Below the pieces are notes generated by a model that was given only the letters and a program-made list of their open reading frames with translations, was not told where the DNA came from and did no database searches. This document shows, one piece after another, positions 1 through 64,000 of a stretch of 64,000 nt of DNA. Source of the DNA: Betaproteobacteria bacterium (GTDB lineage: Bacteria > Pseudomonadota > Gammaproteobacteria > Burkholderiales > CAIKXV01); assembly GCA_947458835.1 (NCBI GenBank), contig CANHBC010000001.1, positions 11,854-75,853 on the forward strand. The letters run 5' to 3'. The translations under genes and the position numbers were made by a program. Each line of letters begins with the position of its first letter. Position 1 is the stretch's first letter.

Positions 1-1925
1 GCATCGAACAGCGGATGCTGGGGGATCGAGGTCTCGATCATCACCCGCCCGGGCAGGTCGGCGCGGCCGGCCCGGCCGGCGACCTGCGTCAGCAGCGCGA
101 ACAGGCGCTCCGGTGCTCTGAAGTCGCTGCTGTAGAGCGCCTGGTCGCCGTCGACCACCGCGACCAGCGTCAGTCGCGGGAAGTCGTGGCCCTTGGCCAG
201 CATCTGCGTGCCGACCAGCAGGTCGACCTCGCGCCGCTGGATGCGCTGGCGCGCCTGTTCCCACGCGGCGGTACTGCGCACGGTGTCGCGGTCGATGCGC
301 AGCAGCCGCGCGCCGGGCAACAGGCGCGACAGCGTCTCCTCCAGCCGCTCCGTGCCCAACCCGAGCGCGGTCAGGTCGGGATTGCCGCATCCGGGGCAGG
401 TGGTTGGAGGGCGCTCTGCATGGCCGCAGTGGTGGCAGCGCAGCGTGCGCTGCCGCTGGTGCAGCACCAGTCGCGCGCTGCACCGGCTGCAGCCCGCCGC
501 CCAGCCGCAGGCATTGCAACGGAGCACCGGTGAATAGCCGCGCCGGTTGATCAGTACCAGCCCCTGTTCGCCGCGCTCGATCTGGGCCGCCAGCGCGGCC
601 AGCACGGGGGGTGAAGGCTCTGGGCGGTGGGGGGCGATGCGCGGATGGCGCCGCAGGTCGACGATCTCGATCGCCGGCATCGGGCCGGTGGGCCGCTCGT
701 CCAGCCGCAGCAGCCGGTAGCGCCCTGACCGTGCGTTGTGAAGCGTCTCCAGCACCGGCGTCGCGCTGCCCAGCACGACCGGTACGCCCCGCGCGCGGGC
801 GCGCCAGACCAGCACGTCTCGCGCGTGGTATCGCAGGCCCTCCTCCTGCTTGAATGAGCCGTCATGTTCTTCGTCCACGATGGCGAGCCCGAAACGCGGC
901 AATGGCGTGAACGCCGCGAGCCGGGTGCCGACCACCACGTCCGCGCTGCCGTCGGCCGCAGCCAGCCACCGGCGGGCCCGCTCGGCGGCCGGCAACCCGC
1001 TGTGCAGAACGACGATCCGGGCGCCGGGCAGGTCCGCGGCCAGGGCGGCGCCGAGCTGCGGCGTCAGGTTGATCTCCGGCACCAGCAGCAGCACCTGGCG
1101 CTGCCGGGCCAGTGCCAACGCCATCGTGCGCGCGTAGACGGTGGTCTTGCCGCTGCCGGTCACGCCGAACAGCAGGTGCACGCCGAACGCGCCCAGCCCG
1201 GCCGCGAGCGCATCGACTGCCGCCTGCTGCGCGGCGCTGAGCGCAAAGCCGGCGGCGACCGGCCCAATGCCGCCCGTACTGTCCGCATCTGGCACGGCTG
1301 CCGCCGCGTCGGCCGGTTCGATCCAGCCGGCCTCACGGAACCGTCGAAGCAGTGACGCGATCGCCGGATCGCGCCCTGCGGCCGGATGCAGCGCCGACTC
1401 GGCTACCACGGGTGCCGCGGCGAGGCGGTCCAGCAGCGCCTGCTGGCGCGGCGCCGGCCGCGAAGGCGGCGCGGCCTGCCGATCGCGTCCCTCGGCGGTC
1501 AGCGTCCAGGCGACCGGCCGGGCCTCTCGCTGCAAGGCGCCTGCGGGTACCGCCGGAGGCAGGGCGGCGAACAGCGCCGAACCGAACGGATGCTGGTAGT
1601 AGCCGCTGGCGAAGCGGAGGGTCTCGATGACATCCGCAGGAATCGGCGGCAGCGAGCGGTCGACCGGTCCGATCGGTCGTACCTGTGCGTCGGGCACCGC
1701 CGCTGTGGCGCCGAGCCCGGTGATGATGCCCGTGGCCTGGCTGCGCCCGAACGGCACCTTCACACGGCGGCCGATGTCGGCATCGGTCGCGTCGACGTTG
1801 CGGTAGTCGAACAGACGGTCCAGGGGCACGTCGAGGGCGACCTGGACGTAACGATGCCCGGCATCACCGGTCGGCGGTCCAGGTGGGTCCGACCTGTGGA
1901 TAACTTTGTCGATAACTTCCGCCAA
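1..1925 (-). CDS. priA: Primosomal replication-restart helicase PriA (3' end runs off the left edge; start uncertain)
   Basis: My own minus-strand translation; the gene is absent from the ORF track because its stop lies outside the window. It reads VALDVPLDRLFDYR near 1835 and a GVTGSGKT Walker A at 1141-1180. Zinc-finger cysteine pairs (CNAC..CSRC..CHHC..CPGC) lie at about 385-525, and LLTQVAGRAGRADLPGRVMIET lies at about 20-130. The only canonical in-frame start upstream of the conserved N-terminus is TTG at 1925. Confidence 0.85.
   Translation of the reverse strand, partial: MAEVIDKVIHRSDPPGPPTGDAGHRYVQVALDVPLDRLFDYRNVDATDADIGRRVKVPFGRSQATGIITGLGATAAVPDAQVRPIGPVDRSLPPIPADVIETLRFASGYYQHPFGSALFAALPPAVPAGALQREARPVAWTLTAEGRDRQAAPPSRPAPRQQALLDRLAAAPVVAESALHPAAGRDPAIASLLRRFREAGWIEPADAAAAVPDADSTGGIGPVAAGFALSAAQQAAVDALAAGLGAFGVHLLFGVTGSGKTTVYARTMALALARQRQVLLLVPEINLTPQLGAALAADLPGARIVVLHSGLPAAERARRWLAAADGSADVVVGTRLAAFTPLPRFGLAIVDEEHDGSFKQEEGLRYHARDVLVWRARARGVPVVLGSATPVLETLHNARSGRYRLLRLDERPTGPMPAIEIVDLRRHPRIAPHRPEPSPPVLAALAAQIERGEQGLVLINRRGYSPVLRCNACGWAAGCSRCSARLVLHQRQRTLRCHHCGHAERPPTTCPGCGNPDLTALGLGTERLEETLSRLLPGARLLRIDRDTVRSTAAWEQARQRIQRREVDLLVGTQMLAKGHDFPRLTLVAVVDGDQALYSSDFRAPERLFALLTQVAGRAGRADLPGRVMIETSIPQHPLFD
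1895..1915 (-). promoter_or_regulatory. Two same-orientation DnaA-box-like 9-mers (TTATCCACA perfect, TTATCGACA one mismatch)
   Basis: The plus strand reads TGTGGATAA (1895-1903), then CTT, then TGTCGATAA (1907-1915). The reverse complements match the TTATNCACA DnaA-box consensus. AT-rich 9-mers are rare in this GC-rich sequence. Confidence 0.4.
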
Positions 1926-2123
1926 CGCCGTCCGCCGAGGGTGTTCCGCGACGGGATGTTCACCTGCGCCGCGGGTTTGGCACAGAAAGATTCAGTAAAA
2001 CAATGCGTTGCGAAGTACTATTCAGCGCCTGTCGAGAATCTGGCGAAACTGGCCGCTTCCGGCGGGCTGTGCATAATTCACAGCTCGCCGGTTTTGTCCA
2101 GTGCGATCGAGCCCTGTCGACCC

Positions 2124-3203
2124 CTAGCCTGCCTGGTCAGTCGCGTGAAAGCGCCGGCTGCGCTGGTGGACCGCGTCGACCAGGAAACCGACGTTCTCGG
2201 GCGGCGTGAAGCGGGTGATGCCGTGGCCGAGGTTGAACACGTGTCCGGTGCCATGCCCGTAGCTCGCCAGGATCTTCTCCACCTCGTCCTCGATCGTCTC
2301 GCGCTGGGTAAGCATGACCAGCGGGTCCAGGTTGCCCTGGATCGCGACCTTGTCGCCGACGCGGCGGCGGGCCTCGCCGATGTCGATCGTCCAGTCGACG
2401 CCGACCGCATCGGCGCCGATCGCGGCGATCGACTCCAGCCATACGGCGCCGCCCTTGGTGAACACGATCACCGGAACCTTGCGGCCTTCGGCCTCGCGGC
2501 GGATCGAGCCGACGATCTGCTGCAGGTAGCGCAGCGAGAACTCGCGGTAGCGCTCGGCCGACAGCGTGCCGCCCCAGGTATCGAACAGCATCACCGCCTG
2601 GGCTCCGGCTGCGATCTGGGCATCCAGGTAGATGCTGATCGCGCGTGCGTTGGTGTCGAGCAGCCGGTGCATCAGCTTCGGGTCGGTGTACATGAGCTGC
2701 TTGACGCGGGCGAAGTCGTCGCTTCCACCGCCTTCGATCATGTAGCAGGCGAGGGTGAACGGACTGCCTGAGAAGCCGATCAGGGGCACCTTGCCGTCGA
2801 TGCCACGCCGGCACTCCGAGATCGCGTCCATCACGTAGCGCAGGTCGGTGTCCGGGTCGGGCAGCCGCAGCGACTCGATCGACTGCGCATCGCGCAGCGG
2901 ACGCTCGAATCGCGGCCCCTCGCCTTCTGCGAAGTAGAGGCCCAGGCCCATCGCGTCCGGCACGGTCAGGATGTCGGAGAAGACGATCGCCGCATCGAGG
3001 TCGAAGCGGTCGAGCGGCTGCAGCGTCACCTCGGCAGCCATCGATGGCGACTTCATCAGTGCGACGAAGCTGCCAGCGCGTGCACGCGTGCGGTTGTATT
3101 CGGGCAGGTAGCGGCCTGCCTGGCGCATCACCCAGACCGGGGTCTGGTCGACTGGTTCACGCAGCAGTGCACGCAGAAGCCGGTCGTTACGAAGTGGGGA
3201 CAT
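2124..3203 (-). CDS. hemE: Uroporphyrinogen decarboxylase
   Basis: 359 aa. The N-terminus [29 protein letters not shown] is the HemE signature, and the full-length ORF is of typical size. Confidence 0.96.
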
Positions 3204-3281
3204 GCGGGATTCCTGTCGTCTCCGGACGGGCGGGCGCCGGTCCGGGCGATGCCGAGTATAGGAGACTTCCCGCCCGCGCGA

Positions 3282-4766
<1,485 letters not shown>

Positions 4767-4856
4767 TGTCGTCCTTGCTGTTCAGGTGGTGCGCGGGGCC
4801 GAGCGCGTCGGTCCGCCCGCGTCAGTGCAAAGCGTGCCTGCCGGTCGCTGCAGGGG

Positions 4857-9578
<4,722 letters not shown>

Positions 9579-9652
9579 GGCCGACCTCGGGGCAGGAAGG
9601 GGACGCGCGACGCGGGCGGCACGTGCCGTCCTGCGGGTACGTCCAGAGGCGA

Positions 9653-9678
9653 CGAAAGCCGCGGTGTCGCGGCTTTCG
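9653..9678 (-). other. Perfect 11-bp stem hairpin (CGAAAGCCGCG-4 nt loop-CGCGGCTTTCG) in the dgt-gltB spacer / putative gltB 5' UTR
   Basis: Inverted repeat read directly from the sequence. No clear U-tract follows on either strand. Confidence 0.4.
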
Positions 9679-9742
9679 GAAGGTCTACCGGGCGTTTGTC
9701 GCAACCACTTGGGCGCGTACGGTCTATCCGGTCGAACTGCGG

Positions 9743-9771
9743 ATTGTAACTGCCCATTTGCGTTGCAGCAA
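9743..9771 (-). promoter_or_regulatory. Sigma70-like promoter candidate for gltBD (TTGCTG-N17-TACAAT)
   Basis: On the minus strand the -35 is at 9771-9766 and the -10 at 9748-9743, with 17-nt spacing. It sits about 165 nt upstream of the gltB ATG. Confidence 0.35.
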
Positions 9772-9811
9772 TCCGGGCGCAGTTTGTGCGGGATCGGCCG
9801 TTTCCGCCGAG

Positions 9812-10948
9812 TCAGTGTTCGTCGACGCTGAACAGGCGCCGGTGTTCCCGGATCGCATAGCGGTCGGTCATGCCGGCGATGTAGTCGGCGATCGCGCGAG
9901 GCGCGGCCGTCTCCGCTCGTGCCTGGTCCTGCGGCGGCAGCAGGCGGTGGTCAGCGATGAAGGCCGAGAACAGTTCGGCCAGGATGCGCTGCGACTTGCC
10001 GCTCATCCGGACCACCCGGTAATGGCGGTACAGTGCGTGGCGCAGGAACTGCTTGAGCTCGACCTGCTCGGCGGCCACGGCGGGACTGAAGCCGATCATC
10101 GGCGGGCTGCGGCGCACGGCATCGATCGAGTCGGGCGCATGCAGCGCGATCAGCCGTCGGCTCTCGGTTGTCAGGTCGACGACGAGCGTGTTGATCATCC
10201 GGCGGATGGTCTCGTGGATCAGGCGGCGTCCGGCCAGGCCTGGATGGCGTTCGCGGACCTGCGCGACATGGCGCGCGAAGATCGCCACGTCCTCGAGCTG
10301 CTCCAGCGTGATCAGTCCGGAGCGCAGTCCGTCGTCAACGTCGTGGTTGTTATAGGCCAGTTCGTCGGCGACGTTGGCGAGCTGTGCCTCGAGCGATGGC
10401 TGCTCGCCGCGCAGGAAACGTTCGCCGATCGGACCGAGCTGCTCGGCGTTGCGCCGTGAGCAGTGCTTCAGGATTCCCTCTCGGGTCTCGAACGTGAGGT
10501 TCAGTCCGTCGAAGTCGGCGTAGCGTTCCTCCAGGAGGTCGACCACCCGCAGCGACTGCAGGTTGTGTTCGAAGCCGCCATGTTCGCGCATGCACGCGTT
10601 CAGGGCGTCCTGCCCGGCGTGGCCGAACGGCGTGTGCCCGAGGTCGTGCGCGAGCGAGATGGCCTCGGTCAACCCCTCGTTCAGGCCGAGGTTGCGTGCG
10701 ATCGATCGGGCGATCTGCGCGACTTCCAGGCTGTGCGTGAGCCGCGTGCGGAACAGGTCGCCCTCGTGGTTCACGAATACCTGAGTCTTGTACTCCAGCC
10801 GCCGGAAGGCGGTGGAATGGATGATCCGGTCGCGGTCGCGCTGGAACTCGTCGCGGCCGGCCGGCGGCTGCTCGGCATGGATGCGGCCGCGCGAGGTCTC
10901 GGTGCAGGCCGCGTAGGGCGCGAGCCCTGACGGACGGGGATCAGCCAT
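9812..10948 (-). CDS. dgt: dGTP triphosphohydrolase-like HD-domain protein
   Basis: 378 aa with HD-domain motifs ([26 protein letters not shown]). It overlaps the aroB stop by 8 nt. Confidence 0.85.
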
Positions 10949-12071
10949 GTCCGGCCGCCAGGGCCAGCGTAGCCTGCAGCGCCGCGGGATCGTAGTCGCC
11001 GGTGGTGACCGCGCGGCCCAGCCCCTGCATCAGCACCAGCCGGATACGCCCGCCGCGTACCTTCTTGTCGTGGCCCATCAGGTCGATCCAGCGCTCGATC
11101 GGCATCGCCGGCGGGTCGACCGGCAGCCTTGCCAGGGCGAACAGCCGGCGTACCCTGCCGACATCGGATTCATCCAGCCAGCCCAGCCGTGCCGACAGTT
11201 CGGCCGCCAGCACTGTGCCGGCGGCCACCGCCTCGCCATGCAGCCAGCTGCCGTAGCCCACGCCGGTCTCGATCGCGTGGCCGAAGGTGTGGCCGAGGTT
11301 GAGCGTCTCGCGCAGGCCGGCCTCGCGTTCGTCGGCGGCCACCACCTCGGCCTTGTGCTCGCAGGACCGGCGCACCGCGTGCGCCAGTGCCGCGGGATCG
11401 CGCGCCAGCAGCCGCGGAAGGTTCGGCTCGAGCCAGTCGAGGAAGGCGGTGTCGCGGATCAGCCCGTACTTGATCACCTCGGCGAGTCCGGCGGAGAGTT
11501 CCCGGTCGGGCAGGGTGTCGAGCAGCGCGGTGTCTGCGAGCACCAGCATCGGCTGGTGGAACGCGCCGATCATGTTCTTGCCCTGCGGGTGGTTGATTGC
11601 GGTCTTGCCGCCCACCGACGAGTCGACCTGCGCCAGCAGCGTGGTCGGGATCTGCACGAACGGTACGCCGCGCTGCCAGGTGGCCGCGGCGAAGCCCGCC
11701 ATGTCGCCGATCACGCCGCCGCCGAGCGCGATGATCGGCGTGCGCCGGTCGCAGCGCTGCTCGATCAGGTGGTCGAACACGGTGTTCAGTACCTGCCAGT
11801 TCTTGTGCTGCTCGCCATCGGGCAGCACGACCGGAACCGCCTCGACGCCTGCGGCGGCCAGCGCGGCGGCTACCGGCTCCAGGTAAAGGGCACCGACCAC
11901 CTCGCTGGTGACGAGTGCCGCGCGGCCGGGCTTCAGGTGTGCAGCGATGCGAGCGGGATCGGTCGCCACCCCGCGGCCGATGACGATCGGGTAGCTGCGG
12001 TCTTCGAGCGCGACCTGGACGGTCTCGACCGGGGCGTGTGCGGCCGCATTGGAGGCGGGTGCTGCGTTCAT
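10941..12071 (-). CDS. aroB: 3-dehydroquinate synthase
   Basis: Trimmed from the fused ORF 10941-12683 to the ATG at 12071 (MNAAPAS...). AroB motifs are [15 protein letters not shown] and GHTFGHAIE. An ATGA overlap links it to aroK. Confidence 0.93.
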
Positions 12072-12667
12072 CGGGTCTCCGGGACGGGGGCTTCGTCGGC
12101 ATGTGCCGGCGCCGTGGTCGATCCGACCTCCTCGGGCGGTTGCCCGGAGAGCTGTTCGACCAGCCGGGTGACCATCGTCTTCACGCTCTCGTGCGTGCTT
12201 TCGACGGTCAGGTGTGCGGTTTCCGCGTACAGCGGGTCGCGGGCAGTCAGCAGTTCGGTGATCCGCTGCTGCGGATCGCTGGTGGCGAGCAGCGGCCGGT
12301 TGCGGTCGCGGCGGGTGCGGTGCCAGATCTCCGTGGCCGAGGCCTTCAGGTATACGACCCGGCCACGCTCGTGCAGCCGGCGCCGGCTCTCCTCCGCCAG
12401 CACGGCGCCGCCGCCGGTCGCCAGGACGATGTCCGGCAGCCGCGTCAGTTCGTCGATCACCTGCCGCTCGCGTGCCCGGAAGCCGGCCTCGCCCTCGATC
12501 TCGAAGATCACCGGTATGGAGACGCCGCAGCGGGCTTCGATCTCCTGGTCGGCGTCGACGAAGCGCTTGCCCAGGCGTTGTGCGAGCAGCCGGCCGACGG
12601 AGGTCTTGCCTGCGCCCATCATGCCGACCAGGAACACGCTGCCCTCGACCGTGCAGGTCGGCGGCAT
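12068..12667 (-). CDS. aroK: Shikimate kinase
   Basis: It has the Walker [17 protein letters not shown] prefer the ATG at 12667 ([15 protein letters not shown]...). The track start at 12751 would add a 28-aa extension not typical of AroK. Confidence 0.9.
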
Positions 12668-12869
12668 GCAGCCCGCACAGCACTCGTCGTCCGCGGTGAC
12701 TGCCACCGGGGCGGGGCGCGACAGGTCGGTGCAGGGCTCTTCAGCTTCCATCCATCGATTGTAGCGCGCGCCGCCGGGAGGCCCCGTGCCGGCGGCCGCG
12801 CCGCCCGGCCGTGCAAGCGCAACGGGCGTGCCATGCGCGCCCGTTGGCCCGCAGGAACGTCGATGCAGG

Positions 12870-15047
12870 CTACCGGAGCGACAGCCGGTCGTTCAGCACG
12901 CGTGGGGTGACGAAGATCAGCAGTTCGCGCTTGTCATCGACGATCGAGCGGTCGCGGAACAGGAACCCCACGAACGGTATGTCGCCGAGCACCGGCACCT
13001 TGTTGACCGTCTGCCGCGAGTCCTGGGTGTAGATGCCGCCGATCACCACGGTGCCGCCGTTCTCGACCAGCACCTGCGTGCTGATCTGGCGGGTGTTGAT
13101 CGCCGGGCCCGACTGCGTGTTCTGGCCGACGCTGTCGTTGTTCACGTTGAGCGACATGATCACGTTGCCGTCCGGCGTGATCTGCGGCCGCACCTTCAGC
13201 GACAGCGTCGCCTTCTTGAACGAGATCGCGGTCGCGCCGCTGGCGGTGGCCTGCTGGAACGGAATCTCCGTGCCCTGCTCGATGGTCGCCTCTATCTGGT
13301 CGGCGGTGATCACGCGCGGACTGGAGACGATCCGGCCACGCCCCTCCGCCTGGAGCGCCTGCACCTCGAGGTTGAGGAAGCGCGACAGGCTGTCGTTGAA
13401 CACCACCACCGAAAACGCGCCGGGGCGCGCGCCGCCGATCGTCTGCGCCGGCAGGTTCACGCCGAGGCTCTGGGCCAGCGTCGGGATAGGGGTGGCGATC
13501 TGGCTGGTCAGGAAGCCGGTCGACTCGAGGTTGCCGCCGAGCGTCAGGCGGGTCGAGTTGGCCAGAGAGTCGCCGACCCGCCGGTCCATCACTCCGAGCC
13601 GGGCGCCGAGGTTGCGCGAGAAGGTATCCGCGGCCTCGACCACGCGCGCCTCGATCATGACCTGGCGCACTGGCACGTCGATCTGCCGCACCAGTCGGCG
13701 CATCTCGTCGAGCTTGCTCGGGGTGTCCTGGATGAACAGGGTGTTGGTCCGGGGGTCGATCACCGCGCTGCCGCGGCGCGACAGCACGCGCTGCTGAGGG
13801 TCGGTGAGGATCTTCTGGAAGGCATCGGCCCTGGCGTAGTTCAGCTGGAACGTTTCGGTGCGTACCTGTTCGAGGTCTGCGAGCTGCTGCCGCGATTCGG
13901 CCTCCAGCTTGTCGCGGGTGGCGAGTTCATCGCGCGGCGCGATCCACATCACGTTGCCGGTCTTGCGCATGTCCAGGCCCTTGGCCTGGAGGATGATGTC
14001 CATCGCCTGGTCCCACGGCACGTCCTTCAGCCGGAGCGTGAGGTTGCCGCTCACCGTGTCGCTGGTGATGATGTTCAGGCCGGTGAAGTCGGCGAGTACC
14101 TGCAGTACGGCGCGCACCTCCACGTTCTGGAAGTTCAGGGACAGCTTGTCGCCGGTGTAGCGGCGCTGCCCGCCGCCGAGTCGCGTCGGGTCCTCGACCA
14201 CCGGCTTCACCTCCAGGATGAAGCGGTTGTCGGCCTGGTAGGCGGACTGCTCCCACTGGCCGCGCGGCTGTATCTCGAGCCGGACCGTGTCGCCCGACTG
14301 CTGTGCGTTGATGAACTGCACCGGTGTCGAGAAGTCGGTCACGTCGAGCCGGCGCTGGAGGTGCTGCGGCATCTGGGTACGCTGGAACTCGACCACGATG
14401 TTGCGGCCCTGCTGGCGTACGTCGATGCCGGTGTTGTTGTCGGCGAGGTCGATCACGACGTTGCCGGCGCCCTCGCTCGTGCGGCGGAAATCGATGTTCA
14501 GGATGCGATGCTGACGACCGCCACTGGTGTCCTCGGCAAAGCGCGTCGGTGCCGGCGCAACGCCCGCGGCGATGCCGCCAGCGCCCTGCAGTGCGACGAC
14601 GATCGTGTTGCCCTCGACGCGTGCCTCGTACGGGACCGTGCGGGTCATGTTCAGCACCAGCCGCGTGCGATCGCCGACCTGCACCAGGTTCAGGCTGCGC
14701 AGGTCGCCCTGCGATACATCCTGGGCGTTGCGGCCGGTGGCATTGGCCGTGTTCGGGAAGTCGAAGGACAGGCGGGACGGGTTGGTGATCTGGAAGCCGT
14801 TCGGAGCTGCCCGGGGCGGTTCCTTCAGGGTGATGCGCACGAGCACGTTGCCGCCCTGCGCGACGGCCGCGGTCACCGACTGGATCGCGTTGCTAGCCTG
14901 TTCCCCCGGGGCGACCTGGGCCAGCGCCGTGCCGGCGATGGCCAGGGCGAGCAGTGCGGACAGCATCACCCGGGCGGCATTCCAGCCGCGCACCGGGCCG
15001 ACTGACAGCGTCCGGGTCGCCTCGCGTTGCGGGATGGTGCGCTTCAT
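12870..15047 (-). CDS. pilQ: Type IV pilus secretin PilQ
   Basis: It has N-terminal AMIN-like repeats and a C-terminal secretin domain (...VPVLGDIPFVGFLFR). It is trimmed to MKRTIPQ at 15047 and has a 4-nt overlap with the pilP stop. Confidence 0.93.
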   Translation of the reverse strand: MKRTIPQREATRTLSVGPVRGWNAARVMLSALLALAIAGTALAQVAPGEQASNAIQSVTAAVAQGGNVLVRITLKEPPRAAPNGFQITNPSRLSFDFPNTANATGRNAQDVSQGDLRSLNLVQVGDRTRLVLNMTRTVPYEARVEGNTIVVALQGAGGIAAGVAPAPTRFAEDTSGGRQHRILNIDFRRTSEGAGNVVIDLADNNTGIDVRQQGRNIVVEFQRTQMPQHLQRRLDVTDFSTPVQFINAQQSGDTVRLEIQPRGQWEQSAYQADNRFILEVKPVVEDPTRLGGGQRRYTGDKLSLNFQNVEVRAVLQVLADFTGLNIITSDTVSGNLTLRLKDVPWDQAMDIILQAKGLDMRKTGNVMWIAPRDELATRDKLEAESRQQLADLEQVRTETFQLNYARADAFQKILTDPQQRVLSRRGSAVIDPRTNTLFIQDTPSKLDEMRRLVRQIDVPVRQVMIEARVVEAADTFSRNLGARLGVMDRRVGDSLANSTRLTLGGNLESTGFLTSQIATPIPTLAQSLGVNLPAQTIGGARPGAFSVVVFNDSLSRFLNLEVQALQAEGRGRIVSSPRVITADQIEATIEQGTEIPFQQATASGATAISFKKATLSLKVRPQITPDGNVIMSLNVNNDSVGQNTQSGPAINTRQISTQVLVENGGTVVIGGIYTQDSRQTVNKVPVLGDIPFVGFLFRDRSIVDDKRELLIFVTPRVLNDRLSLR

Positions 15048-15592
15048 CGTCTTGCCTCCGTTTCGTCTTGCAGGAACAGCGAGGTGATCCGTTCGGTCCA
15101 CTCGCCGGCACCGTCTTGCACGAGTTCCTTCAGCTTCAGCCCGGTCTCATCCACCTCGATGACCAGGCCGAAGTTCTGTCCGATGTAGTTGTTCCGCCGC
15201 ACCCGGAACAGGTTGCTGTCCGGGGTGCGGATCAGCGCGAACAGGTTCTTGCCCTGCTGCAGCGAGCCGACCATCTTGAGGTTGTCCAGCGGGAATGCCT
15301 CCAGCGGTTCGCGCCGGCGGTTCAGGTCGGGCTGCAGCGATCCCTTGGCCGCCTTCGCCGGTTCGATCTTGCGCGGGCGGAACGGATCCTCCAGCTCGGC
15401 CTGGTTGTAGACGAACGGCTCGTAAGCGTCGACCTTGGGCAGTGGATCGATGCGCGCGCGGGTGACCGCGCTGCTCTCGGCGTCGTTCACGAACTGCCTG
15501 AGGTCCTGGAGCTGGTCGGAGCCGCAGCCGACCATTGCAAGGCCGAGTGCGAGCGGGACCAGCCGGCGGAAGGTTCTGCGCAGGGCGTTCAT
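15044..15592 (-). CDS. pilP: Type IV pilus assembly lipoprotein PilP
   Basis: 182 aa with a lipobox LAMVGC. Its position between pilO and pilQ fits, and the ATG at 15592 was verified in frame. Confidence 0.85.
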   Translation of the reverse strand: MNALRRTFRRLVPLALGLAMVGCGSDQLQDLRQFVNDAESSAVTRARIDPLPKVDAYEPFVYNQAELEDPFRPRKIEPAKAAKGSLQPDLNRRREPLEAFPLDNLKMVGSLQQGKNLFALIRTPDSNLFRVRRNNYIGQNFGLVIEVDETGLKLKELVQDGAGEWTERITSLFLQDETEARR

Positions 15593-16218
15593 TTCTTCTT
15601 CGTGGCGGCCTGGGCCGCCTTGCGTTGTTTCGCGACTTCTTCCTCGTCGAGGTAGCGGAACGTCTTCGCCACCGCGTCCATGGTGAGCATGCCATCGCGT
15701 CCGGTCGAGACCGTCACGTCGTTGAGCGTCACGATGCGCGGCAGCTGTGCGATGTCGCTGGCGAACGAGCCGAGCTCGTGGTAGCTGCCCGTCACGCGGA
15801 GGGTGATCGGCAGTTCCGCGTAGAACTCGGAGATGGTCTCCTGGGCGGCGGGCTTGAACAGTTCGAACTGCAGGCCGCGGCCGAGTCCCGCCTGGTTGAT
15901 GTCGGTGAGCAGTGCGTCCATCTCCGAGCGGTTGGGCAGCTGGCGCAGCAGCGCGCCGAACGCCTGCTCGATGTCCTCCAGCTGCTTCTGGTAAGCGGGC
16001 AGGTTGATCGCCTGCCGCTTCTTGTCGATGAAGGTGGTGCGCAGCGTGGCCTCGCGCTCGTGCAGCGTGCTGGCCTCGGTCAGCTGGTTGCGCCAGTCGA
16101 ACCAGTAGCCCAGGAAGACCACCAGCACCAGGATCAGTATCAGGGTCACGAACTGGACCGCGATCGGCCACGACCCGATGTGCTTCGGGTCCAGTCGTCT
16201 GAGTTCGTCGAGTGTCAT
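15589..16218 (-). CDS. pilO: Type IV pilus assembly protein PilO
   Basis: Trimmed to MTLDELRRLDPKHIGSWP at 16218. It has a single TM segment plus a coiled coil, and it sits in the conserved pilMNOPQ order. Confidence 0.85.
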   Translation of the reverse strand: MTLDELRRLDPKHIGSWPIAVQFVTLILILVLVVFLGYWFDWRNQLTEASTLHEREATLRTTFIDKKRQAINLPAYQKQLEDIEQAFGALLRQLPNRSEMDALLTDINQAGLGRGLQFELFKPAAQETISEFYAELPITLRVTGSYHELGSFASDIAQLPRIVTLNDVTVSTGRDGMLTMDAVAKTFRYLDEEEVAKQRKAAQAATKKK

Positions 16219-16270
16219 GGCGTCTGGAGGGACTTGCTGTTGGGTGTGCGGTCGGGAGGTGGCGTGCCGT

Positions 16271-16873
16271 TCACTTCTTCGCGGCGTCCGACCGCGGTGC
16301 ATTCGCGGCACCGGCCGGGGCCGGTTGGTCCCCCGCGCGTACGACATCGACGTTGAGGATGAACTCGTTGAGGCGCTGGTTCGAAACGGTCGCCGACTTG
16401 ATCTCGACCAGCGTGGCGTTCGCCAGCGAGGGCGAGGACTCGAGGTTGCGCATCAGCGTCGAGACGCGTGCATTCGACTGCGCGTAGCCGACGATGTTCA
16501 CCTTGGTGCCGGTCTGCTTGATGTTGCGCAGGTACACCCCGTCGGGCAGCTGGCGCGCGATCTGGTCGAACAGCTGTACGACCTCCGCACGGTTGGACTG
16601 CAGCGTCTCGACCACCCGCTTGCGCGCGAGCAGCTGCTGCGTCTGCTCGCGCAGCCGGCGGATGTCCTCGATCTGCTTGTCTAGCGAGGCGATCTGTTCG
16701 TCGAGGAACCTGTTGCGTGCCTTCTGGCTTTCGATCCGGGATGCCAGCACGCCGTGCACGAGGAAGATCACCCCCGCGCCGAGCGCGACCATCGCGACCG
16801 AGGCAACGATGAACGCGCGTTGCTGGGCAGCACGCTTCATCTCGCGGTGGGGTAGCAGATTTACGCGGATCAT
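16271..16873 (-). CDS. pilN: Type IV pilus assembly protein PilN
   Basis: Trimmed to MIRVNLLPHRE at 16873, the canonical PilN N-terminus. One TM helix follows. Confidence 0.88.
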   Translation of the reverse strand: MIRVNLLPHREMKRAAQQRAFIVASVAMVALGAGVIFLVHGVLASRIESQKARNRFLDEQIASLDKQIEDIRRLREQTQQLLARKRVVETLQSNRAEVVQLFDQIARQLPDGVYLRNIKQTGTKVNIVGYAQSNARVSTLMRNLESSPSLANATLVEIKSATVSNQRLNEFILNVDVVRAGDQPAPAGAANAPRSDAAKK

Positions 16874-16979
16874 CTGGACGGAGGAGGCGGTTCGGTTGGA
16901 GAGGGTGGCGGTGCGCTGCGAGCGGGCAGGGGCCTGTTCGTCGGTCCGGGCGGCGGGGCCGGGTCGACAGCGGGGGATG

Positions 16980-18113
16980 TCAGGCGGGGTCGAAGCGGCG
17001 CAGCGCGAGGCCGCAGGCAACCATCAGCGAGGGCGCATCGAGCTGTAACTGGCGCGGCCGGATCTTCGAGGACACGTCCATGCCCGCGAACGGGTTCGCG
17101 ACCACCGTCGGCACCTGGGTGCGGCGGCTGACCGTGTCGTCGAGGTCGGGGATCGCCGCACAGCCGCCGGCGAGCACCAGTTTGTCGACGCTGCTGTACT
17201 GGGTGGAGGTATAGAAGAACTGCAGGACCCGGGCGACCTCGAGCGCGAGGTTGTCCATGAATGGTTGCAGCACCTCCGATTCGTAGTTCTCGGGCAACCC
17301 GCCGTGGCGCTTGGCCATCTCCGCCTCTTCGGCCGTGAGGCCGAAGTGCCGCTGGATCTCCTGCGTCAGCTGCTGGCCGCCGAACGGCTGCTCGCGCAGG
17401 TAGACCGATTCGCCGTTGCGCAGGATGTTCACGGTCATCACGCTGGTGCCGACGTCGACGATCGCGATGGTCTGGTCCTGGCCGCCCTCGGGCAGGCTCC
17501 GGGCGATCAGTTCGAACGCGGCCTGGGTCGCATGGGACTCGATGTCGACCACGACCGCCTTCAGGCCGGCGGCCTCGGCCGCCGCTACGCGGTCCTCGAC
17601 CTTTTCCTTGCGCGAGGCGGCGATCAGGATCTCGATGTCTTCCGGATTGGTCGGGGACGGGCCCAGGACCTGGAAGTCGAGGTTGACTTCCTCGAGCGCG
17701 AACGGGATGTACTGGTTGGCCTCGGTCTCGACCTGCAGTTCCAGTTCGTCCTCCCGCTGCCCGGCCGGCACCGATATCTTCTTGGTGATCACCGCGGCCG
17801 TGGGCAGGGCGAGGGCGACGTTGCGCAACCGGCTGTTCAGCTTCTTCCAGCCGCGCTTGAAGGAGTCCGACACCTGGTCCAGGTTCACGATGTTGCCGTC
17901 GACCACCGAATCCTTGACCAGCGGCTCGATCACGTACCGCTCGATCCGGTACTTGCCGCGGCCGGCGTCTTCCAGTTCGACGAACTTGACCGCGGACGAG
18001 CTGATGTCCACGCCGATCAACGGCGGGGCCTTCGGCCGGAGCATCCGGCCGAGCGCGTCGAAATGGACGTCAAGTTTCCCCTTGAACATGGAAGGTTCAG
18101 TTATCCATCGCAC
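16980..18113 (-). CDS. pilM: Type IV pilus assembly ATPase-fold protein PilM
   Basis: It has an actin-like fold, with LIGVDISSSAVKFVEL and C-terminal LMVACGLALR. The start is ambiguous: GTG 18113, ATG 18089 or ATG 18044. Confidence 0.9.
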   Translation of the reverse strand: MRWITEPSMFKGKLDVHFDALGRMLRPKAPPLIGVDISSSAVKFVELEDAGRGKYRIERYVIEPLVKDSVVDGNIVNLDQVSDSFKRGWKKLNSRLRNVALALPTAAVITKKISVPAGQREDELELQVETEANQYIPFALEEVNLDFQVLGPSPTNPEDIEILIAASRKEKVEDRVAAAEAAGLKAVVVDIESHATQAAFELIARSLPEGGQDQTIAIVDVGTSVMTVNILRNGESVYLREQPFGGQQLTQEIQRHFGLTAEEAEMAKRHGGLPENYESEVLQPFMDNLALEVARVLQFFYTSTQYSSVDKLVLAGGCAAIPDLDDTVSRRTQVPTVVANPFAGMDVSSKIRPRQLQLDAPSLMVACGLALRRFDPA

Positions 18114-18212
18114 AAATGAGTTTAAAGGCTAGCAACAACTATTTGGACTGTAAAGCGTTTTATGCCTCTCGATCGCCATATAAGCGCGCCGGGAAGTCTC
18201 ATTTGCGGGTCG

Positions 18213-18257
18213 GATCCGGACCCCGTCATCTGACCGATCCGGACCCCGACATCTGCC
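18213..18257 (+). repeat. Imperfect tandem direct repeat (23 + 22 bp) in the pilM/mrcA divergent promoter region
   Basis: GATCCGGACCCCGTCATCTGACC is followed directly by GATCCGGACCCCGACATCTGCC. The repeat abuts a TATAAT hexamer at 18258-18263. Confidence 0.8.
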
Positions 18258-18268
18258 TATAATCGCCA

Positions 18269-20584
18269 ATGCTCAAACGCTGGTCGCTGATCGCTGCCCT
18301 CGTGGCTGCCGGAGGGGTCGGCCTCGCCGTGCTCGTGGTGGTGTTCGCGGCGGCCGTCGCCTTCCCCAACCTTCCCTCGCTCGAGGTCCTGACCGACTAT
18401 CGTCCGAAGGTTCCGCTGCGCGTGTTCAGCGCCGACGGCAAGCTGCTGGGCGAATTCGGCGAGGAACGCCGTGCGGTCGTGAAGATCGACGCGGTCCCGG
18501 ACCTGATGAAGAAGGCGATCCTCGCCGCAGAGGACGATCGCTTCTACGAGCATGGCGGGGTCGACTACCTCGGCGTGGTGCGCGCGGCCGTATCCAACTT
18601 CACCGGTGGCGGGGCCCGCCAGGGCGCCAGCACCATCACGATGCAGGTGGCCCGGAACTTCTTCCTGTCCCGCGAAAAGACCTTCACGCGCAAGTTTCAC
18701 GAGGCGCTCCTTGCTTTCAAGATCGAAGCGAGCCTGAGCAAGGACCAGATCCTCGAGCTCTACATCAACCAGATATTCCTGGGCCAGCGTGCCTACGGCT
18801 TTGCCGCGGCTGCGCAGACCTATTTCGGCAAGACGCTCGATCAACTTGAGGTCGCCGAGATGGCCATGCTCGCGGGGTTGCCGAAGGCGCCCTCGCGCTT
18901 CAACCCGGTGGTCAACCCGCAGCGTGCACGGCTTCGCCAGCAGTACGTGCTGCGGCGCATGCAGGAACTCGGCTACATCGATGCTGCACAGTTCGCCCGC
19001 GCCGAGAAGCACGTGATGCCGGTCAGGCGCGACGGAGCGGATTCGACGGTGCACGCCGACTACGTCGCCGAGATGGTCCGCCAGGTCATGTTCGACCGCT
19101 TCCGCGAGGAGGCTTACACGCGCGGTCTGCGCGTCTACACGACCGTCGTGAGCGAGCACCAACTTGCAGCGTACGCAGCCGTGAGGCGAGGCGTGGTCGC
19201 CTACGATCGGCGGCACGGGTTCCGCGGGCCGGAGCGATTCGTCGACCTGCCAGCGAACTTCACCGACGAGCAGCTCGAGGACCTGCTGCAGGACGATCCG
19301 GACAGCGAAGGCCTGTTCCCGGCGATCGTGCTGAAGATCGACGAAAAGTCGGCACTGCTGTACCGGCGCGGCCTGGGCCGGGTCACCGTTACCGGGGAGG
19401 GCCTGCGTTTCGCCCAGCGCACGATCGGCGAGCAGGCGCCGCTCAAGCAGCGGTTGCGTCCTGGCGCGGTGGTCCGCCTGCAGCGCGACGACAAGGGCGG
19501 CTGGAACATTACCCAGTTGCCGCAGGCCGAAGCCTCGCTGGTCGCGCTCGACCCGTCCGACGGCTCGATCCGAGCCCTGGTCGGCGGCTTCGACTTCAAC
19601 CGGACCCAGTTCAACCACGTGACCCAGGCGATCCGCCAGCCCGGGTCCAGCTTCAAGCCGTTCATCTTCTCGGCGGCCCTGGAGCGCGGATTCACCGCCG
19701 CGACCGTAGTCAACGACGCGCCGCTCAGCTTCGGCTCGCGTGAGACCGGGTCGGAGCCCTGGGAGCCCAAGAACTACGATGGCAAGTACGACGGGCCGAT
19801 GCGCATCCGTACCGCGCTCGCGCGTTCGAAGAACCTCGTCACGATCCGCGTCCTGCAGGCCATCGGTACCCAGTATGCCCAGGACTACATCACGAAGTTC
19901 GGCTTCGATCCGAAGCTGCACCCCCCTTACCTGACGATGGCGCTGGGCGCTGGCGGTGTCACGCCGCTGCAGATGGCCGCCGGCTATGCGGTGTTCGCCA
20001 ATGGCGGCTTCCGGGTGACGCCGTTCCTGATCCGGCGCATCGAGGACCAGAAGGGCGCGGTGCTGTTCGAAGCCGCGCCCGCGGTGGCGAACGAAAGCGC
20101 AGAACGGGTGATCGACGTGCGCAACGCGTTCATGATGACCAGCCTGATGCAGGACGTGGTGCGGGCCGGCACCGCCACCCGTGCGCTGTCGATCGGGCGC
20201 AGCGACCTCGCGGGCAAGACCGGTACCACCAACGACTTCCTCGACGCCTGGTTCGCCGGATATCAGCCGGGCCTGGTCGCGGTAAGCTGGGTCGGCTTCT
20301 CGACGCCCCGGACCCTCGGGCCCGGCGAGACCGGCGGCACGGCGGCGCTGCCGATCTGGATCAACTACATGGCGGTAGCGCTCAAGGGCGTGCCCGACCA
20401 GCCACTGGTGCCGCCGGAGGGCGTCGCCACGGCGCGCATCGATCCGGCGACCGGCCTGCGCGATCCGGCCGGTGGCGGGATGAACGAATTCTTCTACCAC
20501 GAGAACCTGCCGCGCGAGAACGACGGCGCGCCCCAGGGCGTGGATGCCCGGCCGCAGGACGACGTGAAGGCGCAGATCTTCTGA
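18269..20584 (+). CDS. mrcA: Penicillin-binding protein 1A (bifunctional transglycosylase/transpeptidase)
   Basis: 771 aa with the GT51 motifs EDDRFYEHGG and RKFHEA, and the transpeptidase motifs SSFKP and KTGTTN. It is divergent from pilM, as in pseudomonads. Confidence 0.95.
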   Translation: MLKRWSLIAALVAAGGVGLAVLVVVFAAAVAFPNLPSLEVLTDYRPKVPLRVFSADGKLLGEFGEERRAVVKIDAVPDLMKKAILAAEDDRFYEHGGVDYLGVVRAAVSNFTGGGARQGASTITMQVARNFFLSREKTFTRKFHEALLAFKIEASLSKDQILELYINQIFLGQRAYGFAAAAQTYFGKTLDQLEVAEMAMLAGLPKAPSRFNPVVNPQRARLRQQYVLRRMQELGYIDAAQFARAEKHVMPVRRDGADSTVHADYVAEMVRQVMFDRFREEAYTRGLRVYTTVVSEHQLAAYAAVRRGVVAYDRRHGFRGPERFVDLPANFTDEQLEDLLQDDPDSEGLFPAIVLKIDEKSALLYRRGLGRVTVTGEGLRFAQRTIGEQAPLKQRLRPGAVVRLQRDDKGGWNITQLPQAEASLVALDPSDGSIRALVGGFDFNRTQFNHVTQAIRQPGSSFKPFIFSAALERGFTAATVVNDAPLSFGSRETGSEPWEPKNYDGKYDGPMRIRTALARSKNLVTIRVLQAIGTQYAQDYITKFGFDPKLHPPYLTMALGAGGVTPLQMAAGYAVFANGGFRVTPFLIRRIEDQKGAVLFEAAPAVANESAERVIDVRNAFMMTSLMQDVVRAGTATRALSIGRSDLAGKTGTTNDFLDAWFAGYQPGLVAVSWVGFSTPRTLGPGETGGTAALPIWINYMAVALKGVPDQPLVPPEGVATARIDPATGLRDPAGGGMNEFFYHENLPRENDGAPQGVDARPQDDVKAQIF

Positions 20585-20594
20585 AGGGCAGCGC

Positions 20595-21236
20595 GTGGCA
20601 CGAGAGACCCATTCCAGGCAGCGCCAGTTGCGCGAGCAGATCGCGCAACTGGCCGCGCGCCTGATCGCCGAGGACGGGATCGACGACTGGGGCCTCGCCA
20701 AGAAGAAGGCGGCACGCACGCTGGGGCTGGCCGAAGCGCACTGCCTGCCGACCAACGTTGAGCTGGAAGCTGCGCTGCTCGAGCATCAGCGAATCTTCGA
20801 CGAGGAAGGTCAACGCGAGGCGCTGCACTGGCTGCGCTCGCAGGCGCTCGACCTGATGGAACTGTTCGCCCGCTTCGAGCCGCACCTGGTCGGCCCTGTG
20901 CTGTCGGGGGCGATCGGACGTTATCCGACGATCCACCTGCACCTGTTCGCCGACGACGAAAAGGCGATAGAGTGGTTCCTGCTCAAGGAAGCCATTCCGT
21001 ACGACCCGTCCCAACGCCGGGTGTTCATTGCCGGAGCTCCAGCTACCGTGCCGTGTTTCGAACTGAATGTCGACGGAACCGACGTGCACCTGCTCCAGTT
21101 CGCGGGGGCCGACCGCCACCAGCCGGTCCGCCTGACCGCCGACGGTCGGCCGATGGCCCGTGCGGGCAGGGCCAGCCTGGTCGCCAGGCTGGACGAGACG
21201 GCGGCGCCCGAGACCCTGCTGCGGGCCGATCGATGA
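20595..21236 (+). CDS. Conserved hypothetical protein (no family recognised)
   Basis: 213-aa ORF with a GTG start 10 nt after the mrcA stop. Codon usage is like its neighbours. I could not assign any motif. Confidence 0.55.
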   Translation: MARETHSRQRQLREQIAQLAARLIAEDGIDDWGLAKKKAARTLGLAEAHCLPTNVELEAALLEHQRIFDEEGQREALHWLRSQALDLMELFARFEPHLVGPVLSGAIGRYPTIHLHLFADDEKAIEWFLLKEAIPYDPSQRRVFIAGAPATVPCFELNVDGTDVHLLQFAGADRHQPVRLTADGRPMARAGRASLVARLDETAAPETLLRADR

Positions 21237-21266
21237 ATCGCCGACGTTTCGGGCAGGGCTGCGTCC

Positions 21267-22031
21267 ATGGTCGCTGAGGGCGCTGGCATGCCCGTGAGCG
21301 AGGCCGATGACCTCAGCCGGTTCCTCGTTCGCTCACTGACGCAGATCACGCAGATCCTGTCGTCGATCGCGGACGAGCGCGAGATCGTCACCGCCTACTT
21401 CAACCGCGGTCGCCATTTCGTGCTGACGGCGATTCTGGACGTCGATGTGCCGAACCGCGAGGTGGTGATCGACCGCGGGGCCGACGAGGCGATCAACGCG
21501 AAGCTGCTGGAGAGCGACCGTATCGTTCTGGTCAGCACGCACGAGAAGGTCAAGGTCCAGTTCAGCGTCAGGCGGGCGCGCGAGGTCGAGCACGAGGGGC
21601 GGCCCGCGTTCGCGATCACACTGCCGCCGGAACTGCTCAAGCTGCAGCGTCGGGAGTTCTTCCGCGTGCGTACCAGTCCGGGCGAGCCGGTGCGGGTACG
21701 CCTGCCGGTGGGGCCGTCGGAGATCATCGAACTGCAGGCGCTCGACGTGAGCATCGGCGGATTGTCTGTTTTCGTGCGCCTGCCGGCCGAGCAGAGCGCG
21801 ATCGGTTCCCGCTTCCCGGGGGGAACCCTGCAGGTCGGTACGGGCAGCACGTTCCCGGTCGAACTGGAGCTGCGAAACGTGAACGACGTGCGCCTTCGCA
21901 ACGGCGTCGACGCGACGCGCGCCGGATTCATGTTCATCGATCTCCCGGAGGCTGCCCAGCAGCAGATCCAGCGCTACCTGCTGCGGGTCGAGCGGGACCG
22001 GCGCAGCCGGGAAGCGGACCTCCGGGGCTGA
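21267..22031 (+). CDS. YcgR-like c-di-GMP receptor (PilZN + PilZ domains)
   Basis: The C-terminal PilZ motifs are RREFFR (RxxxR) and DVSIGGLS (DxSxxG). The N-terminal half, about 110 aa, resembles the YcgR N-domain. Confidence 0.8.
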   Translation: MVAEGAGMPVSEADDLSRFLVRSLTQITQILSSIADEREIVTAYFNRGRHFVLTAILDVDVPNREVVIDRGADEAINAKLLESDRIVLVSTHEKVKVQFSVRRAREVEHEGRPAFAITLPPELLKLQRREFFRVRTSPGEPVRVRLPVGPSEIIELQALDVSIGGLSVFVRLPAEQSAIGSRFPGGTLQVGTGSTFPVELELRNVNDVRLRNGVDATRAGFMFIDLPEAAQQQIQRYLLRVERDRRSREADLRG

Positions 22032-22041
22032 GGCTTCGCCC

Positions 22042-23280
<1,239 letters not shown>

Positions 23281-23316
23281 ATGCTTGCGCGGCGCACGCA
23301 CCAGCGCCCGGATCCG

Positions 23317-23964
23317 TCAGCCTTCGCGTGCGGCGCGTCGTTCACTGCTGCTGACCGGCGCCTTGACTTCGATCCCGAGCAGGCCGGCGACCGTCGCCGC
23401 CAGCGTGTCGATGCCGATCCGCTTCGGACTGGACAGCGCCTGCACGGTCACGGGCAGCGGGGCCAGGGGCGCAAGCGCATCGGTGACCTCGCGCACCGCC
23501 TGCGCCTGCTGCTGCCGCGTCAGCTTGTCGGCCTTGGACAGCACCACGTGCAGCGGCAGCCCGCGCGGCGCGATCCACTCGACCAGGCGGACGTCGAGCG
23601 GGGTGAGCGGGTGGCGGATGTCCATGATCACCACCAGCCCGGCCAATTCCTGCCGCTCCTGCAGGTAGCGCTCGAGCAGCACGCCCCAGTCGCGCTTGAT
23701 GTCCTTCGCGACCTTCGCATACCCATACCCCGGCAGGTCGACGATACGGCGTCCCGGAACTACCTCGAACAGGTTGATCAGCTGCGTGCGGCCGGGCTGC
23801 TTGCTGACGAAGGCGAGCCGTCCGATGCCGGTCAGCGCATTGATGGTGCTGGATTTTCCGGCATTCGACCGACCCACGAAGGCGACCTCCCGCCCACCGT
23901 CGGCGGGCAGTCGCTCGATCTCGGCGGCGCTTTCGCGGAACACCGTCTTGCTGAATACGGACAT
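23317..23964 (-). CDS. engB: Ribosome-biogenesis GTPase EngB/YihA
   Basis: 215 aa with G1 GRSNAGKSS, then PGRTQ and DLPGYGYA motifs. Confidence 0.95.
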   Translation of the reverse strand: MSVFSKTVFRESAAEIERLPADGGREVAFVGRSNAGKSSTINALTGIGRLAFVSKQPGRTQLINLFEVVPGRRIVDLPGYGYAKVAKDIKRDWGVLLERYLQERQELAGLVVIMDIRHPLTPLDVRLVEWIAPRGLPLHVVLSKADKLTRQQQAQAVREVTDALAPLAPLPVTVQALSSPKRIGIDTLAATVAGLLGIEVKAPVSSSERRAAREG

Positions 23965-24113
23965 CGACAGGATCGCTTTCGCCGATCCGACTGGCGCCGG
24001 AACGGTCGGTCAAGTTAATATCGAGAGTTACCGTGCCCGGTCGCCATCGAATTCGGCAGACCACGCACACCTACACCCGAAAAGATCGACGAGTGTCCGG
24101 CAGGGAGTCACGA

Positions 24114-24782
24114 ATGACAAGAAGTCTTGCGATCGCCGTGCTGATGGCTGGCGCAGCGCTGGCATCCGTTTACCCGGGCAGTGCCGCCCATGCGGCCACT
24201 GCCACGGCCGAGGCACCGGCGGCACCGAAAGGTGACCCGGCGCGTGGCCAGACCCTGGCTGGCGGCACCTGTGCCGGCTGCCACGGCGCGGATGGCAACA
24301 GCGCCATTCCGGCCAACCCCACGCTCGCCGGCCAGCATGCCGGCTACATCGCCAAGCAGCTCGCGAACTTCAAGTCGGGCGAGCGCAAGAACGCCATCAT
24401 GCAGGGCATGTCGGCTGCGCTGTCGCCGCAGGACATGCTCGACCTCGGGGCGTTCTATGCAAGGCAGGCGGTCAAGCCACGCCCGGCGGACGACAAGGAA
24501 CTCGCCCTGGCCGGCCAGAAGCTCTATCGTGCCGGCAACGCTGGCAACGGGCTGCCGTCCTGCGCCGGCTGCCATTCGCCCAATGGGGCCGGCATCCCGG
24601 CCCAGTATCCGCGGCTGGCCGGCCAGCACGCCGAGTACACCGTCGCCCAGCTGCGTGCCTTCCGCGCCGGCGAACGCGGCAACGACATGAACAAGGTCAT
24701 GCGTACCATCGCAAGCCGGCTCTCCGACCGTGAGATGGATGCTCTGGCGCAGTACCTGTCCGGGCTGACCGGCGGACGCTGA
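24114..24782 (+). CDS. Dihaem cytochrome c4
   Basis: Trimmed to MTRSLAIAVL (signal peptide) at 24114. It has two CxxCH sites (CAGCH twice) in two repeated class-I domains, and it is divergent from engB. Confidence 0.92.
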   Translation: MTRSLAIAVLMAGAALASVYPGSAAHAATATAEAPAAPKGDPARGQTLAGGTCAGCHGADGNSAIPANPTLAGQHAGYIAKQLANFKSGERKNAIMQGMSAALSPQDMLDLGAFYARQAVKPRPADDKELALAGQKLYRAGNAGNGLPSCAGCHSPNGAGIPAQYPRLAGQHAEYTVAQLRAFRAGERGNDMNKVMRTIASRLSDREMDALAQYLSGLTGGR

Positions 24783-24804
24783 GACGGCGCCAGGATTTCA
24801 TCGA

Positions 24805-24836
24805 CGGGCCTCCTTCGGGAGGCCCGTTGCGTTTCC
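24805..24836 (+). terminator. Intrinsic terminator after cytochrome c4 (between convergent cc4 and hemL)
   Basis: CGGGCCTCC-TTCG-GGAGGCCCG followed by TTGCGTTTCC. Confidence 0.65.
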
Positions 24837-24908
24837 GGCCCTGGTGCCTGGCCTGCGAGGGGCAGGCGATGCGTACGGCACATCGCCTGCCGGCATTGCC
24901 GCTTAGTG

Positions 24909-26198
24909 TCAGCCGCGGGCGATCGCTGCGAGCGCCTCGCGTGCGGCCGCCGCGGTCTCGGCGACCTCGCGTTCACCGTGCGCGATCGATACGAAGCCGG
25001 CCTCGTAGGCCGACGGCGCGAGGTAGACCCCGCGCCCGAGCATCTCGTGGAAGAACGCGTTGAACCGCACCCCGTCGCACTGCATGACTTCGGCGAAGTT
25101 GCGCGGCGGTTCGCTGCGGAAGTACAGCCCGAACATGCCACCGACAGACTGCGCGGACAGCGCGATCCCGTTCGCCTTCCCGGCCGCCACGAACGCGCCG
25201 CAGACCGCACGTGTGGTCGCAGCCAGCCGGTCATGGAATCCCGGTTGCAGGATCTGCTCGAGCGTCGCCAGGCCGGCAGCCACCGCCACCGGGTTGCCCG
25301 ACAGGGTCCCGGCCTGGTACACCGGTCCCGTCGGTGCGACGAACGCCATCACGTCGCGTCGTCCGCCGAACGCACCGAGTGGCATGCCGCCGCCGATGAC
25401 CTTGCCGAAGGTGCTCAGGTCGGGCGTGATGCCGTACAGGCCTTGGGCGCTGCCCGGTGCCACCCGGAAACCGGTCATCACCTCGTCGAAGATCAGCACC
25501 GACCCATGCCGGGTGCACGCGTCGCGCAGTGCCTGCAGGAAGCCCGGCTGCGGCAGCACCATGTTCATGTTGCCGGCGATCGGCTCGACGATCACCGCCG
25601 CGATCGTGTCACCGATCTCGCGGAAGGTGCGCTGCACCTCTTCGATGTCGTTGTACTGCAGCACCAGCGTGTGCTGGGCCAGTTCCGGCGGCACCCCGGC
25701 CGAGCTCGGCTGGCCGAGTGTCAGTGCACCCGAACCGGCCTTCACCAGCAGGCTGTCGCCATGGCCGTGGTAGCAGCCTTCGAACTTCACGATCCGGCTG
25801 CGTCCGGTGAAGCCGCGGGCTACCCGGATCGCGCTCATCGTGGCCTCGGTGCCCGAGGACACCAGCCGCACCGACTCGATCGATGGCACGGCGGCGACGA
25901 GCGCCTCGGCCAGCTTGAGCTCGCCGGCAGTCGGGGCGCCGAAGGACAGCCCGTTGCGCGCAGCGCGTTCGACGGCCGCCAGCACCACCGGGTCGGCATG
26001 GCCGAGGATGGCCGGACCCCACGATCCGATGTAGTCGATGTAGCGGTTGCCGTCGACGTCCCAGGCATGGGCGCCGAGGGCGCGCTCGAAGAACACCGGC
26101 GTGCCGCCGACCGACCGGAAGGCGCGCACCGGCGAGTTCACGCCGCCGGGGATCAGTTTCTGGGAACGTTCGAACAGCGCTTCGCTGCTGGGTCGCAT
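24909..26198 (-). CDS. hemL: Glutamate-1-semialdehyde 2,1-aminomutase
   Basis: It has the [13 protein letters not shown] motif and the PLP-Lys region. The start at 26198 ([12 protein letters not shown]) matches the length of the E. coli HemL N-terminus; the track start is 26231. Confidence 0.94.
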
Positions 26199-26211
26199 GG
26201 TTGGGCTCCGT

Positions 26212-26889
26212 TCAGGGATGGGATCCGTCACGTCCGGTCGTGCCGGGCCGTCGCCGGGTCTCTGGGTCGATCAGTTGGTTGAAGCTGCGTACCGCTTCGG
26301 CGATGTCCGGTGCGTCGTAGACGGCGCTGATCACCGCGAGCGAATCGGCGCCAGCCTGCAGCACGCCGGGCGCATTGCCAAGGTCGATGCCGCCGATCGC
26401 GACGATCGGCACGCGCAGGCGGGCCCGGGCGTCCGCGAGCAGTGCGTGGGAGGCGCGGACCGCGGCGGGCTTGACGCGGGATGGGAACATCGCGCCGAAG
26501 GCCACGTAGTCGGCACCGTCGGCTTCCGCCTGCAGCGCGCGTTCCAGCGAGTCGTAGCAACTCACTCCCACGATCGTGCGGCCCACGTGGGCACGCGCCT
26601 GCGCCACGGTGCCGTCGTCGCGGCCCAGGTGGACGCCATCGGCGCCTACCGCTGCGGCCAGCGCCGGATCGTCGTTGACGATCAGCAGTGCGCCGGCGGC
26701 GCGGCAGGCCATCGCGATGGCCCGGGCCGTGGCTGCACGAGCGCCCGGCGCCTCGCCGGAGGCCGGCTTGGCGCGGTACTGCAGGAGCCGTACGCCGGCG
26801 GCAAGCGAAAGTCGGACGCGGTCGAGCAGGTCGGCCGCCTGCAGGCCGTCCGGTGTCACGGCGTACAGGCCGGGTAGTTGCACGGACAT
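26212..26889 (-). CDS. thiE: Thiamine-phosphate synthase
   Basis: Trimmed from the fused ORF to [13 protein letters not shown] at 26889. Length is 225 aa, and the TIM-barrel motifs VHLG and AIGGI are present. Confidence 0.9.
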
Positions 26890-26933
26890 CGTTTCAGGCG
26901 GCTCTGTGGGGGAGGGCGGCGTGGCGGCCGGGC

Positions 26934-27872
26934 TCAGTGTGCTGCCGCCCGGGCCGGCGGCACGCCGCCGTCGGCATCGCCCTGCGGCGCGGCCGTGCCG
27001 TCGTCGACGGAGCCTTCCCCGGTGCCGGAGGTACCGTCCGCAGGGTCTTCCTCGTCGGTCTCGCGCGCCCAGAACAGCCGGTCCGGGATGAACTGTCCCA
27101 TCCCCGGACGGAAGCCGGCCTTCAGTGTCTGCCAGGTGTACTCCTGCGCGTCGCGCGCCGCCTCGTCGACCGGCAGGCCGTTGGCGAGTGTGGCCGCGAG
27201 CGCCGACGCGAGCGTGCAGCCCGAACCATGGTAGCTGCCCGGCAGGCGCTGCCATGCGTCGCTGCGGATCTCGCCCTGTTCGCCATAGAGTCGGTTGACC
27301 ACCTGCACCGTGTTCTCGTGCGTGCCGGTGATCAGCACGTACTCGCAGCCTGCACCGATCAGGCGGCGCGCGCACCGGGCAAGGTCGAGGTCCTCGTCCT
27401 CGCGATCGTCGGCCGCGAGTCGGCGGGCCTCGTAGCTGTTCGGGGTGATGATCGTGCACTGCGGGAGCAGCAGTTCGCGGATGGCCGCGATCATCTCCTC
27501 GTTGGCGAACGGATCGCCCCGGCCGGAGGCCAGTACCGGGTCGAGGATCAGCGGCACGTTCGGATAGTCAGCGACCACTTCGGCGATGGCTGCGATCGTC
27601 TCGATGCTGCCGAGCACGCCGAGCTTGAACGCACTGACCGGCATGTCCTCGAGCACGCAGCGCGCCTGGTCGGCGACCCAGTCGGCGTCGATCGGCAGCA
27701 CATCCTCGACCCCGCGGGTGTCCTGAACGGTCAGGGCAGTGATCACCGGCAGCGGATGGCAACCCATGCTGGACAGGGTGAGCAGGTCGGCCTGGATGCC
27801 GGCCCCACCGCTGGGGTCGTTGGCGGCGAACACGAGCACGATCGGGGGTGTTTCGGGCACTGCATCTGGCAT
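26934..27872 (-). CDS. thiD: Hydroxymethylpyrimidine/phosphomethylpyrimidine kinase
   Basis: 312 aa with [15 protein letters not shown] and the C-terminal GSGCTLASA anion hole. An acidic, Gly-rich tail of about 45 aa follows. Confidence 0.9.
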
Positions 27873-28038
27873 GGGTGAACGGGCCTTCGGTTACACTCGA
27901 CGTGCAGATCGACATTGTAGTCGCTCGCCAACCTTCGTCCCGATTTCCGTCGTGCGTGTCGTCCGAAGCGACACGCCGTGGCGATGACATCCCGACCCGA
28001 TCCCGTCCAACCCAATCCTTCGCCGAGGCCGTCCCTCC

Positions 28039-28233
28039 ATGTCCGCAGAATCCGAAGCCGGAACCCCGTTCAAGCAGTGGATGTGCCTCGTCTGCGGCTG
28101 GATCTACGACGAGGAAGCCGGCTCGCCCGAGGAGGGCATCGCCGCCGGCACCCGCTGGGCGGACGTGCCGCCAAACTGGACCTGCCCGGAATGCGGCGCG
28201 CGCAAGGAAGATTTCGAGATGGTGGAGATCTGA
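28039..28233 (+). CDS. Rubredoxin
   Basis: 64 aa with two CxxCG knuckles ([10 protein letters not shown] and [11 protein letters not shown]). Confidence 0.93.
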
Positions 28234-28234
28234 G

Positions 28235-28627
<393 letters not shown>

Positions 28628-28646
28628 ACGCCCGCCGCGCACGGGT

Positions 28647-29456
28647 TCAGGGCGCAGTCGGCAGGGCCGGTGCGGCGTTGGCCAGGCGCACGAAGTCTCC
28701 GACCGGCAGTTCCTCGGCGCGCGCCTGCGGATCGATGCCCAGTGCTTCCAGCGCGCCGGCATCGAACCAGCCACGGAGCGTGTTGCGCAGCATCTTGCGG
28801 CGCTGCCCGAACGCCGCCTGCACCACCCGCGACAGCCGTTGGACGTCGGCAGCACCGAGGGCTCCTGCCGGGCGCGGTACCAGCCGCACCACGCTCGAGT
28901 CCACCTTGGGCGCCGGACGGAAGGCCTGCGGGCCCACCTCGAGCACTGGCTCGGCATCGAACCGGTACTGCATCATCACCGACAGCCGGCCGTAGTCACC
29001 CGCCCCGGGAGCGGCGACGATACGTTCCACGACCTCCCGCTGGAGCATCACGTGCACGTCGAGCAGGCGCTCCGCGATGTCGAACAGCCTGAACAGGATC
29101 GGGCTGGAGATGTTGTACGGCAGGTTGCCGACCACGCGCAGCCGGTCGGGCAGCGTGGTGAAGTCGAAGTCGAGCACGTCCGCCTCGTGCACCTCGATGC
29201 GCGCACCCGGCAGCCGCTGGTGCAGGCTGCGTGCGAGGTCGCGGTCGAGTTCGATCACGTGCAGCGGATGGCCCGTTTCCGTCGCCCCGAGGCGCGCGGC
29301 CAGTAGCCCGGTCAGTGCGCCCATGCCTGGGCCGATCTCGACCAGAGCATCGCCCGGACGCGGATCGATCGCATGCACGATGGATTCGACCACATGCCGG
29401 TCGACCAGGAAGTTCTGGCCGAACCGACGCCGGGCGCGATGCGGTTCCAGGGTCAG
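28647..29456 (-). CDS. rsmA: 16S rRNA (adenine1518/1519-N6)-dimethyltransferase
   Basis: The SAM motif is VEIGPGMGALT. The conserved HRARRRFGQNFL lies upstream of the first canonical start (GTG 29393). I therefore extend the gene to the CTG at 29456, which overlaps the pdxA TGA. Confidence 0.85.
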   Translation of the reverse strand: MTLEPHRARRRFGQNFLVDRHVVESIVHAIDPRPGDALVEIGPGMGALTGLLAARLGATETGHPLHVIELDRDLARSLHQRLPGARIEVHEADVLDFDFTTLPDRLRVVGNLPYNISSPILFRLFDIAERLLDVHVMLQREVVERIVAAPGAGDYGRLSVMMQYRFDAEPVLEVGPQAFRPAPKVDSSVVRLVPRPAGALGAADVQRLSRVVQAAFGQRRKMLRNTLRGWFDAGALEALGIDPQARAEELPVGDFVRLANAAPALPTAP

Positions 29457-30472
29457 GCGCTCCGGTGGCCGGCCAGTTCGATCGCCAGCGCGACGGCCTC
29501 GCGCAGGCTGCCGTCGTGGGCGCGGCCGGTGCCGGCCAGGTCGAGCGCCGTGCCATGGTCGACCGAGGTTCGGATGATCGGCAGCCCGAGCGTGACATTG
29601 ACGCCCGCGCCGAAGCTGGCGTACTTGAGCACCGGCAGCCCCTGGTCGTGGTACATCGCGAGCACCGCGTCGCAGTCCCGCAGCCGATCCGGGTTGAACA
29701 GGGTGTCCGCCGGCAGCGGCCCACGTATGTCGAAGCCTTCGGCGCGCAGTGCCTCGAGCACCGGTCCGATCACCTCGATCTCCTCGCGCCCGAGGTGGCC
29801 GCCCTCGCCCGCGTGGGGATTGAGCCCGGATACCAGCAGCCGGGGGCAGGCGATGCCGAAGTCGCGCCGCAGCGCGTCGTGCAGGATGCGCAGCGTGCGC
29901 GTCAGCGACGGTGCCGTGATCGCCGCCGGCACCGCGGCCAGCGGCAGGTGCGTGGTGGCCAGCGCGACCCGCAGGCCACCACCGACCAGCATCATCACCA
30001 CCTGCGGCGTGTCGGTCAGTTCCGCCAGCATCTCGGTATGGCCGGTGAACGGCAGGCCAGCGTCATTGATCACGCCCTTGTGGACCGGCGCGGTGACCAG
30101 TGCGTCGAAGGTGCCGTCCTGGCAGCCGCGGACCGCGCGGGTGATCGTCTCGAGCACGTGGCCGGCATTGGCTGGATCGAGCCGGCCAGGTCGTACCGGC
30201 GCCGCCGCATGCACTGCGGCCACCTCCAGCGTGCCTGGCGGCAACGGCGTGTCCGGCGCACCGGGCTGCCATTCGCGCACGCAGACCGGACGGCCGAGCG
30301 CGTGGCCGCGTGCACGGAGTACCTCGGGGTCGCCGACCACCACGATGCGCGCGCCCGGCGCCGGCGCGAAGGCCAGCGCGACGCACAGGTCCGGTCCGAT
30401 GCCTGCCGGCTCGCCGGGCGTGAGGGCGATGGTGCGCGGCCGTGCGGCAGGCCCCGCGGCGGGAAGGTCCAT
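29453..30472 (-). CDS. pdxA: 4-hydroxythreonine-4-phosphate dehydrogenase
   Basis: Trimmed to MDLPAAG at 30472. Motifs are TPGEPAGIGPD and FTGHTEML. Confidence 0.92.
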   Translation of the reverse strand: MDLPAAGPAARPRTIALTPGEPAGIGPDLCVALAFAPAPGARIVVVGDPEVLRARGHALGRPVCVREWQPGAPDTPLPPGTLEVAAVHAAAPVRPGRLDPANAGHVLETITRAVRGCQDGTFDALVTAPVHKGVINDAGLPFTGHTEMLAELTDTPQVVMMLVGGGLRVALATTHLPLAAVPAAITAPSLTRTLRILHDALRRDFGIACPRLLVSGLNPHAGEGGHLGREEIEVIGPVLEALRAEGFDIRGPLPADTLFNPDRLRDCDAVLAMYHDQGLPVLKYASFGAGVNVTLGLPIIRTSVDHGTALDLAGTGRAHDGSLREAVALAIELAGHRSA

Positions 30473-30480
30473 GTCGCGGT

Positions 30481-31803
30481 TCAGCGCTCTTCCAGGCGCA
30501 CGCTGACGAAGGCGCGATCGCGCATCTGCCGTACCCACTCCTGGTAAGCCTCGTCCGCCTTGCGGGCACGCAGCGCCTGCCGTGCTACCAGCCGCTGGCG
30601 CTCGGCGGACAGGTCTTCGCTGCGCCGTTCGGTCACCTGGATCAGGTGCACCCCGAAGTCGCTGCGTACCGGATCGCTGAGTTCGTTGAGCTTGAGCTGG
30701 TCCATCGCCCGCTCGAACGCCGGCACGGTGTCGCCGGGGGAGATCCAGCCCAGTTCGCCGCCGCGCGCCGCGCTGCCGTCATCGGAGTGCAGGCGGGCCA
30801 ACTCGCCGAACGGCGTGCCGTTCTCGATGCGCTCCTTCAGGATGCGCAGCCGCTGGGTGGCCTCGGCCTCCGACACCAGCTCGTTCACGCGCACCAGGAT
30901 GTGGCGCGCGCGGGTCTGCTGGACTACCGCACTGCTGCCGCCGACCTTGCGGCCGACCACGCGAATGATGTGGAAGCCGGCCGGGCTGCGCAGGACGACG
31001 CTGGTCTCGCCGACCCGGAGCGTGCGCGCCGCATCGGCGAACAGCGAGGGCCAGCGGTCGGCCGGGCGTGCGCCCATCGACCCGCCCTTCAGCGCATCGG
31101 GCGCATCGGAGAACGCGGCTGCGACCTGGCCGAAGTCGGTGCCAGCCTTGATCTGGGCGAGCGCCTGCTCGGCGCGCCCGCGACGTTCCGCGAGCTGTTC
31201 CGGCGAAGCCCCTTCCGGCACGCGCACCAGGATGTGGGCCAGGCCAAGTTCGTCGTTGCCGCCCTGCGCGGTACTGCTCTTCAGGAAGTTGTCGATCTCG
31301 GACTCGTTGACGACCACCCTCGAGTCGACCTCGCGCTCGCGCAGGCGGCTGATCACCACCTCGTCGCGAAGGTCGTCGCGGAAACGCGAGAACGCGAGGC
31401 CATCGCGCTCGATCGCCTCGCGGAATTGTGGCAGCGTCATCTTGTTGTCGGCCGCGATGCGCGTCAGGATCTTCTCGAGCTGGGCATCGTCGATCCGGAT
31501 GCCGGTGTCGCGCGCAAGCTGCAGTTGCACGCGGTCGGAGATCATCCGTTCCAGCACCTGGCGTTCCAGCACGTCGGTCGGCGGCAGAGGCGTGCCCTGG
31601 CGCGACAGCTGGGCGACCGCGAGCCGGGTGCGCAGGGCGAGGTCGAACTGGGTGATCACCTCATCGTTCACGACCGCGACGATCCGGTCGACCGTCACCA
31701 CGCGGGGCGCGGCAGGCGCCTGGGCGGGGGCGGTCCCGGGCACGGCCAGCAGCACGGGGATCAGCAGCAGGGCGGCGGAGAAGGTCGGCAGTCGGCGGGA
31801 CAT
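30481..31803 (-). CDS. surA: Periplasmic chaperone / PPIase SurA
   Basis: 440 aa with a signal peptide, the SurA N-domain and two parvulin domains. It sits in the lptD-surA-pdxA-rsmA order. Confidence 0.92.
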   Translation of the reverse strand: MSRRLPTFSAALLLIPVLLAVPGTAPAQAPAAPRVVTVDRIVAVVNDEVITQFDLALRTRLAVAQLSRQGTPLPPTDVLERQVLERMISDRVQLQLARDTGIRIDDAQLEKILTRIAADNKMTLPQFREAIERDGLAFSRFRDDLRDEVVISRLREREVDSRVVVNESEIDNFLKSSTAQGGNDELGLAHILVRVPEGASPEQLAERRGRAEQALAQIKAGTDFGQVAAAFSDAPDALKGGSMGARPADRWPSLFADAARTLRVGETSVVLRSPAGFHIIRVVGRKVGGSSAVVQQTRARHILVRVNELVSEAEATQRLRILKERIENGTPFGELARLHSDDGSAARGGELGWISPGDTVPAFERAMDQLKLNELSDPVRSDFGVHLIQVTERRSEDLSAERQRLVARQALRARKADEAYQEWVRQMRDRAFVSVRLEER

Positions 31804-31831
31804 GGCGATGGCGGTTGCGGAGGAGCGCCGG

Positions 31832-34090
31832 TCAGCGCATGGGGTGGGGGATGGTCGTCACCGACTGCGACCGGTTCAGTTCGGTGTCCACGTATCCGGG
31901 GATGCTGCGCCTGAGCAGCTCGAGCGGGTTGGAGCCGACTCTTGACAGGCCGCCGAGTTCGATCTGGAAGAACAAGGCGGTGGTCGCCTGCTGGGTACCG
32001 ACCGCAATGCGGTTCGCGACGAACCGGAAGCTCCAGCAGTCATCATCATACTGCAAGCCCGCCAGCGCTTCCAGAATGGTCCGGTCGCGGAACGAGTAGT
32101 TGAAGCGTGAGAGCGTCGACCAGCCCATGCCCAGGCGCCACTGCGTGGAGAGGTCGATCTGTTCCAGCTGGGTGCGCGAGTAGCGGTAGGAGGCGTTGAA
32201 CACCATCCCCGGTTCCGGCAGGTAGCGCACCCCCAGCACCTGACGCTCGACGGTGGACAGCGTGGAGCTGTACTGAAGGCCGGCGTCGAGCGTCCAGCCG
32301 CGCCAGAGCTGCCCGGTCAGTGTGCCGATCAGGTCCGACTTGGAGCGACCGCGATCGGGCGAGCCGGGCAGCGTCACCTGCAGCGCGTCGAGGTAGAAGC
32401 GCTGCGCGATGCCGGCGCGGATACGCTCGGTTCCCGTGTCGGGGTCGATCAGCCGGGACACCAGCCCGGCCGTGACCTGATTGGCATCGGCGATCCGGTC
32501 GTTGCCGGAGTAGAGATTTTCCTGGAACAGGGTGACAAAGTTCGGATCGGGCAGCGCGCTGTCGAACACCGGCAGGCGGCTCTGGTCGCGGAACGGAATG
32601 TACGAGTAGAACAGCCGCGGTTCGAGCGTCTGGAGCATGCCCCGGCCGAACAGGGCGGTGTCGCGTTCGAGCACCACGCCGCTGTCGATGCTCAGGATCG
32701 GCAGCGTGCGTGTCGCGTCGCCGATCGTGGTGGTCTGCGCATCCATGGTGTAGCGGGTGTGGTGCAGCGCGACCTTGGGCCTGACGAACCCGAAGGTGGT
32801 CTGCAACGGCAGGGTGACGCTCGGGTTCACCAGCACGCGCTGGCCGTTGGGCAGCGTCGGGTGGCTGAAGTTGACGTACTCGCTGACCAGCCCGAGGTCG
32901 GTGCCGAATACGTCGAGCCGGTTGCCCGTGTAGTAGACCTGCGGCAGGCGGGCATAGGGCGGGGTGATCGGTGCCAGCGGATCCTGCAGGGTCTGGAATC
33001 GCTGCGAACGGAAGAAGAGGGTGCCGAACGCATCGCCGCGGGTGAGCATCGCATCGCGCGGCAGGTTGGTCAGTGACGTCAGCGCGATGCGCGTCGACAT
33101 GTCCCGGAAATACAGGTCGTCGGAGACCTTCTGCATGTTGAGCATGCCGGACCACCTGCCGCCCAGCGGGTCCGTGCCCACCTGATGCCGGTGCTGTAGC
33201 GACATCAGGTAGCGGCTCTGCCCGGTGCTCTGGTCCGACGGCAGGAACTCGGCCCGGGCCTCCCCGACATACGCGGGGTCGAGGTAGCGGAACTCGTTGC
33301 CGATCTGCAGGCCCCGCTTGGCCATCGCGCGCGTGGTGGCCGTGTAGTCCATGTTCGGCGCGATCGCCCAGAAATAGGGCAAGGCCAGTTCGGGGCCGTT
33401 GCGTCCCGACAGCGTGAAGGTGGGCGAGAGGAAGCCCGACTTGCGTTCGCTGGAGAGCGGGAACGACATCAGCGGTGCGTAGAACAGCGGCACGCCCTGG
33501 AACACGAGCAACCCGTTGCGCGCAGTGCCGACGTTGCGTGTCTGGTCGATCAGCAGCTCGTCGGCGCGGATGTACCAGTCCTCGTCGTCGGGGCCGCAGG
33601 TGGTGAAGCGACCACGCTGGACGCGGAACCTGTCCTCGCCCTCGAAGAACATCCGCTCGGCGTTGCCGCGTCCACCGACTTCGGTCAGGCGGTAGGTCGG
33701 GTTGTCCATGAAACCGGTCTGGCGGTCGATGTTCAGGAACAGGAACGGCCCGAGCACTTCGTTGCGCCGCTGTACCAGCACCACGTTACCCTGGGCGGTC
33801 ACGTCGCCCACGGCCGCGTCGTGGCGGATGAAATCTGCGAAAACCGCCTGCCCGCGCCTGCGCAGGATGGCATCACCTTCTGCCTCGATCTCGTCCCGGC
33901 CCCGGCCGCGGATCACGTCGGCATCGACGAACAGCGGGACCGGATCCTTGTTCTCGATCGGGATGCGGATCAGGTCGGTCTCGATGCGCAGGCCGACTCC
34001 AGGCGACTGACCCGACGACTGGGCGAAGCCCGAGGCGGAACCGGCGGCGAGGAGTGCTGCACAGACGAGCCGCGGCGGAAACCGGCGCAT
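31832..34090 (-). CDS. lptD: LPS-assembly outer-membrane protein LptD
   Basis: 752 aa with a signal peptide, an OstA-like N-domain and a large beta-barrel. Its position upstream of surA is conserved. Confidence 0.92.
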   Translation of the reverse strand: MRRFPPRLVCAALLAAGSASGFAQSSGQSPGVGLRIETDLIRIPIENKDPVPLFVDADVIRGRGRDEIEAEGDAILRRRGQAVFADFIRHDAAVGDVTAQGNVVLVQRRNEVLGPFLFLNIDRQTGFMDNPTYRLTEVGGRGNAERMFFEGEDRFRVQRGRFTTCGPDDEDWYIRADELLIDQTRNVGTARNGLLVFQGVPLFYAPLMSFPLSSERKSGFLSPTFTLSGRNGPELALPYFWAIAPNMDYTATTRAMAKRGLQIGNEFRYLDPAYVGEARAEFLPSDQSTGQSRYLMSLQHRHQVGTDPLGGRWSGMLNMQKVSDDLYFRDMSTRIALTSLTNLPRDAMLTRGDAFGTLFFRSQRFQTLQDPLAPITPPYARLPQVYYTGNRLDVFGTDLGLVSEYVNFSHPTLPNGQRVLVNPSVTLPLQTTFGFVRPKVALHHTRYTMDAQTTTIGDATRTLPILSIDSGVVLERDTALFGRGMLQTLEPRLFYSYIPFRDQSRLPVFDSALPDPNFVTLFQENLYSGNDRIADANQVTAGLVSRLIDPDTGTERIRAGIAQRFYLDALQVTLPGSPDRGRSKSDLIGTLTGQLWRGWTLDAGLQYSSTLSTVERQVLGVRYLPEPGMVFNASYRYSRTQLEQIDLSTQWRLGMGWSTLSRFNYSFRDRTILEALAGLQYDDDCWSFRFVANRIAVGTQQATTALFFQIELGGLSRVGSNPLELLRRSIPGYVDTELNRSQSVTTIPHPMR

Positions 34091-34233
34091 GCGCAGTCAG
34101 TGGTTGAGAGGAGGCAAGCTACCTTCGCATAAATCGGGGGTGCAGGCAATCTTGCTCCCGGCTCGGAACGCACGCGCAGGCACGGTTTCGCGGCCACGGC
34201 CACGGGCGGCCCGGGCTGCGCGATAATCCGCCC

Positions 34234-35274
34234 GTGCCAGATCCCGTTTCCCCCTCTACGCCAGCATCGCCCGGATCCCCGACGGATGCGCGGCGGCTGG
34301 CCGCCGCCCGTTGGGCCGGCGAAGCGCTCGGTCGCGGCCCGGTGGTCCTCGAGACCGCATCGGCCGATGCCAGCTTCCGTCGCTACTTCCGGTTCGATGA
34401 TCCTGCGGGCGGGCGCAGCCTGATCGTCATGGACGCGCCGCCGGCACATGAGGACTGCAGGCCCTTCGTGCACGTGGCCAGCCTGCTGGTCGACGCTGGC
34501 GTACATGCGCCGCGAGTGCTGGCCCAGGACCTCGACGAGGGATTCCTGCTGCTGACCGACCTGGGTCGCACGACCTACCTTGACGAGCTCGCGCGACGCG
34601 ACCCGGCCCGGGTCGATGCCCTCTATGCTGATGCGCTCGCGGCACTGGTGGCGATGCAGCGCATCCCGGTTGGCGGCCGCCTTCCTGCCTACGACCGGGC
34701 GATGCTCGGCCGGGAACTCGACCTGTTCCCCGAGTGGTACCTCGGGCGTCACCTCGGGCAGCCGCCCGATGCGGCCGCGGCCGCCACCCTGGCGGCGATC
34801 AGTGGTCGGCTGCTCGACCGCGCGCTCGCCCAGCCGCGGGTATTCGTGCATCGGGACTACCATTCGCGCAACCTGATGTGCTGCCAGCCCAATCCGGGCG
34901 TGCTCGACTTCCAGGACGCGGTCGAGGGGCCGATCACCTATGACCTGGCCTCGCTGTTCAAGGATGCGTACATCGACTGGGATGAGGCGCAGCTGATCGA
35001 CTGGCTCGCCCGCTACTGGGACCTGGCCCGGCGCAGCGGCCTGCCGGTGGACCCGGACTTCGGCGAGTTTCACCGCGACTTCGAATGGATGGGTGTGCAG
35101 CGCCACCTGAAGGTGCTCGGTATCTTCGCCCGGCTGGCCTGGCGTGACGGCAAGCACGGCTATCTGGAGTCGATGCCGCGGGTACGCCGCTACCTGCGCG
35201 CCACGTGCGCGCGCTACCGCGACCTCGCTCCGCTGTCGCGCTGGCTGGACGAGCCCCCGTCGGCCTCCCGATGA
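34234..35274 (+). CDS. amgK: Aminoglycoside-phosphotransferase-fold kinase, likely anomeric MurNAc/GlcNAc kinase
   Basis: 346 aa with the APH-fold catalytic HRDYHSRNL. It is divergent from lptD and translationally coupled to murU, the known amgK-murU context. Confidence 0.7.
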   Translation: MPDPVSPSTPASPGSPTDARRLAAARWAGEALGRGPVVLETASADASFRRYFRFDDPAGGRSLIVMDAPPAHEDCRPFVHVASLLVDAGVHAPRVLAQDLDEGFLLLTDLGRTTYLDELARRDPARVDALYADALAALVAMQRIPVGGRLPAYDRAMLGRELDLFPEWYLGRHLGQPPDAAAAATLAAISGRLLDRALAQPRVFVHRDYHSRNLMCCQPNPGVLDFQDAVEGPITYDLASLFKDAYIDWDEAQLIDWLARYWDLARRSGLPVDPDFGEFHRDFEWMGVQRHLKVLGIFARLAWRDGKHGYLESMPRVRRYLRATCARYRDLAPLSRWLDEPPSASR

Positions 35275-35987
35275 TCGCGATGATCCTCGCTGCGGGCCGC
35301 GGCGAGCGGATGCGGCCACTCACCGATCGCGTGCCGAAGCCGCTGCTGGAAGCGGGTGGGCGGCCCCTGATCGTGCACCTGGCTTCAGCACTGGCCGCGG
35401 CCGGCTGCCGAGAGCTGGTGGTAAACACCGCGCACCTCGGCGAGCAGTTCGAGGCCGCGCTGGGCGACGGCGGCAGCCTGGGCGTGCGCATCCGCTGGTC
35501 GCACGAGGGCACGGCGCTGGAGACCGCCGGCGGCATCGCTTTCGCCCGGCCGCTGCTTGGCTGCGAGCCCTTCCTGGTGGCTAACGGCGACGTCTGGTGC
35601 GACCTTGCGTTCGGTCCGTTCATCGAGCGTGCACGGGCTGCGCTGGCCGATCCGGCGATCGATGCGCACCTGCTGCTGGTCGACAACCCGCCACACCACC
35701 CGGCCGGCGACTTCACGCTCCTCGACGGGCGGATCGTCGATGACGCGGTGGCGGGCGGGGTCCGCCACACGTTCGCCGGCATCGGCGTCTACCGGCCGGG
35801 GCTGTTCGACGGTGTGCCGGCCGGCGCACGCGCGCCGCTGGCGCCGCTGCTGCACGCGGCGCGTGCGCGCGGCGCACTCTCGGGCGAGCGCCATGCGGGT
35901 ACCTGGATGGACATCGGCACGCCGCAGCGACTGGCCGACCTCGACCGATGGCTGTGCGTCGGCCGTCCGCCGGCACCCTCCCTATAA
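35271..35987 (+). CDS. murU: Nucleotidyltransferase, likely MurNAc-alpha-1-phosphate uridylyltransferase
   Basis: The ATG at 35271 forms an ATGA overlap with amgK. The N-terminal MILAAGRGERMRPLT is the NTP-transferase signature. Confidence 0.7.
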   Translation: MIAMILAAGRGERMRPLTDRVPKPLLEAGGRPLIVHLASALAAAGCRELVVNTAHLGEQFEAALGDGGSLGVRIRWSHEGTALETAGGIAFARPLLGCEPFLVANGDVWCDLAFGPFIERARAALADPAIDAHLLLVDNPPHHPAGDFTLLDGRIVDDAVAGGVRHTFAGIGVYRPGLFDGVPAGARAPLAPLLHAARARGALSGERHAGTWMDIGTPQRLADLDRWLCVGRPPAPSL

Positions 35988-36014
35988 TGGGCTCCCACGT
36001 TTCCGAGCCTGCCC

Positions 36015-37349
36015 ATGCCGCCGTTCGACCCGATCCCCCTGCCGGAACTCGCCCGCACCGCACGCGCGCGACGCGAGCGGCTGGCCGCGCGCATCGGCGA
36101 TGGCGTCGCCGTGCTGGCGACCGCACCCGAGCGCACACGTAATCGTGACACGCACTATCCGTACCGGTTCGACAGCTACTTCTACTATCTGACCGCCTTC
36201 CCCGAGCCGGAGGCGGTGGTGGTGGTGGTCGGTGGTGCTTCGCCGCGCCACGTCCTGTTCTGCCGCGCACGCGACCCGGAACGCGAGCTGTGGGACGGCT
36301 ACCGGCACGGTCCCGAGGCCGCCCGCGAGCGGTTCGGTTTCGACGAGGCATGGCCCATGTCGGAACTCGATGCGCGGATGCCGGGCCTGATCGCCGACCG
36401 GCCGGCGCTGTACTGCGCGATCGGAGAGGATCCCGGCTGGAGCGCCCGCGTGTCCGGCTGGCTGAACGAGGTACGCGCGATGGCCCGCACCGGCGTGGCC
36501 GCGCCTGCCACCCTGGGCGAGGTCCGCGTGCTGGTCGACGCGATGCGCGTGGTGAAGGATGAGCAGGAACTGTCGATCATGCGCCGCGCCGCGGCCATCT
36601 CGTGCGACGCCCACCGGCGGGCGATGCGCGCGACCCGACCGGGCCGCCACGAGTTCGAGGTCGAGGCCGAACTGCTGCATGCATTCCGCGCAGCCGGCGC
36701 GCAGGCGCCCGCCTACACGTCGATCGTCGCCGGGGGCGCCAACGCCTGCGTGCTGCACTATGTCGACAACGCCTCGAAGCTGGCCGCGGGGGAGCTGCTG
36801 CTGGTCGATGCTGGCTGTGAACTCGACGGCTATGCCTCGGACATCACGCGAACCTTCCCGGTCGACGGTCGGTTCAGCGGACCCCAGCGTGCGCTGTACG
36901 AGTGCGTGCTCGAGGCGCAACTGCGGGCGATCGACGCGGTCCGGCCGGGCGCGAGCTGGCAGGCGCCGCATGATGCGGCCGTGGCCGCGCTGTGCGCCGG
37001 CTTCGTCGAACTGGGCCTGTGCGAAGGGCCGGTGGAGCGGGTGCTCGAGTCGGGCGACTACCGCCGCTTCTACATGCACCGGACTGGCCACTGGCTCGGC
37101 CTCGACGTGCACGACGCCGGCGACTACAAGCGCGACGGGCAGTGGGTGGCCCTCGAGCCCGGCAACGTGACCACGGTCGAGCCGGGCTGCTATGTGCGTC
37201 CCGGCGACGGAGTGCCCGAAGCGTTCTGGAACATCGGCATCCGGATCGAGGACGACGTCGTGGTGACCGCCACCGGCAACGAGGTGATCACCGCCGATGC
37301 ACCCAAGCGCATCGACGACATCGAGGCCTGGATGCGCGAGCGGTCGTGA
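36015..37349 (+). CDS. pepP: Xaa-Pro aminopeptidase
   Basis: 444 aa with M24B metal ligands (DAGCELDGYASDITRT, HRTGHWLGLDVHD, EPGCY). Confidence 0.92.
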   Translation: MPPFDPIPLPELARTARARRERLAARIGDGVAVLATAPERTRNRDTHYPYRFDSYFYYLTAFPEPEAVVVVVGGASPRHVLFCRARDPERELWDGYRHGPEAARERFGFDEAWPMSELDARMPGLIADRPALYCAIGEDPGWSARVSGWLNEVRAMARTGVAAPATLGEVRVLVDAMRVVKDEQELSIMRRAAAISCDAHRRAMRATRPGRHEFEVEAELLHAFRAAGAQAPAYTSIVAGGANACVLHYVDNASKLAAGELLLVDAGCELDGYASDITRTFPVDGRFSGPQRALYECVLEAQLRAIDAVRPGASWQAPHDAAVAALCAGFVELGLCEGPVERVLESGDYRRFYMHRTGHWLGLDVHDAGDYKRDGQWVALEPGNVTTVEPGCYVRPGDGVPEAFWNIGIRIEDDVVVTATGNEVITADAPKRIDDIEAWMRERS

Positions 37350-38575
37350 CCGTCGGCCTTTCCGTGGCGGCCGTGCCGGTCGACCCGTCGACGCAGGAGC
37401 ACCCGCCGGCAGGGACAGCGCTGCCGGTGGCGATCGTCGGTGCCGGTCCGGTGGGCGCGGTCGCCGCGCTGGCGCTCGCGGCGCGCGGCGTACGGGCCGT
37501 GCTCTTCGATGCCCGCGCACCGGCGGCCGGCAAGCCCGACCGGCGCGCGATCGCGCTGTCCTGGGGCACGCACCTGTCGCTGCAGCGTCTGGGCGTCTGG
37601 CCCCTCATCGCCCATGCCGACCCGATCACCCGGGTCAGCGTCAGCGAGCGTGGCGCGTTCGGCAGCATCGAGTTCACGCTGGAAGACCTGGGCACGCCCG
37701 CGCTGGGCTTCGTGGTCGACTATGGCGACCTCGCGCTGGCCTGCAGCCGTGCCCTCGAGGCGGCCTCGATCCCGACCGCCTGGCGCACGGCCGTGGCCAG
37801 CGTCGAACCCGGGCCGGAGGCGATCGAACTGCTGCTGGCGCGGGACGAAGGCGCCGACGTCCGGCGCGCGGCCCGATGCGTGGTGCTGGCCGACGGCGCC
37901 GAGGGTATCGATGGTGGTGGCCTGCCCGCCCGAACCGGGCGCGACTACCGGCAGGTCGCGCTGGTCGGTGAGGTCGGCTGCGCGCGGTTCATGCCGGGGC
38001 GCGCGTTCGAGCGTTTCACCGGCAGCGGGCCGCTGGCCCTGTTGCCGCGTTCGGGGCACTACGCCTGCGTCTGGGTGCTGGAGCCCGGGGTCGCGCGCGA
38101 TCTGCTCGACCAGGGGGGCGACGCGCTCGCACGTGCGCTCGAGCGCGCCGCGGGCACCGGGTTCGGACCGATGCACTGGCTCGCGCCACCGACGCTGGTG
38201 CCGCTCGCACTTCGCCGCGCCGGGCGCGCCGGTGATCCGCGCGTGGTGGCGATCGGCAACGCCGCGCAGGTGCTGCACCCGGTGGCCGGGCAGGGGTTCA
38301 ACCTCGGCGTGCGCGACGCGCTGGCGCTGGCCGCCGCCTGGCCGTCGGACCCTGGACCGGCGCCCACCGACCTCGGCGCCGCCCTCGATGCGTTCGCCCG
38401 CACGCGTCGGGTCGATCGTGGCCTGACCGTGGCTGCGACCGACACCATCGCGCGCGTGACGTCGTTCGACCATCCGCTCGCGGCCGCGCTGCGCGGCATG
38501 GGCCTGGTGGCGATCGACCTGCTGCCTGCGCTGCGTCGCCGGGCGCTCGAGACGCTGGTATTCGGCGCCGGCTGA
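37346..38575 (+). CDS. ubiH: FAD-dependent ubiquinone-biosynthesis hydroxylase (UbiH/UbiF/VisC family)
   Basis: The GTG at 37346 forms a GTGA overlap with pepP. It has the GAGPVGAVAALALA FAD fold and the GNAAQVLHPVAGQGFNLG motif. Confidence 0.78.
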   Translation: MTVGLSVAAVPVDPSTQEHPPAGTALPVAIVGAGPVGAVAALALAARGVRAVLFDARAPAAGKPDRRAIALSWGTHLSLQRLGVWPLIAHADPITRVSVSERGAFGSIEFTLEDLGTPALGFVVDYGDLALACSRALEAASIPTAWRTAVASVEPGPEAIELLLARDEGADVRRAARCVVLADGAEGIDGGGLPARTGRDYRQVALVGEVGCARFMPGRAFERFTGSGPLALLPRSGHYACVWVLEPGVARDLLDQGGDALARALERAAGTGFGPMHWLAPPTLVPLALRRAGRAGDPRVVAIGNAAQVLHPVAGQGFNLGVRDALALAAAWPSDPGPAPTDLGAALDAFARTRRVDRGLTVAATDTIARVTSFDHPLAAALRGMGLVAIDLLPALRRRALETLVFGAG

Positions 38576-38639
38576 CGCGCTCGCGCCTACCACAGGCAGG
38601 TGCGCCCGTGGCAGGCGCCGTGGCGCACCGGGGCCGGCT

Positions 38640-38667
38640 TTGCACTGCCTCCGGCAGTCATTACAAT
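38640..38667 (+). promoter_or_regulatory. Sigma70-like promoter candidate for dusB-fis (TTGCAC-N16-TACAAT) with a GC-rich discriminator
   Basis: The -35 is at 38640-38645 and the -10 at 38662-38667, followed by CTCCCTCCCCCGGGGG. Confidence 0.45.
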
Positions 38668-38785
38668 CTCCCTCCCCCGGGGGTCGGTCGACGGCATGAT
38701 GGCCGGCAAACCGATGCCCGCCGTGCAGTGCCGGGTGACGCCGGCGGCTACCGCTCCAGACCGCACTCCACCAGCCAGCGACGCA

Positions 38786-39862
38786 ATGCGCATCGGTCCC
38801 TACGAGATATCGCCTCCACTCGTCGTCGCGCCGATGGCCGGAGTCACCGATCGGCCGTTCCGCAGCGCTTGCCGCCGACTCGGCGCGGGGCTGGCGGTGT
38901 CCGAGATGGTGTCCGCTGACCCGCGGCTGCGCGACACCGCGAAGTCGCGCCGGCGCAGCGACCACACCGGGGAGGCGGGTCCGATCGTCGCGCAGATCGC
39001 CGGGGCCGACCCGCAGTGGCTGGCCGACGCCGCCCGCCATAACGTGGCGCTGGGCGCGCAACTCATCGACATCAACATGGGTTGCCCCGCGAAGAAGGTG
39101 TGCAACGTCGCAGCCGGCTCGGCGCTGCTGCGCGACGAGCCGCTGGTCGGGCGCATCCTCGAGGCGGTGGTGGCGGCTGTCGACGTGCCGGTGACGCTGA
39201 AGATCCGCACTGGGTGGGACCGTGCCTCTCGCAACGCGGTGCAGGTCGCACGCATTGCCGAGCAGGCCGGCATCCAGGCGCTGACCGTGCACGGACGTAC
39301 CCGCGCGGACGGGTTTTCCGGCGAGGCGGAATACGAGACCATCGCCCGGGTGAAGGGCGCGGTGCGCATCCCGGTGATCGCCAACGGCGACATCATCGAC
39401 CCGGAGGGCGCCCGCGCGGTACTTCAGGCCACCGGCGCTGATGCGCTGATGATCGGTCGCGGCGCTTTCGGCCGGCCGTGGCTGTTCCGCGAGATCGCGC
39501 ACTTCCTCGCCACCGGAGGACGCCTGCCGGCGCCCGATGCACGCGAGTGGAGTGCCATCGTGCTCGCACACCTCGACGACATCCATGCCTTCCACGGCGA
39601 GTACGATGGCGTGCGTCTTGCGCGCAAGCATATCGGCTGGTATGTGCACGGCATGCCGGGCGGCGAGGTCCTGCGCGAGCAGGTCAACCAGGCCACCGGC
39701 ATCGACGCCCAGCGTGCGGCCGTGCAGGCGTGGTGTGCGCTGCTGCAGGCGCGCGAACCAGGCGACGTACGCGCCGCCGCCCCGGCAAGCCGGCCGGTCT
39801 ATAACAACCACAGCATGTCCGCCGGGGGCGACCGCACCCGGCCGGAGGAGATCCACCGATGA
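38786..39862 (+). CDS. dusB: tRNA-dihydrouridine synthase B
   Basis: Trimmed to MRIGPYEISPPLVVAPMAGVTDRPFR at 38786, which is collinear with E. coli DusB. The catalytic-Cys region is DINMGCPAKKV. Confidence 0.92.
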   Translation: MRIGPYEISPPLVVAPMAGVTDRPFRSACRRLGAGLAVSEMVSADPRLRDTAKSRRRSDHTGEAGPIVAQIAGADPQWLADAARHNVALGAQLIDINMGCPAKKVCNVAAGSALLRDEPLVGRILEAVVAAVDVPVTLKIRTGWDRASRNAVQVARIAEQAGIQALTVHGRTRADGFSGEAEYETIARVKGAVRIPVIANGDIIDPEGARAVLQATGADALMIGRGAFGRPWLFREIAHFLATGGRLPAPDAREWSAIVLAHLDDIHAFHGEYDGVRLARKHIGWYVHGMPGGEVLREQVNQATGIDAQRAAVQAWCALLQAREPGDVRAAAPASRPVYNNHSMSAGGDRTRPEEIHR

Positions 39863-40107
39863 AGGAAGAAAGCGAACTCAGCCTTACCGTCAGGCGCGCG
39901 ATCGACGGCTACTTCCGCGACCTCGACGGACAGAAGCCGCATGCGATCTACGACATGGTGATCCACTGCGTCGAGCGGCCGATGATCGAGTCGGTGCTCG
40001 AGATGGCCGAAGGCAACCAGAGCCGGGCAGCCGAGATCCTCGGCCTGAACCGCAACACGCTGCGCAAGAAGATGCGCGAGCATGGCCTCAACGGATCGCG
40101 TCAATAA
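39859..40107 (+). CDS. fis: Fis-family nucleoid-associated DNA-binding protein
   Basis: 82 aa with the C-terminal [23 protein letters not shown]. An ATGA overlap links it to dusB. Confidence 0.9.
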
Positions 40108-41683
40108 CGTGGCCGCCTCCACACCCGCGCGCCGCGCGCTGCTCAGCGTCTCCGACAAGGCCGGACTGGAGGCGTTCGCCGTCCGCCTGGCTGCGCTGGG
40201 CTTCGAACTGGTATCCACTGGCGGCACCGCCGCAGCGCTGCGCGCGGCCGGGCTCGCGGTGGTCGAGGTGGCTGAACTGACCGGCTTCCCGGAGATGCTC
40301 GACGGACGGGTCAAGACCCTGCACCCGATGGTCCACGGGGCGATCCTCGCGCGGCTCGACCTGCCCGCGCATCGTGCCGCCATCGACGCTGCGGGCATCA
40401 CCCCGATCTCCCTGGTGGTGGTGAACCTGTACCCCTTCCGGGAGGTGTCGACGCGGCCGGGCGTGACGCTCGACGAGGCGGTCGAGAACATCGACATCGG
40501 CGGCCCGGCGATGGTGCGCGCGGCGGCCAAGAACTACCCGCACGTGGGCATCGTCACCGACCCGGCCGACTATCCCTGCGTGGTCGAGGAACTGGAGGCC
40601 TCTGGCAGGCTGTCCGACGCGACGCGGTTCGAGCTCGCGCGCAAGGCGTTCTCCCATACCGCTGCCTATGATGGCGCGATCGGCAACTACCTCGGCCGCG
40701 TCGCAGCCGGGGGCGCCGATGCCTGGCCGGCGCAGCTCAACTTCTCGTTCAGCCGGGTGTCCGAACTTCGCTACGGTGAGAACCCGCACCAGGGCGCGGC
40801 GTTCTATCGAGACCTCGGTGTCGCGGTCGATGGCACGATCGCGGCGGCGGTACAGCGGCAGGGCAAGGAGCTGTCGTACAACAACATCGCCGATGCCGAC
40901 GCGGCCTGGGAATGCGTGCGCGGCTTCGATGCCGGTGCGTCGGCCTGCGTGATCGTCAAGCATGCCAATCCGTGCGGCGTCTCGCTCGGTACCGATCCCG
41001 CCGATGCCTACCGCCGCGCATTCGCCACCGACCCCACGTCCGCCTTCGGCGGCATCATCGCGTTCAACCAGCCGATCGACGAGGCTGCGGCGCGCGCGAT
41101 CTGCGGCCAGTTCGCCGAAGTGGTGATCGCCCCCGAGGTACTGCCAGCTGCGCTCTCGGTGCTGGCCGCCAAGCCGTCGCTGCGCGTGCTGGAGACCGGC
41201 CGTGGCACCGTGCGCAACACGATCCACCTGCAGCGGGTCGGCGGCGGCGTGCTGGTCCAGGGCAGCGACCTGCCTGTGCTCGACCCGGCGCAGCTGCGGG
41301 TGGTGACCCGGCGCGCGCCGACAGCCGCCGAACGGGACGATCTGCTGTTCGCCTGGCAGGTGGCAAAGTACGTGAAGTCGAACGCGATCGTGTTCGCGCG
41401 CGGTGCGCAGACGCTGGGCGTGGGCGCAGGCCAGATGAGCCGGATCGACAGTGTGCGCATCGCTCGCCACAAGGCCGGTGAGGCCGGTCTCGACCTGGCC
41501 GGTGCATGCGTGGCCTCCGATGCGTTCTTCCCGTTCCGCGACGGGCTGGACGCACTGGTCGAAGCGGGAGCGCGGGCGGTGATCCAGCCCGGCGGAAGCG
41601 TGCGCGACGCCGAGGTGATCGCCGCCGCCGACGAGCACGGCGTGGCGATGCTGTTCACCGGCATGCGGCATTTCCGTCATTGA
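40082..41683 (+). CDS. purH: Bifunctional AICAR transformylase / IMP cyclohydrolase
   Basis: It has the MGS-like N-domain ([11 protein letters not shown]...STGGTA) and the AICARFT domain. The start is either ATG 40082, which overlaps fis, or GTG 40109. Confidence 0.93.
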
Positions 41684-41839
41684 GCGCGCCGCACGGCCGC
41701 CGCGGTACGCCGGAACCCGGCCGCGGCCCGTGTCCGCGGGTGGCGAATCGGTTACGATCCGGCGCGTGATGATCGAGCCTTGCCAAACCTGCCGCCCGCG
41801 CCTGCCCGGCCCGGCCCGTCTCCTCGCCCGGAGGCACCG

Positions 41840-43129
41840 TTGAAGGTCCTGGTGATCGGCGGCGGTGGCCGCGAACATGCGCTGGCCTGGAAGCTGGCTG
41901 CCTCACCCCGGCTGCAGCGGGTGTTCGTGGCCCCCGGCAACGCCGGCACGGCGCACGAAGAGGGCGTGGTCAACGTGCCGCTCACTTCGGTCGACGAGTG
42001 GGTGGACTTCGCGCGGCGCGAGGGCGTGGGCCTCACCGTGGTCGGACCCGAGGCGCCGCTGGCCGAAGGCGTGGTCGATGCGTTCCGTGCCGCCGGCCTG
42101 CGCATCTTCGGGCCGACCGCCGCGGCGGCCCGGCTGGAAAGCTCGAAGGAGTTCGCGAAGGCGTTCATGCAGCGCCACCGGATCCCCACCGCACCGTATG
42201 CCGCCTTCGAGGACGCGGCTGCGGCGCATGCGTATGTCGATTCGGTCGGCGCTCCGATCGTCGTCAAGGCCGATGGCCTCGCCGCCGGCAAGGGTGTGGT
42301 CGTGGCGACGGACCTGGCGCAGGCACACGCGGCGATCGACCGCTTCCTGGTCGGGCGCTCGCTCGGCCAGGCTGGCGCCCGGGTCGTGGTCGAGGGCTTC
42401 CTCGCCGGCGAGGAAGCGAGCTTCATCGTGATGGTCGATGGGGAGCGCGCCGTCGCGCTGGCCACCAGCCAGGACCACAAGCGGCTGGGTGACGGCGATG
42501 TCGGGCCGAACACTGGCGGCATGGGTGCGTACTCGCCGGCACCGGTGGTCACCCCGCAGCTGCACGCACGGGTGATGCGCGAGGTGATCAACCCGGCCAT
42601 CGCCGGCCTGGCCGCCGAGGGCACGCCGTTCACCGGGTTCCTCTACGCTGGCCTGATGATCGGCGCCGATGGTTCGCCGCAGGTGCTCGAATTCAACTGC
42701 CGGCTGGGCGATCCCGAGACCCAGCCCATCCTGATGCGGCTGAAGACCGACCTCGTCGACCTGATCGAGCTCGCGCTTGCGGGCCGGCTCGACGAGGCCG
42801 AGCCCGAATGGGACCGGCGGGTTGCGATCGGCGTCGTGATGGCGGCTGCGGGCTATCCGGACGCGCCGCGCGCCGGCGACGTCATCACCGGCCTGCCGGC
42901 GCCGGAGGCCGACTGCCGTGTATTCCACGCCGGCACCGCGCTGTCGGGCGACGCGGTGGTGGTCTCGGGTGGCCGGGTGCTGTGCGTGACCGCGCTCGGG
43001 GACAACATCCGCATTGCGCAGGGCCGTGCGTATGCCGCCGTCGACCGCATCCGTTTCGACGGCGCCCAGTTCAGGCGGGACATCGGGCACCGTGCCGCGG
43101 GCCGTGCCGGCAGTCTCGCGCAGGGGTAA
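41840..43129 (+). CDS. purD: Phosphoribosylamine-glycine ligase
   Basis: The TTG at 41840 is preceded by GGAGG and gives [18 protein letters not shown], the canonical PurD N-terminus. The track start at 41780 adds 20 Pro/Ala-rich residues. Confidence 0.92.
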
Positions 43130-43131
43130 TC

Positions 43132-44058
43132 ATGTCGACAGTCGATGCAGTGCAGGTCAAGTCCTTCCTTACCGGCCTGCAGGCCGGGATCGTCGCTGAA
43201 CTGGAGCGGGCCGATGGCCATGTGTTCCGGCGCGACGGCTGGGACCGGCCGGGCGGCGGTGGCGGCCTGTCCTGCGTGCTGGAGGACGGTGCGCTGTTCG
43301 AGCGCGGCGGGGTGAACTTCTCGCACGTGACTGGCGACCGGCTGCCGCCATCGGCCAGCGCGGGGCGGCCGGAGCTCGCCGGACGCGGCTTCGAGGCGAT
43401 GGGTGTGTCGCTGGTACTGCATCCGCGCAACCCGTACGTGCCCACGGTACACATGAACGTGCGCTTCTTCATCGCCAACCCCCCGGCGGGCGACGCCGCG
43501 GCGCAGCCGGTCTGGTGGTTCGGCGGGGGCATGGACCTGACCCCCTACTACGGCTTCGAGGACGATGCCGTTCATTTCCACCGCACGTGCAGCGATGCGC
43601 TGGCCCCGTTCGGCGCCAGCCGCTACGCCGAGTACAAGGCCTGGTGCGACCGCTACTTCTTCCTCAAGCATCGCAGCGAGCCGCGCGGCATCGGCGGTGT
43701 GTTCTTCGATGACCTCTGCGCACCGGACTTCGAAGGTGCGTTCGCGCTGATCCGTGCGGTCGGCAGCCGGTTTACCGCCGCGTACCTGCCGATCGTCGAG
43801 CGCCGGCGCGGACTGGCCTACGGCGAGCGCGAGCGCAGCTGGCAGGCGTTCCGGCGCGGCCGATACGTCGAGTTCAACCTGGTGTTCGACCGCGGCACGC
43901 TGTTCGGCCTGCAGTCGGGCGGCCGGACCGAATCGATCCTGATGTCGATGCCGCCAAAGGTCGAATGGCGGTACGACTACCATCCCGAAGCCGGTACCGA
44001 GGAGGCGCGGCTGAACGCTGAGTTCCTCACCGGTCGAGACTGGCTCGCGACGGCCTGA
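43132..44058 (+). CDS. hemF: Oxygen-dependent coproporphyrinogen III oxidase
   Basis: The start is the ATG at 43132. Motifs include [23 protein letters not shown] and [10 protein letters not shown]. Confidence 0.93.
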
Positions 44059-44097
44059 TCCGCGGGCGTACCGCACGGCCGCCTGCGGCGGCAGGGC

Positions 44098-46026
44098 TCA
44101 GGACCGGGGCCTGCCCAGGCCGAGTCGTTCCCCCAGCACCCGCATGTACTCCAGCCATCGGCTGGGCAGTGCCAGCCGTGGCCCCGATGAGCGTTCCGGC
44201 ACCTGCCGCAGTACCAGCTGCGGCGCCTGCTCGAACTGCTGGACACGCTCCAGCGCCGAGACCAGGTGGGTACGCAGCGACCTGAGCACCACCGGCTTGT
44301 TGATGAAGCGGAAGATCTGCGCCTCGTTGATCAGGCCGATGATCAGCTCGGAATCCGACGCCTCGGTGACCGCCAGCGTCAGCATCTGCGGGTGGTCCTG
44401 CTTGAGGGTCTTGATCAGGTTGGCGTTGTCCGGCGGATCGCCTGCGTCGATGTCATACAGGACGACCGAGACGTCGCCGGCCGCGAGCTCGGCCATGGCC
44501 GCTTCCGGGCCGGCCGCCTGGCGCACCGGTGCCACGTCGGCCATCAGTTCACGGGTCGAGCGGTAGAGCTCGCCGCTGGCGTCGACCACGAGGATCGCCC
44601 GGTCCGGCCTGAGCTGGACCGATGGCGGCGGCCCGAGTTCGGCCAGCTCGATCGAGACTTCCACCGCCTCGCGCACGATCGAACGCAGTTCGTTGTTGTC
44701 CCAGGGCTTGGAGACGAAGCGGTAGATCTCGCCGTCGTTGATCGAACCGACGATCGCGGCCAGGTCCGCATAGCCGGTGAGGAGGATGCGCATCGATCCC
44801 GGAGCGATCTCCTTCGCCTGGCGCAGCAGCTCGACGCCGGTCATGCCGGGCATCCGCTGGTCGCTGACGATTGCGTGCATCCGGTGGCGCGCGATGAAAG
44901 CGAGCGCATGCTCACAGTCGCTGGTCGCGAACACGTGGTAGTCGTTGCGGAACACCGACCTGAGCGCGCTCAGGATGCGCTCCTCGTCGTCCACCACCAG
45001 CAGCCGGGGCTTGTGCGCGGACGATACCGGCCGAGCCATGCCCCGAGCGCTGACGCCCGGGAAGGTGGCGCCGGGCGGCACCGTATGCTGGCGACGCGCG
45101 GCCGCCAGGCGTCGCCCGGCACCGGACAGGCCGCCTGAAGACAGGTTCGCGATCGAGGGCGCCGCATCGGCGGCAGAGGTATCGCCGGTCAGCGCCAGGC
45201 TGTCGACGATGCCCTGGGCGAACAGCACGCCGAATTCCACGGCGCTGCCGAAGCGCTCGTCGACCGGCTTGGCCAACGCGGTCAGCACGACCTCGTCGAG
45301 CGAGGCCGCGACGTTCGCGTTCAGCCGCGAGGGCGGGATCGGCAGCGTTTCGAGGTCCAGCACCTGGCGCATGATCTGCGGGGTGCCGCCACTGTAGGGC
45401 CGTATGCTGGTCAGGAGTTCGTAGGCGATCACGCCGGCCGCGTACAGGTCAGCGGCCGGCCCGGCATGCTGGCCGAGGAACTGCTCGGGCGCCATGTAGT
45501 AAGGCGTACCGAACATCTGCCCGTTCTGGGTCAGGTTGGAGGATTCGATGCGCGCGATGCCGAAGTCGCTGATCTTCAGCCGACCCTCGGCGTTGAGCAG
45601 GATGTTGGCCGGCTTGATATCCCGGTGCACCACGCCCTGGGCATGCGAGTGGGCGAGTGCGTCGAGCAGTTCCGCCATCATCCGCGCGATCTCGCGCAGG
45701 GTGAAGCGCCGCCGTGCCACGAGTTCCTGGTGCAGCGAGCGTCCCACGACGAGTTCCATCGCGATGAAGGCGATGTCGCCGTCCTCGCCGTACTCGAACA
45801 CCTGCACGATGTTCGGGTGCACCAGCCGACCGGCGGCCTGCGCCTCGCGTCTGAAGCGGTCGAGCGTGCCCGCCTGTTCGTCGATCGGCAGCGCGCTGCG
45901 ACGGATCGCCTTGATCGCGACCGCCCGCTCGATCGCGGTGTCGAAGCCACGGTAGACCATACCCATCCCGCCGCGCCCGATCGTCGCGTCGATCCGGTAC
46001 TTTCCGATCCGGTCGGGGGGCGTCAT
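44098..46026 (-). CDS. Hanks-type Ser/Thr protein kinase fused to two C-terminal receiver (REC) domains (module 1)
   Basis: 642 aa. The kinase motifs are GRGGMGMVY, VAIKAI, HRDIKPANILL, DFGIA and GTPYYMAPE. REC1 spans aa 339-455 (VVDDEE, SDQRMPGMTG, LLTGY, FVSKPW). REC2 spans aa 477-590 (VVDAS, LYDID, VTEASD, FINKPV). Confidence 0.88.
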   Translation of the reverse strand: MTPPDRIGKYRIDATIGRGGMGMVYRGFDTAIERAVAIKAIRRSALPIDEQAGTLDRFRREAQAAGRLVHPNIVQVFEYGEDGDIAFIAMELVVGRSLHQELVARRRFTLREIARMMAELLDALAHSHAQGVVHRDIKPANILLNAEGRLKISDFGIARIESSNLTQNGQMFGTPYYMAPEQFLGQHAGPAADLYAAGVIAYELLTSIRPYSGGTPQIMRQVLDLETLPIPPSRLNANVAASLDEVVLTALAKPVDERFGSAVEFGVLFAQGIVDSLALTGDTSAADAAPSIANLSSGGLSGAGRRLAAARRQHTVPPGATFPGVSARGMARPVSSAHKPRLLVVDDEERILSALRSVFRNDYHVFATSDCEHALAFIARHRMHAIVSDQRMPGMTGVELLRQAKEIAPGSMRILLTGYADLAAIVGSINDGEIYRFVSKPWDNNELRSIVREAVEVSIELAELGPPPSVQLRPDRAILVVDASGELYRSTRELMADVAPVRQAAGPEAAMAELAAGDVSVVLYDIDAGDPPDNANLIKTLKQDHPQMLTLAVTEASDSELIIGLINEAQIFRFINKPVVLRSLRTHLVSALERVQQFEQAPQLVLRQVPERSSGPRLALPSRWLEYMRVLGERLGLGRPRS

Positions 46027-47867
46027 GCAGCGGCCTTGCGGACGGCAGGCGGCGCACCCGCGCCCGAAGCACCCGTCTCCTGCGGCGCGCCGTCGCGCGG
46101 CAGGCGCACGCGGAACGTGGTGCCGAGCCCGACGCGGGAATCGACTTCGATCCGCCCGCCATGCTGGGCGATGATCTTGTAGCAGATGGACAGGCCAAGG
46201 CCGGTGCCCTGGCCGACCGCCTTGGTGGTGAAGAACGGGTCGAAGATCTTCGGCAGTACCTCCGGCGGGATGCCGGCGCCGGTGTCGATCACCTCCAGCA
46301 CGAGTTCGCGCGCATCGCCCCGCGTAGTCAGGGTGATCGTGCCGCCGGCAGGCCCGATCGCCTGCGCCGCGTTGGTGACCAGGTTGAGGAGCACCTGGTT
46401 CACCTGCGAGGGCGATCCGACGAGGTATCCGTCGGTGGTGAACTGCCGCTCGATGCGCACCGCCTTCAGCAGGTGGCGTGCGAGCTGCAGCGTGCTCTCG
46501 ATGCCCTGGTGCAGGTCGAAGCGCTGCACGCGGCCGCGGTCGAGGCGGCTGAAATCACGCAGGTGGCCGACGATCTGGGCGATCTGTTCGACCCCGTACA
46601 GACCGTCCTTCACCAGTGCGCCGAGTTCCCCGACCGACTGGCTGCCCCCGAGCGCGCGGGCGGCGTCGGACAGGGCGCCCAGTTGCCGGTCGAGCAGATC
46701 GTCGGGCGTATCGCCAGCCTCCAGCAGGGCGAGTAGCTTCTCGCAGTCGGCGGTGAGGCGGGTGAGCGCATCGAGCTGGCCGTCGACCGAACCCAGGCTG
46801 TTCTTCACGTAGGCGACCGGCGTGTTGATCTCGTGCGCGATGCCCGCCACCATCTGCCCGAGCGAGGACATCTTCTCGGACTGGATGAGCTGCGCCTCCG
46901 ACTCCTTCAGGTGCGCGAGCGCATCGGACAGCTCACGCGTGCGCTGGTCGACCTTGTGCTCGAGGTTCTCGTTCGCGGCCTGCAGCGCGCCGTTGATGCG
47001 TGCGATGACGCGGTAGCTGGCCACCAGCCGCGAGGCGATCCACGCCAGCAGCACCAGCAGCGCCGCCGAATAGAACAGCAGGTACGTCCGGTAGAGCTGC
47101 TGGCGCTCGATGACCGACTGCACCTCGGTGGTGAACGCTGTGGTCATCGCACGCAGCCGCGGGCCGGCCGGCGACAGCCCGAAGCGCAGGATCGATGATT
47201 CCAGCCCGGTCTTGCCTTCGAGGATGGCTCGGGCGGGCGCGAGGATCGCGGAATCGGCGGTCAGCCGGGCCAGCGCGGCCTCGACCGGCAGCCGTCGCCG
47301 CTCGCCGGTGTCGCCCCAGAAGGCGAGCAGTTCCGCCGCCGCTGCCTCCGCCGGGCGCAGGCCGACCATGCCCGAGGCGGCGTCCGCCTCTGCGCTGGCA
47401 ACCACCGCGGCCAGCGATTCCCGCAGGCGGGCCGCGCTCGCGCTGGCGGCCGAGCCGAGGGGCATCCGTTCCGCATAGGCAGCCGCGACGCCGGGCAGGT
47501 TGGCCGCGAGGGCGGGGCTGCCCGTGGCCGCTGCCAGCGACTGCAGCTCGGACAGTACGCGCTGGATCGACGGCACGACGGTTGCCTCGGCCTGTCGTGC
47601 CGGGCGGGAATCGGCCTTGGCCGCCGCGATCGCCAGGTCCCAGCGGGCGGTCAGTTCGTTGAGCAACTGCAGCTTCTCGCCGATCTCGACCCGCGCCCCG
47701 GCATCGGCCTCGCGGCTGTTCCAGGCGAGCCAGGCCGCCGCGGCGACCAGCAGGACGGTTGCCGCGATGTAGATCGCGGCACGCCGGCGGGGCACCGGGG
47801 CAATGTAGAGCCTTTCAGCGGTCATCATCGTATCCAGCATACCGGGCAGATCGCGCGCTCGTGCCAC
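46023..47867 (-). CDS. Membrane sensor histidine kinase (module 1), no REC or HPt domain
   Basis: 614 aa with two TM segments flanking a helical, Ala/Leu/Arg-rich region of about 250 aa. A coiled coil follows, then the H-box [11 protein letters not shown] and the HATPase_c boxes ([22 protein letters not shown]). It has a 4-nt overlap with the downstream STK-REC gene. The start could instead be an internal ATG within the first 15 codons. Confidence 0.88.
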
Positions 47868-47893
47868 CCGGCGGATCGGTCAGCACGATCGCG

Positions 47894-49813
47894 TCATGAC
47901 CCGGCTGCCAGCGGCATCGCCGCCGGCCCCGGAGGCAGCCCGGCGTCGGGCATGTCCGGGCGGGCCACGGCCGCGGCCGGCTGGTACAGCTTCGTCAGTT
48001 CGGGCGACTCGCGCAGCAACTGGGCGCGTTCCAGCGCAGCCAGCAGATGCGATCGGACCAGTTGCTGGTTAACCGGCTTGTTGAGGAACCGGAAGATCTG
48101 CGCCTGGTTGATCAGCTCGATCATCAGCTCGGAATCGGAGGCGCTGGTGACCACGATCGACAGGATGCCCGGTTTCTCGTGCTTGAGGGTCTTCAGCAGC
48201 GCGACGCCTTCGGCACCGGTGTACTCGACGTCCATCAGCACGATCGACACCGGGTGCTGGTCTATCTGGTCCATCGCCGAGTCCGCGTCCAGCGCATGGC
48301 GGATCTGGCAGACCCCGACCAGCATCTCCTTCACCGAGCGCAGGAGCTCGTAGCTCGGGTCGACGACGAGCACGGCCATCTCCTGCCTGGCCTCGGTGTT
48401 CACGCGCAGCACCCGCCGTTCGCCGACGGTCAGGCCGATCTCGACCGCCTCCTGCACGATCTGCTTCAGGTCCCGGTTGTTCCACGGCTTGTTGATGAAG
48501 CGGAAGATCTCGCCCTCGTTGATCGAGCCCACGATCGCGTTGAGGTCGGAATAGCCGGTGAGCAGCAGGCGCATCGAGGTGGGCGAAGTGATCTTGGCGC
48601 GCCGGAGCAGTTCGACGCCGAGCATCTCTGGCATGCGCTGGTCGCTGATGATCGCGTGCATGTGGAACTTCTCGACGAAGCGCAGCGCATGGCTGCAGTT
48701 GCTGGTCGCGAACACGTGGAAATCGTCGCGGAACAGCGCCTTGAGCGAGGTGAGGATACGCTCCTCGTCGTCGACCACCAGCAGCCGGGGCTTGTGCGCA
48801 GACGACACCGGGGCCGACGGCGACGGCGATGCCTGCGATCCGTAGCGCCCGGGCATCGAGGACGTGGCGCCGGTGGCATCGGCATGGCGCAGCAGTCGCG
48901 CCGCGGCCGACAGGCTGCGCGTGGTCTCGGGGCTGATCGGCAGGGGTGCCTGTACCTCGCCCACCCGCCGTAGCGTCGCCTCGATGCCGCGCTGGAATGC
49001 GGCCCGGAACTCGGCGGCGCCCTGGAATCGCTCCTCGGGCCGCTTGGCGAGCGCCTTGAGCACTGCCTGGTCGAGTTCCGGGGCGATGCGCGGATCGGCC
49101 TGGGACGGTGCGATGACCTTGACCTCCGGGTCCATCACCTGGCGCATCACGAAGGCGGTGCTGCCGGAGTACGCACGCTGCCCGGTGAGCAGTTCGTAGG
49201 CGACGGTGCCGGCGGAGTACACGTCGGTCGATGGCGTCGCCGGCGAGCCCTGGAGCAGTTCGGGCGCCATGAAGTGCGGGGTGCCCAGCGGTTCGTTGTT
49301 GACCACCATTCGGGTCGACTCGACCTGCGCGATCCCGAAGTCGGTGACCTTGACGTGTCCTTCGCTGGTGAGCAGGAGGTTCGCGGGCTTGATGTCCTGA
49401 TGGATCACGCCGTTCCTGTGCGCGTACTCCAACGCCGACAGCAACTGGTCGACGATCGATCCGATCTGCGCGAAGTCGTGGCGGCGGCGCTCCAGCAGCC
49501 GCTGGTGGAGCGTCTTTCCGGGGACCAGTTCCATCGCGATGAACGCGACTTCCGGGCTCTCGCCGTAGTCGTAGATCTGGACGATGTTCGGATGCATCAG
49601 GCGACCGGCTGCCTGTGCCTCGCGCTTGAAACGCTCCAGCACGACCATCGCCTGGTCGGGATCGAGCGCCCGCTTGATCAGCGCCTTGATCGCGACCGGA
49701 CGCTGGATGGTCGGGTCGAACGCCGAGTAGACGGTGCCCATGCCACCCCGGCCGAGGATGCCGTGCACTTCGAACTTGCCGATGGTGACGGGAATCGGGC
49801 CGGTCGTACTCAT
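47894..49813 (-). CDS. Ser/Thr protein kinase fused to two REC domains (module 2; non-RD catalytic loop HQD)
   Basis: 639 aa, a paralogue of 44098-46026. The kinase motifs are GRGGMGTVY, VAIKAL, HQDIKPANLLL, DFGIA and GTPHFMAPE. REC1 has VVDDEE, SDQRMPEMLG, LLTGY and FINKPW. REC2 has VVDPS, LMDVE, VTSASD and FLNKPV. Confidence 0.88.
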   Translation of the reverse strand: MSTTGPIPVTIGKFEVHGILGRGGMGTVYSAFDPTIQRPVAIKALIKRALDPDQAMVVLERFKREAQAAGRLMHPNIVQIYDYGESPEVAFIAMELVPGKTLHQRLLERRRHDFAQIGSIVDQLLSALEYAHRNGVIHQDIKPANLLLTSEGHVKVTDFGIAQVESTRMVVNNEPLGTPHFMAPELLQGSPATPSTDVYSAGTVAYELLTGQRAYSGSTAFVMRQVMDPEVKVIAPSQADPRIAPELDQAVLKALAKRPEERFQGAAEFRAAFQRGIEATLRRVGEVQAPLPISPETTRSLSAAARLLRHADATGATSSMPGRYGSQASPSPSAPVSSAHKPRLLVVDDEERILTSLKALFRDDFHVFATSNCSHALRFVEKFHMHAIISDQRMPEMLGVELLRRAKITSPTSMRLLLTGYSDLNAIVGSINEGEIFRFINKPWNNRDLKQIVQEAVEIGLTVGERRVLRVNTEARQEMAVLVVDPSYELLRSVKEMLVGVCQIRHALDADSAMDQIDQHPVSIVLMDVEYTGAEGVALLKTLKHEKPGILSIVVTSASDSELMIELINQAQIFRFLNKPVNQQLVRSHLLAALERAQLLRESPELTKLYQPAAAVARPDMPDAGLPPGPAAMPLAAGS

Positions 49814-49856
49814 CTGGATCGCGTGGGTGATGCGTGGAAGGCGTCGCCGGGGCTGC

Positions 49857-51821
49857 TCACGGCGCCTGCAGGGCTGCCTGCCGGGCGGGGCGTTCGTCGG
49901 GCGCGGCCGGGGCCGGCGTGGACGGCGCAGCGTCCGCGGGCGCCTCGGCCGGCTTGGCCTGGCTGGCCGGCAGCAGCACGGTGAACGTGGTGCCTTCGCC
50001 CAGGCGCGAGTGCACGAGAATCTTGCCCCTGTGCTGGTCGATGATCTTGAACGAGATCGACAGCCCGAGCCCGGTGCCCTTGCCGGTCTCCTTGGTGGTG
50101 AAGAACGGATCGAAGATCCGCGGCAGCACCTCGGGCGGGATGCCGCGGCCGTTGTCGCGCACTTCCACCATCACGCTGTGGCCCACCGCCCGGGTGGTCA
50201 GCGTGATCTGCCCGCCCGGGCCGCGCTCCTCGAGCACCTGCGCGGCATTCGTGACCAGGTTGAGGAACACCTGGTTCACCTGCGAGGCGGCGCAGACCAC
50301 CGGTGGCAGCTTGCCGAAGGACTTGCGCACCTCGATGCCCTTGAGCAGGTGCCGGGCGAGCAGCAGCGTGCTCTCCAGGCCCTGGTTCACGTCGAACACC
50401 TGCACCTTGAGCCGGTCGAGGCGGCTGAAGTCCTTCAGGTTGACCACGATCTCGGCGATCCGGTCGATGCCGTGCAGGCCGTCCTGCACCAGCAGCGCGA
50501 GCTCGCCCAGCGTGTTGCGGTCGCGCAGCGTCTCGATGTCGCGGTCGACCCGGCTGAACTGGTCGCGCAGCTGGTCCTCGGGCGTGTCGGTGGACTGCAG
50601 CATCCGAAGCAGCCGGTCGAAGTGCTCGACCAGGTCGACCAGCGAGCCCAGGCGGTCGTCGACCATCCCGAGGTTGTTCTTGACGTAGGCCAGGGGCGTG
50701 TTGATCTCGTGCGCGACGCCGGCGACCATCTGGCCCAGCGATGACATCTTCTCGGACTGGATCAGCTGCGTCTCCGACTGCTGCAGTTCGGCCAGCGCGC
50801 TGGACAACTCCTGGGTGCGCGCGGTGACCCGCCGGTCGAGCGATTCGTTGACGTCCTGAAGCTGTGCGTTCGTGCGGTTGAGCATGCGGTAGCTCAGCGC
50901 GAGGCGCCAGCCGACGAAGCCGAGCAGGGCGAGCAGTGCGGCTGCATACCAGATGAGCACCGTACGGTAGCGCTGCTGTTCGGCGCCCGCAGCGCGCAGT
51001 TCGGTCTCGAACCCGTCGATCACCTGATCGAGTTCGCGCCCGGCGGTGGACTCCGAGACCACCTTCAGCAGGTCGGCCGACAGCTGGCGCCGCCCGATCA
51101 CTTCACGGCCCAGCTTGACCAGAGCATCGCGCGCGCCGGCGAGCCGGGCGCTGGCGTCGTCGGGGCGGGCCTCGTCGATGCCGGCGAGTGCGGCGTTGAT
51201 CGCGCGCGCGCGCTCGGACGAGCCGTCGACCACGAACGCACCGAGCTCCGCCGCTGCCTGCGTGGCCACGCGCTCGAGGTCGAGCAGGTTGCGCTGGGTC
51301 GCGGCGTCGACCGCCCGGGCCGGGCGCAGCGCGGAAACGTACTCGACGAACCACTGCTGCACTTGAGGCAGGCTGGTGGTGATGAAGTTCGACTCCGCCA
51401 GGAATCTCACCGTCACCGCGTTCTTTTCCTGGAACGCGCCGATCATGTCAGGCAGGCGCTCTCGCAGCGTCTCCGACGGCAGCCGTGTGGCCGACTGCTG
51501 CAGCGCGCGGAGCGTCTTGCCGACGGTAGGCACGAGGTTGACCGCAGACTCGTATCCGCGTTCGGTATCGGTGGTCGCGCGCAGGAGAATGGTGTCCCAG
51601 CGTGCCTCGAGCTCCTTCAGTGCGCGCAGCTGGCCGCTGATCTCGACCACGGCGCGTTCGTCGAGCGGGCGCGTCTTCCAGTACACGAAGCCGAGCGCGC
51701 CCAGCAGCAGCGCGGTGACCGCCGCGGCCGCGGCCACGCGCGGCCAGCCGTTCGCCGGGCGGTCGGTCCGGGATGCCGGGGATCCGTCGGGCTTTGCAGT
51801 GCGAAGGGGCAGTCGGAACAC
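49857..51821 (-). CDS. Membrane sensor histidine kinase (module 2), paralogue of 46023-47867
   Basis: 654 aa with a GTG start. It has the same architecture as module 1: two TM segments, a helical sensor region, the H-box AGVAHEINTPL, and the HATPase_c boxes [15 protein letters not shown] and GTGLGLS. Confidence 0.88.
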   Translation of the reverse strand: MFRLPLRTAKPDGSPASRTDRPANGWPRVAAAAAVTALLLGALGFVYWKTRPLDERAVVEISGQLRALKELEARWDTILLRATTDTERGYESAVNLVPTVGKTLRALQQSATRLPSETLRERLPDMIGAFQEKNAVTVRFLAESNFITTSLPQVQQWFVEYVSALRPARAVDAATQRNLLDLERVATQAAAELGAFVVDGSSERARAINAALAGIDEARPDDASARLAGARDALVKLGREVIGRRQLSADLLKVVSESTAGRELDQVIDGFETELRAAGAEQQRYRTVLIWYAAALLALLGFVGWRLALSYRMLNRTNAQLQDVNESLDRRVTARTQELSSALAELQQSETQLIQSEKMSSLGQMVAGVAHEINTPLAYVKNNLGMVDDRLGSLVDLVEHFDRLLRMLQSTDTPEDQLRDQFSRVDRDIETLRDRNTLGELALLVQDGLHGIDRIAEIVVNLKDFSRLDRLKVQVFDVNQGLESTLLLARHLLKGIEVRKSFGKLPPVVCAASQVNQVFLNLVTNAAQVLEERGPGGQITLTTRAVGHSVMVEVRDNGRGIPPEVLPRIFDPFFTTKETGKGTGLGLSISFKIIDQHRGKILVHSRLGEGTTFTVLLPASQAKPAEAPADAAPSTPAPAAPDERPARQAALQAP

Positions 51822-51969
51822 GGGCAGCGGACCTTTCGGAGCGTGCAGAATTAACGGATTGCCCCGCGCGGACTTGAGAAAGCAGCGAAACTTCTTAAGA
51901 AATGAGCGCCGCGCAGCTTAGGCTAATGAGAAATCCCAGTCCAGCATCGCCCGCCGGAGCGGGCCGTCG

Positions 51970-52407
51970 ATGACCGATCCCGGTGCCCTGAGCCTGCTTT
52001 TCCTGTCCGCCCTCGCAGCCGCCACCGTGCTGCCCATGCAATCCGAAGCGGTGTTGGTGGCGCTGCTGATCGCTGGCCAGCAGCACCCCTGGCTGCTGGT
52101 GGGGGTGGCGACCGTCGGTAACGTGCTCGGTTCGATCCTCAACTGGTGGCTGGGCAGGACCTTCGAGCGCTACCGTGACCGGCGCTGGTTCCCGGCCAGC
52201 GGCCAGTCGCTGGACCGGGCGGCCGCCTGGTACCGGCGCCATGGGCGCTGGTCGCTGCTGCTCAGCTGGGTGCCGGTGATCGGGGATCCGCTGACCGTGG
52301 TTGCCGGCGTGTTGCGCGAACCGCTGGCGAGCTTCGTGTTGCTGGTCACGGTGGCGAAGGCGGGCCGCTACCTCGTGCTCGCGTTCGGCACCCTTGCCAT
52401 CGCCTGA
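51970..52407 (+). CDS. yqaA: YqaA/DedA-type (SNARE-associated) small membrane protein
   Basis: 145 aa with four predicted TM helices and the motif LLLSWVPVIGDPLTVVAGVLR. Confidence 0.75.
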   Translation: MTDPGALSLLFLSALAAATVLPMQSEAVLVALLIAGQQHPWLLVGVATVGNVLGSILNWWLGRTFERYRDRRWFPASGQSLDRAAAWYRRHGRWSLLLSWVPVIGDPLTVVAGVLREPLASFVLLVTVAKAGRYLVLAFGTLAIA

Positions 52408-52431
52408 GCGCGCCCAGGCGGTGGCGGGCGG

Positions 52432-53136
52432 TTATTCGCCGAGGTAGGCCCGCCGGACCGCGTCGCTGGTCAGCAGCCCTTCGGACGGGCCCGACAGGGT
52501 GACCTCGCCGCTCTCGAGCACGTAGGCGCGCGCCGCGAGTTCGAGGGCCGCGCGCGCGTTCTGCTCGACCAGCAGGATCGACACCCGTTCGGCCGCGATC
52601 GCGCGGATGGTGTCGAAGATCAGCCGTGTGACCAGCGGCGCCAGCCCCATGCTCGGTTCATCGAGCAGCAGCAGCCGCGGTCGTGCCATCAGTGCGCGGG
52701 CGATCGCGAGCATCTGCTGCTCGCCGCCCGACAGGGTGCCTGCGAGTTGGCTACGTCGCTCGGCGAGGCGGGGGAACAGCGCGTAGTTGCGCGCGAGATC
52801 GGCCCGTACGCCGACGGGGTCGCGCCGCAGGTACGCACCCATGTCGAGGTTCTCGGCCACGGTCAGGCGGGCGAAGATGCCGCGTCCCTCCGGCACCAGG
52901 CTCATTCCGCGGCCTACCCGCTGGTGTACCGGCACGCGGGTGATGTCCTCGCCATCGAGCAGGATGCTGCCGGCACGCACCGGCAGTGCGCCCGCGATGC
53001 CGTTGAGCGTGGTGGTCTTGCCCGCACCGTTGGCCCCGATCACCGCGACCAGTTCCCCCGGGGACACCTCGAGGTCGAGATCGCGCACGGCTGAGATCGC
53101 GCCGTAGCCGAGCTGCAGCGAACGTACCGACAGCAT
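52432..53136 (-). CDS. livF: Branched-chain amino-acid ABC transporter ATP-binding protein LivF
   Basis: Trimmed to MLSVRSLQLGYG at 53136. It has the Walker A GANGAGKTT, the signature LSGGEQQM and the Walker B LLLLDEPS. Confidence 0.9.
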   Translation of the reverse strand: MLSVRSLQLGYGAISAVRDLDLEVSPGELVAVIGANGAGKTTTLNGIAGALPVRAGSILLDGEDITRVPVHQRVGRGMSLVPEGRGIFARLTVAENLDMGAYLRRDPVGVRADLARNYALFPRLAERRSQLAGTLSGGEQQMLAIARALMARPRLLLLDEPSMGLAPLVTRLIFDTIRAIAAERVSILLVEQNARAALELAARAYVLESGEVTLSGPSEGLLTSDAVRRAYLGE

Positions 53137-53972
53137 CAGGCTACCCCCGGCAGGCCGAGGGCAGTGTCGCCCTCGGCGTGGCTCGCGGGCCTGGCATCTT
53201 CCGCCGGCGCTCCGAGGTAGGCCTCGATCACCGCCGGATCGCGCTGCACCTGCGCCGGCGTGCCTTCGGCGATCAACTCGCCGCGGTCGAGGACCGCCAC
53301 CCGGTCGCACAGGCCCATCACCAGCCGCACGTCATGCTCGATCAGCAGCACCGTCGTGCCGTCGTCGCGCAACTTGACGATCAGTTCGCTCAGCGATGCC
53401 GTTTCCGAGGCGTTCATCCCGGCCGCCGGTTCGTCGAGTGCGACCAGCCGGGGGCTGCTCGCCAGTGCGCGGGCGATCTCCAGGCGGCGCTGCAGCCCGT
53501 AGGGCAGGCTGCCAGCCGGATGGTCCGCCCAGGCGGCGACCGACACTCGTTCCAGCAGTGCATGGGCCTCGGCCTCGAGCCTGGCCTCCTCGTCGCGTAC
53601 CCGGCGCGTGCGCAGCACCGCACCCAGTGCGCCCGCTCTGCTGCGCGTATGCATGCCGACCATCACGTTCTCCAGTGCGCTCATCTGGTGGAACAGCCGG
53701 ATGTTCTGGAACGTACGTGCCACCCCGAGCTGCACGACCCGGTGCACCGGCTCCCCGGTCAACCGGGTGCCATCGAGCATGCAGCCGCCGCTGTCGGGCT
53801 GGATGAACCCGGTCACCACGTTGAACAGCGTCGTCTTGCCTGCGCCGTTGGGTCCGATCAGGCCGTACACGGCGCCCTGCGGTACCTCGAACGACACGCC
53901 GGACAACGCCTTCACGCCACCGAAGGCCTTGCTGATGCCCTGCACCGTGAGCAGCGGGCCTGCTGTGCTCAC
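53136..53972 (-). CDS. livG: Branched-chain amino-acid ABC transporter ATP-binding protein LivG
   Basis: The GTG start forms a GTGA overlap with livM. It has the Walker A GPNGAGKTT, LPYGLQRRLEIARAL and LVALDEPAAG. Confidence 0.9.
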   Translation of the reverse strand: MSTAGPLLTVQGISKAFGGVKALSGVSFEVPQGAVYGLIGPNGAGKTTLFNVVTGFIQPDSGGCMLDGTRLTGEPVHRVVQLGVARTFQNIRLFHQMSALENVMVGMHTRSRAGALGAVLRTRRVRDEEARLEAEAHALLERVSVAAWADHPAGSLPYGLQRRLEIARALASSPRLVALDEPAAGMNASETASLSELIVKLRDDGTTVLLIEHDVRLVMGLCDRVAVLDRGELIAEGTPAQVQRDPAVIEAYLGAPAEDARPASHAEGDTALGLPGVA

Positions 53973-55126
53973 GGCCGGGGCTCCGGTCCTGTCGAGGCAG
54001 ATCCGCCGGCCGCTGGCGCGGCGGCGAACTCGCGCCGGCGCACCGGCGAGGGCCAGAGGCCGGCGGGCCGCCAGCGCATGACCAGCACCAGCGCGATGCC
54101 GAACAGCAGCAGCCGCAGGTCGGACGGCTCGACCATCACCTGCCCGAACAGCGATCGCTGCATCGGGCCTATGTAGCGCAGCGCCTCGGGCAGGGCCACG
54201 AGCAGCACGGCCCCCAGCACGACCCCGCGCACATGGCCCATCCCGCCAAGCACGACCATGCAGAGCACCATGATCGATTCCATCAGCCCGAAGCTCTCGG
54301 GGCTGACGAAGCCCTGGAAGCTGGCATACAGGCTGCCCGCAATGCCGCCGAAGCTCGCGCCCAGCGCGAACGCGAGCAGCTTCAGGTTGCGGGTGTTGAC
54401 GCCGGATGCGCTCGCCGCCAGTTCGTCCTCGCGGATCGCCACCCAGGCGCGCCCGACGCGTGAATGCTGCAACCGGATCGACACGAACACCACCAGCAGC
54501 GTCAGTGCGAGGAACAGGTAGTAGTAGTTGTACAGGGCCGGAATCGACAGCGGCCCGATCGAATGCACCTGGGCCATCGACACGCCGGCGACCTCGATCG
54601 GCCGGACCATGGTGATCCCCTGCGGGCCGTTGGTCAGGTTGATCGGTGCGTTCAGGTTGTTGAGGAAGATGCGGATGATTTCGCCGAACCCGAGCGTGAC
54701 GATCGCGAGATAGTCGCCGCGCAGCTTGAGCGTCGGCGCGCCGAGCAGCACGCCGAACACGCCGGCGAGCACGGCAGCCGCGGGCAGCAGCAGCCAGAAC
54801 GGCAGGTACAGGCCGAAGTGCGGCGAGGCGCACAGCGCATACAGGTAGGCACCGACCGCGAAGAACGCGATGTAGCCGAGGTCGAGCAGGCCGGCGAAGC
54901 CGACGACGATGTTCAGTCCGAGGGCGAGCATCGTGTACAGCATCACCAGGTCGAGCACCCGTACCCAGGCGCGTCCGAGCAGTGCGTCGACCAGGAACGG
55001 CGCGAGCAGCAGCGCGGCCACGGCCAGCGCCAGCACCATGCCGCGGGCGAGTGGCGAGGCGGAAGCCCCGGCGGCAGACGGCACCAGCGGCAGCCGCAGT
55101 GCCTGAATGAACAGCCACCTACGCAC
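53969..55126 (-). CDS. livM: Branched-chain amino-acid ABC transporter permease LivM
   Basis: A 385-aa polytopic permease with GLNIVVGFAGLLDLGYIAFF. It overlaps the livH stop by 8 nt. Confidence 0.88.
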   Translation of the reverse strand: MRRWLFIQALRLPLVPSAAGASASPLARGMVLALAVAALLLAPFLVDALLGRAWVRVLDLVMLYTMLALGLNIVVGFAGLLDLGYIAFFAVGAYLYALCASPHFGLYLPFWLLLPAAAVLAGVFGVLLGAPTLKLRGDYLAIVTLGFGEIIRIFLNNLNAPINLTNGPQGITMVRPIEVAGVSMAQVHSIGPLSIPALYNYYYLFLALTLLVVFVSIRLQHSRVGRAWVAIREDELAASASGVNTRNLKLLAFALGASFGGIAGSLYASFQGFVSPESFGLMESIMVLCMVVLGGMGHVRGVVLGAVLLVALPEALRYIGPMQRSLFGQVMVEPSDLRLLLFGIALVLVMRWRPAGLWPSPVRRREFAAAPAAGGSASTGPEPRP

Positions 55127-56042
55127 GGTCGGCCACCCGCTCGCCGAGCAGGCCGGAGGGACGGAACACCAGCACGAGGATCAGCACCGCGAACGCGAAC
55201 ACGTCCTGATAGTGGCTGCCGAGGAAGCCGCCGGTGAGGGCGCCGATGTAGCCCGCCCCGAGGCTCTCGATCACGCCGAGCGCCAGGCCGCCGAGCATTG
55301 CGCCCGAGACGTTGCCGATGCCGCCCAGCACGGCGGCTGTGAACGCCTTGAGCCCGAGCATGAAACCCATGTAGTAGTGGGCCTGGCCGTAGTAGCCGGC
55401 GATCATGATGCCGGCCACCGCCGCCAGCGCCGAGCCGAGCATGAACGTGAGCATGATGATCCGGTTCACGTCCACGCCCATCAGGCCGGCGAGCGCCGGG
55501 CTCTGCGAGGTGGCGCGCATCGCCCGACCGAGCCGGGTGCGGTTGATCAGCAGCAGTAGCGCGCCCATCAGCGATACCGTCAGCGCGACGATCAGCAGCT
55601 GGGTACCGGTGACCGTGGCGCCGAGGAAGGCATGCGGCTCGTTGGGCAGCAGCGGCGGGAACGACAGGTACTGCCGTCCCCAGGCGATCATCGCCAGGTT
55701 CTGCAGGACGATCGACATGCCGATCGCGGTGATCAGCGCGGTCAACCGGGGCGCATCGCGCAGCGGCCGGTACGCGACCCGCTCAAGCAGGGCGCCGAGC
55801 AGCATGCACGCCGGGATGGAGACCGCCACGCCGGCCAGCAGGACGATCGGCGCCGGCAGGCCGCCGGTGCCGATCGCCAGGACCACCGAGATCGCGACCA
55901 TGGCCCCGATCATCACGACCTCGCCATGCGCGAAGTTGATCAGGCCCAGGATGCCGTAGACCATCGTGTAGCCGAGCGCGACCAGCGCATAGATGCTGCC
56001 GAGCACGATGCCGTTGATCAGCTGCTGGATGAAGATGTCGAT
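55119..56042 (-). CDS. livH: Branched-chain amino-acid ABC transporter permease LivH (apparent non-canonical ATC start)
   Basis: The conserved N-terminus (I)DIFIQQLINGIVLGSIYALVALGYTMVYG begins at 56042. GGAGA lies 7 nt upstream. No ATG, GTG or TTG is in frame between the livK stop (56131) and this point. Confidence 0.85.
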   Translation of the reverse strand: MDIFIQQLINGIVLGSIYALVALGYTMVYGILGLINFAHGEVVMIGAMVAISVVLAIGTGGLPAPIVLLAGVAVSIPACMLLGALLERVAYRPLRDAPRLTALITAIGMSIVLQNLAMIAWGRQYLSFPPLLPNEPHAFLGATVTGTQLLIVALTVSLMGALLLLINRTRLGRAMRATSQSPALAGLMGVDVNRIIMLTFMLGSALAAVAGIMIAGYYGQAHYYMGFMLGLKAFTAAVLGGIGNVSGAMLGGLALGVIESLGAGYIGALTGGFLGSHYQDVFAFAVLILVLVFRPSGLLGERVADRA

Positions 56043-56130
56043 CGGTCGGTCTCCGCGAATGAAAACGCCACCGGTGGCACGGACCGTGGTCCGTGCGCCG
56101 GCGGTGACAGGATATTCCCCGTTTGCGGGG

Positions 56131-57417
56131 TTACTTCGACGGTGCCGAGGTCGGTGCCGGGGCAGGAGCCGCCGGGGCCGCAGCCGGTGCGGCGGCGGGA
56201 GCCGGATTCGCCGCAGGCGCCGGGGCCGGGGCGCCGCCAATGGTCTCGAGTGCGACCCACGTATCGCCCTTCACCACGTACATCGTCACGCCGCCGGCCT
56301 TGATGTCGCCCTTCTCGTCGAACGAGAGGTTTCCGGTCACGCCCTGGCGGTCGATCTTCGCCAGCGCCTCGAGGATCTTCGCCGGCGCAGCGGAGCCGGC
56401 CGCCTTGATCGCGTCGATGACCGTCCAGGTCGCGTCATAGGCAAGCGGGGCGTAGATCTGGATCTCGCCGAACTTCGCCTTGAACCTCGATGCGAAGGCT
56501 TCGCCGCCGGGCATCTTCTCGACCGGCAGGCCGGGCGAGGAAGCGATCACGCCCTGGGCTGCTGCGCCGGCCAGCTTGATGAACTGCGCGCTCTGGGCGC
56601 CGTCGCCTCCGAGCAGCTTGACGCCGAGCCGCAGCGTGCGGACCTGTTCGGCCATCGGACCGAACTGTGCGTCCATGCCGCCAAAGAACACCAGGTCGGG
56701 CTTCTTGCCGCGCAGCGAGGTCAGGATGGCGCGGAAGTCAGTCGCCTTGTCGTTCGTGTACTCGCGTCCCACGATGGTGCCGCCGGCTGCCTTCGCTGCC
56801 TTCTCGAACTCGTCGGCCAGCCCCTGGCCGTACGCGGTCCGGTCATCGATGATCGCGATGCGCTTGCTGGCCAGTTGCCGGACCGCGTACTCGCCGAGTG
56901 CCTTGCCCTGCTGCAGGTCGTTGGCGATCACGCGGAACGTGGTCCTGAAGCCCTGCCCGGTATAGGCGACGGCGGTCGCAGACGGCGACACCTGCGGGAT
57001 GCCGGCGTCGCTGTAGATGCGCGAGGCGGGGATGCTCGCCCCGGAATTCATGTGGCCCACCACCGCCACCACCTTCTTGTCGACGAACGACTGCGCGACC
57101 ACCGTGGCCTTGGTGCCGGAGGCTTCGTCGTCCTCGACCGCCAGCTCGAACCGGACCCTCGCGCCGCCGATCATGATGTTCGCCGCGTTGGCTTCCTCGA
57201 CCGCCAGTCGGGCCCCGTTCTCGACGTCCTTGCCCAGATGCGCCTGCGGACCGGTCAGCGGCGCGGACACGCCGATCGTCACGGTGACTTCGGCGGGCGG
57301 CTTCGGTGCCTCCGCGACCGGCTTGGGCGGCTCTTCCTTGCTGCAGCCGGCAACGATCAGTGCGGCGGTCGCGGCCAGCGCGAACGTGCGCGCCACGCGG
57401 TGGAACAGTCGGGCCAT
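56131..57417 (-). CDS. livK: Branched-chain amino-acid ABC transporter substrate-binding lipoprotein (LivK family)
   Basis: Trimmed to MARLFHRV...LIVAGC (lipobox) at 57417, with AGGAGA as SD. It has a type-I periplasmic binding fold and a C-terminal Pro/Ala tail of about 35 aa. Confidence 0.88.
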   Translation of the reverse strand: MARLFHRVARTFALAATAALIVAGCSKEEPPKPVAEAPKPPAEVTVTIGVSAPLTGPQAHLGKDVENGARLAVEEANAANIMIGGARVRFELAVEDDEASGTKATVVAQSFVDKKVVAVVGHMNSGASIPASRIYSDAGIPQVSPSATAVAYTGQGFRTTFRVIANDLQQGKALGEYAVRQLASKRIAIIDDRTAYGQGLADEFEKAAKAAGGTIVGREYTNDKATDFRAILTSLRGKKPDLVFFGGMDAQFGPMAEQVRTLRLGVKLLGGDGAQSAQFIKLAGAAAQGVIASSPGLPVEKMPGGEAFASRFKAKFGEIQIYAPLAYDATWTVIDAIKAAGSAAPAKILEALAKIDRQGVTGNLSFDEKGDIKAGGVTMYVVKGDTWVALETIGGAPAPAPAANPAPAAAPAAAPAAPAPAPTSAPSK

Positions 57418-57456
57418 CTTCTTCTCCTGGGGGGGCAGCCGGTGGGCGGGAGCCGC

Positions 57457-57485
57457 ATTATCGCCCTGCGGCAGCATGCCGAGAA
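57457..57485 (-). promoter_or_regulatory. Sigma70-like promoter candidate for the liv operon (TTCTCG-N17-GATAAT)
   Basis: On the minus strand the -35 is at 57485-57480 and the -10 at 57462-57457. It lies downstream of the cytochrome c551 terminator and about 40 nt upstream of the livK ATG. Confidence 0.4.
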
Positions 57486-57512
57486 GGGGCTGGTCCGGCT
57501 GCTGACGGTCCC

Positions 57513-57543
57513 GGAAAGAAAAAAGCCGGCGTTGGGCCGGCTT
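57513..57543 (-). terminator. Rho-independent terminator of the cytochrome c551 gene
   Basis: The minus strand reads AAGCCGGC-CCAAC-GCCGGCTT followed by TTTTCTTTCC. It begins 25 nt after the TAA stop. Confidence 0.8.
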
Positions 57544-57568
57544 CGAAGGGTGTCCGTGTTCGGGACTA

Positions 57569-57919
57569 TTACTTGATCGTCATGATGTAGCGCACCATCG
57601 AGCGGATATCCGCCTCGGCGATATGCTTGTGCGGAGGCATCGGGATCTGGCCCCAGACGCCGCCGCCACCGTTCACGACGTGTGCTACCACCTTGTCTTC
57701 CGCGCCCTTGACGCCTGCGTACTTCTTGGCGACATCGGCGTAGGACGGGCCGACGACCTTCTTGTCCGCGGCGTGGCAGGCGAGGCATCCGCTCTTGGCG
57801 AGCAGATCCTTGCCGGAAGCCGGGCTCGCGGGCGCCGCCTTGGCCTGAGCAAAGGCACCGGACACGGCGCCGGCGGACAGCATCGCGGCAACCGCGATCG
57901 AACCAACCCAGTTCTTCAT
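57569..57919 (-). CDS. Class I monohaem cytochrome c (c551/c8 type)
   Basis: 116 aa with a signal peptide, the haem site CLACH and the Met-ligand region GVWGQIPMPP. It is collinear with Pseudomonas cytochrome c551. Confidence 0.92.
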   Translation of the reverse strand: MKNWVGSIAVAAMLSAGAVSGAFAQAKAAPASPASGKDLLAKSGCLACHAADKKVVGPSYADVAKKYAGVKGAEDKVVAHVVNGGGGVWGQIPMPPHKHIAEADIRSMVRYIMTIK

Positions 57920-58055
57920 CAGAAATCTCCGGAATGAAACCCGCGAAAGTATATCCGACGCGGTCGTGTCGGCGGGATTGCCAACAGGATGCCCATCAGT
58001 AACGTCCGGGCCTGCCAGTCGTTGACGGCGGCAGGGGCGGGCCGGAGCCCGGTGT

Positions 58056-59012
58056 TCAGAGCTCGCTCAGCATGCGCTCGTAGATGAACAGCTGCAGCGC
58101 GTTACGCTGCGGCTTCGGCAACTCGGCGAACTCCAGGCCGCAGGCGCGGAAGTGGCTGGACGCCTCTTCCGGGTCACGCGCGTTGCGGATCGCGCCCGGC
58201 ACGTCGAAGGTGAGCGGCTCGCCGCCCACCTGCAGGCGGAAGGCCACCTCGACCGCGGTACCGACGACCGCCATTTCACGCGGCACGAGCACCAGCATGC
58301 CGGCGATGCTCAGGTCTTTGACGTTGCAGGCCACGCGCGCGCGCTCCCCGGCGCGCCCGACCGAAGCGACCGCGTTGATCATGATCCGGTGCGCCTTGCG
58401 CACGGTCGTGCAGCGCACCTGGCCCGGGAACGTCAGGTGCAGGTAAGGGTAGGGCGCCAGCTGGCATTTCAGGACGGAAGTGTCGAAGCTGTAGGCGAAC
58501 TTGCCGCGCAGCGCCTTGATCTTCACCTGCTGGCCTTCGCGCAGGTGGGTCATGCGGCCGTCGACGACCGGGTGGCTGACCAGCAGGCTGCGCTTGTCCA
58601 CTGCACCGATCAGCCGGATCGGATAGCGGTCCGCGCTCCCGTCGTCGAAGCGCAGCTGCATCGGGTCGCCCATGCGCAGCGTGGTCTCCAGGAACGGGAC
58701 CAGGGTGCCCTCGCCCAGGTCGGCCGCGGCAACCGCGACCGGCAGGCTGTCGACGGCCGGCCGCCGCTCCTCGCTTTCGTTCGCGGCGATGCGTGGGCCC
58801 ATCACCGAGGGCCGGTAGAGCAGCCCGCGGGCGCTGCCCGCCGGTTTCGACTCGTCGCTGAACATGCCCTGCTCGCGCAGGACATGCAGGACGGTTTCCG
58901 ATTCGACGACGCAGCCGTGGCCGAGCAGCAGTACCCGGTCCTTGTCGTAGACCGAGTAGGGAATGGGCTTGCCGAGCTGCAGGTCTTCCTTGCGCAGCGG
59001 TAGGAGTGGCAT
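58056..59012 (-). CDS. PilZ-domain c-di-GMP-binding protein with an extended N-terminal region
   Basis: 318 aa. The C-terminal PilZ motifs are RKAHR (RxxxR) and DLSIAGM (DxSxxG). The N-terminal part, about 200 aa, is unassigned. Confidence 0.75.
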   Translation of the reverse strand: MPLLPLRKEDLQLGKPIPYSVYDKDRVLLLGHGCVVESETVLHVLREQGMFSDESKPAGSARGLLYRPSVMGPRIAANESEERRPAVDSLPVAVAAADLGEGTLVPFLETTLRMGDPMQLRFDDGSADRYPIRLIGAVDKRSLLVSHPVVDGRMTHLREGQQVKIKALRGKFAYSFDTSVLKCQLAPYPYLHLTFPGQVRCTTVRKAHRIMINAVASVGRAGERARVACNVKDLSIAGMLVLVPREMAVVGTAVEVAFRLQVGGEPLTFDVPGAIRNARDPEEASSHFRACGLEFAELPKPQRNALQLFIYERMLSEL

Positions 59013-59134
59013 GGTCAGGGGTCCGGAAACTGCCGAGACCCCAGATAACGGCGAAAGCCGATCCGAACTTTAGCGGACCCGTGCCACTCCGACGGCGTGC
59101 CGACCCGGCCGCGCGGCCGGTCGGCACCCGTGGA

Positions 59135-60817
59135 TCACTCGGTGCGGTCGGTCACCGCGCCGCGGCTGGCCGTGGAGACCAGCCGGTAGAACTTGCCCAT
59201 CAGGCCCTTGGTGAAGCGCGGCGGCGGCGGCGTCCAGGCGGCCTTGCGACGGGCGATCTCGGCGTCGTCGACGTTGAGCTGGATCAGCAGTCGGTCGGCA
59301 TCGATGGTGATCGAGTCGCCTTCGTGCACGAAGGCGATCGGCCCGCCCACCTGCGCTTCCGGCGAGATGTGGCCGACCACCATGCCCCAGGTGCCGCCGG
59401 AGAACCGGCCGTCGGTGATCAGGCCGACCGAATCGCCCAGGCCCTGGCCGATCAGCGCACCGGTCGGCGCGAGCATCTCCTGCATGCCCGGGCCGCCCTT
59501 GGGTCCCTCGTAGCGGATCACCACCACGTCGCCGGCGTTGATCTTGCGTGCCATGATGGCTTCCATCACCTCGTTCTCGGAATCGAACACCCGTGCCGGG
59601 CCGGTGATGTGTCGCTGCTTCAGGCCGGTGATCTTGGCCACGCAGCCTTCGGGCGACAGGTTGCCCTTCAGGATTGCGAGGTGCCCGTCCGGGTACAGCG
59701 GGTTGTCCCAGGCGCGGATCACGTCCTGGTCTTCCCGGCGGGTGGTCGGGTGCAGCGCGAGTTCCTCTGCCATCGTGCGGCCGGTGATAGTCATGCAGTC
59801 GCCGTGCAGCAACCCGTGGTCGAGCAACATCTTCAGCACCACCGGCACGCCGCCGGCGCGATGGAAGTCAGCGGCCACGTACTTGCCGGAGGGCTTCAGG
59901 TCGCACAGCACCGGCACCTTGCGCCGGACCCGCTCGAAGTCGTCGATCGTCCACTCGACCTCTGCGGCCGAGGCGATCGCGAGGAAGTGCAGCACCGCAT
60001 TGGTCGAGCCACCGGTGGCCATGATCACCGACACTGCGTTCTCGATCGACTCGCGGGTGATGATGTCGCGCGGGCGCAGATTGCGACCGATCGCCTGCAC
60101 CAGCACTTCCGCCGACTGCGCGGCGGAGTCGGCCTTCTCCGGGTCGGGCGAGGAGATCTGCGAGGAGCCGAGCAGGCTCATGCCCAGCGCCTCGAACGAC
60201 GAGGACATGGTGTTGGCGGTGTACATGCCGCCGCAGGCGCCGACCGTCGGGCAGGCGTTCTTCTCGATGCCGATGAAGTCTTCCTCGGACATCTTGCCGG
60301 CGGTGAACGCGCCGACGGCCTCGAAGGCGGAGACGATGGTCAGGTCCTCGCCCTTCCAGCGGCCCGGCTTGATCGTGCCGGCATAGACGAAGATCCCGGG
60401 CACGTTCATGCGCGCCATCGCGATCATGCAGCCAGGCATGTTCTTGTCGCAGCCGCCGAAGGTGACCACGCCATCCATCAGTTGGCCGTTGACGGAGCAC
60501 TCGATCGCATCGGCGATGACCTCGCGCGACACCAGCGAATACTTCATGCCGTCGGTGCCCATGCCGATGCCGTCGGTGATGGTCGGGACGCCGAACATCT
60601 GCGGCATCGCCCCAGCCTTCTTCAGCGCGGCGGTGGCGCGGTCGACCAGTGGCTGGATCCCGGCGTTGCAGGGGTTCATCGTCGAATGCGCGTTGGCCAC
60701 GCCGACGATCGGCTTGCTGAAGTCGCCGTCCCCGAAGCCGACTGCGCGCAGCATCGCGCGGTTGGGGCTGCGGGCGACCCCTGCGGTGATCAGTTTCGAG
60801 CGCCAGTTCTCTGCCAT
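59135..60817 (-). CDS. ilvD: Dihydroxy-acid dehydratase
   Basis: Trimmed to [13 protein letters not shown] at 60817 (SD GAGGAAG). Motifs are [30 protein letters not shown] and DGRFSGG. Length is 560 aa. Confidence 0.94.
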
Positions 60818-60986
60818 CGGTCTTCCTCGTTCGGTGTCCCGTCCGGCCGCGGCGTGCCCGTGTCGGCACGCATCGCCAGCGGACGTGCGGACGCGGATAA
60901 TAGCAGCGCCCGCGCCGCCACCGGCACGCTTCGGCTGGCGCACGGGCGGCGCCGCGGGACGATTGTCCGACAGCTGGCCCGATCCC

Positions 60987-61008
60987 GGTGGGATACCGGT
61001 GGGATACC
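60987..61008 (+). repeat. Perfect 11-bp tandem duplication GGTGGGATACC x2, ending 8 nt upstream of the lgt start codon
   Basis: Read directly: CCC GGTGGGATACC GGTGGGATACC ATCGGCCC ATG. Confidence 0.9.
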
Positions 61009-61016
61009 ATCGGCCC

Positions 61017-61829
61017 ATGTTCGTGTTCCCCGATTTCGATCCCATCGCCCTGCAGGTCGGCCCGCTTGCCATCCGCTGGTACGGCCTGATGTACCTGCTC
61101 GCCTTCGGATTGTTCCTTGTGCTGGGCAAGCAGCGCGCGAAGGCCGAGCCGCGCTGGGGGATCGCCCCCGCGCAGGTCGATGACCTGCTGTTCTACGGCG
61201 TGCTCGGCGTGGTGCTCGGCGGCCGGCTCGGCTACATCCTGTTCTACAAGCCGGGCGAGTACCTGGCCGACCCGATCAGCGTGCTCTATGTCTGGCAGGG
61301 CGGCATGTCGTTCCACGGCGGGCTGTGCGGCGTGCTGGTCGCGACCTGGCTCTACGCGCGGTCGATCGGCATGCGCTGGCTGCAGCTCACCGACTTCGTC
61401 GCGCCGCTGGTGCCGCTGGGACTGGCTGCCGGCCGGATGGGCAACTTCATCAACGGCGAACTCTGGGGGCGTCCGACCGACGTGGCCTGGGGGATGATCT
61501 TCCCCTACGTCGACCACCTGCCGCGACACCCTTCCCAGCTCTACCAGTTCGCGCTGGAAGGGGTCGCCCTTTACGCGCTGCTGGCCTGGGTTTCCCGACG
61601 CCCAAGGCCGCGCGGGCTGGTGTCGGGCCTGTTCCTGGCCGGCTACGCCGTGTTCCGCTTCCTGGCCGAGTTCGCCCGGGAACCCGACGCTTTCCTGGGC
61701 ACGCTCGGCTTCGGGCTGACCATGGGCCAGTGGCTGAGCCTGCCGATGGCGGCCGTCGGGGGGGCGATGGTCGTGGTTGCGATGCGTCGCCCGCCCGAGA
61801 CCGAGCCCGCGGCACCGGCCGCGAGCTGA
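61017..61829 (+). CDS. lgt: Prolipoprotein diacylglyceryl transferase
   Basis: The start is the ATG at 61017. Motifs are [32 protein letters not shown] and [16 protein letters not shown]. Confidence 0.94.
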
Positions 61830-61861
61830 CCCGGCAGCCGGGGGGGCGGGGCCGCGCAGCG

Positions 61862-62626
61862 CTACTGCAGCAAGCCCGGGGCGGGCGCGGTGGCCGGCTC
61901 CATGGCCGCAGCACGGTCGGAGAGCCGGCGGAAGTTCTCCAGCGACAGCAGGTGCGAGTACAGCCGCGACAGGATGCCCTTGCGCGCGAGGTCCTGCAGG
62001 GTGGCCGGATCGAGGTCGTTCAGCTTGTTCTCGTTGACGCGGTACATGCCGGTCAGCTGCAGGGTGGCCCCGCTGGACAGCGAGGCCTGCATGTTGAACG
62101 GCTCGAGCAGGCCGAGCCCAGCCACGACCTTGCACAGTTCCTCGCTGCGCACCAGGTCGGTCTCGTACTCCTGGAGCAGCTTCTCGAGCCCTTGCCACTC
62201 GGCGGTGGGGGTGCCGGCAGCGTCGAACAACGCATCGCCCTCGGGCACCACGGCGGTCTTTGCCACGCACACCACCCGCTCGTCGCGCTGGGCGTTGTCG
62301 ACCGCCACCTTGGCCATGCAGAAGGGATAGCGCCGGACGTACGCCGGCATGTAGACCGAGCGGTCCCAGCCGATGGCCGAGACGAACAGGTTCTGCTTCG
62401 CCTTCAGGCCGAGGATGGCCATCGACATGAAGGTGGCGCCGTTGTCGGCCGACACGAATACGATCGGGTAGTCGCGCTGGGCGACCGGGATCTCGGTGTA
62501 GGACACGGGGATCACGTGCAGGTCGCGGCAGAAGGCGGGCGTCTCGCCGGCCTTGGACAGCCGCACGCGGTCGGTCTTCTTGAGCGTATCGATCTCGGGA
62601 TAGGCGAAGGGGGGAGTGATCTGCAT
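61862..62626 (-). CDS. SapC-family protein (function unknown)
   Basis: Trimmed to MQITPPF at 62626. The DYPIVF and VRRYPF blocks are typical of the SapC family as I recall it. Confidence 0.7.
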   Translation of the reverse strand: MQITPPFAYPEIDTLKKTDRVRLSKAGETPAFCRDLHVIPVSYTEIPVAQRDYPIVFVSADNGATFMSMAILGLKAKQNLFVSAIGWDRSVYMPAYVRRYPFCMAKVAVDNAQRDERVVCVAKTAVVPEGDALFDAAGTPTAEWQGLEKLLQEYETDLVRSEELCKVVAGLGLLEPFNMQASLSSGATLQLTGMYRVNENKLNDLDPATLQDLARKGILSRLYSHLLSLENFRRLSDRAAAMEPATAPAPGLLQ

Positions 62627-62699
62627 GGGTCGGGGCAGTTCAAGGGTAGGGCTGGTGCCCGGGGAGCCAAAGTATACGGACTGTCCGAATACATACCGG

Positions 62700-62728
62700 T
62701 TCACCGCTGCACGGGTTTCAGGCATAAT
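62700..62728 (+). promoter_or_regulatory. Sigma70-like promoter candidate for tRNA-Ala (TTCACC-N17-CATAAT)
   Basis: The -35 is at 62700-62705 and the -10 at 62723-62728, about 60 nt upstream of the tRNA 5' end. Confidence 0.4.
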
Positions 62729-62789
62729 TTGCCCCGCCGGTACCGGACAGGGCCTTTTTGGGCGGTCTCATCGTTCCGTACCGGCCCGT

Positions 62790-62865
<76 letters not shown>

Positions 62866-62913
62866 CCCTTTCCCCTGCCTCGTCCTCGACCCCGTGCCGC
62901 ACAGGGTAGTCGG

Positions 62914-63615
62914 TCAGCCGGGAAATTCCCGCTCTGCAGCGGCCAGCGCAGCGGGAGTGCCGATGTCGCGCAGGTAGCCGTCGTTCGGATGGGCGACGAT
63001 GCGGCCTACGAACCGTGGGAGCACTTCCGTGCTCAAGTCGATCACTGGACGACCGAGTTCGGCCAGGAAGTCGATCACTGTCGGCTCGAGGATGTAGACC
63101 GCGCCGTTGGCGACGCGCCCTGGAGGGGTGCGTACCTTCTCGTGAAACGCAACCACGCGGCCCTCGACGTCCAGCTCCACGATGCCGCACGATTCAGGGG
63201 TGTCGGTGACGAAGGTCATCATCGTCATCTGCACGCCGGGGGGGCGCGCCGCGTGGGCGGCCGCGAACTTGCGGACGTCGAACGTGCACAGATTGTCTGC
63301 ATGCGCGACCAGCAGCGGATCGCCGGCCAGTTCCGCACGATTTGCGAGAAGCGTGCCCCCGGTGCCGAGCAACTCCGGCTCATGAACCAGCGTCGTCCGC
63401 GCTGCCCAGCGCGACGCGCGGACATGCGCCGCGACTTTCGCCGCGAGATAATGGGTGTTGATCCATGCATGATCGACGCTGCCGCCGTCCAGCAGCATGT
63501 CCAGCCAGTAGTCGAGCAGCGGGCGGCCGTGGATCGGCACCAGGCACTTGGGCGTATGTTCCGTAAGCGGCCGCAGGCGGGTGCCTAAGCCCGCTGCCAG
63601 CAGCAGGGCTTTCAA
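62914..63615 (-). CDS. Sugar-phosphate nucleotidyltransferase (RmlA/GlmU-like NTP-transferase fold)
   Basis: The TTG at 63615 forms a TTGA overlap with the upstream kinase stop, and GGAG lies 8 nt upstream. The N-terminal LKALLLAAGLGTRLRPLTEHTPKCLV is the NTP-transferase signature. Sugar specificity was not determined. Confidence 0.8.
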   Translation of the reverse strand: MKALLLAAGLGTRLRPLTEHTPKCLVPIHGRPLLDYWLDMLLDGGSVDHAWINTHYLAAKVAAHVRASRWAARTTLVHEPELLGTGGTLLANRAELAGDPLLVAHADNLCTFDVRKFAAAHAARPPGVQMTMMTFVTDTPESCGIVELDVEGRVVAFHEKVRTPPGRVANGAVYILEPTVIDFLAELGRPVIDLSTEVLPRFVGRIVAHPNDGYLRDIGTPAALAAAEREFPG

Positions 63616-64000
63616 AGAGACAACTCCAGTGCCAGTTCTTCGGCGGTCAGTGGCAGGTTGCCGACGCGGCTGACCTGGCAGGCTGCCGCGATCGATCCCA
63701 AGTAGGCCGCTTTCCAGATGTCGGGTTTGACTGCCAGCGCCATCGCGGTGCAGATCAGGAGGCAATCCCCCGCCCCGGATACATCCTTCGGGGCAGTGTT
63801 GAAGGCGGGTAGCTGATCGGTTTCCCGCGCGTCGCCCGAAGTCGTGCGGGCGTGGACAAGAAGGCCTTCTGCGCCCATTGTGACCAACACATGGTCGGCT
63901 CTTGCCTTCACGCACAGCGAATCGGCCAGCACGACCAGGCCGGATGAAAAGTCCTGCATGGCGAGTCGCGCTTCTCGCTCGGTCGGCTTCAACAGATGCA
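63612..64000 (-). CDS. PfkB/ribokinase-family sugar kinase (C-terminal part only; 5' end beyond the right edge)
   Basis: It has the PfkB signature-2 region PKDVSGAGDCLLICTAMALA. The reading frame is open to the window edge. Confidence 0.75.
   Translation of the reverse strand, partial: HLLKPTEREARLAMQDFSSGLVVLADSLCVKARADHVLVTMGAEGLLVHARTTSGDARETDQLPAFNTAPKDVSGAGDCLLICTAMALAVKPDIWKAAYLGSIAAACQVSRVGNLPLTAEELALELSL

Follow-up and report, generated by a model that had tools for sequence, protein, structure and literature searches.

What is the output of two membrane histidine kinases (HKs) whose only nearby receiver (REC) domains are fused to Ser/Thr kinases? This question is raised by positions 44098 to 51821 of the window (the whole 64,000-nucleotide stretch analyzed here), where four minus-strand ORFs, all running in one direction, encode HK-A, STK-A, HK-B, and STK-B. 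The sequences suggest that a two-component signal probably controls Ser/Thr phosphorylation directly at this locus.

Gene organization and surroundings

HK-A, a membrane sensor histidine kinase of 654 amino acids (aa) by ORF and Pfam analysis (49857 to 51821, minus strand; "HK2" in an earlier, sequence-only reading of this DNA), is followed after 43 nucleotides (nt) by STK-A (47894 to 49813, minus strand; 639 aa), a cytoplasmic protein made up of a Hanks kinase, REC1, and REC2. After a further 26 nt comes HK-B (46023 to 47867, minus strand; 614 aa from a GTG at 47867; previously "HK1"), the stop codon of which overlaps the start codon of STK-B (44098 to 46026, minus strand; 642 aa, with the same cytoplasmic kinase-REC1-REC2 composition) by 4 nt (ATGA), as read directly in the sequence. 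The ORF list thus reproduces exactly the positions, strand, order, spacers, and overlap given in the sequence-only reading. In the public record of the contig, an identical 654-aa gene is called for HK-A, and HK-B is started at an ATG (47825), yielding a protein of 600 aa and therefore a spacer of 68 nt behind STK-A.

A divergent intergenic region (51822 to 51969, 148 nt, no strand assigned) separates HK-A from a VTT/DedA gene (51970 to 52407, plus strand) and presumably carries the promoter from which the four-gene operon is transcribed; a scan of these 148 nt returned no match to the sigma-70 consensus. At the other end, hemF (plus strand) and STK-B converge on a gap (44059 to 44097, 39 nt, no strand assigned) that holds a GC-rich hairpin (gccgcc-tgc-ggcggc) without a T-run, a possible bidirectional terminator. 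The locus occupies a conserved housekeeping slot (liv ... hemF-purD-purH-fis-dusB), and no mobile or defense genes were found there among the window genes scanned. Family-specific HMMs detected no further REC, HK, or Hanks kinase domain in a six-frame translation of the window, and the remaining window genes judged real have housekeeping functions only according to Pfam, which detected neither PP2C nor FHA nor a DNA-binding response regulator among them; both results agree with what had been read from the sequence earlier, including that the kinase-fused receivers are the only ones nearby.

Sensor histidine kinases

Pfam matched HisKA, HATPase_c, and DAHL in both HKs, the DAHL score being 41.3 bits for HK-A, against a cut-off of 38, and 34.8 bits, slightly under that cut-off, for HK-B. 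Together with the two transmembrane (TM) segments found per protein in a hydropathy scan, this bears out the earlier picture of two-TM kinases with HisKA and HATPase_c domains. In HK-A, TM1 (aa 29 to 47; 51681 to 51737) and TM2 (aa 287 to 310; 50892 to 50963) bracket a periplasmic DAHL-like domain (aa 60 to 286; 50964 to 51644); a coiled-coil linker, in which Pfam found no HAMP match, leads to HisKA (aa 362 to 408), with His371 in the H-box AHEINTP (codon at 50709 to 50711), and to HATPase_c (aa 513 to 620; 49962 to 50285). HK-B is built likewise, with TM1 at aa 30 to 48, the DAHL-like sensor at aa 61 to 260, TM2 at aa 264 to 288, a predicted phospho-accepting His345 (codon at 46833 to 46835), and HATPase_c at aa 486 to 591 (46095 to 46412). 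With an H-box His and an HATPase_c domain in each, both HKs look catalytically competent. Over their full length they are 46% identical; the sensors share 33% identity and the cytoplasmic parts 58%, and the latter resemble AtoS/ZraS.

Kinase and receiver domains of the fusion proteins

Both fusions gave a Pfam Pkinase match (E values of 1e-50 to 1e-53) and two Response_reg stretches, and no TM segment was detected in either by hydropathy. The Hanks kinase domain of STK-A spans aa 14 to 264 (49022 to 49774), with the VAIK Lys at position 43, an HQD catalytic loop (Gln139), and DFG at 158; that of STK-B spans aa 10 to 262 (45241 to 45999), with Lys39 and an HRD loop of the RD type. The Gly-loop, VAIK Lys, alphaC Glu, catalytic Asp and Asn, DFG, and APE are present and unchanged across 118 homologues (K39, E61, D136, N141, the Asp and Gly of DFG, and the Pro and Glu of APE, each in 118/118), so that the kinase partner looks competent. 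The proposal of complete Hanks kinases therefore stood, with one correction: STK-A is a non-RD kinase with HQD in place of HRD and has no activation-loop Thr; STK-A orthologues have lost this Thr as well as the RD arginine. In STK-B, the Thr of an activation-loop LTQ aligns with PknB T171. Judged by these residues, the ancestral type seems to be represented by module B, whose RD kinase has kept its activation-loop Thr, and the non-RD kinase of module A should not need activation-loop phosphorylation.

PknB, PknA, and StkP were the best matches to the kinase domain (E values of 1e-45 to 1e-47), which is PknB-like in fold (Foldseek; target TM-score of 0.9) and keeps the residues of the back-to-back dimer interface: the equivalents of PknB R10, L33, and D76 are K9, I32, and D/E78 and are invariant. 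In contrast to those kinases, the STKs lack TM segments and PASTA repeats (the NCBIfam model PknB_PASTA scored 286 bits, with a cut-off of 450) and have a cytoplasmic REC-REC pair as regulatory module in place of an extracellular sensor.

A linker follows the kinase domain, disordered in STK-A (about aa 285 to 340) and modeled with an AF2 pLDDT of <50 in STK-B (aa 283 to 335), where it carries a conserved LxxAARLL-like motif. REC1 (STK-A, aa 343 to 455, 48449 to 48787, acceptor Asp391 in SDQRMP; STK-B, aa 341 to 453, 44668 to 45006) resembles AtoC/NtrC/ZraR and RpfG-type receivers. Its catalytic residues, numbered in STK-B as D346, D347, acceptor D389, T417, and K440, each occur in 118/118 homologues, and an aromatic switch residue is kept at K-3. 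REC2 (STK-A, aa 481 to 600, 48014 to 48373; STK-B, aa 478 to 598, 44233 to 44595) retains the acceptor Asp along with the Thr and Lys (Asp528 in STK-A; D525, T554, and K577 in STK-B) but has Pro or Ala at the position that aligns with CheY D13: DP replaces the DD pair in STK-A, and D482 is followed by Ala in STK-B. Since this second metal-binding acid is missing, REC2 is degenerate and probably works as an adaptor or pseudo-receiver; of the tandem receiver described earlier, the two Response_reg matches hold and the notion of two functional receivers does not. The AF2 model shows confident domains separated by the disordered linker of approximately 50 residues, a layout that fits tethered regulation without proving it; with a pTM of 0.52, inter-domain packing was not confident, and the model thus lends no structural support to autoinhibition or dimerization.

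Conservation of the pairing

An HK gene lies directly upstream of the STK-REC-REC gene in all related loci with readable upstream sequence except one (L014), where the STK-REC-REC gene has no adjoining HK; in L038, the upstream ORF is broken by the contig end and matches the HK C-terminus. Stop and start codons of the two genes often overlap, and their adjacency recurs in at least six distinct genomic contexts: that of the window and its close relatives (L003 to L008, L012, and L041); those of L013, L015, and L016; a ferritin/miaB context (L036 and L037); one with liv on one flank and GGDEF-EAL on the other (L039); and one with MauG/SDR (L040). Because it recurs in unrelated contexts, this adjacency is a conserved cassette and not chance; no third conserved gene travels with it across the contexts examined. 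All related loci come from metagenome-assembled genomes or metagenome contigs, the named ones being labeled Burkholderiales or Betaproteobacteria, and the pairing is conserved among uncultured freshwater and soil bacteria.

The tandem duplication of the HK/STK pair is lineage specific. The A and B clades are monophyletic in the HK tree as well as in the STK tree and match gene position. Fixed differences between A and B were found directly after the H-box (LAYVKNNLGM versus [IV]AYVKNSLGS) and, within REC1, in alpha1 and the loop that follows the acceptor Asp ([NT]SLKALF...PEMLG versus [ST]AL[KR]SVF...PGM[TAN]G), which, according to work from the Laub laboratory, reportedly are the specificity surfaces between HKs and response regulators. 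Among these few, closely related sequences, the differences are consistent with insulation of the two pathways.

Proposed signal flow and alternatives

We give a little better than even probability to there being two paralogous two-component pathways here, in which the response regulator would bear a Hanks Ser/Thr kinase in the place usually taken by a DNA-binding domain. The membrane HK would sense a periplasmic cue via its DAHL-like double helical-bundle domain, autophosphorylate on His371 (HK-A) or His345 (HK-B), and pass the phosphoryl group to the REC1 Asp of the STK whose gene directly follows (Asp391 in STK-A and Asp389 in STK-B). Phosphorylated REC1, with the degenerate REC2 as a PleD-like adaptor, would then shift the oligomeric or autoinhibited state and switch the PknB-like kinase, in the version we favor through REC-driven dimerization that joins the N-lobes back to back, as ligand-driven dimerization does in PknB; the active kinase would phosphorylate Ser/Thr substrates encoded elsewhere in the genome. 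We infer the phosphotransfer and the gating from gene linkage and residue conservation, and likewise regard the sign of regulation, the dimerization mechanism, and the substrates as inferred. The HK class does match that of REC1 (AtoS/ZraS-like with AtoC/NtrC/ZraR and RpfG type). Counting against the model are the solitary STK-REC-REC gene in L014 and the unusual domain order, with the output N-terminal to REC; most response regulators have REC first. A further such point is a Pkinase-REC-GerE protein from Chloroflexota, encoded beside a HisKA_3 HK: this response regulator has an output of its own, which shows that a kinase fused in this way does not have to serve as one.

A serious rival, to which we assign a minor but real probability, concerns the direction in which information flows: the REC pair would itself be the output, acting through protein-protein contacts, and the Hanks kinase would be a second input that phosphorylates the receivers or the partner HK, the protein integrating a His-Asp with a Ser/Thr signal. 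Documented crosstalk in bacteria runs from STKs to response regulators, which they phosphorylate (WalR, CovR, DosR, VraR, and others, as reviewed), the tandem-receiver protein DrdR, which has no output domain, acts by binding PilB/PilT, and the kinase is N-terminal to the receivers in the window proteins, as it is to the complete NarL-type regulator (REC-GerE) of "Candidatus Chlorohelix." However, the effector-kinase model explains the pairing of HK with REC1 and the canonical REC1 equally well; no conserved Ser/Thr acceptor site was identified in REC1 or REC2, no conserved neighbor gene suggests a binding target for the REC pair, and the PknB-type dimer-interface residues and the activation-loop Thr of module B are features of a regulated effector kinase.

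It is unlikely that STK-REC-REC merely drains or buffers phosphoryl groups while a conventional response regulator encoded elsewhere receives most of the HK signal. The view is limited to the contig, such regulators may be encoded elsewhere in the genome, and L014 has the fusion gene without an HK beside it; yet the recurrent, often translationally coupled two-gene cassette with no third member speaks against a side branch, and an invariant, catalytically complete kinase domain of 270 residues would be needless in a mere sink. Quite improbable, too, are receivers that serve as constitutive dimerization or docking modules independently of phosphorylation, HK adjacency then reflecting coregulation. 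The acid missing from REC2 would suit such a scaffold, and published work describes pseudo-receivers as common in bacteria and Rim15 receivers in Ascomycota that lack the acceptor Asp, but the conservation of all five REC1 catalytic residues, together with the aromatic switch residue, is hard to explain without phosphorylation chemistry. Finally, an anti-phage defense kinase (PD-T4-6, Stk2, or MADS6 type) placed by chance beside histidine kinases is very improbable, for although the PADLOC PD-T4-6 and mad6 models (up to 281 bits) and NCBIfam MADS6 (160 bits) matched, the matches are limited to the generic kinase domain (aa 8 to 292), where PknB-family models score 285 bits, the MADS6 score is far under its cut-off of 460, the slot shows no mobile or defense genes among the window genes scanned, and the kinase is conservedly paired with an HK that has a periplasmic sensor.

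Relation to known systems

The searchable literature yielded no characterized bacterial Hanks kinase under REC control and no experimental study of the HK/STK-REC-REC pairing. The earlier remark that no characterized example with this exact wiring is known thus holds for bacteria in that literature, but the concept has precedents in fungi and in HsbR. Control of eukaryotic-type kinases by fungal His-Asp relays is textbook knowledge, Ssk1 activating Ssk2 and Rim15 being a kinase-REC protein, and the closest analogues are HsbR, PleD, Ssk1-Ssk2, and Rim15.

In HsbR, the kinase domain belongs to the RsbW/HATPase-type anti-sigma-factor kinases and not to the Hanks (ePK) kinases. HsbR (PA3346) of Pseudomonas aeruginosa is a REC-PP2C-Ser/Thr kinase response regulator fed by HptB, the REC of which controls Ser/Thr phosphatase and kinase activity; as proposed here, a His-Asp relay sets the Ser/Thr phosphorylation balance of a target via an enzyme-fused receiver, but the window proteins lack its PP2C domain, N-terminal REC, and single dedicated substrate (HsbA). 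Caulobacter PleD (REC-pseudoREC-GGDEF) becomes active on phosphorylation-mediated dimerization via its receiver/pseudo-receiver pair, and thus by dimerizing an enzyme that needs two subunits; the STKs resemble it in their tandem receiver, of which the first domain is phosphorylated in PleD and the degenerate second is an adaptor, REC2 of the window also missing a metal-binding acid. Unlike PleD, with its C-terminal diguanylate cyclase, the window proteins have an N-terminal protein kinase as proposed output, and their REC2 has lost neither its acceptor Asp nor the Thr and Lys.

In yeast, the Sln1-Ypd1-Ssk1 phosphorelay controls a eukaryotic-type kinase (the Ssk2/Ssk22 MAPKKK), but Ssk1 acts on Ssk2 in trans; Rim15 has the kinase-then-receiver order of the STKs, but its kinase is of the Greatwall type, and the acceptor Asp is often missing from its receiver, a domain whose role seems not to have been studied. 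Both systems belong to eukaryotes, work through an HPt intermediate, and are encoded outside operons. The "Candidatus Chlorohelix allophototropha" protein (WP_341472197) likewise carries a Hanks kinase N-terminal to a receiver, and its gene lies 45 nt downstream of that for a HisKA_3 HK, the class that goes with this type of receiver; it differs in phylum (30% identity to the query over aa 10 to 450), in having only one REC, behind which a LuxR-type HTH gives it a DNA-binding output of its own, and in its partner, a 1373-aa beta-propeller HK, and is as uncharacterized as the window family. The cyanobacterial HstK/cbSTKIII proteins (STK-GAF-HisKA-HATPase in one polypeptide) also couple a Hanks kinase physically to two-component machinery; there, the STK is joined through GAF domains to a histidine kinase and not to receivers, whereas the window encodes its HKs as stand-alone membrane proteins and has the receivers on the STKs.

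Gene organization of the cluster and its surroundings

The fragment is chromosomal, has a GC content of ~69%, and is identical to a section of a metagenome contig (ENA ERZ27280125 k141_1649126). Its minus strand carries, from 44098 to 51821, four ORFs of 654, 639, 614, and 642 amino acids, representing in transcription order a membrane sensor histidine kinase (HK-A; 49857 to 51821), a Hanks-type Ser/Thr kinase with two receivers (STK-A; 47894 to 49813), a second histidine kinase (HK-B; 46023 to 47867), and a second receiver-bearing Ser/Thr kinase (STK-B; 44098 to 46026). This layout, initially read from the nucleotide sequence, was borne out by the ORFs, Pfam matches, transmembrane (TM) segments, and spacing: Pfam recovered both of the architectures that had been predicted, with HisKA and HATPase_c, and additionally DAHL, in the first and third ORFs and Pkinase plus two Response_reg stretches in the second and fourth. 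The intergenic gaps measure 43 nt and then 26 nt (68 nt with the public ATG start of HK-B), and HK-B overlaps STK-B in an ATGA sequence that holds the stop codon of the former and the start codon of the latter. A hydropathy scan placed a pair of hydrophobic segments in each HK, one on either side of a domain of ~215 to 240 residues, and detected no TM-type hydrophobic segment in STK-A or STK-B.

On one flank, hemF, purD, purH, a fis-like gene, and dusB (gene order, dusB-fis-purH-purD-hemF) are convergent toward the cluster, and on the other, a divergent VTT/DedA gene (51970 to 52407, plus strand) is followed by a five-gene LivKHMGF-like ABC transporter (52432 to 57579, minus strand). Taken with the names attached to related records, the dusB-to-hemF order points to Burkholderiales. 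The remaining genes in the window are housekeeping genes (priA, hemE, gltBD, aroK, pilMNOPQ, mrcA, hemB, thiD, surA, lptD, pdxA, ilvD, and lgt). The sequence-only reading had reported the window to be devoid of PP2C phosphatases, FHA proteins, and DNA-binding response regulators, and indeed none was present among the genes scanned; a six-frame search of the window with hidden Markov models from the cassette family likewise turned up no receiver, HK, or Hanks-kinase domain beyond those of the cluster. A scan for promoter and terminator consensus sequences yielded nothing useful around the cluster. In the 39-nt gap between the convergent hemF and STK-B genes (44059 to 44097), a GC hairpin (gccgcc-tgc-ggcggc) without a T-run, missed by the consensus scan, represents a possible bidirectional terminator. 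Additionally, the window contains two genes encoding YcgR-like PilZ-domain proteins (21237 to 22031, plus strand; 58056 to 59069, minus strand) and the type IV pilus cluster pilMNOPQ (12870 to 18128, minus strand), none of which showed a connection with the kinase cassette.

Conservation of the pairing and duplication of the module

Eight metagenome-assembled genomes (MAGs) or contigs share the four-gene cluster, located in the corresponding chromosomal slot, with STK-B identities of 62 to 85% (tblastn). More distant relatives, whose STKs are 33 to 51% identical to those in the window, have a single HK and STK-REC-REC pair, located in the same slot (related locus L016) or in unrelated contexts (L013, L015, L036/L037, L039, and L040), and at several of these distant loci, the stop and start codons of the pair overlap. 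At L038, the upstream gene is cut at the contig end and matches the HK C-terminus. How widespread the pairing might be had been left to gene-neighborhood analysis; wherever the upstream sequence of a related locus could be read, an HK was found directly upstream of the STK-REC-REC gene, with L014 as the one exception, in at least six genomic contexts. Since the same ORFs are intact in many independent MAGs, an assembly or fusion artifact was ruled out. The HK/STK-REC-REC pair is a real, nonrandom, conserved, and uncharacterized cassette.

Three observations on individual loci deserve mention. The single "orphan" STK-REC-REC gene found, without an adjacent HK (L014, 7962 to 9908), is preceded by a glutathione S-transferase (GST) gene and ORFs without Pfam matches. 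In one distant lineage, represented by two independent contigs, the STK-REC-REC gene is closely followed by a 92-amino-acid ORF that has no Pfam match and is absent from the window (L036, 10035 to 10313; L037, 7399 to 7677). Finally, the four-gene cluster also occurs, with 83% identity, in a lake MAG (L005; CAMDXD010000005.1) whose public label, "Bordetella parapertussis," is probably a taxonomic error.

Neighbor-joining trees of the cytoplasmic part of the HKs and of the STKs each recovered an A clade and a B clade, matching gene position, and this agreement indicates that the two genes of the pair were duplicated together in this lineage. Substitutions fixed in each clade distinguish A from B just C-terminal to the H-box histidine, in helix alpha1 of REC1, and in the loop past the acceptor aspartate. 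We take these three sites to be the HK-response regulator contact surfaces described in the literature on HK-response regulator specificity. Such a pattern would be expected if the paralogous pairs had become insulated from each other after the duplication, and it supplies the only, indirect evidence for the predicted specific His-to-Asp phosphotransfer.

Kinase and receiver domains

STK-A and STK-B match Pkinase with Pfam E values of 1e-50 to 1e-53, and the nearest relatives of the kinase domain, both by sequence (E value, ~1e-46) and by fold, are mycobacterial PknA/PknB and StkP. Conservation was assessed in an alignment of 118 full-length STK-REC-REC homologues, 47 to 100% identical to STK-B. 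Both Gly-loop glycines (G17 and G19), the VAIK lysine, the alphaC glutamate, the catalytic Asp and Asn, the DFG Asp and Gly, and the APE Pro and Glu are present in 118/118 sequences, an invariance that ruled out a pseudokinase. The AF2 model of the kinase domain (pLDDT, ~88) superimposes on PknB with a target TM-score of ~0.9. Domains in the AF2 monomer reach pLDDT values of ~82 to 90, and with a pTM of 0.52, the model gives no reliable interdomain geometry and hence not the relative arrangement of the domains. Searches of the PDB by sequence and by fold returned matches to the kinase domain only and no chain covering kinase plus REC.

Two types of kinase domain can be distinguished. STK-B and 101 further members (102/102) are of the RD type, with an HRD motif and a threonine aligned with T171 of PknB; STK-A and its 15 orthologues (16/16) have HQD and no threonine at that position. 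The correlation between the non-RD state and loss of the activation-loop threonine is thus perfect across the 118 sequences. The residues R10, L33, and D76 of the PknB back-to-back dimer interface correspond here to K9, I32, and D/E78, which are invariant in both types.

Conservation is highest in REC1, with 68% identity between STK-A and STK-B (kinase domain, 51%; REC2, 46%). Its active site aligns with D12, D13, D57, T87, and K109 of CheY, and the corresponding residues (D346, D347, D389, T417, and K440) are each found in 118/118 sequences. The equivalents of D57, T87, and K109 are also kept in REC2 (117, 117, and 116 of the 118 sequences, respectively). Since Pro or Ala occupies the position of the metal-binding D13 of CheY, we read REC2 as a putatively degenerate receiver. 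None of the four proteins reaches the cut-off of any NCBIfam model, among which REC1 is AtoC/NtrC- and RpfG-receiver-like and the cytoplasmic part of the HKs is AtoS/ZraS-like. HK and REC1 correspond in class.

The linker between the kinase domain and REC1 (residues 283 to 335) is disordered in the AF2 model. Within this otherwise variable region, an LxxAARLL element is located at residues 300 to 307 of STK-B (~45106 to 45129) and at the equivalent site in STK-A; it is conserved across the 118 sequences (L, 94%; A, 97%; R, 92%) and might function in docking or autoinhibition.

Distribution

At least 120 clusters in the 90%-identity collection combine Pkinase with Response_reg, and the named clusters among those listed are labeled as metagenome or MAG proteins of Burkholderiales, Betaproteobacteria, or Pseudomonadota. 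Among the best 150 representatives from a 50%-identity cluster library, 19 have the order kinase-REC1-REC2, the others being multi-kinase-domain proteins; all kinase-REC1-REC2 representatives that were looked up are metagenomic. A single-protein scan of genome contigs yielded close relatives only. No cultured organism with a kinase-REC-REC protein was found in the cluster collections, genome contigs, or a plasmid tblastn search, the sole plasmid match being a Pkinase-REC-GerE protein of "Candidatus Chlorohelix allophototropha" (Chloroflexota; NZ_CP128402.1). That plasmid (783 to 6578) encodes a 1,373-amino-acid HisKA_3 histidine kinase with a beta-propeller (PD40) and, 45 nt downstream, the Pkinase-REC-GerE protein; in this culturable phototroph, a Hanks kinase has thus been joined independently to a response regulator of the NarL type. 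A Hanks kinase-receiver fusion next to a matching HK thus exists in a second, distant lineage, with another architecture.

Proposed mechanism and alternatives

From the conserved architecture and linkage, we infer a phosphotransfer, with a presumed sign of regulation and presumed Ser/Thr substrates, along the following lines: a periplasmic cue would act on the HK, which would phosphorylate REC1, and phosphorylated REC1, with REC2 as a PleD-like adaptor, would switch the kinase domain. The favored switch would be a REC-driven dimerization of the N-lobes, relief of autoinhibition being equally allowed. We consider this chain of events the most likely mechanism and are inclined, with some reserve, to accept it.

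The leading alternative turns the direction around, with the REC-REC pair as the output or a hub and the kinase as a second, cis-acting input. This reading would agree with the known direction of crosstalk, from STK to response regulator, and with DrdR, a tandem-receiver protein without an output domain; moreover, the receiver of the Chlorohelix fusion already has a helix-turn-helix (HTH) output. We regard it as unlikely but worth weighing, and if it is true, crosstalk from STK to response regulator would have its fused "Rosetta stone" in the cassette. The receivers might also serve as a phosphate sink, which we think improbable, or, with a still smaller chance, as a scaffold that works independently of phosphorylation.

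His-Asp gating of the kinases could further be hierarchical, with STK-A switched solely by HK-A via REC1 and then phosphorylating either the activation-loop threonine of STK-B or HK-B; being of the non-RD type, STK-A would itself need no activation-loop phosphorylation. This arrangement, in our view a doubtful one, would make full output dependent on both periplasmic signals, and the operon would then encode a bacterial kinase cascade, or AND gate, made from two His-Asp-gated Hanks kinases.

Comparison with known systems

The defining features of four known families were tested, and their absence places the cassette outside each of them. The match of the STKs to the PASTA/Stk1-PknB family model (NF033483) is confined to the kinase domain and reaches 286 bits, below the cut-off of 450, and the STKs lack the TM helix and extracellular PASTA repeats of that family (Pfam and TM scan). 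HsbR (REC-PP2C-HATPase-type kinase) is the nearest bacterial analogue of a cassette with enzymatic output, but neither STK has a match to its PP2C/SpoIIE and HATPase_c domains. Cyanobacterial HstK/cbSTKIII proteins unite STK, GAF, and HisKA/HATPase domains in one polypeptide, whereas HK and STK are separate genes here and GAF is absent. A role as a defense kinase is highly improbable, since PADLOC matches to anti-phage kinases (PD-T4-6, MADS6, and PglW were considered) span the kinase domain only, the MADS6 score of 160 bits falls short of its cut-off of 460, and the cassette has a housekeeping context instead of the defense island expected of such kinases.

The nearest analogue of the tandem receiver is PleD, with the equivalents of D57, T87, and K109 retained in REC2 of the STKs. 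In fungi, Ssk1 controls the mitogen-activated protein kinase kinase kinase (MAPKKK) Ssk2, and Rim15 shows the kinase-then-receiver order of the STKs, the role of its receiver being apparently without study. In its mode of action, the cassette would resemble a two-component system whose output is an enzyme.

Two-component systems and Hanks-type Ser/Thr kinases of bacteria are usually treated as separate networks. Crosstalk documented to date runs from Ser/Thr kinase to response regulator. The literature searched, which excluded most subscription journals and Galperin's response-regulator censuses (2006 and 2010), contained neither an experiment on receiver control of a bacterial Hanks kinase nor a characterization of such a fusion; within that scope, the earlier statement that no characterized example of this wiring was known holds, subject to a prior listing in those censuses. 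As a conserved two-gene unit that joins a canonical receiver to a catalytically complete PknB-like kinase, the cassette offers the simplest possible system in which to ask whether and how an aspartyl-phosphate switch gates a eukaryotic-type kinase, with dimerization and relief of autoinhibition as candidate gating mechanisms. The STK proteins are soluble and of tractable size, and the RD and non-RD paralogues provide a built-in comparison. In synthetic biology, the cassette could route periplasmic sensing to Ser/Thr phosphorylation.

Histidine kinases and candidate inputs

Both HKs match HisKA and HATPase_c with Pfam E values of 1e-28 to 1e-29, have the H-box AHEINTP with the phospho-accepting histidine at position 371 (HK-A) or 345 (HK-B), and show legible N, G1, F, and G2 boxes in translation. 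In each, the DAHL match (PF19443) lies between the two TM segments, scoring 41.3 bits in HK-A, against a gathering cut-off of 38, and 34.8 bits, under that cut-off, in HK-B; DAHL was also recorded in the partner HKs of the related loci L036, L040, and L041.

The adjoining Liv-like transporter raises the possibility of a connection between the DAHL sensor and the supply of amino acids or nitrogen. An assignment of this transporter as a urea (Urt) system was dropped because NCBIfam favors LivKHMGF-type models, none of which reaches its cut-off. At L016, L039, and L041, a Liv-like transporter is located directly upstream of the HK, on the same strand and without an intervening gene; in the window, the VTT/DedA gene is interposed between HK-A and the transporter. 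At L040, a gene encoding a CCP_MauG di-heme peroxidase (3213 to 4208) overlaps the start of the DAHL HK gene, which suggests a different (redox) input to the HK in that lineage.
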